Positions 1-64,000 of a stretch of 64,000 nt of DNA are shown here, piece by piece. A program made the position numbers and the translations under genes. The notes beneath the pieces were generated by a model. The model was not told the DNA's origin and searched no databases. It saw nothing but the letters and a program-made list of their open reading frames with translations. Numbering within the stretch: the first letter of the stretch is position 1; the number at the start of each line of letters is the position of its first letter. This DNA is from a virus. Taxonomy: Duplodnaviria > Heunggongvirae > Uroviricota > Caudoviricetes. The DNA lies in the IMG/VR virus record IMGVR_UViG_3300006217_000002; one strand, written 5' to 3'.

Positions 1-1
1 A

Positions 2-106
2 AAGAAATTAAGAAAGTACGGCATTGATCCAACTGATGAAGACAAGAAAAATATCGATAGTTTGCTTTTAACATTATGGAATGATGAAATGACAGAAAAC
101 GATTAA
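2..106 (+). CDS. 3' end of a gene truncated by the window start (hypothetical)
   Basis: Open frame KKLRKYGIDPTDEDKKNIDSLLLTLWNDEMTEND ending TAA at 104-106, followed by a hairpin. Confidence 0.6.
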   Translation, partial: KKLRKYGIDPTDEDKKNIDSLLLTLWNDEMTEND

Positions 107-116
107 TAAAAAATGA

Positions 117-155
117 TATAGGAGGGATCAAAAAACTTCCTCCTATATTTTTTTT
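117..155 (+). terminator. Rho-independent terminator
   Basis: ATATAGGAGG...CCTCCTATAT stem followed by a T run. Confidence 0.8.
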
Positions 156-179
156 GTTTATTTTTACCATATTAGCAGA

Positions 180-191
180 AACAGAAGCTTA
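180..191 (+). promoter_or_regulatory. Putative late promoter, AACA-N6-TA
   Basis: AACAGAAGCTTA upstream of a head-gene operon; matches the AR9-type late consensus. Confidence 0.5.
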
Positions 192-239
192 ATAATGTAC
201 ATAACATAAAAAATATTTTATGAAAAGGAGAGAATAAAT

Positions 240-2021
240 ATGATTAACGTAGGTAATAGCGCTTTTCAGGAAAAGAGTATTATTGATGACTCTTTAAAAG
301 CAGCTGCTGATGTCGATGTTGCAGAGATCAAAAAGGTATGGAACGATTCCACTAAAGGTCTTGATGACAAGTTGAGAACAACTAATGATGAGGGCCTTAA
401 AAAAGTCGGAGACTCTTTAAAAGATATCGATGATAGAGTAGGTAAAGCTAATAGAATAGATAATCGTTCTATTATTGCTAGAGCGAAAAATTCTGTTCTT
501 CAGTTTCCTATTTATATTGCTCAAACTATAAGAGTCAATGAGGCACATATCATTGCTAAGATGTTTGAAAGAGTTTATACTACACTTGTACAAACTGTGT
601 TATCACAGAATCAGTACATCGATGAAGATGAAGCTAATAACCTTGTATTTCTTAAAAGGTTTCATAGTAACATCAAAGAAGCTGCTGATGTTTTAGTAGA
701 TGAATTCTATAACAAATATTTTGAAGCAATTGATGAGATTGATCAGATTATGTCTGATAGTATCTTCTTCTCTCAGAAGCTTACAGAAAATTGTACAGTA
801 GAATTCAGATGGACTCCATATAAGGATCAGAATCTTATTATGGAAAATGCTCGCTTAATTAATGAACCTTTATCAGGGTTTTTATACTTAAGAGAGGCAG
901 ATGAAAATTCTAACGAAGAAAAAATCAGAGAAGCCCAGCAGAAAGATGTTGCTGTATCTGAAAAAGAATTTGAAGAACTTGCTGCAGATAAAGCAAATCT
1001 TAGTCAGAATGAAATTGAATTAATTCGAAAATCTCCTGACGACATCCGTAAAGAGGTTGAACAGGAGTATGGCGGGAAATCTAGTAGCACAGATCCTGAT
1101 ACTATCGATGAGATCGTCAATGATAAGCTTGATAAGAGAAACGAACTAAAAGAAACATTGAATGAGAAAATTGATGATATCAAGAAACAAATAAAGGCAG
1201 GAAAATTTGAAGGATACTCTTTTAAGAATGGACGTTATGTAAGAGCTGAGAAAACTAACAAGACTACATATAGACCTAAACCTGAAAAAGATAAGAAAGC
1301 TGACCCTGTTAATTCTGCAGTAGATGCTCCTAAGATTCTCAAAGATAGTGATATCAAAAAGATTAATGGTCTTCTTCCTTATACTATCGAAGCTACATTC
1401 CGTATTAAAGGAAAGAATGGATCAATTGATCGTGATATTCGATACATCATTGGAATTAAATCTGTTCTTCATATGATTCGTACTCAGGATCTGGCTGAGG
1501 ATCTTAGAGATATTATCACTGGTAATGTTAAATCTCTTCAGAAGATCAGATATAAAACTGGTGAGATTAGCTTCATGGATTATATGTTTAACATCAAAGG
1601 TATTAAGGCTGATGCAGCTAAACATATCAATTACAACAAGAGATGGTTAAATACTCTTAAGAGATTAGGAGAGTATAAAAACATGCACGGTAGCCTGTTA
1701 AAGAAACCTATTAGTGCTATTACTGGAGGAAGTGTTCCTATTCCTAATGGTACTCTTATTCTTTCTCAGCCTGATGTAACTATGCTTATGAACCAGACTG
1801 GTATTGACCTATCTGTAGTTTCAAATGCAAAGAAACTTGCTAACAGATTATTCCTGATTGCAGTTGTTATTGTTGATTCATCTGCTGGAACCATGAGAGT
1901 TCTGTTTACAGATAGCGACAATGATTGGGATGTTCAGTCTCTTGCTTCCATTGATGCTGAATTATCTAAGACTGACAATAGTCAGATCATGCGTGAATTA
2001 AACCGTATGGTGAATAAATAA
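240..2021 (+). CDS. Putative virion (head) structural protein
   Basis: 593 aa, strong RBS (AAAGGAG), several hydrophobic-x-E|A motifs, same operon as the prohead protease. Confidence 0.55.
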   Translation: MINVGNSAFQEKSIIDDSLKAAADVDVAEIKKVWNDSTKGLDDKLRTTNDEGLKKVGDSLKDIDDRVGKANRIDNRSIIARAKNSVLQFPIYIAQTIRVNEAHIIAKMFERVYTTLVQTVLSQNQYIDEDEANNLVFLKRFHSNIKEAADVLVDEFYNKYFEAIDEIDQIMSDSIFFSQKLTENCTVEFRWTPYKDQNLIMENARLINEPLSGFLYLREADENSNEEKIREAQQKDVAVSEKEFEELAADKANLSQNEIELIRKSPDDIRKEVEQEYGGKSSSTDPDTIDEIVNDKLDKRNELKETLNEKIDDIKKQIKAGKFEGYSFKNGRYVRAEKTNKTTYRPKPEKDKKADPVNSAVDAPKILKDSDIKKINGLLPYTIEATFRIKGKNGSIDRDIRYIIGIKSVLHMIRTQDLAEDLRDIITGNVKSLQKIRYKTGEISFMDYMFNIKGIKADAAKHINYNKRWLNTLKRLGEYKNMHGSLLKKPISAITGGSVPIPNGTLILSQPDVTMLMNQTGIDLSVVSNAKKLANRLFLIAVVIVDSSAGTMRVLFTDSDNDWDVQSLASIDAELSKTDNSQIMRELNRMVNK

Positions 2022-2036
2022 AGGAGGATATAAGTA

Positions 2037-4064
2037 ATGGATGGATATACAATCTGTAATGATTATCTTGAAATTATTTGTGGTACTAAAAATACTATCA
2101 CCAAAGAGTACCGCGAAGCTGCAAAAAATGTAGAAGAAAATTCCATGAAAGGTCTTGGATACCTTAAGAACTTCATTACCAGTATTGAAAATCTTGCTGG
2201 TAAAGAGAATGTTAAAGATACCAGAATTAGTAGTACCAAAGGTAATATTCAGGATTTTCAGGGATATGAGAATATCAAGACCGCGATGAATTTTATTAAT
2301 AAAAATTTATCCGGTATTGATATCATGGGTAACATCAAAACTATCTATGATGCTCTCGAATCAAATAAGAGTCTATATATGGAAGGATACAATAAGAATG
2401 TTCGTTTAGTTATTCTCGAATATGAATCTTCCTTATATATGCTCGTAACTGGATTATCTATGGTTATGGCTAATAACATGGATGTGGTTCAGAATGGAAC
2501 TCAGATCAAGATCCAGAAAAAACATGGATCTACTTACGGAATTATTCCTAAAACTATCGTAGATCTTTCTAAGCAGCTTTCCAATAATAAACATAAAGAG
2601 TATCTTGAAGAGATGCTTAAATCAAGAGAGAATTCTTCTAAGATAGATACAGAGATGAAAGAGTCTACGTATTTCGAATCAACTGTATCTGACACGTTAG
2701 ATCTCGTGGATTCCATCTTCAAGAACGTTGGTCGTATTGGTCATTATACCAAGAGGCTTGTAACAAGTGTGAAGAACTCTTTGTTTGGAATTGTTCCACT
2801 TATTCGTTCTATTTTATATCTTAGATATAAAAGAAAGGCTGATACAATTCTTGCTCTTGATCAGAGAGTAAATGATATTGAAAAGAATATCGAGCAGCTT
2901 AGAAATATTAAAACAATTGATCCTGCTAAGAAAGAAGAGATTATTAAAAAACAGAAAGCTGTCTGTGAAGCTTATCGTAAGAAATCAGAGAAACTCCGTG
3001 CAGAACTTACAGAAGGAGAAAAGGATGCAGCAGTTGCAATTAAGAAAGAAGATCCTCAGATCAAGAATACTGATGATGACTTTATACTTGAAGGGGTAAG
3101 AGTACAGGATTTTTTTGAGTCAACCTCCAGAGCTTTAAATCTTAAAAGATATTCAAAGATTTTGAACCGTAAAGGAAATGTTAAAGGTAAGGGTCCTGGA
3201 GGTAGATACGGATCTGTCACACGTAACTCTGTCTGGAAAACTGTTGAAATTCCTAAAGATGTTGATATTGAAAAGGCTATCAAAAATACAACTGATGAAT
3301 TTTGTAAGATTACTGGTAAAGATAGTATTCGTTTGGAATTAGGAGCTAATGTTCCAAATGATTCCATCAATGAAAGAACTATTTCAAAAATTGGTGGAAC
3401 TCCTTACTGGCCTAAGAATCAAAAGTATCCTACAGGTATAAAAGGAGAGCCTATGATTATGATAGCTCAGATTAATTTTTCTGAGCTACCACATCTTGAT
3501 GGTTATCCTACTAAGGGTTTACTTCAGTTTTTTGTAAACGATGCTGAATATACAGATATGGGAGACGATAAGATCAAAGTTATCTATCATGAAAGATATG
3601 CTACAGAGGAATACGATATGCTTGATAAAATTCCTCGTACTACTTTTTTCGAAGATAAGAACTATGATTTCCCATTCACAGGTATGTTTAAAATCATTAA
3701 AGGAGTATTAGAAAAGCAGTATCTTCATTATGGATGCGAAGAATTCAATGATATCATTAATCCAATCATTGAGAAACATTTCAATGTTAAGATTAAATGT
3801 ATATGGGATCTTCCTAAAGATATTTATGATAAAATACTTAAGAAGATTGAAGAAAATTCTTGGGGAACTCGTATTGGAGGTCAGCCTAACTTTACTCAAT
3901 GGGATCCTAGACAGGATGGTAAGTATCAAACCCTTTTATTCCAGCTTGATTCTGAAAAAGGTATTATGTGGGGAGATGTTGGAATCGCCAACTGGTTTAT
4001 TGATGAGAAAAACTTAAGAGCTAAGAATTTCAATAAAGTATTTTTCACTTGGGATTGTTACTAA
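2037..4064 (+). CDS. Putative head protein fused to a C-terminal YwqG/DUF1963 domain
   Basis: C-terminal SKIGGTPYWP..PMIMIAQINFSELP..YPTKGLLQFF..RIGGQPNFTQWDPR..LLFQLDS..MWGDVGIANWFI..FTWDC is the YwqG signature; N-terminal part is helical with YFE|S and FFE|S motifs. Confidence 0.75.
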   Translation: MDGYTICNDYLEIICGTKNTITKEYREAAKNVEENSMKGLGYLKNFITSIENLAGKENVKDTRISSTKGNIQDFQGYENIKTAMNFINKNLSGIDIMGNIKTIYDALESNKSLYMEGYNKNVRLVILEYESSLYMLVTGLSMVMANNMDVVQNGTQIKIQKKHGSTYGIIPKTIVDLSKQLSNNKHKEYLEEMLKSRENSSKIDTEMKESTYFESTVSDTLDLVDSIFKNVGRIGHYTKRLVTSVKNSLFGIVPLIRSILYLRYKRKADTILALDQRVNDIEKNIEQLRNIKTIDPAKKEEIIKKQKAVCEAYRKKSEKLRAELTEGEKDAAVAIKKEDPQIKNTDDDFILEGVRVQDFFESTSRALNLKRYSKILNRKGNVKGKGPGGRYGSVTRNSVWKTVEIPKDVDIEKAIKNTTDEFCKITGKDSIRLELGANVPNDSINERTISKIGGTPYWPKNQKYPTGIKGEPMIMIAQINFSELPHLDGYPTKGLLQFFVNDAEYTDMGDDKIKVIYHERYATEEYDMLDKIPRTTFFEDKNYDFPFTGMFKIIKGVLEKQYLHYGCEEFNDIINPIIEKHFNVKIKCIWDLPKDIYDKILKKIEENSWGTRIGGQPNFTQWDPRQDGKYQTLLFQLDSEKGIMWGDVGIANWFIDEKNLRAKNFNKVFFTWDCY

Positions 4065-4096
4065 AAATGAGATAAAATAAAAAAGGAGGTGAGAAT

Positions 4097-4957
4097 ATGC
4101 CATGTGAAGCACTTGATACATTGTGTTATATTCAGGAACAAACTTCCTATATGGAAGACTATGGAAACGATTTTGGATACGAGGTCCATGATAAAGGGAA
4201 TAGATTTTATGTAACATTCAATGCAGTTCTGCAATCATTTGGACGCAAGAATCGTAATGGACGTGAATATGATGCTGAAAATATTATGAACAAAATAAAC
4301 ACAGATGACTATATTCAATCCATGCTTCGTCAGAATAGTTGGATGGGAGAGATTGATCACCCTGCACCTGAAAAAGAAGGCGAAGAGCTTACAATGCAAA
4401 GAATTGCTAATCCTAATATGAAATTGACTTCTCACTATATTAGGAGACCAACTCTGAATGGTACATTGCTTGAGGCTGGAATTCAAACAGACTCATCTAA
4501 CAAACATGGAATGAATATGGCAATTAAAATTGTTGATGGTAAGATCATTCCATGCTTCAGTGCCAGAGTTCTTGGAGCTTTACAGAACAGGAATGGTAGA
4601 GCTGTTGTATTTGTTCGTAAACTTATCACCTATGATTGGGTACTATATCCTTCTCATCCTGAAGCAATGGCTAAAATTAATCAACCTATTCAGGAGTCTG
4701 TAGATATGTTTACTAAACATACTGGATGTAAGATTATTCAATTCCCTGAATTAGCAAGGATGGCTGCAAATTCATCAAAGGAAACTGAATGGTTGTGCGA
4801 ATCATTTGGATTGACTATTGATGCTGTAACAGGATTAACTGAAACAGGATCAGGAATTGTAATTCAGGAAAGCAACAATGTTTACGTTCAGCCCATTACA
4901 GATAAAAGCATTCGTAAGAGAACTCAGTCTATGTTAACTGACTGGCTTAATAGCTAA
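4097..4957 (+). CDS. Prohead core protease (T4 gp21-like)
   Basis: QSF..NRNGREY, GEIDHP (catalytic His), FSARVLG (catalytic Ser), TYDWVLYPSHPEA. Confidence 0.88.
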   Translation: MPCEALDTLCYIQEQTSYMEDYGNDFGYEVHDKGNRFYVTFNAVLQSFGRKNRNGREYDAENIMNKINTDDYIQSMLRQNSWMGEIDHPAPEKEGEELTMQRIANPNMKLTSHYIRRPTLNGTLLEAGIQTDSSNKHGMNMAIKIVDGKIIPCFSARVLGALQNRNGRAVVFVRKLITYDWVLYPSHPEAMAKINQPIQESVDMFTKHTGCKIIQFPELARMAANSSKETEWLCESFGLTIDAVTGLTETGSGIVIQESNNVYVQPITDKSIRKRTQSMLTDWLNS

Positions 4958-4963
4958 AATATA

Positions 4964-4999
4964 ATAATGATAGACGGGGAATTCCCCGTCTATCATTAT
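4964..4999. terminator. Perfect 36-bp palindrome, terminator-like
   Basis: ATAATGATAGACGGGGAA|TTCCCCGTCTATCATTAT just after the protease stop. Confidence 0.8.
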
Positions 5000-5010
5000 G
5001 CTTTCATTTA

Positions 5011-5018
5011 TATATTAT
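5011..5018 (+). promoter_or_regulatory. Putative early promoter motif TATATTAT
   Basis: Motif recurs upstream of non-structural genes (5813, 10567, 30238, 36240 minus, 41361). Confidence 0.5.
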
Positions 5019-5042
5019 AAAAATATAGAAAGGGGTGAAAAT

Positions 5043-5222
5043 ATGAATAAACCTAAGGACTTGGAAGAAGTAAGAGAAGCTGTACAGAATTTCCTAAAAG
5101 AAAAATATGGAGATGCTGTATTAACTAAATCGGGAGGGGGTAGTAAAGAAGTTGTGATATTAACTGAAACACCATTTGCAGGTAATAATGATGTATGGAT
5201 TAACTTTAATTATTTTCACTAA
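5043..5222 (+). CDS. Small hypothetical protein
   Basis: RBS AGGGGTG before ATG 5043; the longer ORF-track start overlaps the hairpin. Confidence 0.6.
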   Translation: MNKPKDLEEVREAVQNFLKEKYGDAVLTKSGGGSKEVVILTETPFAGNNDVWINFNYFH

Positions 5223-5236
5223 GAAGGGAGAATGGA

Positions 5237-5788
5237 ATGACAAACGATGCTTTACTTAACGGAAAAGTTGTAACATTATCTGATGCTGAAAGAGAAGCAG
5301 GTGAAAAGTTTCATCTTGAGAGAATTAAATTCGCTTGGATCAATGGAAAGCTTACATTCGGAGATGCTCCTGGTGACGATAGAGATCACCAACATTGGAT
5401 GTTAGAAGATTATGGTATTTCGCCGGAAGAATTTGAAACAATCAACAGAGGTTATATGCTTCCTTGCAGGATTCAATTATTTAAAGGAAGTGATTTCAGA
5501 AAGGTTGATATGAAAGAGATCAATGCAGAAGATTTAAATACTTTAGTAGAATATCAATTCTTGAAGTATGAATCTGCATCAGCTGTTGTATATAATGGAG
5601 TTATAATTAAAGAAGTAGGAGCAGTGTGGCCGCCAATAGATACAGTTTTCACCATTATGGTTAAATCATCATTATTTGATTTAAAATTTAAAGATGAATT
5701 TAAATTTAAGGAAATGATCATGGCTAAGACAAAGAAAACATATACTGAATGTGTGCCTTTGAAGGAAGAGGTTATAAAACCAACGTAA
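5237..5788 (+). CDS. Hypothetical protein
   Basis: 183-aa ORF with RBS AGGGAG. Confidence 0.7.
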   Translation: MTNDALLNGKVVTLSDAEREAGEKFHLERIKFAWINGKLTFGDAPGDDRDHQHWMLEDYGISPEEFETINRGYMLPCRIQLFKGSDFRKVDMKEINAEDLNTLVEYQFLKYESASAVVYNGVIIKEVGAVWPPIDTVFTIMVKSSLFDLKFKDEFKFKEMIMAKTKKTYTECVPLKEEVIKPT

Positions 5789-5853
5789 TCGTATATCCAC
5801 TACTATTATGTGTATATTATACACATAATAGAAAAGAAAGGAAGGTATTTCAT

Positions 5854-6375
5854 ATGCGTGTTTATACGTTGCGTAACACTATCTTTGGGAATGGCGATGT
5901 CCTTAATGGGAAGCTTCTGGCTGTTCGTCATAATAAAGAAAAGACTGGTCACTTGATGTTCATCGATATTACTTCTAAGACTGTGATCTGGGAAACGACA
6001 TCAATGGTTGAATCAATCGAAACAAAGGACGGGATTATCTTTAAGACAGCCAGTGGTTCTTCTTATGACTTCATTGATGTTGTAACTTTGGTACCTACAT
6101 ACAACCCTCCTACTGTTGTAGAGATGCCTGTAGTTATCGATTTCACTGTCGTATCTAAGAATCATGATTACCGGCCAATTCATTATGGAGATGGATATGA
6201 TCTTGATGAGTATGAATTCAGTCGTGAGATTACTGAAAAAGAATTCCTTGCATTTCTGAAGGAAGAAAAACTGTGTACAAGAACTACTCAGGAATATCCT
6301 TATCAGGATTATGCTAAGATTTCTGGTTCTGGTAAGAAATGGACTTACAAATGGATTCGTTGTTATACCGATTAA
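5854..6375 (+). CDS. Hypothetical protein
   Basis: RBS AAGGAAGG before ATG 5854; TATATTAT at 5813. Confidence 0.7.
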   Translation: MRVYTLRNTIFGNGDVLNGKLLAVRHNKEKTGHLMFIDITSKTVIWETTSMVESIETKDGIIFKTASGSSYDFIDVVTLVPTYNPPTVVEMPVVIDFTVVSKNHDYRPIHYGDGYDLDEYEFSREITEKEFLAFLKEEKLCTRTTQEYPYQDYAKISGSGKKWTYKWIRCYTD

Positions 6376-6395
6376 AAACTGAGAGGAGAAATAAT

Positions 6396-6779
6396 ATGAA
6401 AATGAAAAATGCTAAAACCAAACGTTTCTTTGTTACGACTATCTGTATGCTGATGCTAATAGCAATCGTATGCGCTGTCAACATTCCGTTCTCATTCAAT
6501 GATACAGATTATATTGTAACTGTTACTGATAAAGATAGGATAGTTGAAAAATCAAAAAACAAATCTCCATCTAAATATATGGTATTTGCTGACGATGAAG
6601 ATGGCAACGCGCTTGTATTTGAAAACACTGATTGCTTCATCAGATTAAAATTCAACAGTTCTAATATACAGAGTCAGTTAAAAGAAGGGAATACATATAA
6701 GATCACTGTCGTTGGTTACAGAGTGCCATTCTTAAGCTGGTATCAGAATATCATTAAGGTTGAAGAAATGAAAGAATGA
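6396..6779 (+). CDS. Membrane-anchored/secreted protein, DUF1523-like
   Basis: N-terminal hydrophobic helix, then TVTDKDR..VFENTD..KFNSSNIQSQLKEG..VGYRVPFLSWYQNII. Confidence 0.6.
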   Translation: MKMKNAKTKRFFVTTICMLMLIAIVCAVNIPFSFNDTDYIVTVTDKDRIVEKSKNKSPSKYMVFADDEDGNALVFENTDCFIRLKFNSSNIQSQLKEGNTYKITVVGYRVPFLSWYQNIIKVEEMKE

Positions 6780-6795
6780 TAATAAAAATAATATT

Positions 6796-6835
6796 AATAA
6801 ATGGACGGGATCATATCCCGTCCATTTATTTTTTA
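6796..6835. terminator. Bidirectional terminator between convergent genes
   Basis: AATAAATGGACGGGAT-CAT-ATCCCGTCCATTTATT plus T run. Confidence 0.85.
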
Positions 6836-6871
6836 CAATAATTCATCTCTTTAAACTCATATTATTCTCTT

Positions 6872-7084
6872 TTAAATATCATACCCTCCATAAGGGATAC
6901 CTGTCATCTTTTCAAATTCATCTGCAGTTATCTTCCCTTGTACCTTATATTCGATAAGGAAATTTACTCTCTCGATCGGTCTATACAATTCCTGAATTTT
7001 TTCCAAAGCTTTTTTCTCATCATTAGTGAGATTATCTCTATCACTAAAGTCTACATAATATTGACTCTTATCATACTGCACCAT
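6872..7084 (-). CDS. Small hypothetical protein
   Basis: 70 aa, RBS AGGAGGA. Confidence 0.7.
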   Translation of the reverse strand: MVQYDKSQYYVDFSDRDNLTNDEKKALEKIQELYRPIERVNFLIEYKVQGKITADEFEKMTGIPYGGYDI

Positions 7085-7102
7085 AGTTAGCTATCCTCCT
7101 TA

Positions 7103-7849
7103 TTAACTTGCTTTAATTAGTTCCATAAATTCTGTGTAGTCTTTGTTTACGATTTTAATATAATCAACAAGATTAGAGCATGACTTCATTAATTCATCTT
7201 TAATCTTATCTTTTTCTCTACTATCCTGATTAATATTTTTTGCACTTCCATCATCTTTAATCTCTATTTCTAAGTTTAAACTAGGAATAAAAAAGTCAGG
7301 CATATAGAAATGAGATTTACCCTGGTATTCATACATGTATGTATGAGGAGATGGGGCCATTATATCTGAAGCAGGCCAGTGAAGTTCTGTATCAAGATAT
7401 TTTAAAAAATGTAGTTCATAACTTGATAGATATGAAAATTTACTTTTTCCATCGCTCCAGTTATATATACCTGCTATACGTCTACCTTGTTGCATTTTCT
7501 TTTGCATTTCAGGATCATCTAACAAGTATACTTTACCATGTTTACAAATCATTCTTCGATCTCTTTGTTGTTTATATTTATATTTACACGCCGGATTATC
7601 ACAGAATCTTGAATACTTCATAGTCAACTCGTTGAATTCTGTTTCATTGTGACACATTACACAACTACCTTTATCTTTCTTTGTAAGTAGATAATAAAAC
7701 CATTGATAACCAGTCATATCTCCAGGTATTAAATTTTTATGTTTAGTTTGATAATGCTCTCCCATTTTATGTTTTGCACTATGTATTCCTTTTTTATTTT
7801 TATCTTCAGCAACGCTATAATTGCAATGTTGACATCTGTAAATTTTCAT
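7103..7849 (-). CDS. Zn-finger plus TnsA-like PD-(D/E)xK endonuclease (possibly a head-completion nuclease)
   Basis: CQHC..H..H, CVMC, FCDNPAC; SSYELHF..HFYMPDFFIPSLNLEIEIK. Confidence 0.7.
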   Translation of the reverse strand: MKIYRCQHCNYSVAEDKNKKGIHSAKHKMGEHYQTKHKNLIPGDMTGYQWFYYLLTKKDKGSCVMCHNETEFNELTMKYSRFCDNPACKYKYKQQRDRRMICKHGKVYLLDDPEMQKKMQQGRRIAGIYNWSDGKSKFSYLSSYELHFLKYLDTELHWPASDIMAPSPHTYMYEYQGKSHFYMPDFFIPSLNLEIEIKDDGSAKNINQDSREKDKIKDELMKSCSNLVDYIKIVNKDYTEFMELIKAS

Positions 7850-7971
7850 AGTTTTAAACCACCCCTTTAATGTAGTATTTTATATCGGTATTGGTCATAA
7901 GATTTATAATACATGTATTATAGACCAGAATGTAATTATATTACCTAATTTATAGCAAAGGAGACATTGAT

Positions 7972-10515
7972 ATGAATGAAAAGAAATTTGACATCTTAAC
8001 AGACGTCGATATCACAAATCGCATTCACGAAATGGTACGTGAAGGATCAAAGTTAAAAAATGAAATATTCAAGTCTGTAATCATGATGAAAGATCTTGAT
8101 AAAAAAGTTATTCAGCTTTATCTTGGTTATGTTAATAGCTTTTTAAAATATTGGGATGAATATTCATCAACATTACAGGAAGAAATGAAAACATCTAACG
8201 GAGTAGAAGGAGTTAGAAGTATTTCATATGAAAGAGTCAGAGACTATGTATATGCCAAAAATGACTATGCTTCAGTGCTAGAGTTTGTTGACGGCTTGAT
8301 TAAACTTGTGGAAAGTGGTAAGTGCGAATCAATTGAAGATATTGAAGACTTCATGGATCATACATTATCGAAAGCATTTCCTTCAAGAGAAGCAGAAGTT
8401 GGAGGTCTTCTTGATAATGTACTGAATACTGGTAAAGATGGATTTATGGTTATAACTGATAAATCAGCAGCGTCTAAATATAATACCACTAAGTCTTACA
8501 ATATCTTTGACAGAAGAGAAAGAAGTGTATTATATAAAGCCGTTGAAAAGACTATTGATTTCATGACATATGATATCAATAAACATCGTTACCCTCTATC
8601 TAAAGATATGAAGGTATTTGTATCTATTGTAAATAATGTTGTCGAATATATTAATTATTCTCTGGCAGCATATGCTACAAGAATCTATATGGTTGCTAAA
8701 TATGCATATCCATTCATATTTGCAAATGTTAAAAATGATAATGCCATTGAAGCGAGATATGAATCTGCAATCAATAAAGATACAGATCAGAGCAATACAG
8801 AAACTACAATTTCTATATTTAGTACTCTTGATGAAACTGTAAGTAGAGATTTTACAAAGTTCAAAGAGTTCGAAGATGCATTTGATACATTTTTAAAAGC
8901 TATTGGGATTGAGAATTTGTATAACTCCAATGATGATAGATGTAAATATAGAAGATTGGAAGATAAAGCTATGCAATCTAATGTATTTGCATCTCAACTC
9001 ATCGGCAATGAATTGTATGAATTCTTTATCAAGATGCGTCATTATGATTACTTTGACGGAGTATATCAGTCAAGAGCTGCTGAAATGAATATGATTCTAA
9101 AGAGTTTGATATACAACAACGTACAAGCAATTCAAGGAACTTCAACAAACAAACAGAGTATACTTTATGTTATAAGAGATACAGTTCCGAAACAGGAAAC
9201 TCTTGAAAGTTATAAGGAAACAATTAGAGATTTTGCTGTATTCTCTATAAATCTTTTATATACAATAAAGGATACTGTTGAGAGATTTATTGGAACTAGA
9301 TCTGAAGAAAAAGATTATCCAAGATACAATGTAACTACTTCCAATATTATTTCAGAGAATCTCAAGATTGTTGGCGATTTCTATAGAGATATAGCAACGG
9401 CTTTATTATTCAGAGCTAGAGACTTTGAAATGAAGATCAACGAATTGAGAAATGCTGAGATTGAGAAGACTTTCTCTTCCCTTCAGATTAAGGTACTCGG
9501 GGGAGATAAATCAGATTTAAGTCCAAATGATAACAATATGTCTTCTGTTCCTGATACAACAAGAATGCCTACTGAGTTAATGGATATTTATTCATCGCCT
9601 ACATTCGAATATCTTCAGATGTTAGATGAATATACTATGTATGAGTATGGACTTGAAAATGACCCATACTATGCAGTAGGTTATTATTCAGAAGCATTAT
9701 CTATCTCTCAGATATTCAATACAATAATTTCAACGTTAACTGCCGTTAAGAAGAAATTTGATGTATTTTTTAATAACCAAAGTTTTACTCGTGCGTATAA
9801 CTGGGTTAAAGAGCATCAAAATACTCTTAGTCAAATGCAGTTCAATGGAGCTATGAGTGTTCTTCCATATGCAAAAGATATCAACATTAAACACATTGAT
9901 ACCATCATTAGTTGTATAAATGCATTTAATGAGAAAGACGTTGAAACACCAGAAGCAATGAATAATTTCATCAAAAAATTATATACGATAGATAACAAAT
10001 CCATTCAGGATTTGTTTGATTCTGAAAAGGTAGATGAAAAGACAGCGGGTGTACTGTATACAAACTTTGTATTATTTGATAAGGATCCTCTTGATAAGAG
10101 TAATACTACTGTCAATCCTATAACACTTGATACAAGTGATAAGATCAAAGAGCAGCTTGTTAATTGGATTGATAATGTAGCAAATGCTGATGCTACTCAT
10201 AAAGGATTACTTGATACAAGTAAACGTATTGAACAGGCTACGAATTCTTTAAAAACTAAAGTAGTCAATATCCAAAATAATCTTGGTAAGAATAGTACTC
10301 AACAGGCTCCACCTCTTAATGGATCTGAATCAGAGAAGCAGGATAATAACAAAGTTAATATCGGTGACGATAAACAATCATCGCTTGACAAACTTTTATT
10401 ACAAATCTCAGTTGCTACAAACAAGATGTGGGATGGATTATATTATCCGATAACAAAAGCTCTGAAAGATCAGTATCAGTATATCAAAGAGGCATATTCT
10501 CTTGGTCGTAAATAA
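7972..10515 (+). CDS. Large putative head-internal protein
   Basis: 847 aa, helical; RYE|SA and YYSE|ALSISQIFNTII propeptide plus amphipathic helix pattern. Confidence 0.5.
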   Translation: MNEKKFDILTDVDITNRIHEMVREGSKLKNEIFKSVIMMKDLDKKVIQLYLGYVNSFLKYWDEYSSTLQEEMKTSNGVEGVRSISYERVRDYVYAKNDYASVLEFVDGLIKLVESGKCESIEDIEDFMDHTLSKAFPSREAEVGGLLDNVLNTGKDGFMVITDKSAASKYNTTKSYNIFDRRERSVLYKAVEKTIDFMTYDINKHRYPLSKDMKVFVSIVNNVVEYINYSLAAYATRIYMVAKYAYPFIFANVKNDNAIEARYESAINKDTDQSNTETTISIFSTLDETVSRDFTKFKEFEDAFDTFLKAIGIENLYNSNDDRCKYRRLEDKAMQSNVFASQLIGNELYEFFIKMRHYDYFDGVYQSRAAEMNMILKSLIYNNVQAIQGTSTNKQSILYVIRDTVPKQETLESYKETIRDFAVFSINLLYTIKDTVERFIGTRSEEKDYPRYNVTTSNIISENLKIVGDFYRDIATALLFRARDFEMKINELRNAEIEKTFSSLQIKVLGGDKSDLSPNDNNMSSVPDTTRMPTELMDIYSSPTFEYLQMLDEYTMYEYGLENDPYYAVGYYSEALSISQIFNTIISTLTAVKKKFDVFFNNQSFTRAYNWVKEHQNTLSQMQFNGAMSVLPYAKDINIKHIDTIISCINAFNEKDVETPEAMNNFIKKLYTIDNKSIQDLFDSEKVDEKTAGVLYTNFVLFDKDPLDKSNTTVNPITLDTSDKIKEQLVNWIDNVANADATHKGLLDTSKRIEQATNSLKTKVVNIQNNLGKNSTQQAPPLNGSESEKQDNNKVNIGDDKQSSLDKLLLQISVATNKMWDGLYYPITKALKDQYQYIKEAYSLGRK

Positions 10516-10521
10516 CATTCG

Positions 10522-10560
10522 ATAAATAGAGGTGGGAATGATCCCACCTCTATTTATTTT
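10522..10560 (+). terminator. Rho-independent terminator
   Basis: ATAAATAGAGGTGGGA-ATGA-TCCCACCTCTATTTAT. Confidence 0.85.
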
Positions 10561-10614
10561 AATTTATATATTATACTTATAATAAATATAATAAGAAAAG
10601 AGGTTTGGTTATTT

Positions 10615-12003
10615 ATGGCATTTGAAGATATATATAAAAGTCTATTAGAAGATGAAAACAACTTCTTCAATAGCCAAGACTTTGGGGATGATTATCAAGG
10701 AGCAGATGAAGGAGAAGATTTCTTAACTAGTAAAGAAATAGTTAAGATGAAAGAGCATCCTGAAACTAATCCTGGAATACAGCTTCCTCCTGGTCCCGTT
10801 GAGATAGAAGAAACATTTGGATATTTTAAGAGATATAATACTCGTAGAGAGCATAAATATACAGAAACTGAAATGAAAGAAATAAGAGAGTCATGTGTTC
10901 ACACAATAGTTCATGACTATAGTGAACATGACGAATATCATATGAGTGATGAAGAACGAGCTCGTAATGATTCTCTTCAAGAGTTAAATTTGAAACTCGG
11001 ATCTCTTAAAAGAATCTATAGAAAAGTAGATCAGTACATTGAAGCAATGAGAGTAGTAGTTGAAGCATGGGAACTTCTTGAAAAGAAAGAAAACTATCTA
11101 CATTCATCAGACGAATTCTTCAGCTTGGTATCATGCGGAAAGATTTATCATAATAGAATTCCTATGCCTAAATTAAAAGGAATGGATAAATATAACATAG
11201 ACATGATTATCAAATATATATCTAATCCTGAATTAGATCCTAAGGATCTTGTACCTATTAAAGAAGAGAAGAGAGATCCTTGGTACGATCAATTCTTAGC
11301 TGAAGAAGATGGAGATTATGAATCAGAAGAAGAAATGATGGAAAGATTGTTATCACCAGAAGAAGTGGAATATATTCTTCATAATGCTGATAATCCTCCT
11401 GCGTTCAGAGTTAAAGATATCAAAGGTAAATACATTAAGGGATACGATGTACGATCATTCGGCAGATCTAATAAAAAGAAGATGAAGAAGAAAGAGAGAT
11501 ATATAGCTGATGGCCTTCATGATATATTAAATAAGATTCAAAGTAATCCAAATAATAGAGGACAAAATAACGAAAGAAGCTATCTAGTAACTAATAGTTT
11601 ATTTGAGCCTCCTAAGAAGGAAAAGAATGTCTGGGATGAAATGAGATTTGAAGGATCTTGGGCTGATGACGACGCCGTATTCTTATACGATATTGCTGTA
11701 AGAGAAGAGTTAATGAAAGAACTCACTCCTGGTAATGCTTATGTAACTTATGCCGATAGAGAGTTGCAGAAGTTCTTTAAGACATTAGAGGAAAATGGAG
11801 TAAACGTTATAGAGCTTCGTCGTAAAATGAATATGTCAGACGAGAAAGCTAAAGCTGCTGAGACTAAGAAAGAGAGGAAAGAAAATAGAAAAATTGAATC
11901 TGCTATCCTACAAAGGATCAGTAAGCTTAATGAAAGCCCTAAATTTAAGAAAATGGTAGCTAAGGCTGAAGCAGCGATAAATGAACAGATCAAAGAATAT
12001 TAA
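10615..12003 (+). CDS. Hypothetical highly charged protein
   Basis: 462-aa ORF preceded by TATATTAT (10567). Confidence 0.7.
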   Translation: MAFEDIYKSLLEDENNFFNSQDFGDDYQGADEGEDFLTSKEIVKMKEHPETNPGIQLPPGPVEIEETFGYFKRYNTRREHKYTETEMKEIRESCVHTIVHDYSEHDEYHMSDEERARNDSLQELNLKLGSLKRIYRKVDQYIEAMRVVVEAWELLEKKENYLHSSDEFFSLVSCGKIYHNRIPMPKLKGMDKYNIDMIIKYISNPELDPKDLVPIKEEKRDPWYDQFLAEEDGDYESEEEMMERLLSPEEVEYILHNADNPPAFRVKDIKGKYIKGYDVRSFGRSNKKKMKKKERYIADGLHDILNKIQSNPNNRGQNNERSYLVTNSLFEPPKKEKNVWDEMRFEGSWADDDAVFLYDIAVREELMKELTPGNAYVTYADRELQKFFKTLEENGVNVIELRRKMNMSDEKAKAAETKKERKENRKIESAILQRISKLNESPKFKKMVAKAEAAINEQIKEY

Positions 12004-12030
12004 TAATATATTGAAACTACAATAACACAG

Positions 12031-12066
12031 AATATAGAGCATTATAAAAGACTAATGCTCTATATT
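12031..12066. terminator. Hairpin upstream of RNase H
   Basis: AATATAGAGCATTA...TAATGCTCTATATT. Confidence 0.55.
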
Positions 12067-12089
12067 AATTTTGAAAGGAGAACAATATC

Positions 12090-12671
12090 ATGATTACTAT
12101 GCCTATTGAGTTATATACTGATGGTAGTAGTTTAAGAAACCCTGGAGCGTCTGGACTTGCATATGTCATCCGTTATTGGGACATGCCTGATGGATCTGAT
12201 TTGCCTGAACCAAAAATTATTGAAAAGAATCAGGGATTTAGGCTTTCTACAAACAATAGAATGGAGATCATGGCTGGTGTATGGGGCTTAAGAGCAATCA
12301 TTCAAAGTGTAGAGGATGGAACATTTGCTGGCTTAAAACAGATCAATCTGTTCAGTGATTCTGAATATTTTGTCAAAGCGGTTAACATGAAATGGATTGA
12401 CAAATGGATGCAGAATAATTGGATGACATCTGGATTCCAGGGAAGTAAACCCAAAGATGTTAAAAACAAAGATCTATGGGAACAATTAATTGAAACTAGA
12501 AATAAACTTCAATCAATGGGTATTGCTTTAACAATGACTCATGTCTTCGGACATAACGGAAATGAATTTAATGAAAGGGCAGATAACCTTGCTGTTGAGG
12601 CATCTAAAGGTACAAATCATATAATAGATGAAATGTATGAGAAACTGACAGATGTCATGAACAGGAGGTAA
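12090..12671 (+). CDS. rnhA: Ribonuclease HI
   Basis: YTDGSSLRNPG, TNNRMEI, SDSEY, VKNKDLW, HVFGHNGNEFNERADNLA. Confidence 0.95.
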   Translation: MITMPIELYTDGSSLRNPGASGLAYVIRYWDMPDGSDLPEPKIIEKNQGFRLSTNNRMEIMAGVWGLRAIIQSVEDGTFAGLKQINLFSDSEYFVKAVNMKWIDKWMQNNWMTSGFQGSKPKDVKNKDLWEQLIETRNKLQSMGIALTMTHVFGHNGNEFNERADNLAVEASKGTNHIIDEMYEKLTDVMNRR

Positions 12672-12675
12672 ACAT

Positions 12676-12822
12676 ATGTCTTATGAATCATTGAGATATC
12701 TTCCGATACTTAATGGTGTTACAATTATCGGAAATAAACGTTTCGAGGATTTCGGTCTTGTTCCTATGAACTCTGAAGAGATTACAGAGATTATGCTTGA
12801 AGTATTCGGTTATGTACTGTAA
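12676..12822 (+). CDS. 48-aa small protein absent from the ORF track
   Basis: RBS AGGAGGT; MSYESLRYLPILNGVTIIGNKRFEDFGLVPMNSEEITEIMLEVFGYVL; followed directly by a terminator. Confidence 0.7.
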   Translation: MSYESLRYLPILNGVTIIGNKRFEDFGLVPMNSEEITEIMLEVFGYVL

Positions 12823-12829
12823 ATTATGG

Positions 12830-12872
12830 GATATAAGTGGGAGGATTAATCCTCCCACTTATATCATTTTTT
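12830..12872 (+). terminator. Perfect 36-bp palindrome terminator
   Basis: GATATAAGTGGGAGGATT|AATCCTCCCACTTATATC plus T run. Confidence 0.85.
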
Positions 12873-12968
12873 TGTTTATATATTTTCATTTCGTATGTTA
12901 ATAAATCTTAAAAAATTAAGATTTGAGTATCAAATATTTAATTCTAAAAAATTTTAGAAAGGTGGAAA

Positions 12969-13205
12969 ATGATGAATAAAAAAATTATTTTGTACTCTAC
13001 TGGATGTCCTAACTGTAAACTTCTCAAAGAATATATGGATAAGAAAGATATTATATATGAAGAGAATAACTCAGTTGATGACATGGTAGCTAAAGGTTTT
13101 GATCGCGTTCCTATGTTAGAAGTCGATGGAGAAATATATGATTTCAACGAGGCGTTAATGATCATAAAAAAATATGTAATGGAGGTAAATAAAAATGAAG
13201 ACTAG
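12969..13205 (+). CDS. Glutaredoxin/NrdH-like redoxin
   Basis: LYSTGCPNC, GFDRVPMLEVDG. Confidence 0.88.
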   Translation: MMNKKIILYSTGCPNCKLLKEYMDKKDIIYEENNSVDDMVAKGFDRVPMLEVDGEIYDFNEALMIIKKYVMEVNKNED

Positions 13206-14946
13206 TAAAGAGATTGTAGAACCATATCTCATGAAGAAAGACTGGAGAGTTAAAGAGAATTCTAGCTCGCCATATATGTTCGGTGGAATGGTTCGTTACA
13301 TGATTGCTGAGGTAAGTAAAGATTACTGGCTGAGAGAAGTATATACTCCTTCTATCACTGAAGCATATGTTGATGGTCATATCCATTTACATGATCTTGG
13401 CGGATTAACAATTTATTGCTGTGGATACTCTCTTAAAGATATCCTAATGAAAGGTGTAAGAGGGATTGGTAATATTCCTGCAAGTACTCCAGCAAAACAT
13501 TTTGATTCTGCATTGAATCAAATAGCTAACCTTACAACAATTTTCCAGAATGAAATTATGGGTGCTGTAGCGTTTAATGATTTCGATACTTTACTGGCTC
13601 CGTTTATTAAGAGAGATAAACTTGACTATCATGAAGTAAAACAAAGTATGCAAAACTTCATATTTAGTATAAACTCTAATAGCAGATGTGGAGCAGAACC
13701 TGCATTCAGCAATGTAACTTTTGACTTAACTCCTCCTGCTGATATGTTAAAAGAATATGCTATTGTTGGAGGTGAACCTGTAAGTTTTACTTATGGATCT
13801 TGCCAACAGGAAATGGATATGTTTAATAGAGCATTCTTTGAAACGATGTTAGAAGGAGACGGAAACGGTAAACTATTTGCTTATCCTATTCCTACTTATA
13901 ATATCCATAAGAGATTTGACTGGGATAATCCCAATAATAAACTATTATGGGAGATGGCAGGTAAATACGGGACTCCATATTTTGCTAATTTCATTAATAG
14001 TGAAATGGATATATCAGATGTAAGAAGTATGTGCTGCCGCTTACGATTAGACTTAAAAGAGCTTCGTAGACGTAACGGAGGCTTATTTGGATCAGGAGAT
14101 TCAACTGGATCAATTGGAGTTGTTTCTATTAATCTTCCTCGTATTGGTTATGAAGCTAAACATGACACAGAAGAATTCTTTAAATCTTTAGATAAATATT
14201 TAGATATTGCTAAGAATAGTCTAGAGATTAAACGTTCATGGCTTCAGGAAAATGTTATTGAAACTAATCTTCTTCCTGCATATATGGAATATGTTGGTAC
14301 TATTGATAATCATTTTAGTACTATTGGCATTGTGGGAATGAATGAAATGTGCGAAAACTTATTTGGAAAAAATATTCTCGATGATGAATGTCATGCTTTC
14401 TGCGTTAAAGTTGGTGATCATATTCGTGAGAAACTGGTTCAATATCAGGAAGAAACTGGGCATCTTTATAATTACGAAGCAACACCTGCTGAGGGAACCT
14501 GTTATAGATTTGCGCTTGCTGATAAGAAACTTTATCCTGACATTATTACTCAAGGTGAAGGTGATAGTGTTTATTACACTAATAGCTGCCATATTCCTGT
14601 TAAATTGATTGAAAGTATTGATAAAACATTTGCTCATCAGAATGATTTGCAGGTGCAGTTCACAGGAGGAACAGTTATTCATTGTTATCTTGAGGGAGCA
14701 ATCTCAGGAGAACAAGCACGCTCAATTGTAAAGTCTATGTTTGAGCAATATGAAGTTCCATACATGAGTCTGTCCCCTATATCTAGATATTGTGATAACC
14801 ATGGATATATCATTGAACATGTTAACAATTGTCCCTATTGTCAGAGTAGGTTACATAAATATCAACGTGTAACTGGATATCTTAGAGATGTAGATAATTT
14901 TAATCCTGGCAAAGCTGCAGAATTTAAGGATAGGAATCAATTATGA
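13195..14946 (+). CDS. nrdD: Anaerobic (class III) ribonucleoside-triphosphate reductase, no ATP cone
   Basis: HLHDL, YCCG, SMCCRL finger loop, YNYEATPAEG, C-terminal Zn site, RVTGYL glycyl-radical motif. Confidence 0.95.
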   Translation: MKTSKEIVEPYLMKKDWRVKENSSSPYMFGGMVRYMIAEVSKDYWLREVYTPSITEAYVDGHIHLHDLGGLTIYCCGYSLKDILMKGVRGIGNIPASTPAKHFDSALNQIANLTTIFQNEIMGAVAFNDFDTLLAPFIKRDKLDYHEVKQSMQNFIFSINSNSRCGAEPAFSNVTFDLTPPADMLKEYAIVGGEPVSFTYGSCQQEMDMFNRAFFETMLEGDGNGKLFAYPIPTYNIHKRFDWDNPNNKLLWEMAGKYGTPYFANFINSEMDISDVRSMCCRLRLDLKELRRRNGGLFGSGDSTGSIGVVSINLPRIGYEAKHDTEEFFKSLDKYLDIAKNSLEIKRSWLQENVIETNLLPAYMEYVGTIDNHFSTIGIVGMNEMCENLFGKNILDDECHAFCVKVGDHIREKLVQYQEETGHLYNYEATPAEGTCYRFALADKKLYPDIITQGEGDSVYYTNSCHIPVKLIESIDKTFAHQNDLQVQFTGGTVIHCYLEGAISGEQARSIVKSMFEQYEVPYMSLSPISRYCDNHGYIIEHVNNCPYCQSRLHKYQRVTGYLRDVDNFNPGKAAEFKDRNQL

Positions 14947-15428
14947 GATATCTAACAATTCTTGATGAAGACTTCAATAATTATAAAAAACCATCGATGT
15001 TTATTGGGACGATATCGTGTGGTGGAAAATGCTGTGAAGAAGCAGGAATACCTCTCTGTGTTTGTCAAAATAATACATGGAGGAATAAGACTCCAAAATC
15101 TCAAAATAATGACGAAATTATAGGAAGATACTTTTCAAACAAATTAACATCTTCTATTGTATTTGGAGGTCTTGAGCCATTTGAACAATGGGAAGAGCTT
15201 TATGAATTCATTAAGTGTTTACGTATTAAATATAGCTGCTATGATGATGTAGTTATATATACAGGCTATAATAAAGATGAAATTGATTCTCAAGTATTAA
15301 ATCTTAAACAATTTGAGAATATAATAATCAAATTTGGAAGATATGTTCCTAATCAAGAAAAACACTTTGATGAAGTTCTAGGAGTATTCCTTGCTTCAGA
15401 CAATCAATATGGGGAGAAACTATCATGA
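14943..15428 (+). CDS. nrdG: Class III RNR activase
   Basis: Follows nrdD; CGGKCC..CVCQN, FGGLEPF, IYTGY, KFGRY, LASDNQY. Confidence 0.88.
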   Translation: MRYLTILDEDFNNYKKPSMFIGTISCGGKCCEEAGIPLCVCQNNTWRNKTPKSQNNDEIIGRYFSNKLTSSIVFGGLEPFEQWEELYEFIKCLRIKYSCYDDVVIYTGYNKDEIDSQVLNLKQFENIIIKFGRYVPNQEKHFDEVLGVFLASDNQYGEKLS

Positions 15429-15607
15429 ACTATTATGAATCAGATGATAATCAAAGAGTTGATGCTATCAAAAAGGCATTAGAAAAAAATAATGGCTATT
15501 GCCCATGTAGACTTATTAAAAATGAGGATACTAAATGTCCTTGTAAAGAGTTTAGAGAAAGTAATGAGCCTGGTAAATGCCATTGCGGTTTATATGTAAG
15601 GAAATAA
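15425..15607 (+). CDS. Ferredoxin:thioredoxin reductase catalytic-subunit-like protein
   Basis: GYCPCR..KCPCKEF..CHCGLY (CPC/CPC/CHC signature). Confidence 0.85.
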   Translation: MNYYESDDNQRVDAIKKALEKNNGYCPCRLIKNEDTKCPCKEFRESNEPGKCHCGLYVRK

Positions 15608-15615
15608 TTATAATA

Positions 15616-15650
15616 AATAAGGGGTGGAATTTCCACCCCTTATTATTTTT
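15616..15650. terminator. Bidirectional terminator
   Basis: AATAAGGGGTGGAA-T-TTCCACCCCTTATT between convergent genes. Confidence 0.85.
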
Positions 15651-15666
15651 TAACGATGTTACATAC

Positions 15667-17229
15667 TTACAGTCTGTCACAGAAATCAGAATCAAGTGAG
15701 ATCCAACCATTTCTATTTTTCTTGTAGCTAGAAAGTAATCCCCATTTAGAAGCTCCAGGACCATCAGCTTCTTCTACAATTGTAAACACACCGATACCAG
15801 TATATTTACCAACCTTATCAGTATTAGTACCAGGGCCTCTACGAATATTAAGATCAGGAATCTTTACTTTAATACGATAAGGAAATTTCGAAGATCCAGA
15901 AGATCCAATTTTAGCAAGATCAGTTTCATTGACCCATCCATATACAGTAGATCCTTCACCTTTTACTGCAACTACATGATATGGATGAGCTGCTCCTTTA
16001 GCCTCAGCTGTAATTGTTGCTTTACCAGGCTTACAAGCACTTCCGCTATTTCCAGTGGAACTTACATAATGCTTGTTGCCTTTAAAGTTAACAACGTCAC
16101 CTTTAGCAAATTTTGTTCCAGAACTACTAGGAGTAGACGGTGTAGGTGCAGGAGTTGGTGTAGATGATCCACTTCCTAAAGCTTTATTGATCGCATTTGC
16201 AAGTTCAGCATATCTTGAGTATAACCAATTTCCAGGACAACTTTTATTAGCAAACCATCTATGAGCTGTAAGACGCATCTCATTGCTCTTAGGTACATAA
16301 GCTAATTCTTTTTCTTTACTACCGAGCCATACAACTTTATTTTTACCATTCCTTCTACAGATATCAACACAAAGCTCAATAAGCTTGTTGTATACTGTAG
16401 TATTGAATGCATAAGGCTCAGTCTTATCAGATGCACATTCGATAGTTACAGCCCTCTGATCGTTTTCATTACTAGAAGTACACCAACTTCTATTACACTC
16501 ATCTACACAGAGTACTACTCTACCATCTACACCAATACCGTAGTTACATGAAGCACTACGAGAAGGACTGGTGAAACATCCACCAATTGCCTCTGCTCCT
16601 AACTGTCCTACTACACAATGCGGTGTTAATGTATCAATAGCGTGAGTTCTTTTACCGCTATGATTTGGGCTCTTAACAACGCAATTCACTAAGCTACTAT
16701 TACTCATAGTACTATCCCCTTTCACATTAGATTTGGCATACTTATCATAGTATACCTGTGAATATGAAGCTCTCTTGTTTTGAACTGATTCGCTTTTATT
16801 CGCCGGATTCTCGAAATCAAACAAAACTGCATTAGAAGCTTCTTTAACTGAAGTTGCTCTATTTAGAACACTGGTAACTTTTGTATATCCCCGAAGTTCA
16901 ATACATAAGAATTCCAGTTGTCCCTCGAAGTCTCCGATAGACTTTCCTTTAGACTTAAGATAGTTATATAGTGCTTCTTTTCTCGTATAGAAAGTCCATT
17001 GTGCAAGTCCGTATCCAGCTTTATCATTGATAAAATTCTTGTATGTACCATTATCAACTTTAGCAGTATACTCTGCATCTGTCATTCCAAATTTTTTATT
17101 GAACGTATTTTGAAGATTAGTTGATTCTAACCCAGATTCAGCAAAGATATTACCAATGACAGCAGCTACTCCAAAATCATTGTAGCCTTCTTTGGATAAC
17201 CTTTCCCACATTAATCGTTCTCTATCCAT
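15667..17229 (-). CDS. Modular endolysin: phage tail lysozyme domain + Amidase_2 + SH3-like wall-binding domains
   Basis: GNIFAESGL..GYGLAQWT..FENPA; SPNHSG..TPHCVVG..SCNYGIG..TIECA..HRWFANKSCPG; P/T linker; LNIRRGPGT..GWISL. Confidence 0.9.
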   Translation of the reverse strand: MDRERLMWERLSKEGYNDFGVAAVIGNIFAESGLESTNLQNTFNKKFGMTDAEYTAKVDNGTYKNFINDKAGYGLAQWTFYTRKEALYNYLKSKGKSIGDFEGQLEFLCIELRGYTKVTSVLNRATSVKEASNAVLFDFENPANKSESVQNKRASYSQVYYDKYAKSNVKGDSTMSNSSLVNCVVKSPNHSGKRTHAIDTLTPHCVVGQLGAEAIGGCFTSPSRSASCNYGIGVDGRVVLCVDECNRSWCTSSNENDQRAVTIECASDKTEPYAFNTTVYNKLIELCVDICRRNGKNKVVWLGSKEKELAYVPKSNEMRLTAHRWFANKSCPGNWLYSRYAELANAINKALGSGSSTPTPAPTPSTPSSSGTKFAKGDVVNFKGNKHYVSSTGNSGSACKPGKATITAEAKGAAHPYHVVAVKGEGSTVYGWVNETDLAKIGSSGSSKFPYRIKVKIPDLNIRRGPGTNTDKVGKYTGIGVFTIVEEADGPGASKWGLLSSYKKNRNGWISLDSDFCDRL

Positions 17230-17244
17230 ATCAATCCTTTCCGA

Positions 17245-17733
17245 TCAAGAATCGATTTCCTGATCTAATACATCAACCTCTTCAATTACGACACGAGTAT
17301 TCTTCTTAAGAAGTTCAACTGTATTATTCACAGCTAAAACTAAAACATCAGGAGATAGATCAATATCATATACATCTCCACTTCTTGCTAACCCTGCCAT
17401 AGTACAATCAACTACATGCTCAATCACATCTACGAGTGTAATATCATTATGAACATATGACTTGAGGTGATGTCTCTCTTCTGTTATATGTTTTTGGTAC
17501 CAATTTGTTTCTTTAATCTTCCCGCTAGTTAATGCTGCATAGAATTCATCCATCATATCAATTTTTGTATGATCATGGAATGCGCCTCTTGACTGAATTA
17601 ATTCTGCAATGAATCCAAGACCTTTTGATACGTCTTTGATATGGCTCTCAGTACTCTTTCTAAGTTCATCTACAGTTAATTCATCTTTTGAAGTTCTGCT
17701 ATCAGCGTTTGGACTTTTAGTAATTTCTATCAT
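17245..17733 (-). CDS. Hypothetical His-rich protein (HD-like metal site possible)
   Basis: HIKDV..HDHTK..HITEERHH..DVIEHVVD. Confidence 0.6.
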   Translation of the reverse strand: MIEITKSPNADSRTSKDELTVDELRKSTESHIKDVSKGLGFIAELIQSRGAFHDHTKIDMMDEFYAALTSGKIKETNWYQKHITEERHHLKSYVHNDITLVDVIEHVVDCTMAGLARSGDVYDIDLSPDVLVLAVNNTVELLKKNTRVVIEEVDVLDQEIDS

Positions 17734-17878
17734 TTCAATATAAACTCCTTTCTATGTTTTTATTATTAACTCGTTAAACATTAATAATCAATAGGAAGTA
17801 TTTGTGTACCGACTTATTAATAACATTCAAAAGTCGGACATTGTTCCAATAAAATATTTAGTAAAGGAGATAAGTGAT

Positions 17879-19060
17879 ATGCTTAATGGAATCAAAGCTA
17901 TGATTAATGAGAAAAAAGAATTTACTGAGGCTGCTGATCTCTTATTAGAAGAAACATCTCTCATCGGTAAATTAGATGATAGTATCGTTTTAGGAGAAGC
18001 TGCTGATGACGAACCGGAAGAGAAGCCTGAACAGGATGAAGAGAAAAAAGAAGAACCTGAAGCTACAGGTGAAGAAAATGATGATGAAGGAGAAGAGCCT
18101 AAAGAAGTTGAAGATATCGAAAATGCTCCAATTGAGGATGAACCTGTAGCTGCAGGAAGTAATGAAAACGATATTCTCAATGCTCCTATTGATGGTTCTG
18201 ACGAAACTCCGATGAATCTTCCTGGGGATGATCTTCCTACTCCTGTTGGAAAACAAACTGGAGAGCCAATTGAAGATGCAGATATTTTATCTACAGAGAT
18301 CGATCTTGGATCTAATACAATGAAAGATGTGTTGCCTGTTCCTCCTGGAAATGCACCTGAAGCTGTAAATGATGATGTATTGAATCAGAGAATCGATGAC
18401 GGATTCGGTGGTGGTGAGGAACCTGGTCCTAGTACTGAGGAGAATCCGGACAATCCTCTTGGCTCTCCTACAGAACCAATCCCTGAACCTGAGCAGAAAC
18501 CTGCAGAGGAAAGCGGAAGTGATCCTGAGGAGCCATTAGGTGATGATCCTGAATTTGAATCAACATTGTTTGCCGGATTAGAGAATCTTGATGAATCAAC
18601 TAAGAAAACCATCATGGATCGTTTAAAGAAAAAGAATTGTGATGACGATTGTAAAGATGGGAAAGATTGCAAGAAGAAATGTGAAGATCATAAAGATTCT
18701 GATGGAGATGGCAAATGTGATAAGTGTGATGAGAAAATGGTAGAGGGATACATCACTATGTCAGATGATGACGAACCATTCACAGAAGAGATTCTTATGA
18801 GCGGAAATGAAAAGTCTGAGGAGAAACCTGCTGAAACAGGTACAGAAGATACTGCATCTGTAGAAGAACCAACCGAGGAACCTGTTGCAGAAGACAGTCC
18901 TGTTACTGCCGCTGTAAAAGATAAAGTAGCAGAAACAGAAGCTCCGCTTGAAGCAGAAACTCCCGAAGGAGATATCAAAGATACGCTAATGAAAAAACTC
19001 GCTTCTATGACTAAAAGTATGGAAGATGTAAAACTTCAGGTATCCAAATTAGCTCAGTAA
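17879..19060 (+). CDS. Very acidic, low-complexity protein; possible prohead scaffold
   Basis: RBS AAAGGAG before ATG 17879; E/D/P-rich; many x-x-E|A/S sites; immediately upstream of the portal. Confidence 0.5.
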   Translation: MLNGIKAMINEKKEFTEAADLLLEETSLIGKLDDSIVLGEAADDEPEEKPEQDEEKKEEPEATGEENDDEGEEPKEVEDIENAPIEDEPVAAGSNENDILNAPIDGSDETPMNLPGDDLPTPVGKQTGEPIEDADILSTEIDLGSNTMKDVLPVPPGNAPEAVNDDVLNQRIDDGFGGGEEPGPSTEENPDNPLGSPTEPIPEPEQKPAEESGSDPEEPLGDDPEFESTLFAGLENLDESTKKTIMDRLKKKNCDDDCKDGKDCKKKCEDHKDSDGDGKCDKCDEKMVEGYITMSDDDEPFTEEILMSGNEKSEEKPAETGTEDTASVEEPTEEPVAEDSPVTAAVKDKVAETEAPLEAETPEGDIKDTLMKKLASMTKSMEDVKLQVSKLAQ

Positions 19061-19076
19061 TACAACATAGCTAAAC

Positions 19077-19114
19077 ATATATGAGAGTGGACTTGATTGT
19101 CCACTCTCATATAT
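19077..19114. terminator. Terminator hairpin
   Basis: ATATATGAGAGTGGAC-TTGATT-GTCCACTCTCATATAT. Confidence 0.8.
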
Positions 19115-19180
19115 AATAAGACTTGAAGTTTGGTACTGCTTATTAATTTTTATTTTTAGATAGAAGGAGTTGATATAATT

Positions 19181-21514
19181 ATGCCAAATATGCAAAGTGA
19201 TATTATAGATCGTCTTGCTGCTAGTATTGCTGACGATGTCGGTAATACCCATGAAGATGAAATAGAATCTATATCCAGTACATTTGATAAAACTTTAACT
19301 TCTGCATTATCAGCATTTAAATCATCTACATTCGACGATGATGGTTTCGTTAAAAAAATGCAGGATTATGATACTGGAAATAATACAGATAAAGAATCTA
19401 TCAAAAATGTTCTTAACAATGTTAGGAGTGACTATGTTAATGTAGAAACATTAAATCAAAGCGAATTGCTGCTAAGGAGAGATATATACAACGTATGTAC
19501 TCAGATGGCAGAAATGCATGATGTAATAAACGTAGTAAGAGATTCTATTATCGAATGTAACGTTTCAACAGGAGAAGTATCAAGATCAATTGTATTTGAA
19601 AATCATGAAGATAATGAAGCATATGAAAGCCAGGTTAATGAAATAGAAAAACGTCATGATTTATTAATGGCAATTAAAAACTTTATTGTTCCAAAAACAT
19701 TGATGCATGGTGAAATGTATGTTCAACGTGTTCCATATGCGAAATTATTTGCTGAAATTGAAGCAGCTAGAGAAGTCAAATATAATGGAAGTACAGAAAA
19801 TTTCAATAGTACAAAAACTTCTACGTTTAGAGAAAGTATTCCTAATAGCGTAATGGGAGAATTTAAAGAACCTATATCATTGATGACAGAAAGCAATCTC
19901 AATGCGCTGATGGAATCAGTATCTCCAATATCAAACGTAGATTCAGTAAATGATTTCAAAGTATCCAATACGGATCCGTCTATTGATAGAAACCTTAAAC
20001 CAGATACACTTGCTAAGGATAATATCACATCTATTCTTGAAAATATTAATGTGTATAATGGGTCATCAGTATTATTAGCAGAGATGGGTCCTGATGCAGC
20101 TAAAGAATTACTTTTAAAAGAATATAAAGATAGTAATTCTAATAATAAAGGTAACAAATATACGCATTTCTCAGAAGCATCTATGTCTTTCAATAAAGCT
20201 AGTGCTGGTGGTGGAATGTTTAAAAATATTGATCAGGATACTATCGATTATAAGAGTTATTCTGATATAAAAGGTGTATACATAAAATATCTTGACGGTC
20301 TGAGAATGATTCCTATTAGAATAGATAGAAGGATTATTGGGTATTATTATGTATCTACTACGATGGATCTACAAATGAATTCAGCTCAGCCAAATGGAAT
20401 GGTAGATCTTTCTTATCAGAATTATACAAGAGATCGTAAGATGGTCGACAGACTAGCCAATATTATCATACAATCATTCGATAAGAAGATATTAGATCGT
20501 AATATCAAATTAAAGAATGAAATTGTTGAAATAATTATGGCTCATAAATTCAGTGAGGGAAGATTAAGCTTTATATATATTCCTGAAAGTGAAGTTGAAC
20601 GTTTCGTAATTAATGAAGATGAAAATGGTAAAGGACATTCTATTCTTGAACCTACTTTGTTTTCTGCACGTAACTATTTGATGCTTAACCTCTACAATAT
20701 TCTTTATACGTTAAACAATAACACTACTAGAATTCATTATGTAAAATCTAGTGGTTTAAATAAAGATTATGCATCTCAGGTTCAACGTACAATGAGAAAG
20801 TTCCAATCTCGACGTATCACTATAGACGATATTTACTCATATTCTGGAGTATTGAATAAAGTTGGTGGTATGGGAGAAATGGTACTTCCTGCTGGTAGAA
20901 ACGATTACAAAGCTCTTGAAACAGATACTATTGAAGCAGTTAATAATCCAATCGATATAGAGTTTTTGGAACAGCAGCGAAGACAAGCTATATCTGGCAC
21001 AGGAGTTCCAAATCTTCTCGTTATAAATGCTATCGACGAAGTTGATTTCGCTAAGACTTTAGAAATGGCAAATACGAGATTCCTTTCAACTGTATCTTCA
21101 TACAAGATTGATTTTAATCGTTCATTGACTAAGTTTTATCAGCATCTACTTAAGTGGGAAACTGATTTAGATGACGATATCATTCAATCTTTCAGATTCC
21201 AGTTTAATGCCATTAAGCAACCCGAATTAGTTATTACTGCTGATATGATTCAAAATTTCAATTCAATGGTTGAAATGGTAGGTGCAATATATTATAAGAA
21301 AACTGAATTGGAAGATAAGGATGGAAATCCTACAGCCAAACAGATGATCCTTCGTAAAGAACTTGCTAAGGAATATTTACCTCAGCTTGATTTTGATAAA
21401 CTTGATGAAATTGTTAAACGAGTAGATCTATTATCGACTGATGATCAGCTTCAGGATAAGGTTAACAAAGCTAGTATCTCTGAAGAAGATCTTACTGAAG
21501 TTGAGGAAAGCTAA
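19181..21514 (+). CDS. Portal protein (jumbo-phage type)
   Basis: 777 aa; INVVRDSII, KTLMHGEMY, GKGHSILEP, RIHYVK, AISGTGVP, DEVDFAKTL pattern of T4 gp20-like portals; head-gene context. Confidence 0.75.
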   Translation: MPNMQSDIIDRLAASIADDVGNTHEDEIESISSTFDKTLTSALSAFKSSTFDDDGFVKKMQDYDTGNNTDKESIKNVLNNVRSDYVNVETLNQSELLLRRDIYNVCTQMAEMHDVINVVRDSIIECNVSTGEVSRSIVFENHEDNEAYESQVNEIEKRHDLLMAIKNFIVPKTLMHGEMYVQRVPYAKLFAEIEAAREVKYNGSTENFNSTKTSTFRESIPNSVMGEFKEPISLMTESNLNALMESVSPISNVDSVNDFKVSNTDPSIDRNLKPDTLAKDNITSILENINVYNGSSVLLAEMGPDAAKELLLKEYKDSNSNNKGNKYTHFSEASMSFNKASAGGGMFKNIDQDTIDYKSYSDIKGVYIKYLDGLRMIPIRIDRRIIGYYYVSTTMDLQMNSAQPNGMVDLSYQNYTRDRKMVDRLANIIIQSFDKKILDRNIKLKNEIVEIIMAHKFSEGRLSFIYIPESEVERFVINEDENGKGHSILEPTLFSARNYLMLNLYNILYTLNNNTTRIHYVKSSGLNKDYASQVQRTMRKFQSRRITIDDIYSYSGVLNKVGGMGEMVLPAGRNDYKALETDTIEAVNNPIDIEFLEQQRRQAISGTGVPNLLVINAIDEVDFAKTLEMANTRFLSTVSSYKIDFNRSLTKFYQHLLKWETDLDDDIIQSFRFQFNAIKQPELVITADMIQNFNSMVEMVGAIYYKKTELEDKDGNPTAKQMILRKELAKEYLPQLDFDKLDEIVKRVDLLSTDDQLQDKVNKASISEEDLTEVEES

Positions 21515-21516
21515 GA

Positions 21517-21528
21517 AACAAGTTCTTA
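21517..21528 (+). promoter_or_regulatory. Putative late promoter AACA-N6-TA
   Basis: AACAAGTTCTTA. Confidence 0.5.
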
Positions 21529-21567
21529 AATTAATGCCTTATTTAAAGAAAAGGAGGAATGACAATA

Positions 21568-22257
21568 ATGAGCGAAGTTAAGTATCCTACAGGGCTTGAT
21601 GATAACAAAATCAATAGCAAGTACCAATCGTTATTGGCTAATAATAAAAAGACGATAAATAGCGATGGAGAAGATATTAAAGATATTCCTCATGATAAAC
21701 CTGCATCGGCTGGAGTTAAATCTGAAGATATGATGCATGGAGATCTGATGAATTTCACACAGATTCTTGAAGCTCTTGATGTTATTAATAGTTCTATGGG
21801 CGAATTATCTGCAGATGTAGGAAATGAAACTATTGATTCTACACCATCTGGTGAAATTGACATGGATGAACTTGTAGAGGAACTGAATAAGATATTTACT
21901 CCTGTACTTGTAATGCAAAGCATGGAGAAAGATATTTCTGATAAAGCTAATTCTGAAATATCTGAAGCTACAGTTCTTACAGAAAGAAATATGATTAGCT
22001 TTGATGATCCTGCTAGAATGGCTCAGTTACGTTCTGTATGTGCTTTAATTATTGCACGTAAAAAGAATACTGAAAAATGGCAGATTTATCAGAAAGCTGC
22101 AAACATTAAAACCAGTGCTAAGTTGGATATACAGAAAGAAGAATACGATGCAGCAGAAATGCTTGCTCAAAAGTATTTAGTCAAAGTATCTACGACTAGT
22201 AACTCATCTGTTGCTAGAGATGCTGCGAATGAACTTCTGCCCCAAACTCAACACTAG
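21568..22257 (+). CDS. Putative head protein
   Basis: RBS spacing favours ATG 21568; ILE|A and ISE|A motifs. Confidence 0.55.
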   Translation: MSEVKYPTGLDDNKINSKYQSLLANNKKTINSDGEDIKDIPHDKPASAGVKSEDMMHGDLMNFTQILEALDVINSSMGELSADVGNETIDSTPSGEIDMDELVEELNKIFTPVLVMQSMEKDISDKANSEISEATVLTERNMISFDDPARMAQLRSVCALIIARKKNTEKWQIYQKAANIKTSAKLDIQKEEYDAAEMLAQKYLVKVSTTSNSSVARDAANELLPQTQH

Positions 22258-22317
22258 GTTAACATAGAGAATTAATAACTCTAAATAAAAATCTATAGAA
22301 AAGGAGATTGAATCATT

Positions 22318-23394
22318 ATGGCTAAAACATTCAAAGATTTTGTGCTGGAGTGTGAGATGTATCCCCACTCCAAGGAGAATTATGATCTGATGAAAGAATG
22401 TGCTGAACTTGGAATTATGGAAAAGTACTTGGAGGATCAGAAATTCTATCAGGAACATAAGGAACAGCTTACTGCAGGAGATATTGCTATCACAGAGAGT
22501 TATTTTGCAGAAGCTGTTGATGAAAATACTATGGAAGCATTTACGGAGAAATATAAAGCAGCTTCTAATAGCATTAGCGGAAAGATTAAGAATGGTCTGA
22601 AGAGAATTCTGAAAACTTTTGCTAATCTTTTTGCGAAGATTGGAAATAAGTTTGATGAAACTACTTCTGCTGGACAGAATGTTCTTAAGAAGCTCAACGG
22701 TATGAAGCTTACAGATGAACAGGTTGCTGATATCAAGAAGATCGTAGACAATGCCAAGGGTAAAGATACTTCTAATTTCCCTGTAGCTCCTAATCAGCCT
22801 TATCTGAAGCATATCAAACTTCAGTATGTATCTGCAGATAATACATTTAGTGAGCTGAAGAATGATCTTGCTGCAGCTTTATCTGATAAGGTAGTAGTTG
22901 CTAGTGTATTCGCTAACAAGGATGGTACCAACATCGATACAAGTACTATTGGTGCAGTTCCTGTTGAAACTATCAGAGATACATGTTATGCTGTTATCAA
23001 TGGTGATAAACATAAGATCGTTGGCGCTCTTCAGGCGTTATCAAGTACATGGCTTGATGTAAAGAAGAACGGTATGAAGATCAATGTCAATACTAAGCAG
23101 ATCGATAAGAACGCTCAGGAATTGAACGATATTTGTTCCAAGATTGAGCAGATGGGTCAGGAGAATGCTCAGATGGCAGGTGCTATTGCAGGAGCTGTTA
23201 ATAATGCTGCTGGTGGAGATGGCGCTGTAGGAGCCAAAGTTATGAACGATATGAATGATGCTTACAGCAAGATCACGAGTTGCATTGGGCAGTCTACTCG
23301 TATCTATACTAAGCTCAATGCATATCGTAGCAGTGTGATTGTTGGATTAAGCAACTATCTTAAGTCTGCTAAAGAAAGTAATAGTAGCAAGTAA
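22318..23394 (+). CDS. Putative head-internal protein
   Basis: MAKTFKDFVLE leader, ITE|SYFAE|A, then amphipathic helix; N-terminus paralogous to the next gene. Confidence 0.6.
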   Translation: MAKTFKDFVLECEMYPHSKENYDLMKECAELGIMEKYLEDQKFYQEHKEQLTAGDIAITESYFAEAVDENTMEAFTEKYKAASNSISGKIKNGLKRILKTFANLFAKIGNKFDETTSAGQNVLKKLNGMKLTDEQVADIKKIVDNAKGKDTSNFPVAPNQPYLKHIKLQYVSADNTFSELKNDLAAALSDKVVVASVFANKDGTNIDTSTIGAVPVETIRDTCYAVINGDKHKIVGALQALSSTWLDVKKNGMKINVNTKQIDKNAQELNDICSKIEQMGQENAQMAGAIAGAVNNAAGGDGAVGAKVMNDMNDAYSKITSCIGQSTRIYTKLNAYRSSVIVGLSNYLKSAKESNSSK

Positions 23395-23416
23395 TAATAA
23401 ACAAAATGTGCCTACT

Positions 23417-23448
23417 TTAGAGGAGAGGTTATATAACCTCTCCTCTAA
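23417..23448. terminator. Perfect 32-bp palindrome
   Basis: TTAGAGGAGAGGTTAT|ATAACCTCTCCTCTAA. Confidence 0.75.
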
Positions 23449-23474
23449 TTTATATGGAAGGAGGAAATTATTTC

Positions 23475-24863
23475 ATGGATTATGAAAATATGACACTTAA
23501 AGATTTCATTGAATTTACAGAAATCTATGAATATTCTCAGGATCATTATTTGATGGAAAAGATGTTTATGGAAATGAATCTTATAAAATTACATCTTGAG
23601 TCATATCAATTCCTATTAGAAAGTTCAGATGTATCATTATCTCAGCTTGATGTATTGATGGTTGAAAGCGGTGTAAACGATAAATCACTATATACGGAGC
23701 AATTATTTATTGAGAAAGGTAATGCTATCTCTAATGGTGTAAAGAAAATGTTTAATATGGTAGGAAAAGCTATCTCTTCATTATTTAGAGGAGTTGGGAA
23801 AACATTTTCTAGCAAGAACAAACAGATTGCTGAACTTGAAGCTAGAAATCAGAAACAGGCTCAGGTTATACAAGACGTAGCAATTCTTGCTGATGCAGCT
23901 GGAGCTCGTAAAAAGGCAGAAGATGTAGCAGATGCAGCTAATGAGGCAGCTGGAGCTATGAAACAACAGTTAGAGAGAATTATTGAGCATTTCAATAACA
24001 ATATTGGTGGTGGAGGTGCAAAGATTCTCCCTATTGCTGGCATTGATCATGAAAGTGCAATTCGTGTAATTCTTGAATTTGCTAATAAGCAATCTGGGTC
24101 AGTTCTTACAAATCCTCAAATTAATATTTATGATGCTATCTGTCAGAAAGAATATGAAGTTGAGGGATTAGCTATGATTGCTAATATTGAAAACATTATT
24201 GATGAAATCTCTGATGTAATTGATATTAGCGAAGAAAATGCATCAGGAGTTGCATACAATTCTGCTAAGTTGTTACAGAAGATGGGCCCTAAGTATATTG
24301 ATAGAATCAATAAAATTTGCAATAACATAGAAGCTTCTACCAAAAAGAATGCAAAATTTAAGATGAGTGATGAAAGTATTAAAAAGAAACTTGATGCTGC
24401 TGAAAAACTTAATAGAATCTTCTCAGAGCTTGCTGATTTTACTGATGTAGGTGAAATGGTTATGGGTAATCCGATCAATAACCTTATCAATAGATTTGGT
24501 AAAGATACTCCTGAACAAGCGAGAAAAGCATCCGAAGCTGGTAACAATGCTGCTATGAGAGCTAAGAACGATCCAGATATGAAGTTCAAACCTCAAATGA
24601 AAAACGTTAACGGCGCTAGAGAATTAGTTGCTCATAATATTAAGAAGGCAGACTTCTTGAAGAATTATCCTGCGTATCTTAATGTATTAAATAAATTGGC
24701 AGTTAAGTTACAATCAGCTGCTGCTGAAATGAGTAAAGCTTTAACATCACATATCAATTTCAGGAATGCAGTTATTAAGGCTCATGCTGAATTGACTAAT
24801 AGTGTGGATAAAGTAATTTCAGCATCTAAGAAATCTGAATCCAAATCTGAAGGAAATGAATAA
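23475..24863 (+). CDS. Putative head-internal protein (leader paralogous to 22318)
   Basis: MTLKDFIEFTEIYEYSQDHY vs KTFKDFVLECEMYPHSKENY; HLE|S, LLE|S, MVE|S. Confidence 0.6.
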   Translation: MDYENMTLKDFIEFTEIYEYSQDHYLMEKMFMEMNLIKLHLESYQFLLESSDVSLSQLDVLMVESGVNDKSLYTEQLFIEKGNAISNGVKKMFNMVGKAISSLFRGVGKTFSSKNKQIAELEARNQKQAQVIQDVAILADAAGARKKAEDVADAANEAAGAMKQQLERIIEHFNNNIGGGGAKILPIAGIDHESAIRVILEFANKQSGSVLTNPQINIYDAICQKEYEVEGLAMIANIENIIDEISDVIDISEENASGVAYNSAKLLQKMGPKYIDRINKICNNIEASTKKNAKFKMSDESIKKKLDAAEKLNRIFSELADFTDVGEMVMGNPINNLINRFGKDTPEQARKASEAGNNAAMRAKNDPDMKFKPQMKNVNGARELVAHNIKKADFLKNYPAYLNVLNKLAVKLQSAAAEMSKALTSHINFRNAVIKAHAELTNSVDKVISASKKSESKSEGNE

Positions 24864-24867
24864 AATT

Positions 24868-24909
24868 AATAATATGATAGGGACATATGTCCCTATCATA
24901 TTATTTTTT
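24868..24909 (+). terminator. Perfect 38-bp palindrome terminator
   Basis: AATAATATGATAGGGACAT|ATGTCCCTATCATATTATT plus T run. Confidence 0.85.
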
Positions 24910-24969
24910 CATCCAACTTCATATTAAATTTAAGAGTAATAAATATGAAAGAAAAGGAAGGTAAATAAG

Positions 24970-26472
24970 ATGGATATGTTATTAGAATCTACTTTAAACT
25001 TAGATCCATTTAAGTCCTTAAATAACTTTATGTTTGAAGAGTTTGATCCAGTTGAATTCTTCAAATGTGATGGATTTAATGATATTATCATGGAAGCTAC
25101 AGATGGTGCAACTAAGAAGAACATCTTCTCTAGACTGATAAACATGATTGCAAAGGCTGGAGAATGGATTAAAGAACGTATCAAAAACTTAGTTCTTGGT
25201 ATTAAAAAATTAGCAGCTGGGAGAGCTAAAACTTCAAATCAAATATTGAGAGAAGTTGGTGTAAAGAAACATGCTGTAAAGAGAGATGCAGCAGACCCAA
25301 ATGATCCTAATACTCCGATAGATGCTGCAGAGTCTTTATATTCTAGCTTTATAGAAGGATTTGCAGCAGATGGAATTATGATTAATATAGCTGCATTAGT
25401 AGCTGCAGATGTTCAAAAAGCTCCTATTAAAGGAAAAGAAATATATGCAGGAGGTGCTAGAGCATCGCAGGTTATAGGATTAATATTAGATCCTAGACCT
25501 ATAGATGAATATATTGATCTATTTAAAAGATTAACAAAAGAGTTTGGAATTAGAAATGTTAAAGCTGCAGATATAGATAGATTAAATAAACTATGTGAAG
25601 ACTTTTCAGGCAGGCCTTCAGCTCTTGATTATGCAGCAGATGCAATTAACCAAAAAGTTCGTAAGAAATATGAACTTGTAAGAATTAGTATTGATGAGTT
25701 ATTACAATTTCAAATTAAAGTTGATGAAATGTGTAAATTAACCGAAGAATTTGATAACCAATTCAAAGCTTTAAATATAAACCTTGGAGACAAAGGCAAT
25801 GCAGCAGGATTGATTAGAAAACATTATATGGATATTCTCAACAATCTAGCTTGGGTATGTGTTAATTTGCAAGGAGGTCTACATGCTATTGCAAATGGTA
25901 TGCAGGGAATATATCATGTAGATCCTGGTTATTGGAATTCTATCAATGATCCAAACCAGTTAGCAAAATTTGTTGAAGAATGTATGAAAACCGGTATGCC
26001 TGGTAAATACATTGTAAATAATATCTACCATGTGTGTGATGAATCTCTAAAAGGAAATCCTAATATTGAAAAACCTATTATGGGATTCGGCAGACTTACT
26101 CTTATTCCTAAAGGGGATATAATCTATAAAGTTGCTATAAATAGATATGGTGTGCGTAGTAATAAAAACGATTATAGGGTAATGGATGCTGTAAAAGGAA
26201 AACCTATAGAAAGTATGTTTGCTTTTACAACTAAAACATATGGTGATTATACTATCAACGTAATGGAGAAAGTTCAGGCTGGTAAAGAAAATGAACCTAC
26301 TCCTATGGAAGCTAGTGAACTCGGTAAAAAAATTAATCAAGAATTAGAGAAAGATGGAGTTGGATTTAGTATCTATGATATTAAAGCCGATGCATTTGGC
26401 AAAAAGAATGGTAAATTTGTAATTCTTGATTACGGATATTTACAAAGAAGAAATTATAATGCACAAAAATAA
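24970..26472 (+). CDS. Putative head-packaged protein with C-terminal kinase-like domain (paralog 1)
   Basis: GFGRLTL..YKVA..GVRSNKND..YDIKADAF..ILDYG; LLE|S and IME|A leader. Confidence 0.65.
   Translation: MDMLLESTLNLDPFKSLNNFMFEEFDPVEFFKCDGFNDIIMEATDGATKKNIFSRLINMIAKAGEWIKERIKNLVLGIKKLAAGRAKTSNQILREVGVKKHAVKRDAADPNDPNTPIDAAESLYSSFIEGFAADGIMINIAALVAADVQKAPIKGKEIYAGGARASQVIGLILDPRPIDEYIDLFKRLTKEFGIRNVKAADIDRLNKLCEDFSGRPSALDYAADAINQKVRKKYELVRISIDELLQFQIKVDEMCKLTEEFDNQFKALNINLGDKGNAAGLIRKHYMDILNNLAWVCVNLQGGLHAIANGMQGIYHVDPGYWNSINDPNQLAKFVEECMKTGMPGKYIVNNIYHVCDESLKGNPNIEKPIMGFGRLTLIPKGDIIYKVAINRYGVRSNKNDYRVMDAVKGKPIESMFAFTTKTYGDYTINVMEKVQAGKENEPTPMEASELGKKINQELEKDGVGFSIYDIKADAFGKKNGKFVILDYGYLQRRNYNAQK
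25084..25136 (+). repeat. 53-bp exact direct repeat, copy 1
   Basis: ATTATCATGGAAGCTACAGATGGTGCAACTAAGAAGAACATCTTCTCTAGACT, identical to 28902-28954. Confidence 0.95.
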
Positions 26473-26475
26473 ATG

Positions 26476-26508
26476 GTATAAGAGCGGAGGATTACTCCGC
26501 TCTTATAC
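26476..26508. terminator. Terminator hairpin
   Basis: GTATAAGAGCGGAG-GATTA-CTCCGCTCTTATAC. Confidence 0.8.
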
Positions 26509-26568
26509 ATGTTTCATAATTGCAAACATTAATTAGTAAAGTATTTAAAAAAGAAAGGATGAGATAAT

Positions 26569-27003
26569 ATGATAAATGGAACTTATCTTATGCCTAGGGT
26601 GCAAGAAGAAAGTAGATGTAGAACATCTAAGGATTATCAGTTTACAGATACAGGAATTTATAAAGTTCATTCTACAGCATTGATGCCTAATGTTTATTTT
26701 GATGAGGCTGCTGAAGAAAATAAATCTATAGATGATACTATATTCGTCAATGATGAAAGTACACAATTGATATTTCAGAGACAGATAAAACAACAAAATT
26801 ATCTGACCTGCCAGTTTATAGGTAGAGCTCCACTAGAGTGGTATAATGATGGAGAGTATACCAAGATGGGCAGAGAGTTTATAATGGTATGTAAAGGTGG
26901 AAACCCAGGAGCTAACTATAGAGTATTTGGAACTGAAGCAGCTATTAGAGGATATAATAGAGATGCAGGTTCAAATATAACCATGCCAGGTGGAGGTGAA
27001 TAA
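26569..27003 (+). CDS. Hypothetical protein (possibly baseplate-associated)
   Basis: 144-aa ORF coupled to the next gene. Confidence 0.6.
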   Translation: MINGTYLMPRVQEESRCRTSKDYQFTDTGIYKVHSTALMPNVYFDEAAEENKSIDDTIFVNDESTQLIFQRQIKQQNYLTCQFIGRAPLEWYNDGEYTKMGREFIMVCKGGNPGANYRVFGTEAAIRGYNRDAGSNITMPGGGE

Positions 27004-27005
27004 TA

Positions 27006-27389
27006 ATGGATCACAATTGGATAGATAAATTTATAAAATATGGGCAAGATGCAACTTTATCTTTGAAGAATTTTTATGAAACATTATTGATAGCTGATAA
27101 TGTTAACAGTGATCATATATACAGAGCACCATTTTATGATTTCTTTATCGAGCATGCTAAAGAGTTTGAAAAAACCATCCAATATTATAATCTACCTCAA
27201 CATATGTTTTATAGGCCAAAAACATTAGCATTTGAGGTGTATGGTACTACTGAAATGTGGCTTCCTATTTTACGAGTAAATGGGATGGTTAATATAACAG
27301 AATTTCATCAACCGATCATAAAGTTATATAATCCAAATGCTATTACTGGATTAATAGAAATATTCTTTAAACGTGAAGGAAAATATTAA
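27006..27389 (+). CDS. LysM-like baseplate wedge protein (T4 gp53-like)
   Basis: YRPKTLAFEVYGTTEMWLPILRVN resembles the gp53/LysM RP..la..lYG...lwW.il..N motif. Confidence 0.65.
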   Translation: MDHNWIDKFIKYGQDATLSLKNFYETLLIADNVNSDHIYRAPFYDFFIEHAKEFEKTIQYYNLPQHMFYRPKTLAFEVYGTTEMWLPILRVNGMVNITEFHQPIIKLYNPNAITGLIEIFFKREGKY

Positions 27390-27394
27390 AATTC

Positions 27395-27422
27395 CAATGG
27401 TCGTGGGATCCCACGACCATTG
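27395..27422. terminator. Perfect 28-bp palindrome
   Basis: CAATGGTCGTGGGA|TCCCACGACCATTG. Confidence 0.7.
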
Positions 27423-27476
27423 ATCTATTCTATTACCTCTGGTTACATTTAATTAATTCGAAAGGAAGTGATAAAA

Positions 27477-28799
27477 ATGTTACCTAATAATTATAGTGTA
27501 AACCCATCTCAAGCAAATCCTAATATTAAATTAGAAGGGGTTCAATTTGAAACTAATGTCGGTGCTAATTACGGTGAACATATTACAAATACAGGAGCAG
27601 TGTGTAATACATCAGCATCTCATACATATGGTAATGTGATGGCAGTTATTGAAAAATACGTACTTGATTTATTTAGGAATATTGATTTCAAAACAGTTAC
27701 TACAAGTACAACTCTTTCTAGTAGACAACTATCTCATCTACCATCTCAATTACAAAAGAAAGAGATGCCTATAATGGTATTAGTTCCAAGAATATCATTC
27801 GGTCAAGATGATAATAGATTCTTAGGTCATACAATAATGAATGATAATATAACTAATACACATTCATTTTGGGGAAATGGATCTTTATTAGAACTAGCTA
27901 AAGACCCAAGAAAAAATGTATATATTCATGGACATTACAACAGAGCAGTGATATATGTAGATGTTATCATGTCATTTAACACGTATGCAGAACAGACTAA
28001 TGTTGCATCTCAGTTATTCAATATGATAGGTATTGGTCATAATAGAACTATACGCGCTCCACTTGAATTATTTATCCCTAATGACTTCTGCTATCTAATT
28101 TCAAATATTACTGACATACCAATGAAAAGTGAAGATGGATCTGTATACGATTTCATGACTTATATGAATACTATATGGCATCATCCAATAACTTATAAAC
28201 TTAAAGGCGGATCTAATACTGATGAATTCTTTATGTATTATCTTGCCGATATTGATACAGTGTTACAAGATCCTCAGGCAGGAGCAGGCATAAAAGATGG
28301 GCAGATCAGAAGAGCATTTGACCTATCTTTTACCGTAAGATGTGATTTTAATACAATAAGTTATTTTACACTAAACTCTCCGAAAATAAAGAAGGATATT
28401 CATATTCCTAACAAAGACGATTTAGCAATAGTATCAATGTTCTCTGATGTTATTAATCTTGATGATTTTGCTTTACCGATTGGATGGTCTATTTTAAGTT
28501 GGCCAATATTTAAACTAGAGAAAGGAGAGAATACTATATCTATAGATTCTATCCTTAATCAATCATTAAGGCTTGTAATAGATCATCATTTAAAATTTGG
28601 CATTCCTATGGAAAGATTTATCAGAATAGAATTCCGCGAAAATGGTCAGATATTAAACAATGAGATGTATTACATTGATTGGAATCAGAGAATTTTAAAT
28701 ATAGTAAATCCAAACTATAGACGTACTTATAGATTATTGGTTACAGTATCACATGAATATGTGAATAATCTAATCAAGGATCTTTATAACCTTGAATAG
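27477..28799 (+). CDS. Putative virion structural protein (neck/tail-completion-like)
   Basis: About 440 aa, beta-rich; late-type motif TACA-N6-TA at 27444-27455. Confidence 0.45.
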   Translation: MLPNNYSVNPSQANPNIKLEGVQFETNVGANYGEHITNTGAVCNTSASHTYGNVMAVIEKYVLDLFRNIDFKTVTTSTTLSSRQLSHLPSQLQKKEMPIMVLVPRISFGQDDNRFLGHTIMNDNITNTHSFWGNGSLLELAKDPRKNVYIHGHYNRAVIYVDVIMSFNTYAEQTNVASQLFNMIGIGHNRTIRAPLELFIPNDFCYLISNITDIPMKSEDGSVYDFMTYMNTIWHHPITYKLKGGSNTDEFFMYYLADIDTVLQDPQAGAGIKDGQIRRAFDLSFTVRCDFNTISYFTLNSPKIKKDIHIPNKDDLAIVSMFSDVINLDDFALPIGWSILSWPIFKLEKGENTISIDSILNQSLRLVIDHHLKFGIPMERFIRIEFRENGQILNNEMYYIDWNQRILNIVNPNYRRTYRLLVTVSHEYVNNLIKDLYNLE

Positions 28800-28817
28800 G
28801 AAAGGAGGAATGACATC

Positions 28818-30209
28818 GTGAACGACGGAATTTTCAGTCTTAATATTTGGGGATATGATGATATCACGGAACTCATATCTGAGTCTGTAGATATAAATCC
28901 AATTATCATGGAAGCTACAGATGGTGCAACTAAGAAGAACATCTTCTCTAGACTCATCAGTCTTTTGAAACGTTTATATAGGATCATAAAAGCTAAAATG
29001 TCTGAGGTAACTTCATCTTTTGTGTCTATATTTAAAACTAAAAAAGTTGATGATAAAACCTTAGATCAGATTGCTGAATACGTTCTAGGAGAAGTTGAAG
29101 ATGTACCTACTAGCAAACATCTTCGTTTCAGATATGAAGATGATAAGAGAATTACAATAAACTACATTGCAAATACAGTTAAAAAGTTTATTAAAGAACC
29201 TGATGTACCTGGTCATGATCCAAAAGATAGGCCATATCAATATGCAATACTATTAGTATTTCATCTTATTAAGAAACCATATCTTCTTGATCCTGTTATC
29301 GAAATGCTTGATGATATAAGTACCAATAGCGGAAATATAACATTTCCTGTTGCAAGAATGAAAGAATCATTAAATGCAATATGGGCTGGTACATCGCTTG
29401 GTTTAAGTTGTAACATATCATTAGAAGAATGGACTGCATTGAATAATAAAATAGTGGCACTTAATAAGAAAATGGAGACTGTAGACGATGAAACATTTGA
29501 TAGAATAAATATTGATGATAACGGCAATGGTTTAACTAAAGATTGGGCGAAAATTTTTAATGAACTCACTTCGTTAACTGCATTCTTACAAAAAGGAATA
29601 AATTCTATTGGAGATGGAATGCGTCAAATATATACTCTTGATGATAAATTTCATAATAGAATTAATGCAAACAATTTCAAGGATACTCTTCCAAAATTTG
29701 TAAAAATGTGTGTTGAGTATAATATTCCAAGTAAATATATTCATTATGCCGTTAGACAGATATGTGATATTTCTATCAATTCAGATATTAAAAATCCAAA
29801 TGTTAAAGCAGATGATGAAGCTTATCTAAAAGGAAACGGAAGATTTGTTATATTCCCAAGTGACCAGTCACTTTCAGGGAAAATCATAAAAGTTGCATAT
29901 AATGGACTAGGAGTAAGAGGTAATCGTAGTGAGTTCATTGTATGGAACAAGGTAAAAGATATTCCTGAAATAGCAGATGAATTATATTATATTTATGATA
30001 TAGGAGATGAAGAAAACTATGTAATTGTAACTGATAGAGCAACTCCTATTGATAAATATGATAAATGTACAGAATGGAACAATCGGATGAAACAGCTCTG
30101 TATAGACAATAACGTAGGTTTCATTATAAGATGTAATGACGGAGGTTTTGGTGAATTAAACGGAAAGGTAATATGTATTGACTATGGAAATGTTCATAGA
30201 ATAAACTAG
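28818..30209 (+). CDS. Putative head-packaged protein with degenerate kinase-like domain (paralog 2)
   Basis: GNGRFVIFP..IIKVAYNGLGVRGNRSE..RCNDGGFG..CIDYG; GTG start with RBS AGGAGG. Confidence 0.65.
   Translation: MNDGIFSLNIWGYDDITELISESVDINPIIMEATDGATKKNIFSRLISLLKRLYRIIKAKMSEVTSSFVSIFKTKKVDDKTLDQIAEYVLGEVEDVPTSKHLRFRYEDDKRITINYIANTVKKFIKEPDVPGHDPKDRPYQYAILLVFHLIKKPYLLDPVIEMLDDISTNSGNITFPVARMKESLNAIWAGTSLGLSCNISLEEWTALNNKIVALNKKMETVDDETFDRINIDDNGNGLTKDWAKIFNELTSLTAFLQKGINSIGDGMRQIYTLDDKFHNRINANNFKDTLPKFVKMCVEYNIPSKYIHYAVRQICDISINSDIKNPNVKADDEAYLKGNGRFVIFPSDQSLSGKIIKVAYNGLGVRGNRSEFIVWNKVKDIPEIADELYYIYDIGDEENYVIVTDRATPIDKYDKCTEWNNRMKQLCIDNNVGFIIRCNDGGFGELNGKVICIDYGNVHRIN
28902..28954 (+). 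repeat. 53-bp exact direct repeat, copy 2
   Basis: Identical to 25084-25136. Confidence 0.95.
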
Positions 30210-30282
30210 AAGATAGTATGATGACTTCCTCAATTTATATATTATTATAGTAATAAATATATAGTGAAAGGAAGTGTTTGTC

Positions 30283-31014
30283 ATGAAGTATGTAGTATCC
30301 GATATTCATGGAAATCTCGAGAACTGGAAATCAATACTCGGGAAAATAAATTTGAATGGAGGCGATGAACTATATGTGCTTGGGGATGTTATTGATCGTC
30401 ATCCTCATGGTATTGATATCCTTCTTCAGATTATGTCTATGAAAAATGTCCATATGATCCTTGGAAACCATGAGTATATGATGTTAGAAGCTCTTGGATT
30501 TCCTTATGATGAATCAACGATTGTTGGAGTTAAACAAACAAGAGAAGCATTAGGTGTGTGGTATATCAACGGAGGCGAAGTAACACATGAGGCATACAAG
30601 AAACTATCAGAAGAAGAACAACTTAGAGTTATTGAATTCTTGAGAGATTTACCAATCAATATGAATGTAGAGGTTGGTAAAACTGTATACCGTTTATGTC
30701 ATGCAACTGTAGAAGAGATGTACGATTTAGTAGAATTATGTCATCCTGAAACTAGAACATCTTTCTGTGTATGGGATAGAGAAACTGTTATGATGCTAGC
30801 TGTATTGATGGATGAAGATACGAAAATAATATTCGGACATACTCCTACAATTAATTTCCAACCTGATAAAGAAACTCTTGAGATATTTAAATACGGAAAC
30901 GTTATAGGTATAGATTGTGGATCAGGATTTCCTGAGTACTCTAAGCATTTTAAATGCCGTGGAAGACTAGCATGCTTATGTCTCGATACTGAAGAAGTGA
31001 TTTATAGCAAGTAA
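30283..31014 (+). CDS. Ser/Thr protein phosphatase (PPP/lambda-phosphatase-like metallophosphoesterase)
   Basis: SDIHG, LGDVIDR, GNHE, W..NGG, CHA, FGHTPT, IDCG. Confidence 0.88.
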   Translation: MKYVVSDIHGNLENWKSILGKINLNGGDELYVLGDVIDRHPHGIDILLQIMSMKNVHMILGNHEYMMLEALGFPYDESTIVGVKQTREALGVWYINGGEVTHEAYKKLSEEEQLRVIEFLRDLPINMNVEVGKTVYRLCHATVEEMYDLVELCHPETRTSFCVWDRETVMMLAVLMDEDTKIIFGHTPTINFQPDKETLEIFKYGNVIGIDCGSGFPEYSKHFKCRGRLACLCLDTEEVIYSK

Positions 31015-31019
31015 AATAC

Positions 31020-31058
31020 AAATAACAGAGAGGAGGAAATTCCTCCTCTCTGTTATTT
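31020..31058. terminator. Terminator hairpin
   Basis: AAATAACAGAGAGGAGGAA-A-TTCCTCCTCTCTGTTATTT. Confidence 0.85.
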
Positions 31059-31080
31059 AATTAATGAAAGGAAGATATAT

Positions 31081-31563
31081 ATGTATACAATAGAAAGCCT
31101 TAATGAAACATTCGAAAGGAAACATCAGGAAACTCTAAAAGATCCTCTATATGGAGATGAGATTAAACCTCTATTCAATGATGATGGAACATTTAACAGA
31201 GACAACTGGAATAGTTTTCAGGCTGATATAAGATCAAGGTTGGAGCGTTCAGATATCATATGTTGCGGTAATGAACTCCATATTGAGCATGAAGTTCCAG
31301 ATGAAAGAAATAATGATTATACATTATTAACCAATCTTGATTGTTTCATTACGTGGAGCCGTGATCAATGGCATATTATCATTAGCATTATATGCGATGA
31401 AACTGAACTTTATGATTCTTATGTAATTTCATGGTACAAGAGTAGAGGTAGGACAGAAATGATCACAAAGAATGGGGTAGCTATAAATATCAATGAGTAT
31501 GTAGACGTTCTCAATAAGCTCGAAGATATGGGTTTCTTCAATACAGAGAAATGGAGATTTTAA
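31081..31563 (+). CDS. Hypothetical protein
   Basis: 160-aa ORF with RBS; ISWYKSRGRTE motif. Confidence 0.7.
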   Translation: MYTIESLNETFERKHQETLKDPLYGDEIKPLFNDDGTFNRDNWNSFQADIRSRLERSDIICCGNELHIEHEVPDERNNDYTLLTNLDCFITWSRDQWHIIISIICDETELYDSYVISWYKSRGRTEMITKNGVAININEYVDVLNKLEDMGFFNTEKWRF

Positions 31564-31574
31564 GGAGGTAATAT

Positions 31575-31988
31575 ATGGAAAATACATTAAACATAAATGT
31601 GAATTCAGCAAGAACTGCATTGTTTAACATCATGATGTATCTTAACAAAGATTTCGATGGAGATTTTATAACTATAGATGGCGTGAAATATTACGCAAAC
31701 ATTAATACGGATTACATTTCTATATGTGATAAACTCCCGAGAATAAAAAAGAAAGATGGCACAGCATATGTGACAGGAGACGCACAGGATTGGACATATC
31801 ATTACACATGGGAAGACTTTATGGAAACATTCAATGATGCGTCAAGCGACGAAAGATCTGAACGAAATGTTGTTTTCAAGAAAGTAAGAGAATATTTTAT
31901 GGAGAATCCAAAAGAAGCTTTGGGAGGTCCGGATAAAACAATTACGGAAGAATATGTACTGCAGATATGTAAACAATCCGTGATCTAG
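31575..31988 (+). CDS. Hypothetical protein
   Basis: 137-aa ORF, RBS AAGGAGG. Confidence 0.7.
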   Translation: MENTLNINVNSARTALFNIMMYLNKDFDGDFITIDGVKYYANINTDYISICDKLPRIKKKDGTAYVTGDAQDWTYHYTWEDFMETFNDASSDERSERNVVFKKVREYFMENPKEALGGPDKTITEEYVLQICKQSVI

Positions 31989-32000
31989 TATAGGATTCAT

Positions 32001-32045
32001 ATAAGCACCAGCATTATTGTTTTAAATGCTGGTGCTTATTTTTTT
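32001..32045 (+). terminator. Rho-independent terminator
   Basis: ATAAGCACCAGCATT...AATGCTGGTGCTTAT plus T run. Confidence 0.85.
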
Positions 32046-32076
32046 ATTTTTATCAAAAAATGAAAGGAGATTAAAT

Positions 32077-33660
32077 ATGGATTTAGTATCAGTAATTCTC
32101 GAATCAATGGATTTAGATCCATTAAGGAAATATGAAAGCAGCGATCCTTACGAAATGTTTTCAGAAAATGGAGATACGTTCCTTGAAGAAGCATTATCTG
32201 AAGCTGGAAAGGATGCAAACAAAAAAAATGTTATACAGAAGATCTGGGATTTTATTAAGAAGATTTGTAAATGGATATCAAAACAATTATCAAGATTTAT
32301 ATCTTTCATCAAAGGTTTCTTTAAGAAGAAATCTAAGAGTGCAGATCAAATAGCAGAAGAAGTAGTTCCAAGTAATAAAAGAAATGTTATCACTGGAGCT
32401 GCTATGGCTGCAGCAGGTGCAGTAGCAGCTGGTGCCGCAGTTGCTAATAAAAATAAATCATCAGATCCTTCATCAGTATCAGTACAAACAGTTGAATCAA
32501 CTAGCATTCCTTCTAATCCATCATCTTCAATTAGTCCTCCTTCACTTGATGATATAGTCAAGAACTTAATTTGTGCATTTGAAGATGATAAAAATACAGT
32601 TAAGTTTTCTTGGAATCAAATTCAGGAGAATGGTAAAGGAGCTAAAATTAAAGGCAAAGGATTAGTCAGAGGAATGAATGACGTTGTAGAAGTATACATG
32701 ATGATCAATAATCCTGACTTAATGAGTGAATTTCTTGCTTGTCTTGATATTATCAAGACAAGAGAATTAGCTAATAATAATTTCAGTGCTAAATATCAAA
32801 GTTTTGTAAATAATTACAATAACTACAGAAGATCAATTAGTAGTATGGCTCAAAGTGATTTTTCAATTAAACTTGATGATCTTGATCGTTTTAATAAACA
32901 ATTTATCGAGATTAACAAAGTATTGGAGATTATCGATAGCCCTGAAATTGTTGATCAAAAAGGTATGAATATGGGAGTTACTGCTAAACCGTATGATTCA
33001 AGCTCTGTCATCAGAAATCTTAATGATATAGCTGGTTTAGTAGCAAGATGGCAAATGGGTATAAGTGGTATTGTAGGATGCCTTAAATCTGTATATCAGA
33101 TTGATAGTTCATTTAATAATACTATTGATGATATTGAAACGCTTAGTCAATTCGTTCAGAAATGTATGGATTCAGGAATTCCTGGTAAGTACATTATGTG
33201 GAATGGATATAAAATATCATCACCTAAGTTAAAAGGATCTGGTAAAAATGGATCTGAAACTTCTCCTATTTGGGGTCAGTCAAGATTTGTATTCTTCCCT
33301 GATGATAATCCGCAAGTCGTGTATAAAGTTGCATATAACCCATGGGGATTGAGGGCTAATAAATCTGAAACAATGGTCACTGATAAGGTGAAAGAAACTG
33401 GTTATACAGAAGATATCATTGCTAAGGTTGTTAGTCATACTCAGAACGATCATGTTATTAGTATTGAAAGAGCTGATAATCAAGATACTCCTAGCATTAG
33501 TGTAATTAGCAATGTTAAAGATAAACTTGAAAACTTCTGTAGGTCTCAGAAACTTCCTATATCTCTTATTGCTGATATTCACGCAGGAAATGTTAGAAAG
33601 ATCAAAGGAAAATGGGTTGCAATTGATTACGGCGATGTAGAAAGATCTTATGCAGTATAG
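32077..33660 (+). CDS. Putative head-packaged protein with intact atypical kinase domain (paralog 3)
   Basis: WGQSRFVF..VYKVAYNPWGLRANKSE..ADIHAGNV..AIDYG; leader ILE|S..FLEEALSE|A; RBS AAAGGAG before ATG 32077. Confidence 0.72.
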   Translation: MDLVSVILESMDLDPLRKYESSDPYEMFSENGDTFLEEALSEAGKDANKKNVIQKIWDFIKKICKWISKQLSRFISFIKGFFKKKSKSADQIAEEVVPSNKRNVITGAAMAAAGAVAAGAAVANKNKSSDPSSVSVQTVESTSIPSNPSSSISPPSLDDIVKNLICAFEDDKNTVKFSWNQIQENGKGAKIKGKGLVRGMNDVVEVYMMINNPDLMSEFLACLDIIKTRELANNNFSAKYQSFVNNYNNYRRSISSMAQSDFSIKLDDLDRFNKQFIEINKVLEIIDSPEIVDQKGMNMGVTAKPYDSSSVIRNLNDIAGLVARWQMGISGIVGCLKSVYQIDSSFNNTIDDIETLSQFVQKCMDSGIPGKYIMWNGYKISSPKLKGSGKNGSETSPIWGQSRFVFFPDDNPQVVYKVAYNPWGLRANKSETMVTDKVKETGYTEDIIAKVVSHTQNDHVISIERADNQDTPSISVISNVKDKLENFCRSQKLPISLIADIHAGNVRKIKGKWVAIDYGDVERSYAV

Positions 33661-33676
33661 AAATATGTAATTATAG

Positions 33677-33715
33677 AACATGACGTTAAATGGACGAGAT
33701 GTTTACATGTTCTTA
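33677..33715 (+). promoter_or_regulatory. Tandem putative late promoters
   Basis: AACATGACGTTA (33677-33688) and TACATGTTCTTA (33704-33715). Confidence 0.45.
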
Positions 33716-33748
33716 AAATAATATTTTAAAGTAAAGGAGATAATCGAC

Positions 33749-34747
33749 ATGAATAAAGGTTTATTTCAACTTGAAAGCTTTGACGAGATGAAAGATGATG
33801 ATCTTCTTCAGATGAATCTGAATGAAGGCTCAGAAGAGTTCTCTGTAAAGTGCCCCTCTTCAAATCCCACCGTAGACTTTGATAAAGATGCTACTAGTGG
33901 TTCGGAACATACAATTCCTGTACCTGGCGGTGACAAGGAATCTCCATCAGCTAAATCTGTTGAAGGAGCTAATGTTGCTGTACCTGGAGGAGATAAAGAA
34001 ACTCCTACTGCTAAACCGAGTGATGCAGCTGCAGTATCTGTGCCTGCTACTGTAACTCTTACGTCAGACGAATACAACAGTGCAATTAGTGCACTTAAAA
34101 AGAGTTTTAAAGAAGCAGTAGATATCTGTGCAATTCTTGAGTCAGCATCAGTAGTTCATAAGACTACAGAAGAGATGCAGGAAGAGTTTGTTGAAGCTGC
34201 TATTGGGGATGCTATTCTTCAGAGCTATGAAGACGGTCCTCTATTTGAAAAAGTATCTAGAACTGATAAAAATGACGTAAAGAAGATTGTAAGAAAGATC
34301 AGATCTGGAGTAGCAAGAGCTTGTAAAAATGACAATGTTCATTTCTATCAGCCTAATCTTGTTGCACGAATTCTCGTAGGAGGGATTACTTCACCTGTGG
34401 GAGGAGCATCTCATCTAGCAGCTGGTCTTACTCAGATCTTTAGTACACGTTTATGGCAAGTTCTTGGTATCTGCCATGCTGAAGATGGAAATATTAAAAC
34501 TATTTGTGATAATTTGACACAAAAGTTTGCGGATGACCTTGGAGATTATAAAGTACTTTATGTAAAAGCTCCTATGACTATCTTTGACGTATTCAAAACT
34601 CATTTTGGATGGAAAGACAATCGCGGAGCGTTTTTCTTGTTAGTAGATACTAAGATTCCTTCTGAGATCAGAGCTGCAGCTAAGGAAATTAACGATCAGC
34701 TTACTAAATCTAAATCTGAAGGAAACAAAGATGGAGAAAAAGAATAA
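33749..34747 (+). CDS. Putative head-internal protein
   Basis: QLE|S, ILE|S and FVE|A motifs; internal duplication VPGGDKESPSAK/VPGGDKETPTAK. Confidence 0.55.
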   Translation: MNKGLFQLESFDEMKDDDLLQMNLNEGSEEFSVKCPSSNPTVDFDKDATSGSEHTIPVPGGDKESPSAKSVEGANVAVPGGDKETPTAKPSDAAAVSVPATVTLTSDEYNSAISALKKSFKEAVDICAILESASVVHKTTEEMQEEFVEAAIGDAILQSYEDGPLFEKVSRTDKNDVKKIVRKIRSGVARACKNDNVHFYQPNLVARILVGGITSPVGGASHLAAGLTQIFSTRLWQVLGICHAEDGNIKTICDNLTQKFADDLGDYKVLYVKAPMTIFDVFKTHFGWKDNRGAFFLLVDTKIPSEIRAAAKEINDQLTKSKSEGNKDGEKE

Positions 34748-34780
34748 AAATAAATAAATCCATATCTTGTCCAATAAAAT

Positions 34781-34813
34781 ATATGTAGGGAGGTGTTGAA
34801 CCTCCCTACATAT
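34781..34813. terminator. Bidirectional terminator
   Basis: ATATGTAGGGAGGT-GTTGA-ACCTCCCTACATAT between convergent genes. Confidence 0.85.
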
Positions 34814-34819
34814 GATCTT

Positions 34820-35287
34820 TTAATTATTATAGATTGATAAAGCATCGAGACACTGTCTAAGGGAATCTAAAGATTCTTTGGTTTTAATCTTAGAAAGATA
34901 TTCACTTAATTCAGGAGTTATATAACCCTCAGTCAATGCTTCCCTTATAATGATTCTGTCGACAACTTCTTCAGTGGCAGTATTTATGATCTCGATTCGA
35001 TTGTCTGCTGTATTAAGATTAAATCTAACACAGAAATTCTCAATAACTTCACCTACAGTAGGAGGAACGACAATTGTTTCTTCTTTTTCATCTTCAGTAT
35101 CAAAGAAAGAATCTTCATAGTCGTCCTCCTCAATTTCTGTACAATCTCCATCAATAATATCAACATCAGTTAAGTTGAGACCAGGAAATTTGTCCTCCAG
35201 AAATTGTCCAATTGTGTTACACATAGAACCGAACAAAGATCCAATCCTTGTGTCATGCGTGTTTCTCATGTTGTCATAAAATTTCAT
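34820..35287 (-). CDS. Hypothetical acidic protein
   Basis: 155-aa ORF, RBS AAGGAGGA. Confidence 0.7.
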   Translation of the reverse strand: MKFYDNMRNTHDTRIGSLFGSMCNTIGQFLEDKFPGLNLTDVDIIDGDCTEIEEDDYEDSFFDTEDEKEETIVVPPTVGEVIENFCVRFNLNTADNRIEIINTATEEVVDRIIIREALTEGYITPELSEYLSKIKTKESLDSLRQCLDALSIYNN

Positions 35288-35321
35288 ATTGGCGTCCTCC
35301 TTTTATAAATAAATTTATTTT

Positions 35322-36206
35322 TTATTCATTAAATTCGAATACCATATTTCCATTTTCATATAGCTGTACAGAATATGAAAATCCTGCTATTCGAATGAAC
35401 CTACTAAATAGTTGAGCGGATAATGGCTTATTGTTGTTTACTGTGGTCAATAAGTTATTGACTGTATAATCATCGTCGCATGATGATCTTAGAGATGCTT
35501 TTGTTATATTCTCCATTATCATCAGTAGCTTAACAATTTTCTTGAATGGATCGTCATTAGTTTTCGTTATATTATCATATTTGACGATACCAGTTTCAAA
35601 TACATCTTCTGGATAGTTATAAGTTAAACATCTTTTATCACCTTTAAACACTTTAACTTTATAACTGAGATGCAATATTCCATCTATCCAGACTGACCAT
35701 TTCTCGTATCTCATAAATGTTATTTTAGTCAGAGCTGAATAGTAGCTTTCAACTATATTTTGATTTATCTTAGGAGCTGCCATATCGATTAAATCCACTA
35801 TGGTGATATTTTTATGACATATAACTCCTTTGATACATTGGGTGAACATATTATCTTCATCGGAGATTTGGGGTTTTAACAAATCTCCGTTATCACTTTT
35901 TCTTTGCATATACAAGACATTTTTGGCTACTTCCTTATCAATTGAAGAAGCTAGGGTTTCAATATCTATTCTCTTAACGTCTTTATCAAAATATTTCTCT
36001 TTTGAAAATTGTGAAATATAATATTTCTTACCATCCCAAATTGGGAAATATCCTGTCTTAGGATTTGACCTAGTCTCGGTTAACGAATAATAATAAAGTC
36101 TTCCATTAGACTTGTCATAATATAATTTTCCCTCTATCGGTGACTTATCGTCAGTAGTACCGTATACTTCGTAGGTACATTTGGTCGATGGTATAATTCC
36201 TAACAT
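35322..36206 (-). CDS. Hypothetical protein with two degenerate HTH-like repeats
   Basis: DNMFTQCIKGVICHKNITIVDL / DDPFKKIVKLLMIMENITKASL; early-type motif at 36240-36247. Confidence 0.55.
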   Translation of the reverse strand: MLGIIPSTKCTYEVYGTTDDKSPIEGKLYYDKSNGRLYYYSLTETRSNPKTGYFPIWDGKKYYISQFSKEKYFDKDVKRIDIETLASSIDKEVAKNVLYMQRKSDNGDLLKPQISDEDNMFTQCIKGVICHKNITIVDLIDMAAPKINQNIVESYYSALTKITFMRYEKWSVWIDGILHLSYKVKVFKGDKRCLTYNYPEDVFETGIVKYDNITKTNDDPFKKIVKLLMIMENITKASLRSSCDDDYTVNNLLTTVNNNKPLSAQLFSRFIRIAGFSYSVQLYENGNMVFEFNE

Positions 36207-36254
36207 AAACAATCACCTCTTATATCTTTATTTACCTCTATAATATATAAGCAA

Positions 36255-36287
36255 ATTAGAAGGGAGGTTGCGTTCCTCCCTTCTAAT
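36255..36287. terminator. Terminator hairpin
   Basis: ATTAGAAGGGAGG-TTGCGTT-CCTCCCTTCTAAT. Confidence 0.8.
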
Positions 36288-36292
36288 CACGG

Positions 36293-36976
36293 CTAATCTT
36301 GGAATTCACGAGGATCGATTGTTTTAGGAATATTATTGTTAACAGGTTTCTTAGGAGGAATAATATCTGTATGCGGAGTTATTGGACCATGCTTAACAGT
36401 GGGATTGCAATAATTTAGGTACATCATGAATCCAATACTGTCAATATCTAAATGGTCTAGTGTATGTTCTAACGCTGTTAATTCATTCAATGTCAGTAAT
36501 ACAGATGACTGCTCATTGTTGAATTTGATTTTTATCCCTTCTACCTGTTGATCATTAGTAACTATGATGACTGCAGAGAATTCAATTGTGACGTTTCCAA
36601 TCTTAAAAACTCTACGAACTTTCTCTGCCACTTGTTGATTAAGTTCCAACCTATCTCCCCTGTACACATATAGATCAGGAATTTTCATATCCTTCTTTAT
36701 TTCTTTTAATTCATCAACGAATATAGGAAATGTGTACTTTGTCATCCCAATGGAATCATTAGGATTCCACACTGCTTTTATTTTATTCCCACTTGAATCA
36801 GTTTCTGATGGTCTCACTATATTTAATGATATTACTGGATATAATGAGATATTAGTACTAGTACCTCCATCGAAGGCAGATGAATATTCAGCAGCTCTAT
36901 CGTCAACTGTTATCCTTATTTCCCCAGTGAGTTTATTAGGAATAGTCAGGTATCTATATCTTACGATTTGTTTCAT
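36293..36976 (-). CDS. Hypothetical protein downstream of the RNAP subunit
   Basis: RBS GGAGGT before ATG 36976. Confidence 0.7.
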   Translation of the reverse strand: MKQIVRYRYLTIPNKLTGEIRITVDDRAAEYSSAFDGGTSTNISLYPVISLNIVRPSETDSSGNKIKAVWNPNDSIGMTKYTFPIFVDELKEIKKDMKIPDLYVYRGDRLELNQQVAEKVRRVFKIGNVTIEFSAVIIVTNDQQVEGIKIKFNNEQSSVLLTLNELTALEHTLDHLDIDSIGFMMYLNYCNPTVKHGPITPHTDIIPPKKPVNNNIPKTIDPREFQD

Positions 36977-36994
36977 ATTTACCTCCAATTTCGA

Positions 36995-38701
36995 TTATTT
37001 GTTTCCATTATCTTCCATAAGTAGAGATTCATCGAACTTCCTGTAATTGTCTCTCGGATCTTTCTCTACAACAATCTCCATTGGGTTATTAGAAACTCCA
37101 GAGATTTTAAGCTTGTTTTCACCTGCCTTAAATAACGCGTCTAGGACTGCATTATATTCTTCTTCAGAATCACATTTGATACATAATTCTTCATAATCAT
37201 CTCCTAAAGGACACTGATCCAGTAGCTTAGATATCTTATAATGCATTTCATTTTCATAAAGTGATTCATCGAAATACATAGATTTGATATCACAATATGG
37301 GCTTAATGAACCAGATCTACCAGGATCGCTTGCCGATGTTTCAGCTATATCAATAAATCCTAACATTGATGGATGAAGAGTTCTTTGACGAATTGGGATT
37401 CTTCTATTATCATTATTTCCAAGTGAGTTAGGACCTTTAGCTGTAAATCTGAATTTAGCTTCAAAATCCATATCAGAGTTATTCTCGGCATATCTTAATA
37501 CTCCAGATGAATATAATTTAGTGATGAATATATCCTCAGGAAATCTGAAACATTTTAGATAGTCCTGAATTCCTGCTTTATCTCCAAGACTAACTATTCG
37601 ATTTATTCTCTTAGATACCTCGGCTGTTACAAAACTACCAATGTATTCATGACATCTTAGTCTTTTATTTATCATGGACAAATTATCCTTTGACCATAGC
37701 GTATGGTAGTTTTGAATAATCCATTTAAGAAGATAATAAATATTCTGTTTATCATATTCATTAATCTTCAATTCCTTACGTGTAACGTCATCCAGTAATC
37801 GATTAAAGAATACATGCTGATATATACCTCTTCGTATAGTATTCTTTCCTCCTACTACCATCATCCAGTTTTCCCAGTTGTCTATGTCCTCATATTTAAC
37901 CTTGGTTTCTTCAAATAGTTTTACGAGGCATCCGACAATTGATTTTACATATATCTCCTGATCAAAGATATCTTTTCTAACCGCTATTACAACGTCAGAT
38001 TTCTTCCCACATTCAAATCTCAAGATATTTTCATGCTTAATAGGGTTCTCACTTTTCTGTTCAACGTGAATGAATCTGTCAACTTCTAAGAAATTTAACA
38101 TCTTAGATACAGTTAGATGTGAATATATAAGTAACACATTTATCGCAGATTTGAAGATTTGAATTGTGTATGTAGGAATTGTGTAAACATTCCCATCAGT
38201 ATCTGTAAAGTCATCTTTAGATGTTTTAACACAGATAGGCATCAATGATTTAATTGTAACAGCACCAAAAGATGGATATAACATTTTATCTACCATCTGG
38301 TATATTAGATAACATTTCTTTCCTTTGATCAAATAATAGCCATCTTTATCTTCAATAGGAATAACAATAGGTTTCTTTAAATACACAACCTTTTCTTTTC
38401 CATCTTTATCGAGTCCTTTTACTTCAATATCAAGATACATAACTCCGCATCTTGTCTCTGCAATGTTTTTGATGACCTTGTTCTTATTTGAGTTACGTCT
38501 GATAACATGATCATTTACATCATATTTATCTTCGTCAGGAACCCATTCGTAGCCTAATATTTTTATATTAGGGAGGATTTCAAATCCTTTAAACGCATCA
38601 AATATAAATTCTTCCAATGGTTTATCGAATGCTTTATTCATTAAATCTTCATTAAGCATATCACGATAATCATTTGGAAGATCGTTCAGATATTTCAGCA
38701 T
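36995..38701 (-). CDS. Multisubunit RNA polymerase beta subunit, N-terminal half (split jumbo-phage RNAP)
   Basis: IPIEDKDGYYLIKGKKCYLIYQM and KGPNSLG..RQRTLHPSMLGFIDIAETSASDPGRSGSL correspond to RpoB conserved regions; the protein ends before the C-terminal half. Confidence 0.85.
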   Translation of the reverse strand: MLKYLNDLPNDYRDMLNEDLMNKAFDKPLEEFIFDAFKGFEILPNIKILGYEWVPDEDKYDVNDHVIRRNSNKNKVIKNIAETRCGVMYLDIEVKGLDKDGKEKVVYLKKPIVIPIEDKDGYYLIKGKKCYLIYQMVDKMLYPSFGAVTIKSLMPICVKTSKDDFTDTDGNVYTIPTYTIQIFKSAINVLLIYSHLTVSKMLNFLEVDRFIHVEQKSENPIKHENILRFECGKKSDVVIAVRKDIFDQEIYVKSIVGCLVKLFEETKVKYEDIDNWENWMMVVGGKNTIRRGIYQHVFFNRLLDDVTRKELKINEYDKQNIYYLLKWIIQNYHTLWSKDNLSMINKRLRCHEYIGSFVTAEVSKRINRIVSLGDKAGIQDYLKCFRFPEDIFITKLYSSGVLRYAENNSDMDFEAKFRFTAKGPNSLGNNDNRRIPIRQRTLHPSMLGFIDIAETSASDPGRSGSLSPYCDIKSMYFDESLYENEMHYKISKLLDQCPLGDDYEELCIKCDSEEEYNAVLDALFKAGENKLKISGVSNNPMEIVVEKDPRDNYRKFDESLLMEDNGNK

Positions 38702-39011
38702 TTTTTAACGCCTCCTTATTATAGAAATTATTTACAACACCTATCTGTACTTGTTCAGCATTTCCATGACTTACTTGTTTCATAAATATACTGGAAGGAT
38801 AAACTCTTCCATTTTTATTTGTAACACCGCTTTGATGGATTGTACATTCAGCTATAACTTCATCTGTATCATAATCGCATACAGTAGAATTGATATCAAT
38901 CTTATATGCCCATCTAAATATAAACCATTTAGGCGGTCTAAAACCTTTCCACTTAGGTGTCCATACAGTTTGAACTTGTTTAATTTTCATCATTGGTTTT
39001 GGTTCCATCAT
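38670..39011 (-). CDS. Hypothetical protein, paralog of the next gene, carrying a prohead-protease-like N-terminal motif
   Basis: WTPKWKGFRPPKWFIFRWAYKID; IHQSGVTNKNGRVYPSSIF. Confidence 0.55.
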   Translation of the reverse strand: MMEPKPMMKIKQVQTVWTPKWKGFRPPKWFIFRWAYKIDINSTVCDYDTDEVIAECTIHQSGVTNKNGRVYPSSIFMKQVSHGNAEQVQIGVVNNFYNKEALKNAEISERSSK

Positions 39012-39330
39012 CGAATGCCTCCTTTATCTTGTCTGCTAATTTATCGACTTCATCATTTCTTATAGGATTACATTTAAATTCCATGGATATTTCTCTTTCA
39101 ACAGATGTAGAAATACTCTTCGGATAGCAATCCTTGAACAAAATTCTTCTGTCAACTTTATAAGCCCACATGAATATTTTCCACAAGGGAGGCCTAAAAT
39201 GCTTAAATCTCGGCTTATATGATATATAAAGAATATCAAATCCATTTTTGTCATTGTCATTTACTTTATAAGCATGACCATTCTTAAGTTCTTTAATCCA
39301 ATATTGGATCATTTCTTTTACATCACTCAT
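38980..39330 (-). CDS. Hypothetical protein
   Basis: YKPRFKHFRPPLWKIFMWAYKVD; RBS AGGAGGT. Confidence 0.65.
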   Translation of the reverse strand: MSDVKEMIQYWIKELKNGHAYKVNDNDKNGFDILYISYKPRFKHFRPPLWKIFMWAYKVDRRILFKDCYPKSISTSVEREISMEFKCNPIRNDEVDKLADKIKEAFDDGTKTNDEN

Positions 39331-39380
39331 AATTTTATACCTCCTAATTTAACAAGAATTGTTTATCTCAAAAACAATGA

Positions 39381-39418
39381 TTATTACATGGAGGGATTTA
39401 AATCCCTCCATGTAATAA
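39381..39418. terminator. Perfect 38-bp palindrome
   Basis: TTATTACATGGAGGGATTT|AAATCCCTCCATGTAATAA. Confidence 0.8.
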
Positions 39419-39426
39419 ATATATCC

Positions 39427-40098
39427 TTATTTCTCAGGAATATCATCTGTTTTGGATGCAGAATTGAATTCTCTATCCATATTAATCTTGCTACCAGTAG
39501 CTTCTATCTGGCTATAGTATTTTGACCCTTTATTTTTAGCTCCATAAACCTGATTTGCATATTGAGCTTTGAAGAAATACACTTGAGCAACTCTCATTCC
39601 GGTATATAGAGCAATTGGATATTCTGTCTCATTAAACACCTCAAATGTGATAGTACCTCTGAAACCGGAATCAATTAATCCTGCCTGCTCAGTTTGAATT
39701 CCTACTCTTGCTATAGAAGATCTTCCTTGTACAAAACTTAGAATCCCATTTGGAATATTAAGAATTTCTTTTGACGCTAATAATACAAACTTACCAGGTT
39801 CGATGATTATACGATTATCAATTATTCCTCTTTCATATTGGATTTCTTTACGTACATCGATACAGTCAATAAGACCCTTCAGATATCTATGTCCTCCAAA
39901 ATTATTTAATTCCGGAATAGCTGAATTAGGTTTTAGTACCTTATAAGTATTTCCTAAAGTAAGATCAACAGAGTTAGGTTGTAGTTGTTCTTTGGAAATG
40001 GGTTGCTCGATAAGAATTCCTTTCCTATTATATTTCATGATTGTTCTATCACTTAATACAGGGCTAAAATAGTCATGTAACATTCGTAAAGATCCCAT
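39427..40098 (-). CDS. dcd: dCTP deaminase
   Basis: LSDRTI, QLQPNSVDLTLG, GRSSIARVG, AGLIDSGFRGTITFE, GMRVAQ, SKYYSQ. Confidence 0.92.
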   Translation of the reverse strand: MGSLRMLHDYFSPVLSDRTIMKYNRKGILIEQPISKEQLQPNSVDLTLGNTYKVLKPNSAIPELNNFGGHRYLKGLIDCIDVRKEIQYERGIIDNRIIIEPGKFVLLASKEILNIPNGILSFVQGRSSIARVGIQTEQAGLIDSGFRGTITFEVFNETEYPIALYTGMRVAQVYFFKAQYANQVYGAKNKGSKYYSQIEATGSKINMDREFNSASKTDDIPEK

Positions 40099-40116
40099 AT
40101 ATTTCACCTCCTTATT

Positions 40117-40608
40117 TTATAATTCACCATGGTAGAAAGATGTTCTAATTCTTTCACTCTTATCTTTATAAAAGTAGTATACGACCAAATATATTTTTCC
40201 TTTGAAAATATCTGTGTCATATAAGAATGGAGTTGCTAAAACTTGTTTCTCTGTAATCAATAACCAGTTATCAAGATCCGCTAATAGACTTTCCAATTTC
40301 TCTTTTATAAATTTATCCCTTTTAGAGATATGAAATGTTACAGGTTTATCAGATGCATATTTACAATTGTATACGAACTCATGTAAAGTATCATCGATAT
40401 AATCATCTATCGATAAGTATATATGAACTTTATGATCCTTATCAATCCATCGTTCAAAAGAGGTAGTTCCTAAAATATTGAACTTATCTTTGAATCCGAG
40501 GAAGCTAAAATTGATGAATACATGTTTCTTCCGAAAATGGTATTCTTTACTTTTTACCAGATTGCTTGTTAGCATATCATTGCTCTTCAAATTTTCTGCA
40601 TTCTTCAT
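40117..40608 (-). CDS. Hypothetical protein
   Basis: 163-aa ORF in operon. Confidence 0.6.
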   Translation of the reverse strand: MKNAENLKSNDMLTSNLVKSKEYHFRKKHVFINFSFLGFKDKFNILGTTSFERWIDKDHKVHIYLSIDDYIDDTLHEFVYNCKYASDKPVTFHISKRDKFIKEKLESLLADLDNWLLITEKQVLATPFLYDTDIFKGKIYLVVYYFYKDKSERIRTSFYHGEL

Positions 40609-41308
40609 AAATTTTCTCCTCGTCTTTCTTAGCTACTTTCTTTTGCAATAAAGATTCTTCAATAATGAAACTCCATATATCTTCATCATCTTTAAAAGAT
40701 TTCAATATCCCTTCTGGTGTACTAGATTTAAATCCAGCAATAATACGTTCTTTAAACAATTCAGGATACTCAGCCTGAGCACTATTTGTAATAGCTCCAT
40801 CCTGTTTATAACCAGCGAAATAGCTATCGTATTTAGTTTCAAACATTTCTACGTTTGCATATATTCCGGTATTTGTATAATGAATCTTTAGATAATAATC
40901 ACCGTGAGGATATTCTAATTGCTTCAACAAGAATTTAGGGCCGTCTTTTTCTTTAAATATCCTAACGTAAGGAACGTTCTTGAAATAGTGTTTAGCTACA
41001 ATATACATATCTTCAACGTATGCTGGAATATGTATGATTAGTTTATTTCTTGGGCAACAAAGTCTTATTAAAGAATTAACTTTTTCATTAATCATATAAG
41101 GACTTACCAAGAATAAATGTATTTTGTGGTTACTTTTTCCATCCAAATAATCGATCAACTTATCTAAGTAATTAATATAACCATTTGTACCAGAACCAAA
41201 AGGTTCACCAAAGATTATATGAATATCACCAGTATTAAAGTACTTAGATAAATGAGGGTTGTAATTGTATCTCCCTGTTATCTTGTCAATAAATATATTT
41301 CCATTCAT
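40577..41308 (-). CDS. Hypothetical protein
   Basis: 243-aa ORF with RBS. Confidence 0.65.
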   Translation of the reverse strand: MNGNIFIDKITGRYNYNPHLSKYFNTGDIHIIFGEPFGSGTNGYINYLDKLIDYLDGKSNHKIHLFLVSPYMINEKVNSLIRLCCPRNKLIIHIPAYVEDMYIVAKHYFKNVPYVRIFKEKDGPKFLLKQLEYPHGDYYLKIHYTNTGIYANVEMFETKYDSYFAGYKQDGAITNSAQAEYPELFKERIIAGFKSSTPEGILKSFKDDEDIWSFIIEESLLQKKVAKKDEEKIYEECRKFEEQ

Positions 41309-41355
41309 TTAATGTACCATCCTTTCATAAATTATTATCTATAGTTTCATAATTG

Positions 41356-41369
41356 GATAATATATTATC
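41356..41369. promoter_or_regulatory. Palindromic GATAATATATTATC carrying TATATTAT on both strands (divergent early promoter candidate)
   Basis: Lies between divergent genes 41308 (-) and 41406 (+). Confidence 0.45.
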
Positions 41370-41405
41370 AAAATGAATTAATAAGATTTTGGAGGTTAAT
41401 AAAAA

Positions 41406-42545
41406 ATGAGAATATTGTTATTAGCTGATATACACATTGGCAGTATAAAAGATATGACATATACATACAATGTCGTTACTGATATTATTGAAAAAGAGAT
41501 AATGTTTACAAAGACTGATATGGTTGTTATATTAGGAGATTATTTCGATAAATTATTTAAAGTTAATGAAGAACACGTATCAACTGCTATAAATATAATG
41601 TCATTCTTAGTTAGAGCATGTGAACGTTCTAAAACTAAAATACGAATTATATATGGAACTGAATCACATGAAATGAATCAATATAAATTATTTAACTATC
41701 ACTTTACATCTACATCAGTTGATATAAAACTATTCACAACTGCATCAGACGAAGAGATTGATGGTAAAAAGATATTATACTTACCAGAAGAATATGTGTC
41801 TAGTAAAGATAAGTTTTACAAAAAATATTTATATTCAGGAAAACACTATGACTATATATTCGGACATGGAATAATAGAGGAAGGAGTTCCGCTAGGAATT
41901 AAATTAAATAAAACAGCTTCTCAAAATGTAGAGAAACAAGTTCCAAGATTTAAATCTGGGGAACTTCATAAGTCAGGTGATATAGTTGTATTTGGTCACT
42001 ATCATTGTTTTAATGATATTGGAGATAATGTGTATTATCTTGGATCGTTATTTAGGAATTCATTTGGGGAAGAAATTCCTAAAGGATATGGTATAATAGA
42101 AAATGATCAATTTCAGTTTATTGAAAATACTCAAGCTTATATTTATAAAGAATATGAGTTTGATAAAAATTCTGATATATACAAAAACGCTAGTAATATT
42201 TTATCTGCCATAGATAAGATTAAGAAAGATAATAAAGAGATTTTCTCCGGTGAGAAAGTAGGAAAAGTAAAAATAAAATTCTCAATACCAAAAGATGCAG
42301 ATGCATCATTCAGAGATAATTTAAATTCAATTATCTTAAATGATAAACTGTTTACATTATCATTTCAGGAATGTGAAGAGGATATAATAGATGAAGATAC
42401 GACAGATGATAGTGATGAATTTGATTTCGTATTAGAGTCTATGGATATAGGAGATAAAATATTTTCGTTTATAAATAAGACTCACGATATAGATTTATCT
42501 CTTCAAAAAATAAATATGTATATATCAGAACCATTAAAGATATAA
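41406..42545 (+). CDS. sbcD: SbcD/Mre11-like DNA repair nuclease
   Basis: LADIHIG, LGDYFD, GTESHE, FGHG, FGHYH, YLGSL..SFGEE..KGY. Confidence 0.85.
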   Translation: MRILLLADIHIGSIKDMTYTYNVVTDIIEKEIMFTKTDMVVILGDYFDKLFKVNEEHVSTAINIMSFLVRACERSKTKIRIIYGTESHEMNQYKLFNYHFTSTSVDIKLFTTASDEEIDGKKILYLPEEYVSSKDKFYKKYLYSGKHYDYIFGHGIIEEGVPLGIKLNKTASQNVEKQVPRFKSGELHKSGDIVVFGHYHCFNDIGDNVYYLGSLFRNSFGEEIPKGYGIIENDQFQFIENTQAYIYKEYEFDKNSDIYKNASNILSAIDKIKKDNKEIFSGEKVGKVKIKFSIPKDADASFRDNLNSIILNDKLFTLSFQECEEDIIDEDTTDDSDEFDFVLESMDIGDKIFSFINKTHDIDLSLQKINMYISEPLKI

Positions 42546-42580
42546 TAATGAGGGAGCAATCACGCTCCCTCATTATTTTT
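42544..42580. terminator. Bidirectional terminator
   Basis: AATAATGAGGGAGC-AATCAC-GCTCCCTCATTATT. Confidence 0.85.
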
Positions 42581-43173
42581 TATTGATATAAGTCTTTAAT
42601 TCTTTCCAACGTTGTATCACCTTCATACGTTGTCATCATTCCATAATAATATTCAGGAATGGTACAATCCTCATTTATTTGAACAGTATTATTTTTGTTC
42701 CACTGATCAATGATATGATCCCATACATAATCCTCATGGAAAAACTCTAATAGCTGTGAAAACTCTTCTCTTGATGGTCTTCCTGAATGTTGAGAGTGTT
42801 TATAATATAATGGATATGTCAAACATATGCATCCCTCAGTTATAGATCCATCATCTTCAGTTTTCTTAAAATGTAAATGAGGTATAGAATCATCATTGGA
42901 ACATAGAAAAAGTTTCATGTTAAGAGAAGTATCTTCAATCTCTATCTCGTTACTATCTGAATCAGCTGACTCTTCAAATATAGTATTTCCGTTTTCATCA
43001 ATAAGTTCTAATTCAGATCCATATCGGATAGTTTTACGATTTGATTCCGGTATATACACTGTGTATGATGGATCAAAATCTTCACCTGTACTTTCTTTGA
43101 TATAACCAATAGATCCTTCCAATGATGTATGAGTTATTCTAACCTTATCTCCTATATTAAATTTATTTTTCAT
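42580..43173 (-). CDS. Two-domain hypothetical protein (KOW/SH3-like plus PHxH domain)
   Basis: KFNIGDKVRI..; IFEE|S; SNDDSIPHLHF..LYYKHSQH. Confidence 0.55.
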   Translation of the reverse strand: MKNKFNIGDKVRITHTSLEGSIGYIKESTGEDFDPSYTVYIPESNRKTIRYGSELELIDENGNTIFEESADSDSNEIEIEDTSLNMKLFLCSNDDSIPHLHFKKTEDDGSITEGCICLTYPLYYKHSQHSGRPSREEFSQLLEFFHEDYVWDHIIDQWNKNNTVQINEDCTIPEYYYGMMTTYEGDTTLERIKDLYQ

Positions 43174-43176
43174 TTG

Positions 43177-43401
43177 TTATTCTCCTCCATCAGATATAAG
43201 ACAATATAAAAGGAAACACCAGAAGAATATAAACCATCCACTTATTCGATTCAATATAATTAATGATAAAATAATGGACACCGTTAATGAACGAATAAGC
43301 CGGTTATATCTTCTAAATGAGAGAATAAGCAATAAGAAAATTAACCAATATTCTGATATAGTGCTTAATAAAGCTGATAAAGATTCATATAATAATTCCA
43401 T
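43177..43401 (-). CDS. Small membrane protein
   Basis: 74 aa with 2-3 hydrophobic segments, RBS AAAGGAG. Confidence 0.65.
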   Translation of the reverse strand: MELLYESLSALLSTISEYWLIFLLLILSFRRYNRLIRSLTVSIILSLIILNRISGWFIFFWCFLLYCLISDGGE

Positions 43402-43422
43402 TATTAATTACTCCTTTCGATT

Positions 43423-44043
43423 TTAAAATGGATCTATGGATGGTGTAGGAATATTTACATTCTCATCATATCCCTGTTTAACGTTACCATTAGTTGTTTT
43501 ATCTAATCCCATTTTCATAGTTATCGACGGTTTCTTTCCATTGTAGTTTTGGTCATATCCTCTTTGTATGTAATCGTTATAAGTTATGATAGCCCACTTA
43601 GCATCTACTGCAGAAGACATTATCATACTTAATATTGATAACATTCCTTGTTTTTCTCCCATGAACTTAAATGGAGTATGAGCTCCAGAATATGAAGTTC
43701 CTGCAGAAATAAGTTCTTGTAATCTCGTCAATTCATTCCAAGGGCTTCCAACACTGTTATTGAAACCTTTAGAACTTGTGAACATACCTCCCTCTAATGA
43801 TGACATTTTTCCGCAATCAGAAGACAAAGATGACATAGCAGATGATACTCCGCTCATCGGATCTCCACCAACAGGATGTTCCTCTTCTAAAGGATAACAT
43901 ACTCCAGTACCTATTCCTGCATGTTGTTCCTTAGATTGTATCCTATAACATGGAGCTTCTGCAAATGATATGATTGCTTGAGATACTGCAGATATAACTC
44001 CATCTAGACCAGATGTAATTCTTTCTACATCTCCTCCCATCAT
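43423..44043 (-). CDS. Hypothetical Gly/Ser-rich protein
   Basis: 206-aa ORF with RBS. Confidence 0.65.
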   Translation of the reverse strand: MMGGDVERITSGLDGVISAVSQAIISFAEAPCYRIQSKEQHAGIGTGVCYPLEEEHPVGGDPMSGVSSAMSSLSSDCGKMSSLEGGMFTSSKGFNNSVGSPWNELTRLQELISAGTSYSGAHTPFKFMGEKQGMLSILSMIMSSAVDAKWAIITYNDYIQRGYDQNYNGKKPSITMKMGLDKTTNGNVKQGYDENVNIPTPSIDPF

Positions 44044-44061
44044 AAAGCATCACTCTCCTTT

Positions 44062-44649
44062 CTAATATACTGGCCATTCAGTCATATATATGATTTCGAT
44101 CTTAGCATGAGGTTTAATGGAATAATATAATTCCTGCTTACTTGATACCACTAAACAATCATCTGCTAACATACCATGCTGTATGCAATCGGCTATACCT
44201 TTAGCATAATTATCGAAATCTCCAGTTCTTTTCCATGGCCTGATGAGTCCTAGTTCAGCTAGTACTTTATTTTTTATATTAAATGAAGATGGAGTTTTTT
44301 CATAGATAGTCATATTTAACTCGCAAGGAGTATCAATAAATGGAAGATTATTTTCCTTTGCAAATTCCTCAAACCAATCTCCGTTTTCTTTCGCATGCGG
44401 TACATACATATGTACATACCCTCTTGATGTATTAGCTCTAGGTCTTGCTGATGGTTTTACTATCTTCCACATTGTGAATTCAATTTTCTTTTTCTTGATA
44501 CGTTTAATCTTCTTAGCTTCAAGAGCTATAGCTTTATTAAACTTTTCATTGTTTGATTTCTTTCCCAATATATAAGCAATTCGGTCTAATTGATTATCAG
44601 GTATCATTCCGAATTGCTGTTCATATAAAATATCTTCTCGTCTAGCCAT
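44062..44649 (-). CDS. rusA: RusA-like Holliday junction resolvase
   Basis: KPSARPR, TGDFDNYAKGIAD, LADDCLVV. Confidence 0.85.
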   Translation of the reverse strand: MARREDILYEQQFGMIPDNQLDRIAYILGKKSNNEKFNKAIALEAKKIKRIKKKKIEFTMWKIVKPSARPRANTSRGYVHMYVPHAKENGDWFEEFAKENNLPFIDTPCELNMTIYEKTPSSFNIKNKVLAELGLIRPWKRTGDFDNYAKGIADCIQHGMLADDCLVVSSKQELYYSIKPHAKIEIIYMTEWPVY

Positions 44650-44771
44650 ATATTCATGACACCTCCAATTTATATTTTAGATTTGCTGTTCAGAACTTCT
44701 ATATATTAAAAGTAAATTGTTGGTACATATAATTGTAATCCATATAATTTAAGAAAGGAAGGTAATGTAAA

Positions 44772-46733
44772 ATGGGTTTCATGGAATACTCAAACAAAAA
44801 CCAGGTAAATATCATCCCTCAGCAGGAGTTCGAAGAATTGTCTAGAGAAGTATTTGGAGTTATCTCTAGTAATCTTAGGAGATCTCTTGGACCTCTTGGT
44901 TCATCTGCTACTATTTTGGATGGAACGTTAACAGAGGCAACAAAGGATGGATATCATATTCTAATGAAATATCGTTTCTTTAATCGATATAAGAAGATGA
45001 TATATAACTTAATTAAAGCTCCTTGTACTCGTATGAATAATACTGTAGGAGATGGTACTACAACTGGTATCGTATTAACTTCTGCTATGTTTGACAGATA
45101 TCAAGATGCTAAAGGAAAACTCGTATCTATGTATCGTCTACCTAGGCAGTTCACAAAAGCGTGGGATGAAGTAATTGAGGATATTTGTAGAAGGGTATCA
45201 GAAAAATCTAAGCCTGTCGATCCTACTGATTATGATACTATCTATAATATTGCATATGTAACATCGAATGGAAATAAGGAGATCAGTGAGGCTTTTGCCA
45301 AGACATATAATGAAGCTAAATCTCCAGCAATTAAGATGAAGGATTCTCCGACCAATAAATCTTATATCAAAGAGATTGATGGTTTTGAATTTCCTGCTAA
45401 TGCTATTGATGTAGTATATGTAAGAAATCAGGATCTTACAGCTGAAGAAACCGATGTAGCAATCATGATCTTTGATCATAAAATTGGAACAGACTTCTTC
45501 AATAAAGTTCTTGTTCCGATTAACGAAGTACTTCGTGCAATGGGTAAGAAGCTCATTGTAATAGCTCCATCTTATGATGAATACATGTGTGATACTGTAC
45601 TTAGGCAGTATGTGAATTTAGAATGTAACAAGTATGGAGTTATCAATTTGATTCTTACACAGTATCGTTTAGGAGATCTTACTCCTCATCAATGTGAAGA
45701 TTTAGCAGTAGTATTGAGATGTAAAACTATCAATGAACAACTTGCTGATGGATTAGTTACTAGATTTAGTGAGAAGAACAGTGATCAGATAGTAGAAGAT
45801 ATAATTGAAAACAATGAATATGATCTATACAGAGTCATTGGTTCTGCTGCTAAAGTGTTTACATCTTGTAAGAATGGATGTATCTTTAATGTAACTGATA
45901 TTGAAGAGGATAAGGAATATCAGGAAGCTGTTACCAGAGCTAAAGCTGAACTCGATGCAGTTATAAGTAAAACTGATTTCGAAAAGCAGAGTATGGCTTC
46001 TAAGGTATACGAAGCAAGATCACGATTGATGCAACTGGAAATGAAAAACTACATCTATTATGTAGGAGCTGATAGCGAGCTTCAGAAACAGATTATTTGG
46101 GATTCAATCGATGATGTTATCAAATGCCTGAGATCAGCTATCAAGTACGGTGTAGTTCCAGGATGTCAGTTATCTATTGCGACTTCATGTGAGGAAGCAA
46201 TTACTGATATCATGGAGGAGATCAAGAAATGTCAGGATATTGAAAAGGAAATTAGTTATCAATATCCTCTTAAGATTGAAATTATTGGTATTATTTATAA
46301 TGCCGTGATTGATGTATATTCAATTCTTCTTCATGGAGCTGAAGGTCTTGGTATGGTTAAACTTATCGACGGATGGAATAAAAACAGTGATGAGTATAAT
46401 AAATTAGATGAGGCAGAAGATGCTGAAAGGGACGAAGATAAGAAGAAAGAACTACACGAGAAAAAGAAGAAAGTTCAGGATGAATATATCGATAATATTA
46501 AAGAAAAAGCTAGAGTAAAGGCTGGAGAGATCATTGCTGAATCCATTAAGGAGAATAAAGTATTTGATCTTGAAAACCTTGAATACAGTGATAAGATTAT
46601 CACATCAGCAGAAACTGATATAATGGTACTCAAGGTAGCCTCTGAACTGGTTAAGATTCTTATTAGTGGAAATCAATGTATCTTCCTTGACTCAGATGTT
46701 ACAGAATCTCATCAGGAAACTATGGAAATCTAA
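44772..46733 (+). CDS. groEL: Phage GroEL-like chaperonin
   Basis: SLGPLG, ATKDG, VGDGTTT, IAYVTSNG, GVVPG, ITSAETD. Confidence 0.9.
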   Translation: MGFMEYSNKNQVNIIPQQEFEELSREVFGVISSNLRRSLGPLGSSATILDGTLTEATKDGYHILMKYRFFNRYKKMIYNLIKAPCTRMNNTVGDGTTTGIVLTSAMFDRYQDAKGKLVSMYRLPRQFTKAWDEVIEDICRRVSEKSKPVDPTDYDTIYNIAYVTSNGNKEISEAFAKTYNEAKSPAIKMKDSPTNKSYIKEIDGFEFPANAIDVVYVRNQDLTAEETDVAIMIFDHKIGTDFFNKVLVPINEVLRAMGKKLIVIAPSYDEYMCDTVLRQYVNLECNKYGVINLILTQYRLGDLTPHQCEDLAVVLRCKTINEQLADGLVTRFSEKNSDQIVEDIIENNEYDLYRVIGSAAKVFTSCKNGCIFNVTDIEEDKEYQEAVTRAKAELDAVISKTDFEKQSMASKVYEARSRLMQLEMKNYIYYVGADSELQKQIIWDSIDDVIKCLRSAIKYGVVPGCQLSIATSCEEAITDIMEEIKKCQDIEKEISYQYPLKIEIIGIIYNAVIDVYSILLHGAEGLGMVKLIDGWNKNSDEYNKLDEAEDAERDEDKKKELHEKKKKVQDEYIDNIKEKARVKAGEIIAESIKENKVFDLENLEYSDKIITSAETDIMVLKVASELVKILISGNQCIFLDSDVTESHQETMEI

Positions 46734-46751
46734 GTGTAACAATATAAACCA

Positions 46752-46789
46752 ATATAGGAATGGGAGGGTGATTCCTCCCATTCCTATAT
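46752..46789. terminator. Bidirectional terminator ending the radical SAM operon
   Basis: ATATAGGAATGGGAGG-GTGATT-CCTCCCATTCCTATAT. Confidence 0.85.
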
Positions 46790-46790
46790 G

Positions 46791-47336
46791 TTATTCAGCT
46801 TTTACATACACAGTCATACTCATATCTTCATAATTGGAAGATACTAACTTAAGATCTACTCTGATAATTTCATCACCAGGTCTGAAGAATACATTTGGTC
46901 TGGAATCCATGGTTATCTTAAGAATACAATATTCCTTGTCATAAAAAACATTTACATTTGGAATACTTACAAATCTTCCAAATACATTTTCTGTTCTGAC
47001 AAGTTCGAAGTCAATATCTTTCGGATATTCCTCATTAATAGGCATAGTTTCATTATTTAGTATTTCAGTGATGAGACATCCTATGTTAAGTTTACCTGTA
47101 GATGTGAATTTATCTCCATTAACTGTGATGATCTTATTAGGTAATGATTTAGCTCCCAATTTGTTATTAGAGTCATCTTCGATAATCATTTCTTCGTGTT
47201 TTTCATTAGATACCTCTTCTTCACCATTAAGCTTTCTCTGAACTGCTTCTACCATATCATCAGGAACGTCTTCCAGTGTTAACGCTTCCTTTTGAATTAA
47301 TCTTACGTAATAATTCAATAATGCTTTGTTTGTCAT
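46791..47336 (-). CDS. Hypothetical protein with N-terminal CD1375-like motif
   Basis: YYVRLIQKEALTLEDVPDDMVEAVQRKL, a small motif typical of genes next to Firmicute phage tail fibres. Confidence 0.55.
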   Translation of the reverse strand: MTNKALLNYYVRLIQKEALTLEDVPDDMVEAVQRKLNGEEEVSNEKHEEMIIEDDSNNKLGAKSLPNKIITVNGDKFTSTGKLNIGCLITEILNNETMPINEEYPKDIDFELVRTENVFGRFVSIPNVNVFYDKEYCILKITMDSRPNVFFRPGDEIIRVDLKLVSSNYEDMSMTVYVKAE

Positions 47337-47351
47337 TATGAATATCCTCCT

Positions 47352-48479
47352 TTACTTGCCGTTATATGTTAGATCATATTCTTGATCAATAAGTTGAGTT
47401 CCAATCCTTATTTTCTGAACCTTCTTTGTTCCATCTGGAACTTTAACTTTATTAACCTGGTGAATGAAACGTTGTTTTTCAAAATCAAATCTGGAAGAAA
47501 TCTCTTCCATATTAGCTCCTGCTCTTGATATAGCATTATGAATACCATTACCTCCAAAAGCAATGATAACATTATTTTTAGCTATTTCAAAATTCCTATC
47601 AATAATCCCAACGTTACAACTTGTATGGAATTGATGATATTCTGGAGTTCTTAAATAATATGGCTCTTCTTCAAATGCAATAACATCATCTATATTTAAA
47701 GATAATGATTCCGGTTTAGCTATTACGTACTCAGAATGATGATCTAAAAAGTCTTTTAAAAGCTTCCTGTAATAAATAGATTTCCCATAATAATTTTTGC
47801 ATTTGAAATTTACAGAAGAACATATTCCGTCAGGTTTTAAAAGTGAAGAAGCTATATCAAGATCATTTATGAATATTTTCCATCCGTGTTCATTATCATC
47901 ATTGAATAATGCTACAATATCGATATTAACAAACATTTTATGTTCATGAAACTTTTCTATAGCCTTCTTCATCATTTCTATATTACCAGGTATTCTCTGT
48001 TGTTCTTTATTTGAAATTTCATCGAATGATTGAACTCCAAAACTTACAGTTTTAATATTCAAATCATTAATGATAAAATCAATCATTTCATCACTAATGT
48101 CGAATGGATGAACTTCAAATGTCTTAAGTTTTATCTCATCATAGATAGGAATATTGTTAATGAGTTCAATTAATTTCTTTTTATTCCATAAAGTAGGTGT
48201 TCCTCCACCGAAATAAATATTATTTACTCTATCAGGAAAGGCATCTTTCATATCCTTTACTAAATTAACAACTGCTTCTTCATATAAACTTATTTGATTA
48301 ATATATTGATGTAGTGTATAGGAACCAAAAACACAAAACTTACAAATAGATCTACAAAAGGGAAAGTCCACATATATCTCGATTCGAGTATCATCATTTA
48401 TTGGATTATTTTTAAAATAATTTTTCCAATAGTTTACGAACTCTTCGTTATTATGAAGATAATAAGGATAAATCATCAA
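47352..48479 (-). CDS. HemN-like radical SAM enzyme (class C methyltransferase family)
   Basis: IYVDFPFCRSICKFC, IYFGGGTPT, TFEVHP, VSFGVQSFD, VNIDI, AFGG..AIS. Confidence 0.88.
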   Translation of the reverse strand: MMIYPYYLHNNEEFVNYWKNYFKNNPINDDTRIEIYVDFPFCRSICKFCVFGSYTLHQYINQISLYEEAVVNLVKDMKDAFPDRVNNIYFGGGTPTLWNKKKLIELINNIPIYDEIKLKTFEVHPFDISDEMIDFIINDLNIKTVSFGVQSFDEISNKEQQRIPGNIEMMKKAIEKFHEHKMFVNIDIVALFNDDNEHGWKIFINDLDIASSLLKPDGICSSVNFKCKNYYGKSIYYRKLLKDFLDHHSEYVIAKPESLSLNIDDVIAFEEEPYYLRTPEYHQFHTSCNVGIIDRNFEIAKNNVIIAFGGNGIHNAISRAGANMEEISSRFDFEKQRFIHQVNKVKVPDGTKKVQKIRIGTQLIDQEYDLTYNGK

Positions 48480-49294
48480 GAACCACCTCCTTTTATCAAT
48501 TCAGCAAGATGCTTAGGATATGAACAATATGGTTGTAATTTACAAGGTCTACATGTCTTTACTCTGTCACATGTATAACATTCTACAGGTGTAGTTCCAG
48601 GTAAATTGTGTGGACATCTATTAACTAAATTTCCATCAGGATATAATGTATATACATTATCACAATCATATTGCCAACTACAAATTCTATCTCCTATTTC
48701 AAATTTAGTATCTAGATCCCATAATTTATAAACTTCACATAACCATAGATCTGCTTTCTCAAAATATTCTTTTGTTACTTCTCCTACGTAATGCTCAAAC
48801 TTTATCTCCAATAAGCATTCATTGTCAAACAATTTAGCTATCTTGATAAACTCCTGAGGAGTAATTTCAAATAGGTCATCTGTTAACGTAATCATCACTG
48901 TATAATTTATTTTAGATTTTGATAATCTATAGCAATTAGCTAACCATTTGTCGAACATAGATTCAGATTTAAATCTATGGGGATTCCATGATGTTGATAC
49001 ATGATGTAGAGTTTTATAAAACTCAATAAGTTCAGAATCTAAAATAATCAGGTTTGTAGAAATAGATGAGATTTTAGAAACCCCATCCACTTTATTTGTT
49101 TCTACAACGTCATTCATTCGTTCACGATTTGAAGTGATCTCTCCTCCAAATAGAATAATTTCTCCATTGAAATTATTCAATTGACTTATGAACTTATCAC
49201 GATTAAATTCCTCAGGAGTATCGACGATAAAACAATGATCACAGTTAAGATTACATTTCATTGTAGGAATTGCATATAAAACTTTATCATCCAT
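48476..49294 (-). CDS. Radical SAM protein with Cys-rich C-terminus (SPASM/twitch-like)
   Basis: PTMKCNLNCDHC, FGGE, ISTNL; C..TLYPDG..CP..CYTC..CRPC..C. Confidence 0.85.
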   Translation of the reverse strand: MDDKVLYAIPTMKCNLNCDHCFIVDTPEEFNRDKFISQLNNFNGEIILFGGEITSNRERMNDVVETNKVDGVSKISSISTNLIILDSELIEFYKTLHHVSTSWNPHRFKSESMFDKWLANCYRLSKSKINYTVMITLTDDLFEITPQEFIKIAKLFDNECLLEIKFEHYVGEVTKEYFEKADLWLCEVYKLWDLDTKFEIGDRICSWQYDCDNVYTLYPDGNLVNRCPHNLPGTTPVECYTCDRVKTCRPCKLQPYCSYPKHLAELIKGGGS

Positions 49295-49310
49295 TATGTT
49301 TCATCCTTTC

Positions 49311-50264
49311 TCATATCCACCCATACTTTTTGAATTTATCTTTCATCTTTAACATCTCTTCGCAATGTTCAGGAGGATATTCAATTTTCTGTGATCTACA
49401 GCCATTACAAATTGGAAACAGTTCACAAAAAATACAATTAGAATTTACATGTTCTGACACATGGGGATATTTTGACTCAGGTTCTGCATTATCATTTTCA
49501 AGATCTAACAGATGTTCTTTATCGACGATATCACAGCAGTCATAGTAATGAAGAACATCATTAGCATCAACATAACATGTTCTGATCATTGCATGACATA
49601 ACATATCTTTGTTAATAGGACATTTATTCATTTCATGGAATTTACAATAGACCTCATAATCTCCTAAACCGGCTTCAATGATTTCAAAATATTTAGCAAA
49701 TAATTTGTATCTAGGATATGTTGTCTGTTGTCTTCCTTGTTTCGTTGCATTGTTTATACGTACATATGTTCCTAATCGTTTAGCAAGTTCTGCTAATTGA
49801 ATAGCTGTATCTTCATTATCTTCATCTAGAACGGCAATGAATGGAAGATCCTTTCCATTAGTATATTTTTTATACAATTCATATATTTCAATAAACTTCT
49901 CTTCAGTAAATACTGTGTTAGGATCCCATCTTCTTGTCTCTCCATAGTTGAAAGATGTTGTAATTCCTATCCAAGGTTCGTTGAATAATGGAGCCCATTT
50001 TTCTGGATGGAAATAGAAATCCTTCAAATTAGTCGTAATTGCTATATGGCAACCTGCTAACTCGTGAAGTTCATAATAGTATGAAGGATCTACCATCAAC
50101 GGTTCTCCACCACTAATGATTATTCCATTTGGTTTAATTGTTTCTATTACCTTTTTGATCTGCTCAGGTACACCATTTTTAGGATGAGATATTTCCATAT
50201 CTCCTGCTGAACAGAAGGTGCAATCAAAGTTGCACCTTCCGGTTACTCTTATAATCAATTCCAT
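49311..50264 (-). CDS. Radical SAM/SPASM maturase
   Basis: VTGRCNFDCTFC, SGGEPL, TTNL; CP..C..CC..CIFCELFPICNGC..C. Confidence 0.88.
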   Translation of the reverse strand: MELIIRVTGRCNFDCTFCSAGDMEISHPKNGVPEQIKKVIETIKPNGIIISGGEPLMVDPSYYYELHELAGCHIAITTNLKDFYFHPEKWAPLFNEPWIGITTSFNYGETRRWDPNTVFTEEKFIEIYELYKKYTNGKDLPFIAVLDEDNEDTAIQLAELAKRLGTYVRINNATKQGRQQTTYPRYKLFAKYFEIIEAGLGDYEVYCKFHEMNKCPINKDMLCHAMIRTCYVDANDVLHYYDCCDIVDKEHLLDLENDNAEPESKYPHVSEHVNSNCIFCELFPICNGCRSQKIEYPPEHCEEMLKMKDKFKKYGWI

Positions 50265-50267
50265 ATG

Positions 50268-51512
50268 TTACTTGACCTCCGATCCATTATTACCAATTAA
50301 GCTATCGATAACTTTCTGAATATCGTCTTCCAATTTTGAATTAGCTTCTTTTTCCAAGTTACTTTGAACTTCCAAGATCTTCTTTTCATTATTTTCTAAC
50401 ATATCAGGATCTACGAGTTTATCGAAATATCTAACTTTCATATGTCCAATATCGCTGAATAACTTATAGAAAGCAATATTATATTCCTTTTCTCTTGTGC
50501 GAACAAATGCTGAATTAGGATCTTCGTCTCTATAAAGTAGAATATAAGGCTCAAACATATTTACCATATATTCAGTAGATTTACATATAATATTCCGAAG
50601 AGATTCATCTCTATCAACCATTGCATCTACAATACGATTTCTTACAGTATCTTCATTCGATAAATACACTACTGCAGGGACAGAAGGAATCTTTAGAAGT
50701 TTTGCAATGAAAAGGATAACATTATCTTTGATATCAACTGCTGATAGTACTTCACCATTCATTCTTAAGAATATTGGATCTTTGATTCCATTCTTTAAAA
50801 TATCCTCATAAAGAATATTAAATTCCTCCGAGTTCATATCACCAAATACATGATCATTTTTATCCATATCCCAGTTATATACACTTGGATGAAGTGGTTG
50901 ATATCTATAATAGTTATACGGGATATCAACACATAAAACATGAATAGGATCCTGAAGAGACGGAATCAATAATCCTGATTCATAAACCTCTGTTCCGAAT
51001 GAAGTATAATGCATACTCTTAAATTGTTTGAAGTCATGTTGTTTTAGTACGATGGCTTTATCTACTGATAAAACACTATGAAGATCTACTCTATCACGAA
51101 TAATAGATGGTCTCCTATCAATATCAAATAGGTCCTCTCCATTATAAATTGTAACCATTGCATCTTCATTATGTTCAATTACATACTTAATATAGTATGG
51201 GTGTACTATATACTTCTCATGACCGCCGACATATTCAGACACGGAAAATGCATCGCGTATATTTGATAAATTAATTGAATCATCAAGATCTATAGAATCA
51301 AGATCATCAATTTCTGCTTTGTCTGATTCATAAAATAGAACATCTTTAATTTCCATTAGATTTCTAAACTCTTCCATTGTCAATCTAATGGTCTGTCTAG
51401 TTCTTACAGCAGAAGATGCGTATTCCATATCTATAACAGGATTCATTATAAGATTACTTGTAAGATTAGGAAACTTACAAACGTTTCTAATCTGGTCTTT
51501 GATATTATCCAT
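50268..51512 (-). CDS. Hypothetical protein in the radical SAM operon, with a ParB/Srx-like segment
   Basis: LYEDILKNGIKDPIFL..AKLLKIPSVPAVV; RBS AGGAGG favours ATG 51512. Confidence 0.55.
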   Translation of the reverse strand: MDNIKDQIRNVCKFPNLTSNLIMNPVIDMEYASSAVRTRQTIRLTMEEFRNLMEIKDVLFYESDKAEIDDLDSIDLDDSINLSNIRDAFSVSEYVGGHEKYIVHPYYIKYVIEHNEDAMVTIYNGEDLFDIDRRPSIIRDRVDLHSVLSVDKAIVLKQHDFKQFKSMHYTSFGTEVYESGLLIPSLQDPIHVLCVDIPYNYYRYQPLHPSVYNWDMDKNDHVFGDMNSEEFNILYEDILKNGIKDPIFLRMNGEVLSAVDIKDNVILFIAKLLKIPSVPAVVYLSNEDTVRNRIVDAMVDRDESLRNIICKSTEYMVNMFEPYILLYRDEDPNSAFVRTREKEYNIAFYKLFSDIGHMKVRYFDKLVDPDMLENNEKKILEVQSNLEKEANSKLEDDIQKVIDSLIGNNGSEVK

Positions 51513-52239
51513 TATCATTTCCTCCTTGTAAAGAATCATTTAAATTGTTTATAAATTCTTGCTGAAGTTCGGGACTGCCGAACATTATTAACATAAAATC
51601 GATATATGGTAAATTATCCATTATTTTGCTTAAATAAAAAGCATTATCGAAATTATTAAAAATATTCTTGAAATATTTTGGTTGAGAATTTTCTTCCAAA
51701 AGAAGATTGAATGATGGAAATTGAGTAAGCTGATAAAAGTTACACATTGAAATGTTATCTTCTTCAGATACATCAAATTCACTTAGATCAAATCCTTCCT
51801 TGTCCTCTTCATGAAATGTAGATATCGCATATAGAGGTAGTGAATTTATAAACTCATGAATCACTGAGATAAACCCACTGTGATTACTATTAAACTTTTT
51901 GATTTCATTTTCATCCAAGATAGAGTATTTATTTATAGCATCAGAATTGTGTAATATTTCAATCCATGAAATTGCTAGTTCTTCGGACTTAACTTCAATT
52001 CCAGATGTCATCCATAACATCAAAAACTCATCTTTATCTTCATAAGAACATTTACTGAAATCCAATTTCATTTTAATACCGCTATTTCTGATAAAAATGA
52101 AACTAGCAAGTTTTTGTTTATCAATTGGAACAGGAAAGTCTCCAATATCAGACATATCAACAACCAACTCATCTGATTCATTAATACTGGTTATGAATCC
52201 AGGAATCAGTAAGTCTTTCATAGATATATGTTTAAGCAT
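51505..52239 (-). CDS. Hypothetical protein in the radical SAM operon
   Basis: 244-aa ORF coupled to its neighbours. Confidence 0.65.
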   Translation of the reverse strand: MLKHISMKDLLIPGFITSINESDELVVDMSDIGDFPVPIDKQKLASFIFIRNSGIKMKLDFSKCSYEDKDEFLMLWMTSGIEVKSEELAISWIEILHNSDAINKYSILDENEIKKFNSNHSGFISVIHEFINSLPLYAISTFHEEDKEGFDLSEFDVSEEDNISMCNFYQLTQFPSFNLLLEENSQPKYFKNIFNNFDNAFYLSKIMDNLPYIDFMLIMFGSPELQQEFINNLNDSLQGGNDNG

Positions 52240-52257
52240 ATTTGCTATCTCTCCTTC

Positions 52258-52821
52258 TTACTTATAACAACTTGATTTAGAATGGCAATCAGAGTGGCAA
52301 TTTGAATGACAACGAGAATGACATAAGTCAACTCTTTTGACATTATTATGCTTATTCGCACTTCTCCATGATGCTAATAAATTAGCAAATAAAGTATTAA
52401 TAGAACGAATAGAAATAGTTCCATCAAGTGCAACTCCACCATTAGCAACTGCAGGAAGAGATTTAATATAGTTCGAATTAAACAAAGCTCTTCCTGATCC
52501 TGAACGTTGAACACTTATGTTTCCATTGGTATTGTAAGTTCTAGTATAAGTCCATGTTCCAACTCTGGTCAGGATTCGAGTTACCTCTACAAGATTATTA
52601 TAAATCTGAGAAGCTGAAATAGCTCCATCTTTAACTCCTACAGAAGGATTAGGTACAGATGAAAGAGCTCCTAAAATTGAAGCAGGTACCATTTCATATG
52701 AACCATCCATAGGTACATTTCCAGAATGGTTTACTCCACTAAGAATAGTGTTTTTTACCTGAGAAATAAAATCATTATTGATCGCACCTGTTGTGATAAC
52801 AGTATCTACAGTCATAGCCAT
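52258..52821 (-). CDS. Putative radical SAM substrate/virion protein with C-terminal (CHSx)4 repeat
   Basis: Ends LCHSRCHSNCHSDCHSKSSCYK; first gene of the operon; N-terminal part is S/G/N/T-rich like tail components. Confidence 0.7.
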   Translation of the reverse strand: MAMTVDTVITTGAINNDFISQVKNTILSGVNHSGNVPMDGSYEMVPASILGALSSVPNPSVGVKDGAISASQIYNNLVEVTRILTRVGTWTYTRTYNTNGNISVQRSGSGRALFNSNYIKSLPAVANGGVALDGTISIRSINTLFANLLASWRSANKHNNVKRVDLCHSRCHSNCHSDCHSKSSCYK

Positions 52822-52852
52822 AATATTACCGTCCTTTCGTTTTATCGTTTTC

Positions 52853-52864
52853 TAAATAGTTGTA
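52853..52864 (-). promoter_or_regulatory. Putative late promoter for the radical SAM operon
   Basis: Minus strand reads TACAACTATTTA (TACA-N6-TA). Confidence 0.4.
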
Positions 52865-52892
52865 AAGAAAACCTATTCAAATTTATAAAAGA

Positions 52893-52920
52893 GTGTATGG
52901 AGAGATATCTCTCCATACAC
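52893..52920. terminator. Perfect 28-bp palindrome separating tail-fibre genes from the radical SAM operon
   Basis: GTGTATGGAGAGAT|ATCTCTCCATACAC. Confidence 0.75.
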
Positions 52921-52939
52921 TTGTGTTTACAGTTATTTT

Positions 52940-53425
52940 TTAAGAAGCAAATACAGCTTTGAGTGCTACCCATTTATTTCCATGATAAACATACGGAATG
53001 AAATTCGTTGTATTAATCCAAAGCTCCTTATCGTTCTTAGGATTAGATGGAGATGAACTCTTGATAGATACGCGAATACCGTTAACAGTATCACTGTTAC
53101 CTCCACCTGCTTTGAATGTTTCAGGAATTTCAAGAAGATCAGGATATCTACCTGTATGAGCTACAACACTCAATCCTGTAATCATTGTATACGGGTGAGT
53201 AGGTGGATGAGGGTTGTTAAGAGCTCCATCTTCAATACCAGCAAGTTTGCTCTTCTCTGCGTTTGTATAATCATTAGTACTAAACCCAGGAACAGTACCA
53301 TTTCCAAGACGGTGGTTTGCTACTCCCCCAGATCCAAGATGATTAGCAAAATCAACTACTACCTTATCCCACTTAGTACGCTCTTCAATACTAACGTGTT
53401 GTTTGATATCAGCATTATTAGGCAT
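52940..53425 (-). CDS. Short tail-fibre-like protein
   Basis: HVSIEERTKWD, STNDYTNAEKSKLAGIEDGA, HPPTHP..ITGL, PSNPKNDKELWINT: Firmicute phage fibre motifs. Confidence 0.7.
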   Translation of the reverse strand: MPNNADIKQHVSIEERTKWDKVVVDFANHLGSGGVANHRLGNGTVPGFSTNDYTNAEKSKLAGIEDGALNNPHPPTHPYTMITGLSVVAHTGRYPDLLEIPETFKAGGGNSDTVNGIRVSIKSSSPSNPKNDKELWINTTNFIPYVYHGNKWVALKAVFAS

Positions 53426-53439
53426 ATAAGTTTCCTCCT

Positions 53440-56400
53440 TTATTTAAATTTCCTTATAGGCAATGTATCAGTTGAGTTAGGACATTTCTCTTTAAACTTA
53501 GCAGCTCCATCTCCAGCAATAGTAATACCTGTGCTGAATGTAGTTTTACTACGTTCGAAACATCCAAATGTTAAACCATTGATTTCCATTCCTTCTGCAG
53601 CTGCAGCTGATACTGTAATGGTAGAAATCATATTCCAAGTGTCTCTCATAAATCCTCTCATATTAGCAGTACCTGCTAAAGCGTTAGGAAGAGTAAGTGC
53701 TTTGTTAAATGAGATACATCTGAACAAGAAATGATCCAAACATCTTGCTCCTGTAACGCCAGCAGGGATAGTAAGAGCCTGATTGAACGTACTGCAATAT
53801 TCTAAGAATCTCATCAAACATTGCTCGCCAGTTAAACTAGCAGGGATAGTAAGAGCCTGATTGAACTTAGTACAGCCAGAAAGAAATCTCTTCATAGCTC
53901 CTTTACCTGTAACGCCAGCAGGGATAGTAACTGCACTATTGAATGCTGTACAATTCTTCAAAAATCCATGTAAACATTCTTCTCCTGTAACGCCAGCAGG
54001 GATAGTAAGAGCCTGATTGAACTTAGTACATCCTTCCAGGAATTCCATTAAGCAGCGATCTCCTGTAACATTTGGAATTCTATTAACTTTAACAAGGTTA
54101 ATGAAGTTACATCCAAAACTACGTAAAGATGTAGGAACTGTCAATCCCGTATCAGCTTTCCAGAATTCAACTTCAGTAATATCGCTCTTCTTAAATACTT
54201 TTCCAGCAATATTAATATTTGAATTTGCTACCCTATGATTACATAATCTACTTAACTGAGACATCCATTTGATTATAACTGTTTCCCCACTAGCAAGTTT
54301 CACTTTAGCTAAAGGATCATCATCAGTAGCTTTAGTTTTATTAGGATCTTCTGCAATAGTTATTTCAAAATCCTGATAATATGATTCTGCCTGGAATACA
54401 ATTTTTTCAGGATCATTTTCTTTTGCATCTTTATACCATTCATAAGCTTCATGTTTACCCTGAGGAACTTCAGCTCTGATTTTAATCTTCTTTCCAACAT
54501 CTTCATTACCAATGGTAAGTGTTCCATCATTTGTAATACTTGTGCCAGTAGTTCCCCCGCTGTCAATCAACGACCATCTTACATCAGTATAGCTAGGAAC
54601 TTCTTCATCATACGTATTACTTTGCCTGTTTCCGATAACTTTATTTGTGTGACATTTAGGATCCAATACATATGAATTATCAGTTCCATTGACATAAACG
54701 GTTTCAGGAATATTAACTATGTTAGCAACTTCCATATATTCAGGAAGAAATGTTACATAGTAGCTATGTTCCCATGTAGAATTTGTTTCAGGTGTAACTT
54801 TTTCAATTCCATTAGGAACAGCAAATACGAATTTTGTAACTCCATCCTCGTAATTATAAAGGTAATAACAATCCATATTCCAGTCATAATCAGGATTGAA
54901 TTCAATGTTGTAATTCGTCTCCCAGTAATTCTGACTTTCAGTTCTAGGTCTAAAGGCTGTACATAATCCTCCTTTAAACTCAGGATCATTCGGTCTAATA
55001 GGAGAAACTTCAATTGACTGACCTGTTGCATTGAAAGGATCCGTTCCAAAACATAACATTGGTATTGGTCTCTTTGCTCTTATAATGGAGGGAAGATTCA
55101 TTCTAATACCTTCTACAGCAACGAATATATCAGGCGAAGCAGGAGGTACAATCGTAATACTAGCTGTTGCTACAAAATTAACTCCTCTTCGAACACCGTC
55201 TACAACTGTCATCTCAACCACTATAGGATCATTTATATTTTTAAGCCATTGATCAAAATAATCAGGAGGTGTAGGAGAAGGATTTCTGTTCCACCATGTT
55301 ACATTTTCATAGTCGATAACTAGCTGATTCTGTAAATTAAGACTGACTCTTGCAGCTGCTGGAGCGCTCTTAATTTTATATATGATATTTTTCATCGTAG
55401 CGTTAGATGGATACACGGTACCTGTTAAGTTCAAAGGCTCGTCAACAGGATCAAAGTTTTCAGGCATATTAGTAATGCTTTCAACAGATATCCACTCACT
55501 TCCTACGTTGATTGTGAATGTTCTTTCGTAGTTTACAGTTTCAGAGATACCTTTAACAATGGTAGCTTTAATTTTCAATGTACCAGCTCCTGTTGTAGAA
55601 AGTAAATCTCCATTCAATCTTGCTCCAGTAGTTCCAGCATCAGCAATACTATAACTAACATTTCTATATGTTGCATTTTCTGGTGTAACATTAGCTGTTA
55701 GTAATATAACCTCTTTAGCAATAATTGTACTATCGATTTGTAGAGTTACTCCTTCTACCGGAACAAACTTTGTTTTCACATCAATCCAAAAATCTCTTGT
55801 ATAATCCTGACTAGGACTTATACCTTTTCTTACAGTAGCTCTGATTAAACATGTACCAGCTACTCGAGCTCTTAAGTAACCATTATTGATATATGCTCCT
55901 GTACCTCTGGCATCAAGAATTGACCATTCGATTGTTTTAACAGAAGCATCACTTGGTTCAACGATTCCATTTAATAGAATATTGGTATCTGTATCAATAG
56001 TAGTTGAGATCCCTGAAACATTTGTAACTGATACATATCTCGGTACCACTACAGTACATGAAGCTGATAATTTTCCGTCAATAGTTGTAGCTGTAAATGT
56101 AACTGATCCTTCATTAATTACTGAAATAACTCCAGTATCTTTGTTAATACTAGCTACATATGAGTTAGAGCTATTCCATACTACTTTAGGTAAGTCAGCT
56201 GCTGCGGCATCTTTACCAATCTCAAGTTTATAAGTTGAATCTATATAAAGCTTTTCAGGAGCATTACTAATAAAGATAGATCCTAACTCTGCCGATACAT
56301 AGACATCACAGATATCTGAGAATACGTCTCGAGCTCCAGCTGCTGATACTTTACAATAGTAATAGAAATGACCAATTCTATTATATGGAACATTAAACGA

Positions 56401-57540
56401 AGATGATGTTTCTCCAGTTAATTCAGTACCATTCTCTGTAGACTTGGTAGAATTTCTATACCATTGATATTGCATGATTTTTGTAGTCGTTGAAGTTGCA
56501 TTTACAGCTAAAATATCTCCAGCTTTGTTCAGTGTAAGATTGATATTGGGAACTGGCTGACTGATAATTTGGATTTCATTTTCAACAGCTCTCACATTGA
56601 AATTTTTGAAATAACTTTTATCTGGACCAAGAGCCTTAGGAATAGTACATTTTAAAACAACAACTCCTGTTGATGTAGCTATAAGCTTATTATTTTCAAT
56701 TACAGCGTTACCAGATACTACTTCCCACACAGTACTCTGAACTGTTGCGTTGTATGGAAGAACTGTCATTTCTTCAAGAACGAATGGAACGTTTGTTACA
56801 ATATTATCAGGTAAACCGATTATATCAGTAACCGGAATAAATGCAGCTTCACCACTTTGAGGTTCAACATTAAGTACAGCTTTATCACTTCTATATACCA
56901 GTACTCCAGGAGAATTAGAAGGATATGCTGTATCCATTGTAAACCTGATAACAGCATTGTCTCTATTTGTGAACATTACTGTTGCATTACGCAATGTGAT
57001 GATAGATCCATCCCCCATTCTAACTCCCCAGTGGTTAGGATCATTACTGATAGTAAATACAACATCTGTAGACTGATTGGGAAATGGTATTGTAGCCTGT
57101 AGAGTTTTTGTATATCCATACTCTAAATTAGCTCCAGTGTTATCATCTATTGTAAATGCAAAGTATCCGCAAATGCTATTCATTTCAAACGGCCTTACAT
57201 CACTTCTTGCAGTAATTCCCCATGATGCAGTATCACTTCGATACATAAGAAAACATGGAGAGTTTGCAGGATATTTTTTATCCATAGTAAATAAGACTAT
57301 GGAATTATCTTTGTTAACAAATAATATTTCAGGGTCACGAATGGGGATGATAGATCCATCCCCCATTTGTGCAGCCCAATCTTCATGGCCTCTGCTGATA
57401 GTCAAATTGACATCACTAGCCTGAAGAGGATATGTTAATGCAAAAATACATTTGTTTGTATCACCATTACTATCACTGAGATTTCCGGTAGTGTCAATAG
57501 TAAACCCGTAAAATCCAGTTTTAGTATTTTTTATACCCAT
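53440..57540 (-). CDS. Large adhesin/receptor-binding protein: two N-terminal shared domains, multiple Ig-like (Big_2) domains, C-terminal BspA/DUF285-like LRR
   Basis: Repeated V.P.NAT.K.I.WS motifs; YQWY..YYYC Ig; 26-aa FNQALTIPAGVTG..CL..FL..C repeats. Confidence 0.8.
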   Translation of the reverse strand: MGIKNTKTGFYGFTIDTTGNLSDSNGDTNKCIFALTYPLQASDVNLTISRGHEDWAAQMGDGSIIPIRDPEILFVNKDNSIVLFTMDKKYPANSPCFLMYRSDTASWGITARSDVRPFEMNSICGYFAFTIDDNTGANLEYGYTKTLQATIPFPNQSTDVVFTISNDPNHWGVRMGDGSIITLRNATVMFTNRDNAVIRFTMDTAYPSNSPGVLVYRSDKAVLNVEPQSGEAAFIPVTDIIGLPDNIVTNVPFVLEEMTVLPYNATVQSTVWEVVSGNAVIENNKLIATSTGVVVLKCTIPKALGPDKSYFKNFNVRAVENEIQIISQPVPNINLTLNKAGDILAVNATSTTTKIMQYQWYRNSTKSTENGTELTGETSSSFNVPYNRIGHFYYYCKVSAAGARDVFSDICDVYVSAELGSIFISNAPEKLYIDSTYKLEIGKDAAAADLPKVVWNSSNSYVASINKDTGVISVINEGSVTFTATTIDGKLSASCTVVVPRYVSVTNVSGISTTIDTDTNILLNGIVEPSDASVKTIEWSILDARGTGAYINNGYLRARVAGTCLIRATVRKGISPSQDYTRDFWIDVKTKFVPVEGVTLQIDSTIIAKEVILLTANVTPENATYRNVSYSIADAGTTGARLNGDLLSTTGAGTLKIKATIVKGISETVNYERTFTINVGSEWISVESITNMPENFDPVDEPLNLTGTVYPSNATMKNIIYKIKSAPAAARVSLNLQNQLVIDYENVTWWNRNPSPTPPDYFDQWLKNINDPIVVEMTVVDGVRRGVNFVATASITIVPPASPDIFVAVEGIRMNLPSIIRAKRPIPMLCFGTDPFNATGQSIEVSPIRPNDPEFKGGLCTAFRPRTESQNYWETNYNIEFNPDYDWNMDCYYLYNYEDGVTKFVFAVPNGIEKVTPETNSTWEHSYYVTFLPEYMEVANIVNIPETVYVNGTDNSYVLDPKCHTNKVIGNRQSNTYDEEVPSYTDVRWSLIDSGGTTGTSITNDGTLTIGNEDVGKKIKIRAEVPQGKHEAYEWYKDAKENDPEKIVFQAESYYQDFEITIAEDPNKTKATDDDPLAKVKLASGETVIIKWMSQLSRLCNHRVANSNINIAGKVFKKSDITEVEFWKADTGLTVPTSLRSFGCNFINLVKVNRIPNVTGDRCLMEFLEGCTKFNQALTIPAGVTGEECLHGFLKNCTAFNSAVTIPAGVTGKGAMKRFLSGCTKFNQALTIPASLTGEQCLMRFLEYCSTFNQALTIPAGVTGARCLDHFLFRCISFNKALTLPNALAGTANMRGFMRDTWNMISTITVSAAAAEGMEINGLTFGCFERSKTTFSTGITIAGDGAAKFKEKCPNSTDTLPIRKFK
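53632..54021 (-). repeat. Five tandem 78-bp (26-aa) LRR-coding repeats
   Basis: Units start at 54021, 53943, 53865, 53787 and 53709; 41-bp exact identity between 53748-53788 and 53982-54022. Confidence 0.9.
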
Positions 57541-57558
57541 AATCCGTTTCCTCCTTCC

Positions 57559-60500
57559 TTAATCTGTCTTCAATTCAATCCATGCTCTACTAGATCTATA
57601 TACTAACTGACATGGAGAGTTTGCAGGATATGGAGTATCAAGCTTGAACTGTACAACTGCATTAGATTCGGTGCGTTCAATTACTTCAGGTTCATTGATT
57701 TTAATCATAGTACCATCACCCATCTTGACAGCAAATACATTCTTCTCTTTAGATACATTGATAGCGAAGTTCATGTCTTTCATCGGAGGATAAGGAATTG
57801 CAACCCATACATATTCAACCTGACCATGTTCATCAGCTCCATTAACAGAAACTGTGAATGCACTATATCCGGCCATACGGTTGATGATTGTCTCTTCATC
57901 AGGATCATCCGGATCAATTTCAGGTTTACCAGGACCAAATGAGATATCAGATTGACCAGTTCCTGGAACAGGATTAATTAATTGCCATCTTTCACCATCA
58001 AATACAAACATGTGTTCATGGTTCTTACCAATCATACCATCTGTAAGCGTTTTACCTCCAAAACGAACTTCTGCATCACCTGTTTCATTTACATTGAGAT
58101 ACGTTGGATTATCTCTGCCTCCGCTCTTATCTTCATTCTTAAACATAATAGATACTGTTGAACCTATTTGTCTCATAAATACAACAGGATTCATATAAGT
58201 AGATCTCAAAGTTGCAACTTTATGAGATTCATTTCCATTTGAATAACAATCACCCTTTATTACACCTATAGCATTTCTTCTAATCCACTCTGTATTAGCT
58301 ATACAATGATCATTAGAATCATCAGGAGGTGTAGGAGTTTTAGGTTCTCCAGTAAATTCATACTGATTATGAGCTTCATCAGGCCAATGCATAGGAGCAC
58401 GTGTAGTATCGGTAGGATGTCGGTGATCTCCTCTAGCATAATATCCGTCATCAGTACCTACAAACGGAATACCATCCATCAATGGATCAACATTTGTTGA
58501 ACGAGTATGTCCAAACAAATCAACAGTGGCTCTTCCAAAAGTACTTCCAGATGGAGAAGTATGAACCTTTGGAGCTTTTGTAAGATTCAGATAACGACCC
58601 ATATTCGCCGATAACGCAGCTATTTCATTACTTGATTCAAGGTGATCTATTACATCTATTCCTGACATATCATGGATTATCTGTAATACATCTTCTACGT
58701 CTGCTTTCTTTTGATTTAAGATACGACCCATATTAGCAGACAGCGGTCTATCTGTTTCATAGGAGATGAGATTATCAATTACAATAGATTTGACAAACTC
58801 TGTAGTTGCAATACGAACTGATCTATCTCCAACAGGTTGAGTTGTAGTTGTAGGAGATTCTCTTAAGTTAACAGATGCAATGATGTCATCTCCTGTAATT
58901 GTGTCAGGTATAATTGTAGCCTTAATATTTCCATCAGTATCTACATCTACTTTGATATTCTTACTATTTACACCTAAGTATTTAGTAACTAATCTCTTGA
59001 TGTTAATTCTATGCTCATCTGCATTAGGAAGTACGAGGACTAGTTCACTATTTACATCATCAAAGTAAAGAGATTTAAATATAGGAATAATAGGAATTTC
59101 CAAATCGAATTCTGTACCATCACGATAGTTGAAAGTAATTGTACAAGTACTATCTTCCCAACTTACATTAGCTACAAAATTATTATTACCAACATCTTCC
59201 TGAAGCAGATTCAGTTGTCTCTTAATTCGGTCTATAGCTTCTTGTGTAGCATCTGATATAGGTTTATCTTTATCAGATGTATTATCTACATTAGGTATTC
59301 CTAATTGTTCTAATGTTACATTATGAGGATTATTAAAATTAGAAATATGCTCCAAAAATAAAGAGTTAGAAACTGCACCAATCTGTTCAGGTGTAACTCT
59401 ATGAGGATTGTTGTAATCATTTAAGTGATCATTCAGTCTATTTCTTACAACTGCAATATCACCAAGATCTACAATAATCTGCTGAATTCTATCTTTAAGA
59501 AGATCGATTTGTTCTGTTGCAGCACGTTGAGTAATGAAACCATCAGAGTTAGTTCCAGTCTCATCATACCATTTAGGTCTTCCATTAATAGAATCCCAGT
59601 TGACAATTCCATCCGGTAATCCTCCACCAGCTAGAATATAATCTCCTAATACATCAGTTAGCGATTTCCATACTGTATCAAAATCATCATCACTAACTTT
59701 AACTAAGATATCATTAGCTGTACCACCATCAGGAACGCCTTCACCATCAGCTCCATCAAAGTAATCAACTCCTTTAATAGGAGAATAACCTTGAGGTCCT
59801 CTGATAGTCATAGGATCAGGAGCTGTAACTTCAGTAGATCTAGTCCACGTTAAAATTCCATCTGAAGAGATTATAGGTCTCCACATTAAAATGCTTTCAC
59901 CTGCATCTCCTCCTTCATCATCTGCTGCACTTCCATCAAACAGATTAATGAATCTTCCCTGCATCCATACATACATCTGAGTATCATAGTACCTGATTAC
60001 AAGATCACCAGGTTTCATTTCCTGTACTCCAACTTCTTGCCATACAAGACCAGGTTTCTTTACATAAATAATACAATCCTGAGTTTCATCAGTCGAGTAG
60101 TCGGTCGCTGGTTTTAATGCAAAATAAGTTAAAGTAGGATCTGTAACTTCAGGAAGCTCATCACCATGAGCCAATACATAGTTTGGATTCCAGTTAACAG
60201 ATTCATATTCAACTAATACAGCTGTATTAGTTCTATCATCATATTCAATGTTTTTATAATTGAAGAAAGAGTCTCTGATTTCTTTGATCATTTCATCAAT
60301 TTCTTTCCTACTATATGTTCCAACTTGATGGGCTGTTACATTATGAGGATTATTGATATCTAAAATGTGTTCATTTAAATCAGATTGATCTGCTTTCTTA
60401 TTCCAACTCTCCCTTTCATCCATAGTAATATGAACAAACTGATCTGTTATATGATGATTAAAATCTTGGGCTGGAGCCATACTATTCCATTTATCCCGTT

Positions 60501-60924
60501 CTTCTTCAGTGATGTGAATATCCTTATCACGCACATGTGCTTCAAAAGTTGCAGCAGAAACTTTTGTATCCATCATTTCTCCTACAGCTCTTTCCGAAGG
60601 AACTTTCGAATGAGACCTAGCATTAGGCTCTCTATTAATAGTTTTAATGATTTCAGTCTCACCTACAACGCCATCTATTCCACTCCATGTCATTAATTTA
60701 CCAGCACCGCCTCCAGAAAGAATTGGCTGCTTTTCTGCAATAAGTCTATATATGGCATTAATTTCTTCAGTGAGAGTAGTGGAATCATCATCGAAAGTTT
60801 TACGAATTGCATCATATACCGTTTTAGGATATGTATAGTCATAATCATAAACGGGAATTGGTTCTTGCTTTCCATCCAGATAAATTCTGGACTGAACAAT
60901 TCTTCTTTCTTTCAATCGTCCCAT
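57559..60924 (-). CDS. Long tail fibre protein
   Basis: Repeated H..D.NNPH.VT..Q.G and HITEEER.KWN fibre motifs, NVDNTSDKDKPIS, ALSANMG, YARGDHRHPTDTTRA. Confidence 0.85.
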   Translation of the reverse strand: MGRLKERRIVQSRIYLDGKQEPIPVYDYDYTYPKTVYDAIRKTFDDDSTTLTEEINAIYRLIAEKQPILSGGGAGKLMTWSGIDGVVGETEIIKTINREPNARSHSKVPSERAVGEMMDTKVSAATFEAHVRDKDIHITEEERDKWNSMAPAQDFNHHITDQFVHITMDERESWNKKADQSDLNEHILDINNPHNVTAHQVGTYSRKEIDEMIKEIRDSFFNYKNIEYDDRTNTAVLVEYESVNWNPNYVLAHGDELPEVTDPTLTYFALKPATDYSTDETQDCIIYVKKPGLVWQEVGVQEMKPGDLVIRYYDTQMYVWMQGRFINLFDGSAADDEGGDAGESILMWRPIISSDGILTWTRSTEVTAPDPMTIRGPQGYSPIKGVDYFDGADGEGVPDGGTANDILVKVSDDDFDTVWKSLTDVLGDYILAGGGLPDGIVNWDSINGRPKWYDETGTNSDGFITQRAATEQIDLLKDRIQQIIVDLGDIAVVRNRLNDHLNDYNNPHRVTPEQIGAVSNSLFLEHISNFNNPHNVTLEQLGIPNVDNTSDKDKPISDATQEAIDRIKRQLNLLQEDVGNNNFVANVSWEDSTCTITFNYRDGTEFDLEIPIIPIFKSLYFDDVNSELVLVLPNADEHRINIKRLVTKYLGVNSKNIKVDVDTDGNIKATIIPDTITGDDIIASVNLRESPTTTTQPVGDRSVRIATTEFVKSIVIDNLISYETDRPLSANMGRILNQKKADVEDVLQIIHDMSGIDVIDHLESSNEIAALSANMGRYLNLTKAPKVHTSPSGSTFGRATVDLFGHTRSTNVDPLMDGIPFVGTDDGYYARGDHRHPTDTTRAPMHWPDEAHNQYEFTGEPKTPTPPDDSNDHCIANTEWIRRNAIGVIKGDCYSNGNESHKVATLRSTYMNPVVFMRQIGSTVSIMFKNEDKSGGRDNPTYLNVNETGDAEVRFGGKTLTDGMIGKNHEHMFVFDGERWQLINPVPGTGQSDISFGPGKPEIDPDDPDEETIINRMAGYSAFTVSVNGADEHGQVEYVWVAIPYPPMKDMNFAINVSKEKNVFAVKMGDGTMIKINEPEVIERTESNAVVQFKLDTPYPANSPCQLVYRSSRAWIELKTD

Positions 60925-60985
60925 AACATATATTCACTCCTTTACTTAAGAATAACTTCAAAGATTATTAGGAGGTGGTTCTCTA

Positions 60986-62908
60986 ATGGGAGTTAATGTT
61001 GGAGATAGAGTCCAAATAAGAGATGGTGGCATAGATGTTACTAACGGCAAGAAAGCAAGAGCAGGATATAGATATGGAGAAGGAGGTCCAGATTTTGCTA
61101 CAGTAGAAGCTATTGTAGAGAACTGGAATACTGGAGGTAGATGGGGTCTACCAAATAGAGTTACTAAAGTAAGATGCTCAAATAGTGGAGTAGTTGTATG
61201 GCAAGTCCAGCCTCAAGATATAGCTGGGCAAAAAGTAGATGCTTCTCAGCCAGCTCCAGTACCTGCAAAACCGGCTCCTCCTCCATCTGTAACTATACCT
61301 GGAAAACCTAGAGTTGAACCGTCTAGACCTACTAAAAAATATCCTAATTCAGCTATAGGAGCATCAAAGAATCCTTATGCTATTTTAAAAGGATCTGAAG
61401 TATGGTCTGAAGATGGTGGTGTAAAAACTCAACAAAATACAGATCTAAATACAATACCTGATGTCACTTTAGAGAGTTCAAAAGTGACAGACGAAACTGC
61501 ATTCAGAGGTACAGGAGCATATCCTGTAAGATCATCTTTTAAAACTATAGATGCAGATGGTAAAATGAATGCAGATCAGATAAAAAAGACAGGAAGCAAA
61601 AACGTTTCAATAGACAAGAAAATTCAAGTTTCCACATTTAGTACAGCATGGGAAGAAACTGATAAGAGAAATGAAATGCTTAATAAAAAGAAAGGGTTAA
61701 TTCAGAATAGTTATAATTTTCCTTTTTATGTTGGACAGAGCGGAAATCTTCCTGCAAAATACGATTACAGAATACTTGTTGGTGACCCTAGGTATACTCA
61801 CGGACCAACATACAATCTTGAAGATAAGTTAATGGAGTTAAGAACTGAGTTAGGTATTCCTGTTCATGGTAATAATCAAATTGCTAAAGCAATGAAATAT
61901 TATATGTATAATAGGTATAAAATACCTGACAAAAATCTAGCTCATAATAAAACCGTAACTCATGTATTCTTTACAAGACCAGATTTAAATTTGTTAAAGC
62001 AAGCTGCTCAAGGATATACAGCTAACGAGCAAATTATGAATCATACTGAAGCTGCAATGTTATGGAGAAGACATCCAGAATTATTTAAACTTCTATCTGA
62101 TAGATCTCATTGTGGAGATGAGAATAACTTCAATTTGTTATTGTCAAATCAAGTTCAATCTTTTGATATTCAGGATGAAACGTTAACTACTAATAGAGCT
62201 GGAAAATCATGGAATGAATATGAAATGCAATATGGTGATGCTTATTCTGGAAGAACAGCTGGAGAATTTTCATGTGAGTTTCTTGATACATCTGAGTTTG
62301 AAATTATTAACTTAATGAAGCTATGGATAACATATATTGACAATGTGGCCAGAGGCGCATGGTCTCCATCATATAGTCTGTCTGGAATGAGTAAGACTAA
62401 TATTAATGCAAGTCATGTATATTCAAAAACTCTTGATTATGCTTCGTCAGCTTACGTTTTCAAGTGTGGCCCTGATGGGGAAGATGTACTATATTGGTCT
62501 AAGTATTATGGAATATTTCCTATTAATACTGGTGCAAATGCATTGTCATGGAGTTTAGGAACTCCTATAGGCGATCCTCAGAAACTCAATATAAGATTCG
62601 CTTATTGTTATAAAAGAGATATGTCTCCGATTTCGCTTATTGAGTTTAATAATGCCTCTGGAGTAACAACCGATAATCCTAAATATGAACCTGCATTCAA
62701 TGTTAATTTAGGTCATACTGGAAGACCTTATGTTGGTGCACCTTTCATTGAAATAGATTTAGGATATCCATCTTTAACTTCTAATGATGTTAATAGAACT
62801 GGTAAGAGAACTCAGATAAGATTGAAATTTAGGAGAGATAATAAACAATCTAGATCTGACTCTATTCTATTTAAGGCAGAAGGAAGATTGAATAAGAATC
62901 AATTATAA
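60986..62908 (+). CDS. Putative baseplate hub/tail-tube-initiator protein with N-terminal SH3-like domain
   Basis: VNVGDRVQI N-domain, Pro-rich linker, HVFFTRPDLNL..YWSKYYGIFP tube-like region; upstream of the wedge gene. Confidence 0.55.
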   Translation: MGVNVGDRVQIRDGGIDVTNGKKARAGYRYGEGGPDFATVEAIVENWNTGGRWGLPNRVTKVRCSNSGVVVWQVQPQDIAGQKVDASQPAPVPAKPAPPPSVTIPGKPRVEPSRPTKKYPNSAIGASKNPYAILKGSEVWSEDGGVKTQQNTDLNTIPDVTLESSKVTDETAFRGTGAYPVRSSFKTIDADGKMNADQIKKTGSKNVSIDKKIQVSTFSTAWEETDKRNEMLNKKKGLIQNSYNFPFYVGQSGNLPAKYDYRILVGDPRYTHGPTYNLEDKLMELRTELGIPVHGNNQIAKAMKYYMYNRYKIPDKNLAHNKTVTHVFFTRPDLNLLKQAAQGYTANEQIMNHTEAAMLWRRHPELFKLLSDRSHCGDENNFNLLLSNQVQSFDIQDETLTTNRAGKSWNEYEMQYGDAYSGRTAGEFSCEFLDTSEFEIINLMKLWITYIDNVARGAWSPSYSLSGMSKTNINASHVYSKTLDYASSAYVFKCGPDGEDVLYWSKYYGIFPINTGANALSWSLGTPIGDPQKLNIRFAYCYKRDMSPISLIEFNNASGVTTDNPKYEPAFNVNLGHTGRPYVGAPFIEIDLGYPSLTSNDVNRTGKRTQIRLKFRRDNKQSRSDSILFKAEGRLNKNQL

Positions 62909-62935
62909 AATAATAAGAAAGGAGTTGAAATATAA

Positions 62936-64000
62936 ATGCTGGAAAAAATTGGAAATAAAGACGTTGTAGTCCATAATTATACCAGTAATTTTGATGTAAA
63001 AGAATTCATCCAGGAAGTGTTAATTCCAAGGGCATTTCCTGGAATCCCTATGAATAAATTGAATGTCGGATTCAATGGTGTTATTTCAGAATACGTAGGC
63101 CAAGCTATAGAAGATTCGCATGCCACTGGAGCATTAATGCTTAATGAAGCTTTTATAACTAAAGCAATGCTACCTAAATCTATATATGCAGAAGCTTCAG
63201 CTTACGACTTGGGATATACTTTTGCTACACCATCTCGTTGTGATTTCGCACTTCAGTTATCTCTTACAGACGTAATTAGGTATTCAACAAGAGTTCCAAA
63301 TAGTAGTATCATGAGATATGTATTGGATAAAGATACAAAACTTATGCTTGGTGATAGTAATTACAAACTTGATTATGATATCATTATTGATCACATGATG
63401 CAAGATGGTAAAAGAATTTTCAAAATTTATTATGATATGACAGAAGAAAATTCAATATCAACTGTCACAAGTAAATATATTAAACACCAAGCTACAATTA
63501 TCGATTGGCTTGTATTATTCTTAAATCTCAGAGAATTTGACCGTAAGAAAGATGATGTACCTCTTACAGATAATCTCATCACTACTAATAGTGAAGTTGA
63601 ATTATCATGGACTGGTCAAATTGCTGGAATTGATTTGGTATATATAAATCCATACGGAGAACGTATGCCAATGAAAATGAAGATTGAGAATACTAAAGCT
63701 GACGTAAAACCATTTGTATGGTATCGATTTGAAAACGATAATAAAATAGTTTTATCATTCTCATCTAATGATGGATATTGGATGCCTGATTTTAACTCAA
63801 AGATTGAATATACTATTTATACATGCAGAGGTTCTGAAGCTAATTTTGATATGTATAATAGTAAATCTGGTGTACCTGTTCAAAAAACTGGTGAGAGATA
63901 CTCATACAATGCTAGTACAAAAATGGTAGCATTGTGTTATGGAGGATCTGTAGGAGGTATTGATAAAGGGGATGTGGAAGATCTTCGCAGTGATGTTATT
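62936..64000 (+). CDS. Large baseplate wedge protein (T4 gp6-like), truncated by the window end
   Basis: RBS AAAGGAG; open frame MLEKIGNK..LNEAFITKAMLPKSIYAEAS..FATPSRC running to the window end. Confidence 0.65.
   Translation, partial: MLEKIGNKDVVVHNYTSNFDVKEFIQEVLIPRAFPGIPMNKLNVGFNGVISEYVGQAIEDSHATGALMLNEAFITKAMLPKSIYAEASAYDLGYTFATPSRCDFALQLSLTDVIRYSTRVPNSSIMRYVLDKDTKLMLGDSNYKLDYDIIIDHMMQDGKRIFKIYYDMTEENSISTVTSKYIKHQATIIDWLVLFLNLREFDRKKDDVPLTDNLITTNSEVELSWTGQIAGIDLVYINPYGERMPMKMKIENTKADVKPFVWYRFENDNKIVLSFSSNDGYWMPDFNSKIEYTIYTCRGSEANFDMYNSKSGVPVQKTGERYSYNASTKMVALCYGGSVGGIDKGDVEDLRSDVI

Follow-up and report, generated by a model that had tools for sequence, protein, structure and literature searches.

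The seven genes at positions 46791-52821 on the minus strand of the window, the 64,000-nucleotide stretch of phage DNA analyzed here, appear on balance to be an oxygen-independent subtype of a widespread large-phage cassette for the post-translational maturation of one virion protein. The seven ORFs are co-oriented and tightly packed, neighbors overlapping by at most 35 bp or lying at most 18 bp apart, and a strong hairpin lies at either end. The terminator-like hairpin upstream of the cluster (52892-52921, minus strand; 13 pairs and then a T-run) closes the fiber/161-aa transcription unit, while the one downstream (46752-46789, minus strand; 16 pairs) ends the seven-gene unit. An earlier sequence-only reading of this DNA had described seven tightly coupled minus-strand genes between hairpins, directly downstream of tail-fiber/adhesin genes. 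Its coordinates were reproduced, both hairpins are real, and PHROG matches identify the upstream genes as a tail fiber and an Ig-like adhesin. This tail-fiber module (52940-60924, minus strand) comprises a 1121-aa fiber, a 1366-aa Ig-like/LRR adhesin and a 161-aa fiber-motif protein, assigned from PHROG tail-fiber matches and synteny, and the 161-aa gene directly precedes the tailed-protein gene in all window-type loci. Because a hairpin separates the fiber genes from the cluster, co-transcription of the two is not implied. The "late-type motif" of the earlier reading, TACAACTATTTA, has to be given up, as its 16 matches at ≤2 mismatches are at chance level (17.5 expected). Pfam/NCBIfam-type profile matches detected neither a protease nor an exporter in the window cluster, as that reading had stated, and profile searches found no sulfatase gene there.

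The candidate substrate is a 187-aa protein (52258-52821, minus strand) in which an α/β domain (residues 1-166) is followed by a C-terminal tail (residues 167-187) that is disordered. The tail (about 52261-52323) has the form (C-H-S-x)4-SSCYK; read from the ORF, it is CHSR-CHSN-CHSD-CHSK-SSCYK, exactly as first claimed, and all five Cys of the protein fall within its final 21 residues. The AF2 model (pLDDT 82.8, pTM 0.78) is folded, which agrees with the earlier view that the target is a full-size protein and not a free peptide, with pLDDT falling below 50 in the tail, where residues 169-176 are drawn as a short helix of low confidence. A search with the α/β domain found no matching PDB fold, and the modeled N-terminal domain appears to be new.

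Inspection of the family, which comprises 497 clusters at 50% identity, reveals two family-wide invariants: the α/β domain and the C-terminal C-H-x-[S/N/D] run. In a 42-member alignment with a mean column identity of 28%, the only invariant columns are P37, C167, H168, C171, H172, C175 and H176. Across 237 distinct members the tail unit is C-H-[SGANT]-[SND], where position 2 is His in 93%, with occasional Tyr, Asn or Asp instead, and position 4 is S/N/D in 89% (S 56%, N 22%, D 10.5%). Judged from these alignments, the Cys-His tail is the most conserved feature of the family and appears to be selected. Fusions of the fiber type also occur: one member (P0104) carries Gly_rich_2, and a 309-aa protein of another locus (L003) is a fiber paralog.

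Enzyme homologs keep company with a Cys/His-repeat protein, an association on which the sequence-only reading depended. SPASM-type radical SAM genes adjoin the tailed-protein gene in 84 of 84 loci with conserved order, and the tailed protein is also encoded in all 15 GenBank phage records that hold a homolog of the 317-aa enzyme. The SPASM maturase-type enzymes alongside the tailed gene number 2 to 7 per locus, and a dedicated partner is always there as well; a minimal cassette (L004) is limited to two radical SAM enzymes plus the tailed protein and its partner. Part of the co-occurrence of tailed protein and enzymes reflects shared ancestry. The cassette is found in hundreds of large phages, with 96 loci counted in IMG/VR, including the cultured jumbo phages RSL2/RSF1, FLC6, Atu_ph07 and pPa_SNUABM_DT01, and it is also present in Bdellovibrio-type predators. 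The phages that harbor most family members infect aerobic hosts (Ralstonia, Burkholderia, Pseudomonas, Agrobacterium), and in them oxygenases lie beside the radical SAM enzymes. The window cluster is an oxygen-independent subtype, with a HemN-like enzyme replacing the oxygenases; the anaerobic host first proposed for it is not required, given that most members are found in phages of aerobic hosts.

Three radical SAM enzymes had been called in the cluster, and all three stand. The 317-aa enzyme (49311-50264, minus strand; 53 bits) and the 375-aa enzyme (47352-48479, minus strand; 68.9 bits) pass PF04055 at its gathering cut-off of 29.5 bits; the 272-aa enzyme (48476-49294, minus strand) scores below that cut-off at 21.4 bits and is identified by an invariant CX3CX2C motif and a match to phrog_1802 at 1.1e-16. 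In the 317-aa enzyme, which has orthologs in every subtype, CX3CX2C is accompanied by invariant C214, C242, C276, C279, C285, C288 and C300. In the 272-aa enzyme, C14, C18 and C21 form CX3CX2C and eight more Cys follow in a SPASM pattern, all invariant among seven orthologs. Both families, with 7-8 conserved C-terminal Cys each, show the arrangement we took to define SPASM proteins with two auxiliary clusters, C-x9-15-G-x4-C ... C-x2-C-x5-C-x2/3-C ... C. The window enzymes themselves had no match to SPASM HMMs at E 0.01. A radical SAM paralog adjoining the tailed gene in the RGRR subtype of the cassette passes the SPASM model TIGR04085 (29.5 bits versus a cut-off of 27) and also matches YhhB, PapB, the anaerobic sulfatase-maturating enzyme (anSME) and DynA weakly; in loci of this type, the radical SAM gene immediately upstream of the tailed gene encodes a distant relative of the 272-aa enzyme. 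Against the PDB, the 317-aa family profile matched the anSME structure 4K37 over its full length (E 2.7e-10). From these signatures, both SPASM enzymes are assigned to the protein/peptide-maturase kind, and the 317-aa enzyme would be the maturase conserved in every version of the cassette.

The 375-aa enzyme is HemN-like (class-C-type), with invariant CX3CX2C and GGGTP motifs and an E of 2.8e-8 against PDB 1OLT. Its best profile matches are ChuW (69.9 bits, cut-off 400), HemN (64.3, cut-off 324.95) and HemW (61.7, cut-off 205.4), and alignment to the HemN family is confined to the N-terminal ~200 residues. In the profile comparison proposed for the three enzymes, the SPASM Cys pattern and HemN motifs are present, the CXXX maturase model was unmatched, the SPASM HMMs were unreached at E 0.01 and HemN-family scores stayed below their cut-offs. 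The HemN-like gene is missing from L004, L034 and RGRR-type loci, and most of the family lacks it.

The gene directly downstream of the tailed-protein gene always encodes a partner of ~240 aa, here 244 aa (51505-52239, minus strand), which is homologous in both subtypes (hhalign probability 98.5%, E 1.6e-15) and has homologs in pPa_SNUABM_DT01 gp64, Atu_ph07 gp169 and RSF1 ORF073. Its AF2 model has a pLDDT of 85.9 and matched no known fold. Complex prediction with the 187-aa protein gave ipSAE values of 0.77, 0.77 and 0.73 versus 0.00 for the best control; among reference cases, 58 of 80 solved complexes attain this ipSAE mark, as do 2 of 110 mismatched pairs, a calibration that is rough here because custom alignments were used. 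Partner pLDDT in the complex is ≥82, at least 43% of contacts agree between runs, and the predicted interface includes the conserved helix 70-86 and excludes the tail. These predictions support binding of the partner to the folded domain of the tailed protein, and the 244-aa protein is probably a dedicated adaptor or chaperone.

The remaining genes vary among loci. The 423-aa protein (50268-51539, minus strand), with a weak ParB_N-like central region, is restricted to the window subtype, absent from L004 and not homologous to its positional counterpart in RGRR-type loci. The last gene of the unit encodes a 181-aa protein (46791-47336, minus strand) that has a weak XkdX/CD1375-like N-terminus and is not conserved along with the cassette; its earlier designation as CD1375-like is not confirmed, with NF040910 giving 20.1 bits against a cut-off of 22.5 over residues 10-38 only. 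On this distribution, the HemN-like enzyme and the 423-aa and 181-aa proteins are accessory, not core.

A homolog of the tailed protein is found in phage particles. Agrobacterium phage Atu_ph07 gp170, a distant homolog of the RGRR type, has the same domain as the 187-aa protein and a C-terminus of CHSS-CHAS-CHNS-RSRR, and the published virion proteome, from one PEG-purified preparation, lists it on the basis of 8 unique peptides at 35% coverage (PMC6102473 Table S5). The 31.9-kDa gp170 is most abundant in band 1 at the top of the gel; bands 7-8 hold the peaks of the other ~30-kDa proteins, and band 2 that of the tail fibers (PMC6102473 Table S5). Atu_ph07 gp165, gp168, gp169, gp171 and gp172 are not in the virion list (PMC6102473 Table S5); these include the neighboring enzymes and the partner (gp169) of gp170. 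For FLC6, the list of virion-type proteins omits the tailed-protein counterpart (PMC8066314). The idea of RiPP-like maturation of a virion protein is accordingly supported in large part by comparative evidence, such as the conserved linkage and gp170 in virions, whereas modification as such, the crosslink and methyl chemistry and a tail-tip site are parts of it that we infer.

By analogy, the closest characterized counterpart appears to be the bacterial antiphage system HXS (HxsA/B/C/D; TIGR03976-03979), in which HxsA, a full-size protein with His-x-Ser-type repeats, is matured by two radical SAM enzymes and a small helper (Li et al., Nat Commun 2026, PMC13128918); the effector is this radical-SAM-matured HxS-repeat protein, and it imposes a periplasmic block of phage DNA entry (PMC13128918). 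The phage cassette is analogous in architecture, with a candidate full-size repeat substrate, SPASM enzymes and a possible helper at the phage-envelope interface, and most C-H-x-[S/N/D] units of the family contain an H-x-S string. They differ in that the window triplets HSR, HSN, HSD and HSK end in R/N/D/K and not in Ser, in that each family unit starts with an invariant Cys that HxsA lacks, and in that the repeats of the phage cassette are C-terminal, phage-encoded and belong to a product (the gp170 homolog) in the virion. Neither a peptidoglycan-binding domain nor a signal peptide was found in the phage tailed protein. Profile-based membership in HXS was rejected for want of a specific sequence relationship: on the HxsC model (TIGR03977) the 317-aa enzyme scores 27.6 bits (cut-off 267.9), with only the generic core at residues 6-60 aligned, and the HxsA, HxsB (TIGR03978) and HxsD models found no match among window proteins.

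Other radical SAM systems resemble the cassette in part. The anSMEs (PDB 4K36-4K39), minimal radical SAM + SPASM enzymes that oxidize a Cys or Ser side chain of a full-size protein, give the 317-aa family its best match among solved structures; window enzymes leave TIGR03942 unmatched at E 0.01, and the cluster has no sulfatase and no C/S-x-P/A-x-R motif, so assignment to anSME was rejected. Ranthipeptide maturases are likewise SPASM enzymes whose targets are Cys at regular intervals, close to a polar acceptor residue, as in the six Cys-X3-Asp motifs of freyrasin (PapB/PapA; PMC9413430), and the protein ranthionines of CrpC/CrpA show that proteins, too, can receive such crosslinks (PMC13692751). 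PapB is the only named NCBIfam family aligned to almost the whole 317-aa enzyme (residues 3-289). The score of 18.8 bits (E 7.7e-4) against the NF047865 cut-off of 340, and a substrate that is a 187-aa folded protein and not a short precursor, exclude membership; in addition, the invariant His has no ranthipeptide counterpart, and in the cassette the substrate would be a folded virion protein assisted by its own partner, in place of an RRE-bound leader peptide. The His-x-[S/N/D/K/R] of the tail fits the aromatic-x-x motif of the triceptide maturases HtkB and HaaB (PMC11499958), which link His C2 to the C-beta of residue 3 (PMC11499958). Triceptide precursors are short peptides, however, and their chemistry leaves the invariant Cys unaccounted for; the cyclophane maturase models YhhB, AmcB, FxsB and GrrM match weakly, all far below cut-off. 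The CXXX-repeat target (TIGR04117) is also a period-4 Cys repeat predicted to be modified by a radical SAM enzyme, in a system that is itself uncharacterized. Faint TIGR04117 matches occur in 3 of 42 family members (best E 0.0023); with none in the window 187-aa protein and the maturase model unmatched, membership was rejected.

In the mechanism we propose, the 187-aa protein would be the substrate and its folded N-terminal domain a built-in, "leader-like" recognition module. The 244-aa partner would occupy the folded domain and leave the disordered (C-H-x-[S/N/D])n tail free for hydrogen abstraction by the 317-aa and 272-aa SPASM enzymes, with Cys thioether and/or His-to-C-beta crosslinks as the likeliest products. 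The HemN-like enzyme may introduce an additional change, possibly methyl-type. The finished protein would enter the virion along with the tail-fiber module, and the enzymes and partner would be left out. Radical SAM maturation of full-size proteins has precedent in HxsA (PMC13128918) and CrpA/CrpC (PMC13692751). Taken together, the linkage, tail conservation, SPASM signatures, partner prediction and virion homolog make modification of a particle protein probable; that the tail is the substrate, what chemistry it receives and where it resides in the virion we infer.

The enzymes might instead act elsewhere, on another fiber protein or a tail-bound cofactor, with the unmodified Cys-His tail binding metal (Zn, Fe or an Fe-S cluster) in an oligomeric fiber-type protein. 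Metal sites coordinated by His are found at T4 fiber tips, and the period-4 Cys/His would lie on one face of a helix such as that modeled with low confidence at residues 169-176. The Tyr, Asn or Asp that occasionally replaces His could also be a ligand, and gp170 migrates in the top band like SDS-resistant fiber oligomers of the same gel. We nevertheless consider this unlikely, since it leaves unexplained both the 2 to 7 SPASM maturase-type enzymes and binding partner of each locus and the S/N/D constraint at unit position 4, and since the minimal cassette L004 offers no other conserved candidate substrate.

Far less probable is that the enzymes make or attach a tetrapyrrole-type or other cofactor, so that C-x3-C-H units would be variant heme-c attachment motifs and the HemN-like and NirJ/Ahb-like enzymes would be tetrapyrrole enzymes. 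The tail does contain overlapping CX3CH strings, and NirJ, AhbC, AhbD, HemN, ChuW and HemW are among the NCBIfam models that the three enzymes match weakly. None of these matches comes near its cut-off, however, and most extend no further than the generic radical SAM core; the closest relatives of peptide maturases are simply SPASM enzymes of the NirJ/Ahb type. The HemN-like gene is lacking in most of the family, and heme-lyase and tetrapyrrole pathway genes are absent. We give similarly little credence to the 187-aa protein as a long-leader RiPP precursor whose tail is cleaved and freed as a bioactive peptide (toxin, signal or metallophore). Its gene comes first in the unit beside the maturases, as in RiPP clusters, and the tail is short and disordered, yet the window cluster yielded no protease or exporter, the N-terminal domain is conserved, folded and much bigger than known leaders, the homolog gp170 is in virions at 35% coverage, and fiber-type domain fusions occur.

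In the searched literature we found no description of radical SAM enzymatic maturation of a virus-particle protein. To our knowledge, the covalent reinforcement described for phage particles is autocatalytic, HK97-type isopeptide bonds being an example. Common as it is, the cassette also occurs in cultured jumbo phages under development for biocontrol and therapy, in papers on which the genes are named only "radical SAM proteins". Its value lies in a new family of substrates, in protein chemistry on the C-H-x-S motif that may be new, in two proteins lacking a known fold and, through its oxygen-dependent and oxygen-independent versions, in a natural pair. With cultured phages and a published virion proteome in existence, experiments are straightforward.

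As to function, a more speculative and rather doubtful prospect is that the modified Cys-His tail is a working part of the envelope-penetration or DNA-entry apparatus, acting as a covalent staple or a periplasmic His/Cys array. A covalent staple yielding an SDS-resistant fiber/baseplate assembly would account for the top-band peak of gp170. Such a role would also be in keeping with the occurrence of the cassette in Bdellovibrio-type predators, which likewise have to breach the envelopes of their prey. The link between the phage cassette and the HXS defense system can be tested; if the tail does serve this apparatus, the HXS defense effector would be a functional counterpart or mimic of a phage element.

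Inspection of the window places the candidate maturation cassette directly behind fibre genes of a phage. Phage origin is indicated by tail-fibre, virion structural, RusA and polymerase genes that match PHROG families; tRNAs are absent from the window, its closest relatives are IMG/VR contigs of ~289 kb, and GenBank phages offer no DNA similarity to the cluster. Genes for a 1121-aa fibre, a 1366-aa Ig-like/LRR adhesin and a 161-aa fibre-motif protein, all on the minus strand, lie ahead of the cluster and before a strong hairpin (52892-52921, minus strand), which is followed by seven packed minus-strand genes (46791-52821) that a second hairpin (46752-46789, minus strand) closes. The first gene encodes a 187-aa protein with the tail CHSR-CHSN-CHSD-CHSK-SSCYK, and the second and third encode proteins of 244 and 423 aa without a family match. 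These are followed by a 317-aa radical SAM enzyme, a second, Cys-rich radical SAM enzyme of 272 aa, a 375-aa HemN-like radical SAM enzyme and a 181-aa protein whose N-terminus weakly resembles XkdX/CD1375. The sequence-only reading had thus described the packed genes, the hairpins, the CHSx tail and the three radical SAM enzymes correctly. The 'late-type motif' it had marked at 52853-52864 is at chance level (16 matches versus 17.5 expected), and a sigma-70-type promoter scan gave no signal above shuffles.

The surroundings of the cluster contain further genes of interest. A GroEL-like gene adjoins the cassette on the opposite strand (44772-46733, plus strand); its 653-aa product, which scores 53.8 bits with Cpn60_TCP1 and ~100 bits with GroEL models, far under their cut-off, is a divergent phage-encoded chaperonin. 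The adhesin (53440-57540, minus strand) has Ig-like domains (phrog_215, phrog_341); its C-terminal repeats, of the form FNQALTIPAGVTG, look like LRR/BspA units, and orthologs of the adhesin reach 1593 aa in L001, the locus most closely related to the window, and 1973 aa in L006. At the end of the cassette, an oppositely oriented gene in L001 (10949-11962, minus strand), whose 337-aa product is Cys-rich, stands where the window has its 181-aa gene.

The 187-aa protein belongs to a large and divergent family defined by its tail. All five of its cysteines fall within the last 21 residues. A word-based search recovered 12 relatives, and a profile search of 1.84 billion representatives recovered 497 clusters at E <=0.001, 216 of them at <=1e-10. 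The body of the protein has diverged to 20-30% identity, and a C-H-x-x run still ends nearly every member; a 42-member alignment is invariant at P37 and at the first three Cys-His pairs. Among 237 distinct members, His occupies position 2 of the repeat unit in 93%, with Tyr, Asn or Asp in the remainder; a small residue stands at position 3, and Ser, Asn or Asp account for 89% at position 4. Three units are present in 172 members and four to eight in 55. The commonest tail ending is RGRR, and CYK is the ending of the window's subtype. AlphaFold2 predicts a confident alpha/beta domain for residues 1-166 (pLDDT 82.8, pTM 0.78) followed by a disordered tail. No solved fold matched this domain, as Foldseek against the PDB returned nothing at E <=0.001 and the best wide VIA hit had a Z of only 4.3 (rmsd 5.2 over 134 residues); matches in BFVD were to uncharacterised phage proteins, one of them from Agrobacterium phage Atu_ph07. 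Searches of GenBank phages by tblastn with the window protein or the family member P0044 returned nothing, owing to excessive divergence within the family and to low-complexity masking of the tail; with RSF1 and Atu_ph07 queries, matches were obtained.

Conservation of gene content links this tail to radical SAM enzymes. The family profile fetched 80 IMG/VR and 5 genome loci, of which 84 count as real, and radical SAM genes adjoin the tailed gene in 84/84 with conserved gene order. Loci of the window type run from a fibre through a ~165-aa fibre-motif protein, the tailed protein and proteins of ~245 and ~375-423 aa to the 317-type and 272-type enzymes, with a HemN-like enzyme after the latter only in some. 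Loci of the RGRR type present a large protein, a ~150-175-aa cupin, a radical SAM enzyme, the tailed protein and proteins of ~240 and ~370 aa, followed by at least three radical SAM enzymes, including one of the 317-type, and by 2OG-Fe(II) oxygenases. The minimal locus, L004, holds the tailed protein, its ~240-aa partner and two radical SAM enzymes and no more, which defines the core as tailed protein, partner, 317-type SPASM enzyme and at least one further SPASM enzyme. In the reverse direction, the tailed protein is present in 15/15 GenBank phage records with a homolog of the 317-aa enzyme (the Ralstonia RSF1/RSL2 group, Burkholderia FLC6/FLC8/SURPRISE13, Pseudomonas pPa_SNUABM_DT01, Agrobacterium Atu_ph07 and Sinorhizobium Phosso); enzyme homologs lacking a Cys/His-repeat partner, which the earlier reading had named as evidence against itself, occur in none of them.

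Subtypes differ in what surrounds this core. In L007, L008 and L047, RGRR-type loci of aerobic-host phages, a cupin sits immediately upstream, and downstream come two or three genes resembling 2OG-Fe(II) oxygenases; the window subtype has neither and carries the HemN-like radical SAM enzyme in their stead. The two subtypes look like oxygen-independent and oxygen-dependent versions of one cassette. A third tail type, CHSN-CHGS-CHGS-L/I without the RGRR ending, is found in L025, L035, L048, L065, L067, L072, L087 and L088, where only two radical SAM types (an upstream one and the 317-type) accompany other downstream genes. Tail type and enzyme set covary across loci, and lineage may account for this covariation. 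In a distant jumbo phage (L003 1-17202, on an IMG/VR contig of ~290 kb), two tailed proteins, both ending in CHCARW and one (309 aa) transcribed divergently, are surrounded by six or more radical SAM/SPASM paralogs. Ralstonia phages phiRP12 and phiRP31 (phiKZ-like) carry a different cluster, comprising a 537-aa radical SAM protein, a 360-aa 'Fe-S oxidoreductase' and MoaA-like and MgoB-like proteins, directly behind two YomR-like tail proteins (PMC5468394 supplementary tables), which may be another fibre-linked radical SAM cassette.

The family is overwhelmingly, if not strictly, viral. Searching one genome each of 185,579 species by tblastn gave 5 matches; L093 lacks both a tailed ORF and radical SAM genes, and the other four come from Bdellovibrio-type MAGs. 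On the contigs of these four predatory-bacterium MAGs (L089-L092), the cassette is of the RGRR type, comprises six or seven radical SAM genes and has a B12-binding radical SAM gene nearby. The context of L091 looks cellular, given FabH and an acyl-CoA ligase in its flank.

The 317-aa and 272-aa enzymes share an invariant CX3CX2C and a SPASM-type C-terminal Cys pattern, and a full-length alignment links the 317-type family profile to the anaerobic sulfatase-maturating enzyme (anSME; E 2.7e-10). Each SPASM enzyme would be expected to carry three [4Fe-4S] clusters. Single-sequence matches to the named maturases PapB, HxsC, YhhB, DynA and WgkB all fall far under the cut-off; the paralog adjoining RGRR-type tailed genes passes the SPASM domain model and weakly matches cyclophane- and thioether-forming maturases and anSME. 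Both enzymes therefore lie inside the SPASM protein/peptide-maturase radiation and outside every named family. The 375-aa enzyme, limited to part of the window subtype, has a HemN-type core (60-70 bits with the ChuW, HemN and HemW models; 1OLT at 2.8e-8) and a C-terminal half without a match.

The ~240-aa gene is homologous between the window and RGRR types (hhalign probability 98.5%, E 1.6e-15) and is found in cultured phages too. The window's 244-aa protein has a confident predicted fold (pLDDT 85.9, pTM 0.83) for which searches gave no usable match (best Z 3.6, Atlas TM-scores <=0.33). Its predicted complex with the 187-aa protein scored 0.77, 0.77 and 0.73 versus 0.00 for the best of three controls; 58/80 solved complexes and 2/110 mismatched pairs attained that mark, counts that hold only roughly, as custom alignments were used. 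Partner pLDDT was at least 82, contact agreement between runs was at least 43%, and the pass does not reproduce a known complex, since no similar one has been solved. The predicted interface, formed in the folded domain by helix 70-86 and the strands next to it, falls in the best-conserved region outside the tail (A70, T81, T85) and does not include the tail. The prediction supports binding of the 244-aa partner to the folded domain. The ~370-423-aa genes are not detectably related between subtypes: homology of the 423-aa protein to the RGRR-type ~370-aa gene at the equivalent position was rejected (hhalign probability 0.7%), and a ParB_N assignment for the 423-aa protein was too weak to use (Atlas feature score 0.90, Pfam E 0.18 in 1/5 orthologs).

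Evidence for a place in the virion comes from one preparation of a distant relative, Atu_ph07. Its tailed-protein homolog gp170 (296 aa, 31.89 kDa, ending CHSS-CHAS-CHNS-RSRR) appears in the published virion proteome, where 8 unique peptides cover 35.16% of it (PMC6102473 Supplementary Table S5), and is hence particle-associated. It was detected in gel bands 1-9 with peak abundance in band 1; other proteins of ~30 kDa peak in bands 7-8, those of 127-139 kDa in bands 1-2 and annotated tail fibres of 61-81 kDa in band 2. Migration of gp170 is thus far above its size, as for SDS-resistant fibre oligomers or covalently linked species. The same table lacks the adjacent radical SAM proteins gp165, gp168 and gp171, partner gp169 and cupin gp172, and includes upstream gp176 and gp177. 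One other small protein, gp321 (36 kDa), peaks in the top band, and the 4449-aa gp180, labelled 'virion structural protein' and encoded upstream of the cassette, is absent. Two fusions also point to a virion location: in family member P0104 the family domain is fused to a fibre-type Gly_rich_2 domain, and CHGS-CHCARW ends the 309-aa L003 protein, a paralog of two fibre-like proteins encoded beside it. The corresponding gene is absent from the FLC6 paper's list of virion-type proteins.

The most economical reading is a four-step maturation whose chemistry and virion location we infer. The partner would hold the folded domain of the tailed protein, the SPASM enzymes would modify the free tail, accessory enzymes (HemN-like here, cupin/2OG oxygenases in aerobic-host phages) would tailor it further, and the modified product would join the fibre module of the virion. 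An invariant Cys with S/N/D at position 4 is compatible with ranthionine-type thioether links by analogy to PapB (PMC9413430) and CrpC/CrpA (PMC13692751). The His-x-[S/N/D] triplets are compatible with His-to-C-beta cyclophanes (PMC11499958) and also with the +8 Da change reported on SHRSS of HxsA (PMC13128918); cassettes carry two to seven enzymes, and more than one chemistry may occur. The Cys-His tail might instead be an unmodified metal-binding element, the enzymes might make or attach a tetrapyrrole-type cofactor, or the tail might be released as a peptide, yet each of these accounts less well than tail maturation for the conserved unit of enzymes, partner and tail.

In its logic, the nearest characterised counterpart to the proposed maturation is the bacterial HXS antiphage system. 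There, two radical SAM enzymes and a helper mature a full-size protein carrying five HxS repeats, and the product acts on phage DNA entry in the periplasm (PMC13128918); the HXS paper mentions no phage counterpart. By sequence, the cassette is not a member of the HXS, PapB, anSME or CXXX-repeat systems. A literature search found annotation-level mentions and no description of the system, and in papers on the cultured phages its genes carry no label beyond radical SAM protein or Fe-S oxidoreductase. To this cassette the window adds the oxygen-independent subtype, which pairs a (C-H-S-x)4...CYK tail with two SPASM enzymes and one HemN-like enzyme and lacks oxygenases.

Follow-up and report, generated by a model that had tools for sequence, protein, structure and literature searches.

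Radical SAM enzymes encoded beside a Cys-His-tailed phage protein suggest maturation of a virion component

An operon downstream of tail-fibre genes

The window, i.e. the whole 64,000-nucleotide stretch of viral DNA that was analysed (IMG/VR record IMGVR_UViG_3300006217_000002), contains an operon bounded by two hairpins that emerged from a terminator-like scan. The first, of 13 pairs (52892..52921, minus strand), lies between fibre genes and gene A; the second, of 16 pairs with a T-rich tail (46752..46789, minus), follows gene E and marks the operon end. Gene A (52258..52821, minus) encodes the 187-aa protein P0001, for which an AF2 model and family comparison indicate a folded α/β body of about 165 aa followed by a Cys-His tail. 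After it come gene B (51505..52239, minus; P0017, 244 aa), a universal partner matching phrog_20767, and gene D (50268..51539, minus; P0018, 423 aa), which is confined to window-type cassettes (6 loci). Three radical SAM enzymes are encoded next in the same operon, two of SPASM type and the third HemN-like: P0014 of orthogroup c1 (49311..50264, minus; 317 aa, PF04055), the short SPASM-like P0015 of orthogroup c4 (48476..49294, minus; 272 aa, recognised by CxxxCxxC and further Cys residues) and P0016, of HemN-like class C type (47352..48479, minus; 375 aa, PF04055). Gene E (46791..47336, minus), an open reading frame of 181 aa, is the final gene.

The upstream neighbour of gene A is gene U (52940..53425, minus), a small gene of 161 aa with fibre-like repeats and weak PHROG tail-fibre matches, which is conserved in 7 window-type loci. 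Beyond it are a 1366-aa Big_2 adhesin (53440..57540, minus; PF02368) and a 1121-aa tail fibre (57559..60924, minus; PF22337, Phage_fiber_rpt), and this region directly upstream (53440..60924) matches PHROG tail-fibre families. In numerous other loci, too, the cassette comes after large fibre-like genes. The window phage is a large phage of anaerobic bacteria, encoding NrdD and, at the position expected of the activase, a 4Fe-4S protein (PF13353). Scanning the window with PADLOC yielded only generic matches of radical SAM N-termini to pVip.

The Cys-His tail and the protein that bears it

The tail core, (C-H-S-x)x4 plus S-S-C-Y-K and stop, occupies 52258..52323 on the minus strand, that is the final 21 codons and the stop of gene A. 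Translation of minus-strand 52258-52821 gives a 187-aa reading frame with the C-terminus LCHSRCHSNCHSDCHSKSSCYK followed by the stop, and the tail reads C-HSR-C-HSN-C-HSD-C-HSK-SSCYK-stop; the four His-Ser-[R/N/D/K] triplets split by Cys described in the first-pass annotation are indeed present. Synonymous codons are mixed along the repeat (Cys, in order, tgt, tgt, tgc, tgc, tgt; His cat, cat, cac, cat; Ser tct, tca, tct, tct), implying maintenance of the CHSx repeat at the protein level. This bears out the earlier proposal that recent slippage is not responsible, and only a weak 12-nt period was detected by Tandem Repeats Finder (73% matches, score 42). The run is the sole one of its kind within the 64-kb window and, since even two CHxx units are expected just 0.08 times per shuffled window over six frames, a chance origin is negligible. 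Sequence evidence supports strong protein-level constraint on the tail.

The five Cys residues of P0001 (167, 171, 175, 179 and 185) lie without exception in the tail, as had been noted from the sequence, a property of the window protein rather than a family rule given that 92 of 237 distinct relatives have Cys elsewhere. The motif is kept in relatives at 46-71% identity and across the whole family, which comprises 437 representative clusters at 50% identity. Alignment of homologous tails, a check proposed at the outset, refined the unit to C-H-x-[S/N/D]: the position conserved is His+2, while the residue directly after His varies (S/A/G/N/T), so that the R and K found at His+2 in the window protein are atypical. 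Cys is followed by His in 729 of the family's 759 repeat units, and where His is replaced the substitute is most often Tyr (16/30). Relatives carry from 3 to 19 units. The main phage class has a tail of three C-H-x-S units, with Ser at His+2 in 80% of units. Invariant columns, of which those in the tail were read from alignments A1 and A2, are P37, C167, H168, C171, H172 and C175, against a mean column identity of 25%. That the tail is the sole invariant part of so divergent a family counts in favour of its maturation.

The family is nearly limited to phage contigs, with 96 relatives in IMG/VR and 5 in a set of 185,579 species represented by one genome each. Cultured jumbo phages with a member have hosts in Ralstonia, Burkholderia, Pseudomonas, Agrobacterium and Sinorhizobium; Atu_ph07, RSF1/RSL2, FLC6 and pPa_SNUABM_DT01 are cultured relatives. 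Searches of phage records by tblastn with P0001 and the canonical member P0061, and by megablast with the 6.8-kb operon, returned zero matches; the relatives in phages RSF1 and Atu_ph07 came to light only when loci identified through the enzyme were scanned for the motif. A 467-aa reading frame in a Pseudomonadales MAG, with four CH units and no radical SAM gene beside it, was set aside as apparently unrelated.

The AF2 model of P0001 has a pLDDT of 85.8, falling below 50 for residues 173-187, and the body is predicted to be a compact α/β domain rather than a fibre. Comparison with the PDB gave no clear match (Foldseek best E 0.5; VIA-align wide best Z 3.8), and matches in BFVD were to uncharacterised phage proteins only, among them a 296-aa protein of Agrobacterium phage Atu_ph07 equal in length to the gene A homologue gp170 of that phage (296 aa). 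By BLASTP, gp170 matches P0001 with an E value of 3e-7 across the final 66 residues. In purified Atu_ph07 virions gp170 is represented by 8 unique peptides and 35% coverage, while its neighbours gp165, gp168, gp169 and gp171 are missing from the virion list (PMC6102473 Table S5); this evidence concerns a distant homologue, not the window protein itself, and gp170 was identified through its mass, computed as 31,894 Da and tabulated as 31.89 kDa. Its neighbouring enzymes, unlike gp170, went undetected in the particles. The enrichment of gp170 in the top gel band could reflect disulfides, since no reductant is listed for the sample buffer. On tryptic cleavage the gp170 tail would yield a 30-residue peptide with the C-terminus CHNSR. 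Adhesin-like modules (LRR_5, He_PIG or DUF285) occur in some gene A relatives, and in some the repeats are flanked by the body on one side and an additional binding domain on the other. The suggestion of a trimeric-fibre tip survives in part: the virion location of a relative and the adhesin domains agree with it, but the predicted compact body does not.

These observations bear on two explanations in which the tail is not an enzyme substrate. The tail might be a carrier of iron or iron-sulfur clusters, acting as scaffold or chaperone for the adjoining enzymes; it is Cys-rich, and those enzymes each need several 4Fe-4S clusters. A carrier would not, however, be expected in virions from which the enzymes are absent, nor to bear LRR or Ig-like modules, and strict conservation of His and of His+2 would seem atypical of cluster scaffolds, making this the least credible of the explanations considered. 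The chief competitor of the maturation reading, though we regard it as unlikely, is that the repeats carry no covalent modification and form a rod or tip with Zn or Fe sites, perhaps inter-chain, the enzymes acting elsewhere. The tip of the T4 fibre protein gp37, for example, binds iron via His-x-His repeats. The invariant residues Cys and His are classic ligands, the number of units (3 to 19) varies as in a rod of adjustable length, the position of the repeats ahead of a further binding domain in some relatives is stalk-like, and the relative gp170 is a virion protein. Against this, the commonest substitute for His, Tyr (16/30), is a weaker ligand yet aromatic, and a pure Cys/His site has no need of the limit to S/N/D at His+2. 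A hybrid of the two, with the metal site made or adjusted by modification, would partly coincide with the maturation reading. Regular Cys-His pairs are also expected of a metal site, and to that extent count against maturation.

Linkage of the tail to radical SAM cassettes

Of 91 loci, 89 contain gene B, which in most cases immediately follows gene A, and radical SAM genes are likewise found in 89/91, at around 3.3 per locus; these co-occurrences are not independent events, the 91 loci having been gathered through the tail pattern and many being closely related. Gene order is fixed in most loci and, again in most, A and B sit between enzyme genes with overlapping reading frames. Orthogroup c1, present in 66 loci, accompanies every tail class having enough flanking DNA. 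The remaining enzymes co-vary with the type of tail: RxRR tails go with c0, c2, c3, cupin and 2OG oxygenases, whereas CYK tails go with c4 and the HemN-like enzyme. Orthogroup c4 occurs in 7 loci, all with window-type cassettes, the HemN-like protein in 5 window-type loci, gene D homologues in 6 loci and gene E homologues in 6 window-type loci; neither cupin nor 2OG oxygenases were found in any window-type locus. A metal rod free of covalent modification would leave unexplained both the protein-modifying-type SPASM enzymes in 89/91 loci and the change of enzyme set with tail type.

The new element in the window is this anaerobic, oxygenase-free variant of the cassette, composed of the universal SPASM enzyme, the small SPASM enzyme, the HemN-like enzyme and the 423-aa protein. 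Its freedom from oxygenases fits a phage that encodes an anaerobic ribonucleotide reductase. Phages bearing the cupin and 2OG-Fe(II) oxygenase cassette probably infect aerobes.

It might be supposed that the radical SAM genes, and elsewhere those for oxygenases, serve to synthesise a small molecule or to modify a nucleobase, gene A being merely a structural bystander. Phage radical SAM enzymes do serve DNA hypermodification (PMC8989533), and the cassette block of RSF1 includes dihydrofolate reductase genes. The DNA-modifying enzyme of that precedent (PMC8989533) is, however, spore-photoproduct-lyase-like and not of SPASM type, and c1 resembles maturases of proteins and peptides. Furthermore, A and B are embedded among the enzyme genes with overlapping frames in most loci, and no hypermodification-type kinase, glycosyl or phosphoryl transferase or PLP enzyme was seen in the window operon. 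We consider this explanation very unlikely.

Enzyme relationships and known systems

P0014 scores 53 bits against PF04055 (threshold 29.5) and has its CxxxCxxC motif at residues 11-18 (C11/C15/C18); P0016 scores 68.9 bits, also above the gathering threshold. P0015 falls below the cut-off at 21.4 bits, and has the CxxxCxxC motif at residues 14-21 (C14/C18/C21) and a match to phrog_1802. Eight C-terminal Cys residues are invariant in the c1 alignment A4 (215, 223, 243, 277, 280, 286, 289 and 301) and eight in the C-terminal part of c4 (186-257, alignment A5), so that by sequence both orthogroups have the C-terminal domain that defines SPASM/twitch enzymes, with its 7-8 Cys that would hold auxiliary 4Fe-4S clusters. 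TIGR04085 was matched by 21 of 29 c1 orthologues. Neither P0014 nor P0015 found a PDB match when searched as a single sequence; the c1 profile alone reached an anSME, aligning over its full length with 4K36 (E 3.5e-9, profile positions 2-320). The best named matches of the c1 orthologues are DynA (27/29, best E 6.2e-18), anSME (best E 1e-15), DarE (22/29), AmcB (18/29, weak) and XyeB (10/29, weak, best E 1.1e-7). All five are modifiers of proteins or peptides. P0016 scores 62-70 bits against HutW, HemN and HemW (E 1e-17 to 1e-19; cut-offs 205-400), the matches being confined to residues 11-212, which leaves the C-terminal 160 residues without a match; its translation contains the motif YFGGGTPT. 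All operon enzymes fall short of the thresholds set for named maturase families and, lying far below every curated family cut-off, they do not permit their chemistry to be inferred by homology. The earlier assignment of radical SAM enzymes to the tail stands as regards operon linkage and the pairing in 89/91 loci, but not as regards any named maturase family.

Gene B has a confident AF2 model (pLDDT 89.5) with no match in the PDB (Foldseek best E 0.37; VIA-align wide best Z 3.4) and nothing usable in the Atlas, and predictions of an A+B complex scored 0.00, 0.78 and 0.00 in separate runs, which counts neither for nor against binding. Gene D has no match in Pfam, NCBIfam or PHROG; an Atlas feature score of 0.90 to ParB_N clusters is a weak lead only. 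Equation of gene D with the canonical x345 protein, encoded downstream of B elsewhere, was rejected as hhalign shows no relationship. For gene E no family reached its cut-off in Pfam, NCBIfam or PHROG.

A broad parallel is offered by the HXS antiphage system, comprising HxsA, the radical SAM enzymes HxsB and HxsC, and HxsD (TIGR03976-03979; Li et al., Nat Commun 2026, PMC13128918), in which modification of HxsA was mapped to an S-H-R-S-S unit within the modified peptide 48-78 (PMC13128918). There a folded protein, not a short peptide, bears tandem His-Xaa-Ser and is matured by two radical SAM enzymes together with a small helper, and the tail of the main phage class amounts to His-Xaa-Ser units with Cys spacers. 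HxsA, however, is a bacterial, periplasmic, peptidoglycan-binding defence effector whose repeats are plain HxS near the N-terminus, Cys being unmentioned in the description, whereas His+2 in the window tail is R/N/D/K rather than Ser. The HxsA, HxsB and HxsD models had no match in the window; HxsC gave 27.6 bits (cut-off 267.9), its match being confined to the cluster motif in the N-terminal 55 residues.

The His-type triceptide synthases HaaB, HtkB and YhhB are radical SAM/SPASM enzymes that form three-residue cyclophanes by linking His C2 to the Cβ of residue 3, and triceptide precursors often carry several aromatic-X-X motifs (PMC11499958). The first-pass suggestion of a triceptide-like tail holds at the level of the motif: H-S-R, H-S-N, H-S-D and H-S-K in the window, and His-x-[S/N/D] in the family, have the aromatic-X-X form (PMC11499958), and the commonest substitute for His in the phage tail is the aromatic Tyr. 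By contrast, triceptides are short secreted peptides of bacterial clusters and their Ω1-X2-X3 motif is described without Cys (PMC11499958). The YhhB model (NF041707) gives 15.9 bits on P0014 with a cut-off of 445, and c1 orthologues match XyeB (TIGR04496) and AmcB (NF041718) only weakly, below cut-off. DynA and DarE provide the best named NCBIfam matches of c1 orthologues, although scores are far below the DynA cut-off of 450 bits (15.3 bits for P0014 itself) and the substrates are antibiotics of 7 to 10 residues, not a virion protein. DynA joins a His ring nitrogen to the Cβ two residues on.

The closest solved structure to the c1 profile is anSME (TIGR03942; PDB 4K36-4K39), a minimal SPASM enzyme acting on Cys or Ser in a folded protein and the anaerobic counterpart of an oxygen-dependent enzyme. 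Its sulfatase motif C/S-x-P/A-x-R is not, however, present in the phage tail, and matches to TIGR03942 are below cut-off. PapB (freyrasin) and CteB (SCIFF) resemble the phage system in the even spacing of C-terminal Cys residues, there crosslinked as thioethers by SPASM enzymes, and the PapB model (NF047865) aligns with residues 3-289 of P0014 at 18.8 bits (cut-off 340); the invariant His of the phage tail has no equivalent in them. Thioether motifs of ranthipeptides include NxxC and C-x3-D, the latter being the acceptor spacing of PapB. Both motifs were tried for the phage tail and rejected, being a misfit with its four-residue Cys period.

A further reading is that of a classical RiPP precursor, with a 165-aa leader and a Cys-His core that, once modified, would be cleaved to give a free bioactive peptide. 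Its extended N-terminal region and short Cys-rich core, encoded next to SPASM enzymes, do recall RiPP clusters, and weak matches to PapB-, YhhB-, DynA- and WgkB-type models were seen. Yet neither a protease nor a transporter is found among the operon genes, leaving aside the nameless B, D and E, the body appears in the AF2 model as a well-folded conserved domain, the homologue gp170 occurs in virions with 35% coverage, further domains follow the repeats in some relatives, and gene A lies within a fibre module. We judge such a precursor highly improbable.

A proposed maturation and its implications

The explanation we favour, at a probability of roughly 0.6, is that the tail of a virion protein is matured enzymatically; the recurrent pairing of tail and enzymes in hundreds of phages suggests that modification probably takes place before the protein joins the particle. 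The motif and its conservation, the linkage of the genes, the classes of the enzymes and the occurrence of one homologue in virions are observed; both the role of the tail as enzyme substrate and each chemical step are things we infer. The gene A product would be a component of the virus particle, with a compact phage-specific body and a flexible C-H-x-[S/N/D] tail. Inside the infected cell, either ahead of assembly or in its course, the adjoining radical SAM enzymes would modify this tail covalently. As the universal SPASM enzyme, c1 would abstract a hydrogen atom, acting on the invariant Cys-His core, while c4 and the HemN-like enzyme might carry out further steps peculiar to the variant, such as methylation or another crosslink. 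Gene B and, in the window, gene D may encode non-catalytic helpers or further enzymes.

Among candidate chemistries we would place first a link from the His ring to the Cβ two residues on, as in triceptides and dynobactin, second a Cys thioether within or between chains, and third an anSME-like oxidation of Cys or Ser to formylglycine. Installation of a His cyclophane and a Cys thioether by two enzymes, as first envisaged, is one of several options. The window cassette would be the oxygen-independent version of a system to which others add a cupin and several 2OG-Fe(II) oxygenases. A more specific proposal, which we advance tentatively and hold to be possible rather than probable, is that large phages rebuild or staple the Cys-His tail of a particle protein by RiPP-type radical SAM chemistry, the links being of His-Cβ type, Cys thioethers or both and possibly joining separate chains. 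Phages of anaerobes would run an oxygen-free version (c1, c4 and the HemN-like enzyme), its radical SAM enzymes replacing the cupin and 2OG oxygenases.

In the literature on phage radical SAM, SPASM and RiPP genes we found annotation-level mentions only, and no study of a Cys-His-tailed protein. Radical SAM/SPASM maturation has so far concerned secreted peptides (RiPPs), sulfatases and, since 2026, the bacterial effector HxsA. The oxygenase-free window variant reduces the set of essential components to A, B and a single SPASM enzyme and provides a natural comparison for assigning the steps performed by oxygenases, while the cultured jumbo phages that carry the family make bench tests possible now. 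The proximity of the tail motif to His-Xaa-Ser also prompts the question of whether the phage system shares its chemistry with bacterial HXS defence. If maturation of the tail is correct, a structural virion protein would become a substrate of RiPP-, sulfatase- or HxsA-type chemistry; if the tail is in addition stapled, no virion protein crosslinked by enzymes in such a way would have preceded it, and the two forms of the cassette would constitute a natural aerobic/anaerobic pair of maturation routes.

The Cys-His tail and its protein family

Gene A (P0001; window 52258-52821, minus strand) encodes a 187-residue protein whose translation ends in LCHSRCHSNCHSDCHSKSSCYK before the stop, and the repeat at 52258-52323 (minus strand) corresponds to its final 21 codons plus the stop codon. 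The tail uses tgt, tgt, tgc, tgc and tgt for Cys, cat, cat, cac and cat for His, and tct, tca, tct and tct for Ser, while the 12-nt period detected by Tandem Repeats Finder is weak (73% matches). Given these mixed synonymous codons and the weak period, the suggestion of the first-pass annotation that the repeat is maintained at the protein level is borne out. Runs of at least two CHxx units are expected 0.08 times per shuffled window (six frames), and the single run present is the gene A tail.

A word-based search recovered 12 relatives, 28-98% identical, carrying the same tail, and searching 1.84 billion representatives with a profile yielded 437 clusters at E ≤ 0.001 and 194 at E ≤ 1e-10. 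In the majority tail class, proteins of about 180-215 residues end in three C-H-x-S units followed by R-x-R-R, most commonly SRGRR. The minority class, to which the window belongs, has at least four units and ends in CYK or extends into longer Cys/His-rich stretches; unit counts recorded for this class run from 3 to 19. Cys directly precedes His in 729 of 759 units, the replacements being chiefly Tyr (16) and Asn (9). Two residues after His, the majority class has Ser in 80% and Asn in 15% of units, and outside that class Asn, Asp or Ser accounts for 85%. Across 49 aligned members, whose columns average 25% identity, invariance is limited to P37, C167, H168, C171, H172 and C175. For the original description, His-Ser-x triplets separated by Cys, these invariant columns and the composition at His+2 make C-H-x-[S/N/D] the better formula family-wide; in the majority class the motif is literally His-Xaa-Ser with Cys spacers. 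Similarly, confinement of Cys to the tail is true of P0001 (5 of 5 Cys) but not a family rule, since Cys occurs elsewhere in 92 of 237 distinct relatives.

The family is nearly restricted to phage contigs, with 96 relatives in IMG/VR versus 5 among single genomes of 185,579 species; all five lie on contigs of metagenome-assembled genomes (MAGs), four of them in Bdellovibrio-like bins. The cassette on contigs binned with these predatory bacteria (L086-L088), which may be chromosomal, prophage or mis-binned phage sequence, has an additional radical SAM gene between A and B, and no obvious fibre gene was seen upstream.

Gene neighbourhood in the window and across 91 loci

In the window, gene A opens a minus-strand block flanked by strong hairpins at 52921-52892 and 46789-46752. 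It is followed by B (244 aa, phrog_20767), D (423 aa, without a family and with a weak ParB_N-like lead having an Atlas score of 0.90 and few shared features), a 317-residue radical SAM enzyme that contains CxxxCxxC and ends in a Cys-rich region, a 272-residue enzyme of the same build, a HemN-like radical SAM protein of 375 residues and E (181 aa, no assigned function). Directly upstream of A lie genes for a 161-residue protein with fibre-like repeats, a 1366-residue Big_2 adhesin and a 1121-residue tail fibre, and virion protein genes occur elsewhere in the window. Just past the cassette end, on the opposite strand, is a gene for a GroEL-like chaperonin (653 aa; 44772-46733, plus strand; phrog_5725, E 2e-61).

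The 91 loci collected include two contigs with close relatives, 80 IMG/VR and five bacterial-bin loci found via the tail pattern, and two cultured jumbo phages, RSF1 and Atu_ph07, reached through the enzyme. Motif scanning showed that RSF1 ORF071 ends in CHSSCHSSCHGSRGRR and Atu_ph07 gp170 in CHSSCHASCHNSRSRR, each adjoining a radical SAM gene. In the RSF1 cassette (L004 6864-7980), the run of radical SAM genes is broken by an insertion of two genes for dihydrofolate reductase and one for an HNH endonuclease. With iterated profiles on our own ORF calls, B was found in 89 of the 91 loci and radical SAM genes likewise in 89, at about 3.3 per locus; since loci were selected through the tail motif and many are closely related, these counts, like those of co-variation below, attest to tight linkage and should not be read as so many independent events. 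Genes are usually arranged as tail fibre, cupin/JmjC-like protein, radical SAM, A, B, an unknown protein of 345-390 aa and further radical SAM genes, these last alternating with 2OG-Fe(II) oxygenases and phrog_20737. In L046, L047 and L049 (about 8800-10300), tandem A paralogues of 255 and 247 residues precede one B gene.

BLAST clustering separated the radical SAM proteins into four main orthogroups, c0 to c3, and a small one, c4. The enzyme set tracks tail class: RxRR tails accompany c0, c1, c2 and c3 with cupin and oxygenases, CYK tails (four loci, the window counted) c1, c4 and the HemN-like protein, and a third class ending in GS[IL] only c0 and c1. The last of these ends in CHSNCHGSCHGS[IL], lacking the RxRR end, and its cassettes (L022, L045, L062, L064, L069, L084 and L085) are preceded by a protein of about 2100 residues. 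Orthogroup c1, that of the window's 317-residue enzyme, occurs with every tail class where the flank suffices; c4, that of the 272-residue enzyme, is found at seven loci only. No window-type locus has the cupin, the oxygenases, the 345-residue protein or phrog_20737. Separately, at L078 (9293-17881, low GC) A and B are followed by six radical SAM genes (c1, c4, c3, c0, a singleton and c2) with no oxygenase, in what looks like an all-radical-SAM version containing every orthogroup.

The window carries, at 13195-15428 (plus strand), genes for an NrdD-like anaerobic ribonucleotide reductase (583 aa) and, at the activase position, a 161-residue 4Fe-4S protein (PF13353), so that it is evidently part of a large phage replicating in an anaerobe. 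An oxygenase-free radical SAM cassette fits such a host: with the short SPASM and HemN-like enzymes present and the oxygen-dependent enzymes missing, radical SAM enzymes may functionally replace oxygenases here. The enzymes might instead serve a DNA or small-molecule pathway; this is unlikely, as A and B sit embedded among the enzyme genes and the phage radical SAM enzyme known for DNA modification differs in type (PMC8989533).

The gene A product as a probable particle protein

In the analysis of purified Atu_ph07 virions by Attai et al. (PMC6102473), gp170 appears in Table S5 as a 31.89-kDa hypothetical protein, detected with 8 unique peptides at a coverage of 35%. Name and mass identify it with the A homologue of the RefSeq record, FDI40_gp170 (296 aa, computed mass 31,894 Da; L005:3983-4873). 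The neighbouring radical SAM proteins (gp165, 168 and 171) and B (gp169) are absent from the virion list in that table. Gp170 was found in gel bands 1-9 with peak abundance in band 1, a top band otherwise composed of proteins mostly of 75-140 kDa (PMC6102473). So odd a position for a 32-kDa protein would fit covalent oligomers, though it offers only a hint: smearing is common among the proteins in that gel, and since the stated sample buffer contained no reductant (PMC6102473), disulfides would explain the peak equally well.

The AlphaFold2 model of A (13-row alignment) is confident and compact, with three long helices against a sheet (pLDDT 85.8) and the last 15 residues unstructured (pLDDT < 50). 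In shape, the predicted protein is not a fibre. Comparison with solved structures gave no clear match (Foldseek best E 0.5, VIA-align best Z 3.8), and matches in a viral model library were all uncharacterised phage proteins, including the 296-residue Atu_ph07 protein. Some family members (P0039, P0043, P0034, P0046 and P0097) carry adhesin-type modules, either BspA-type LRR within the body, He_PIG Ig-like or DUF285 domains after the repeats, or a Gly-rich domain before them, and in these the Cys-His repeats serve as linkers within the chain instead of forming a C-terminal peptide. The Pfam result for P0039 (435 aa, LRR in the body) is identical to that for the 435-residue A of L008 (L008:1928-3235), where the cassette is of window type.

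The simplest interpretation places A among the structural proteins of the fibre or baseplate region, with a tail that would be modified by the adjacent enzymes. Release of the tail as a RiPP is unlikely, given the folded and conserved body, the virion homologue, the domains following the repeats in some relatives and the lack of a recognisable protease or transporter.

Enzyme relationships and candidate tail chemistry

The c1 alignment contains the radical SAM triad plus eight more invariant Cys within the last 100 residues, a layout that by sequence is SPASM-type; c4 has the same Cys pattern. A full-length alignment of the c1 profile was obtained with the anaerobic sulfatase-maturating enzyme (anSME) 4K36 (E 3.5e-9); with other solved radical SAM enzymes the match is mostly confined to the N-terminal motif. 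Among 29 c1 orthologues, NCBIfam models matched 27 for the dynobactin maturase DynA (best E 6e-18), 23 for sulfatase maturase (best E 1e-15), 22 for DarE, 18 for AmcB and 10 for XyeB, every match lying far under the curated cut-off. Weaker matches of the window's 317-residue enzyme were to HxsC (27.6 bits, motif only), PapB (18.8 bits) and YhhB (15.9 bits). The enzymes thus fall within the protein- and peptide-modifying SPASM enzymes, outside any named family, and with matches so far below the cut-offs their chemistry is not readable from homology.

If A is indeed the substrate, the invariant Cys-His core would be the target of c1, and class-specific tail features would be tailored by the other enzymes. 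Triceptide synthases, among them the His enzymes HaaB, HtkB and YhhB, follow an aromatic-X-X rule (PMC11499958). The H-x-[S/N/D] units are compatible with this rule, and Tyr as the chief substitute for His points towards triceptide-type chemistry; the invariant Cys suggest possible thioethers or an anSME-like oxidation. The proposal that two enzymes install a His cyclophane and a Cys thioether is possible, as one option among several. The main rival is a purely metal-binding tail, which may well coexist with modification.

The closest published parallel is HXS, a bacterial defence system in which HxsA, a protein of His-Xaa-Ser repeats, is matured by the radical SAM enzymes HxsB and HxsC; the mass change was mapped to a single S-H-R-S-S unit (PMC13128918). 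The phage cassette has the same idea and nearly the same motif, but it fails every HXS family model, its units each contain Cys, and its genes lie within a virus structural module. Literature searches on the cassette genes returned only annotation-level mentions in jumbo-phage genome papers. Particular to the window are the CYK-type four-unit tail, with R, N, D and K at His+2, and the oxygenase-free enzyme set, which reduces the conserved core of the system to A, B and the c1 enzyme.
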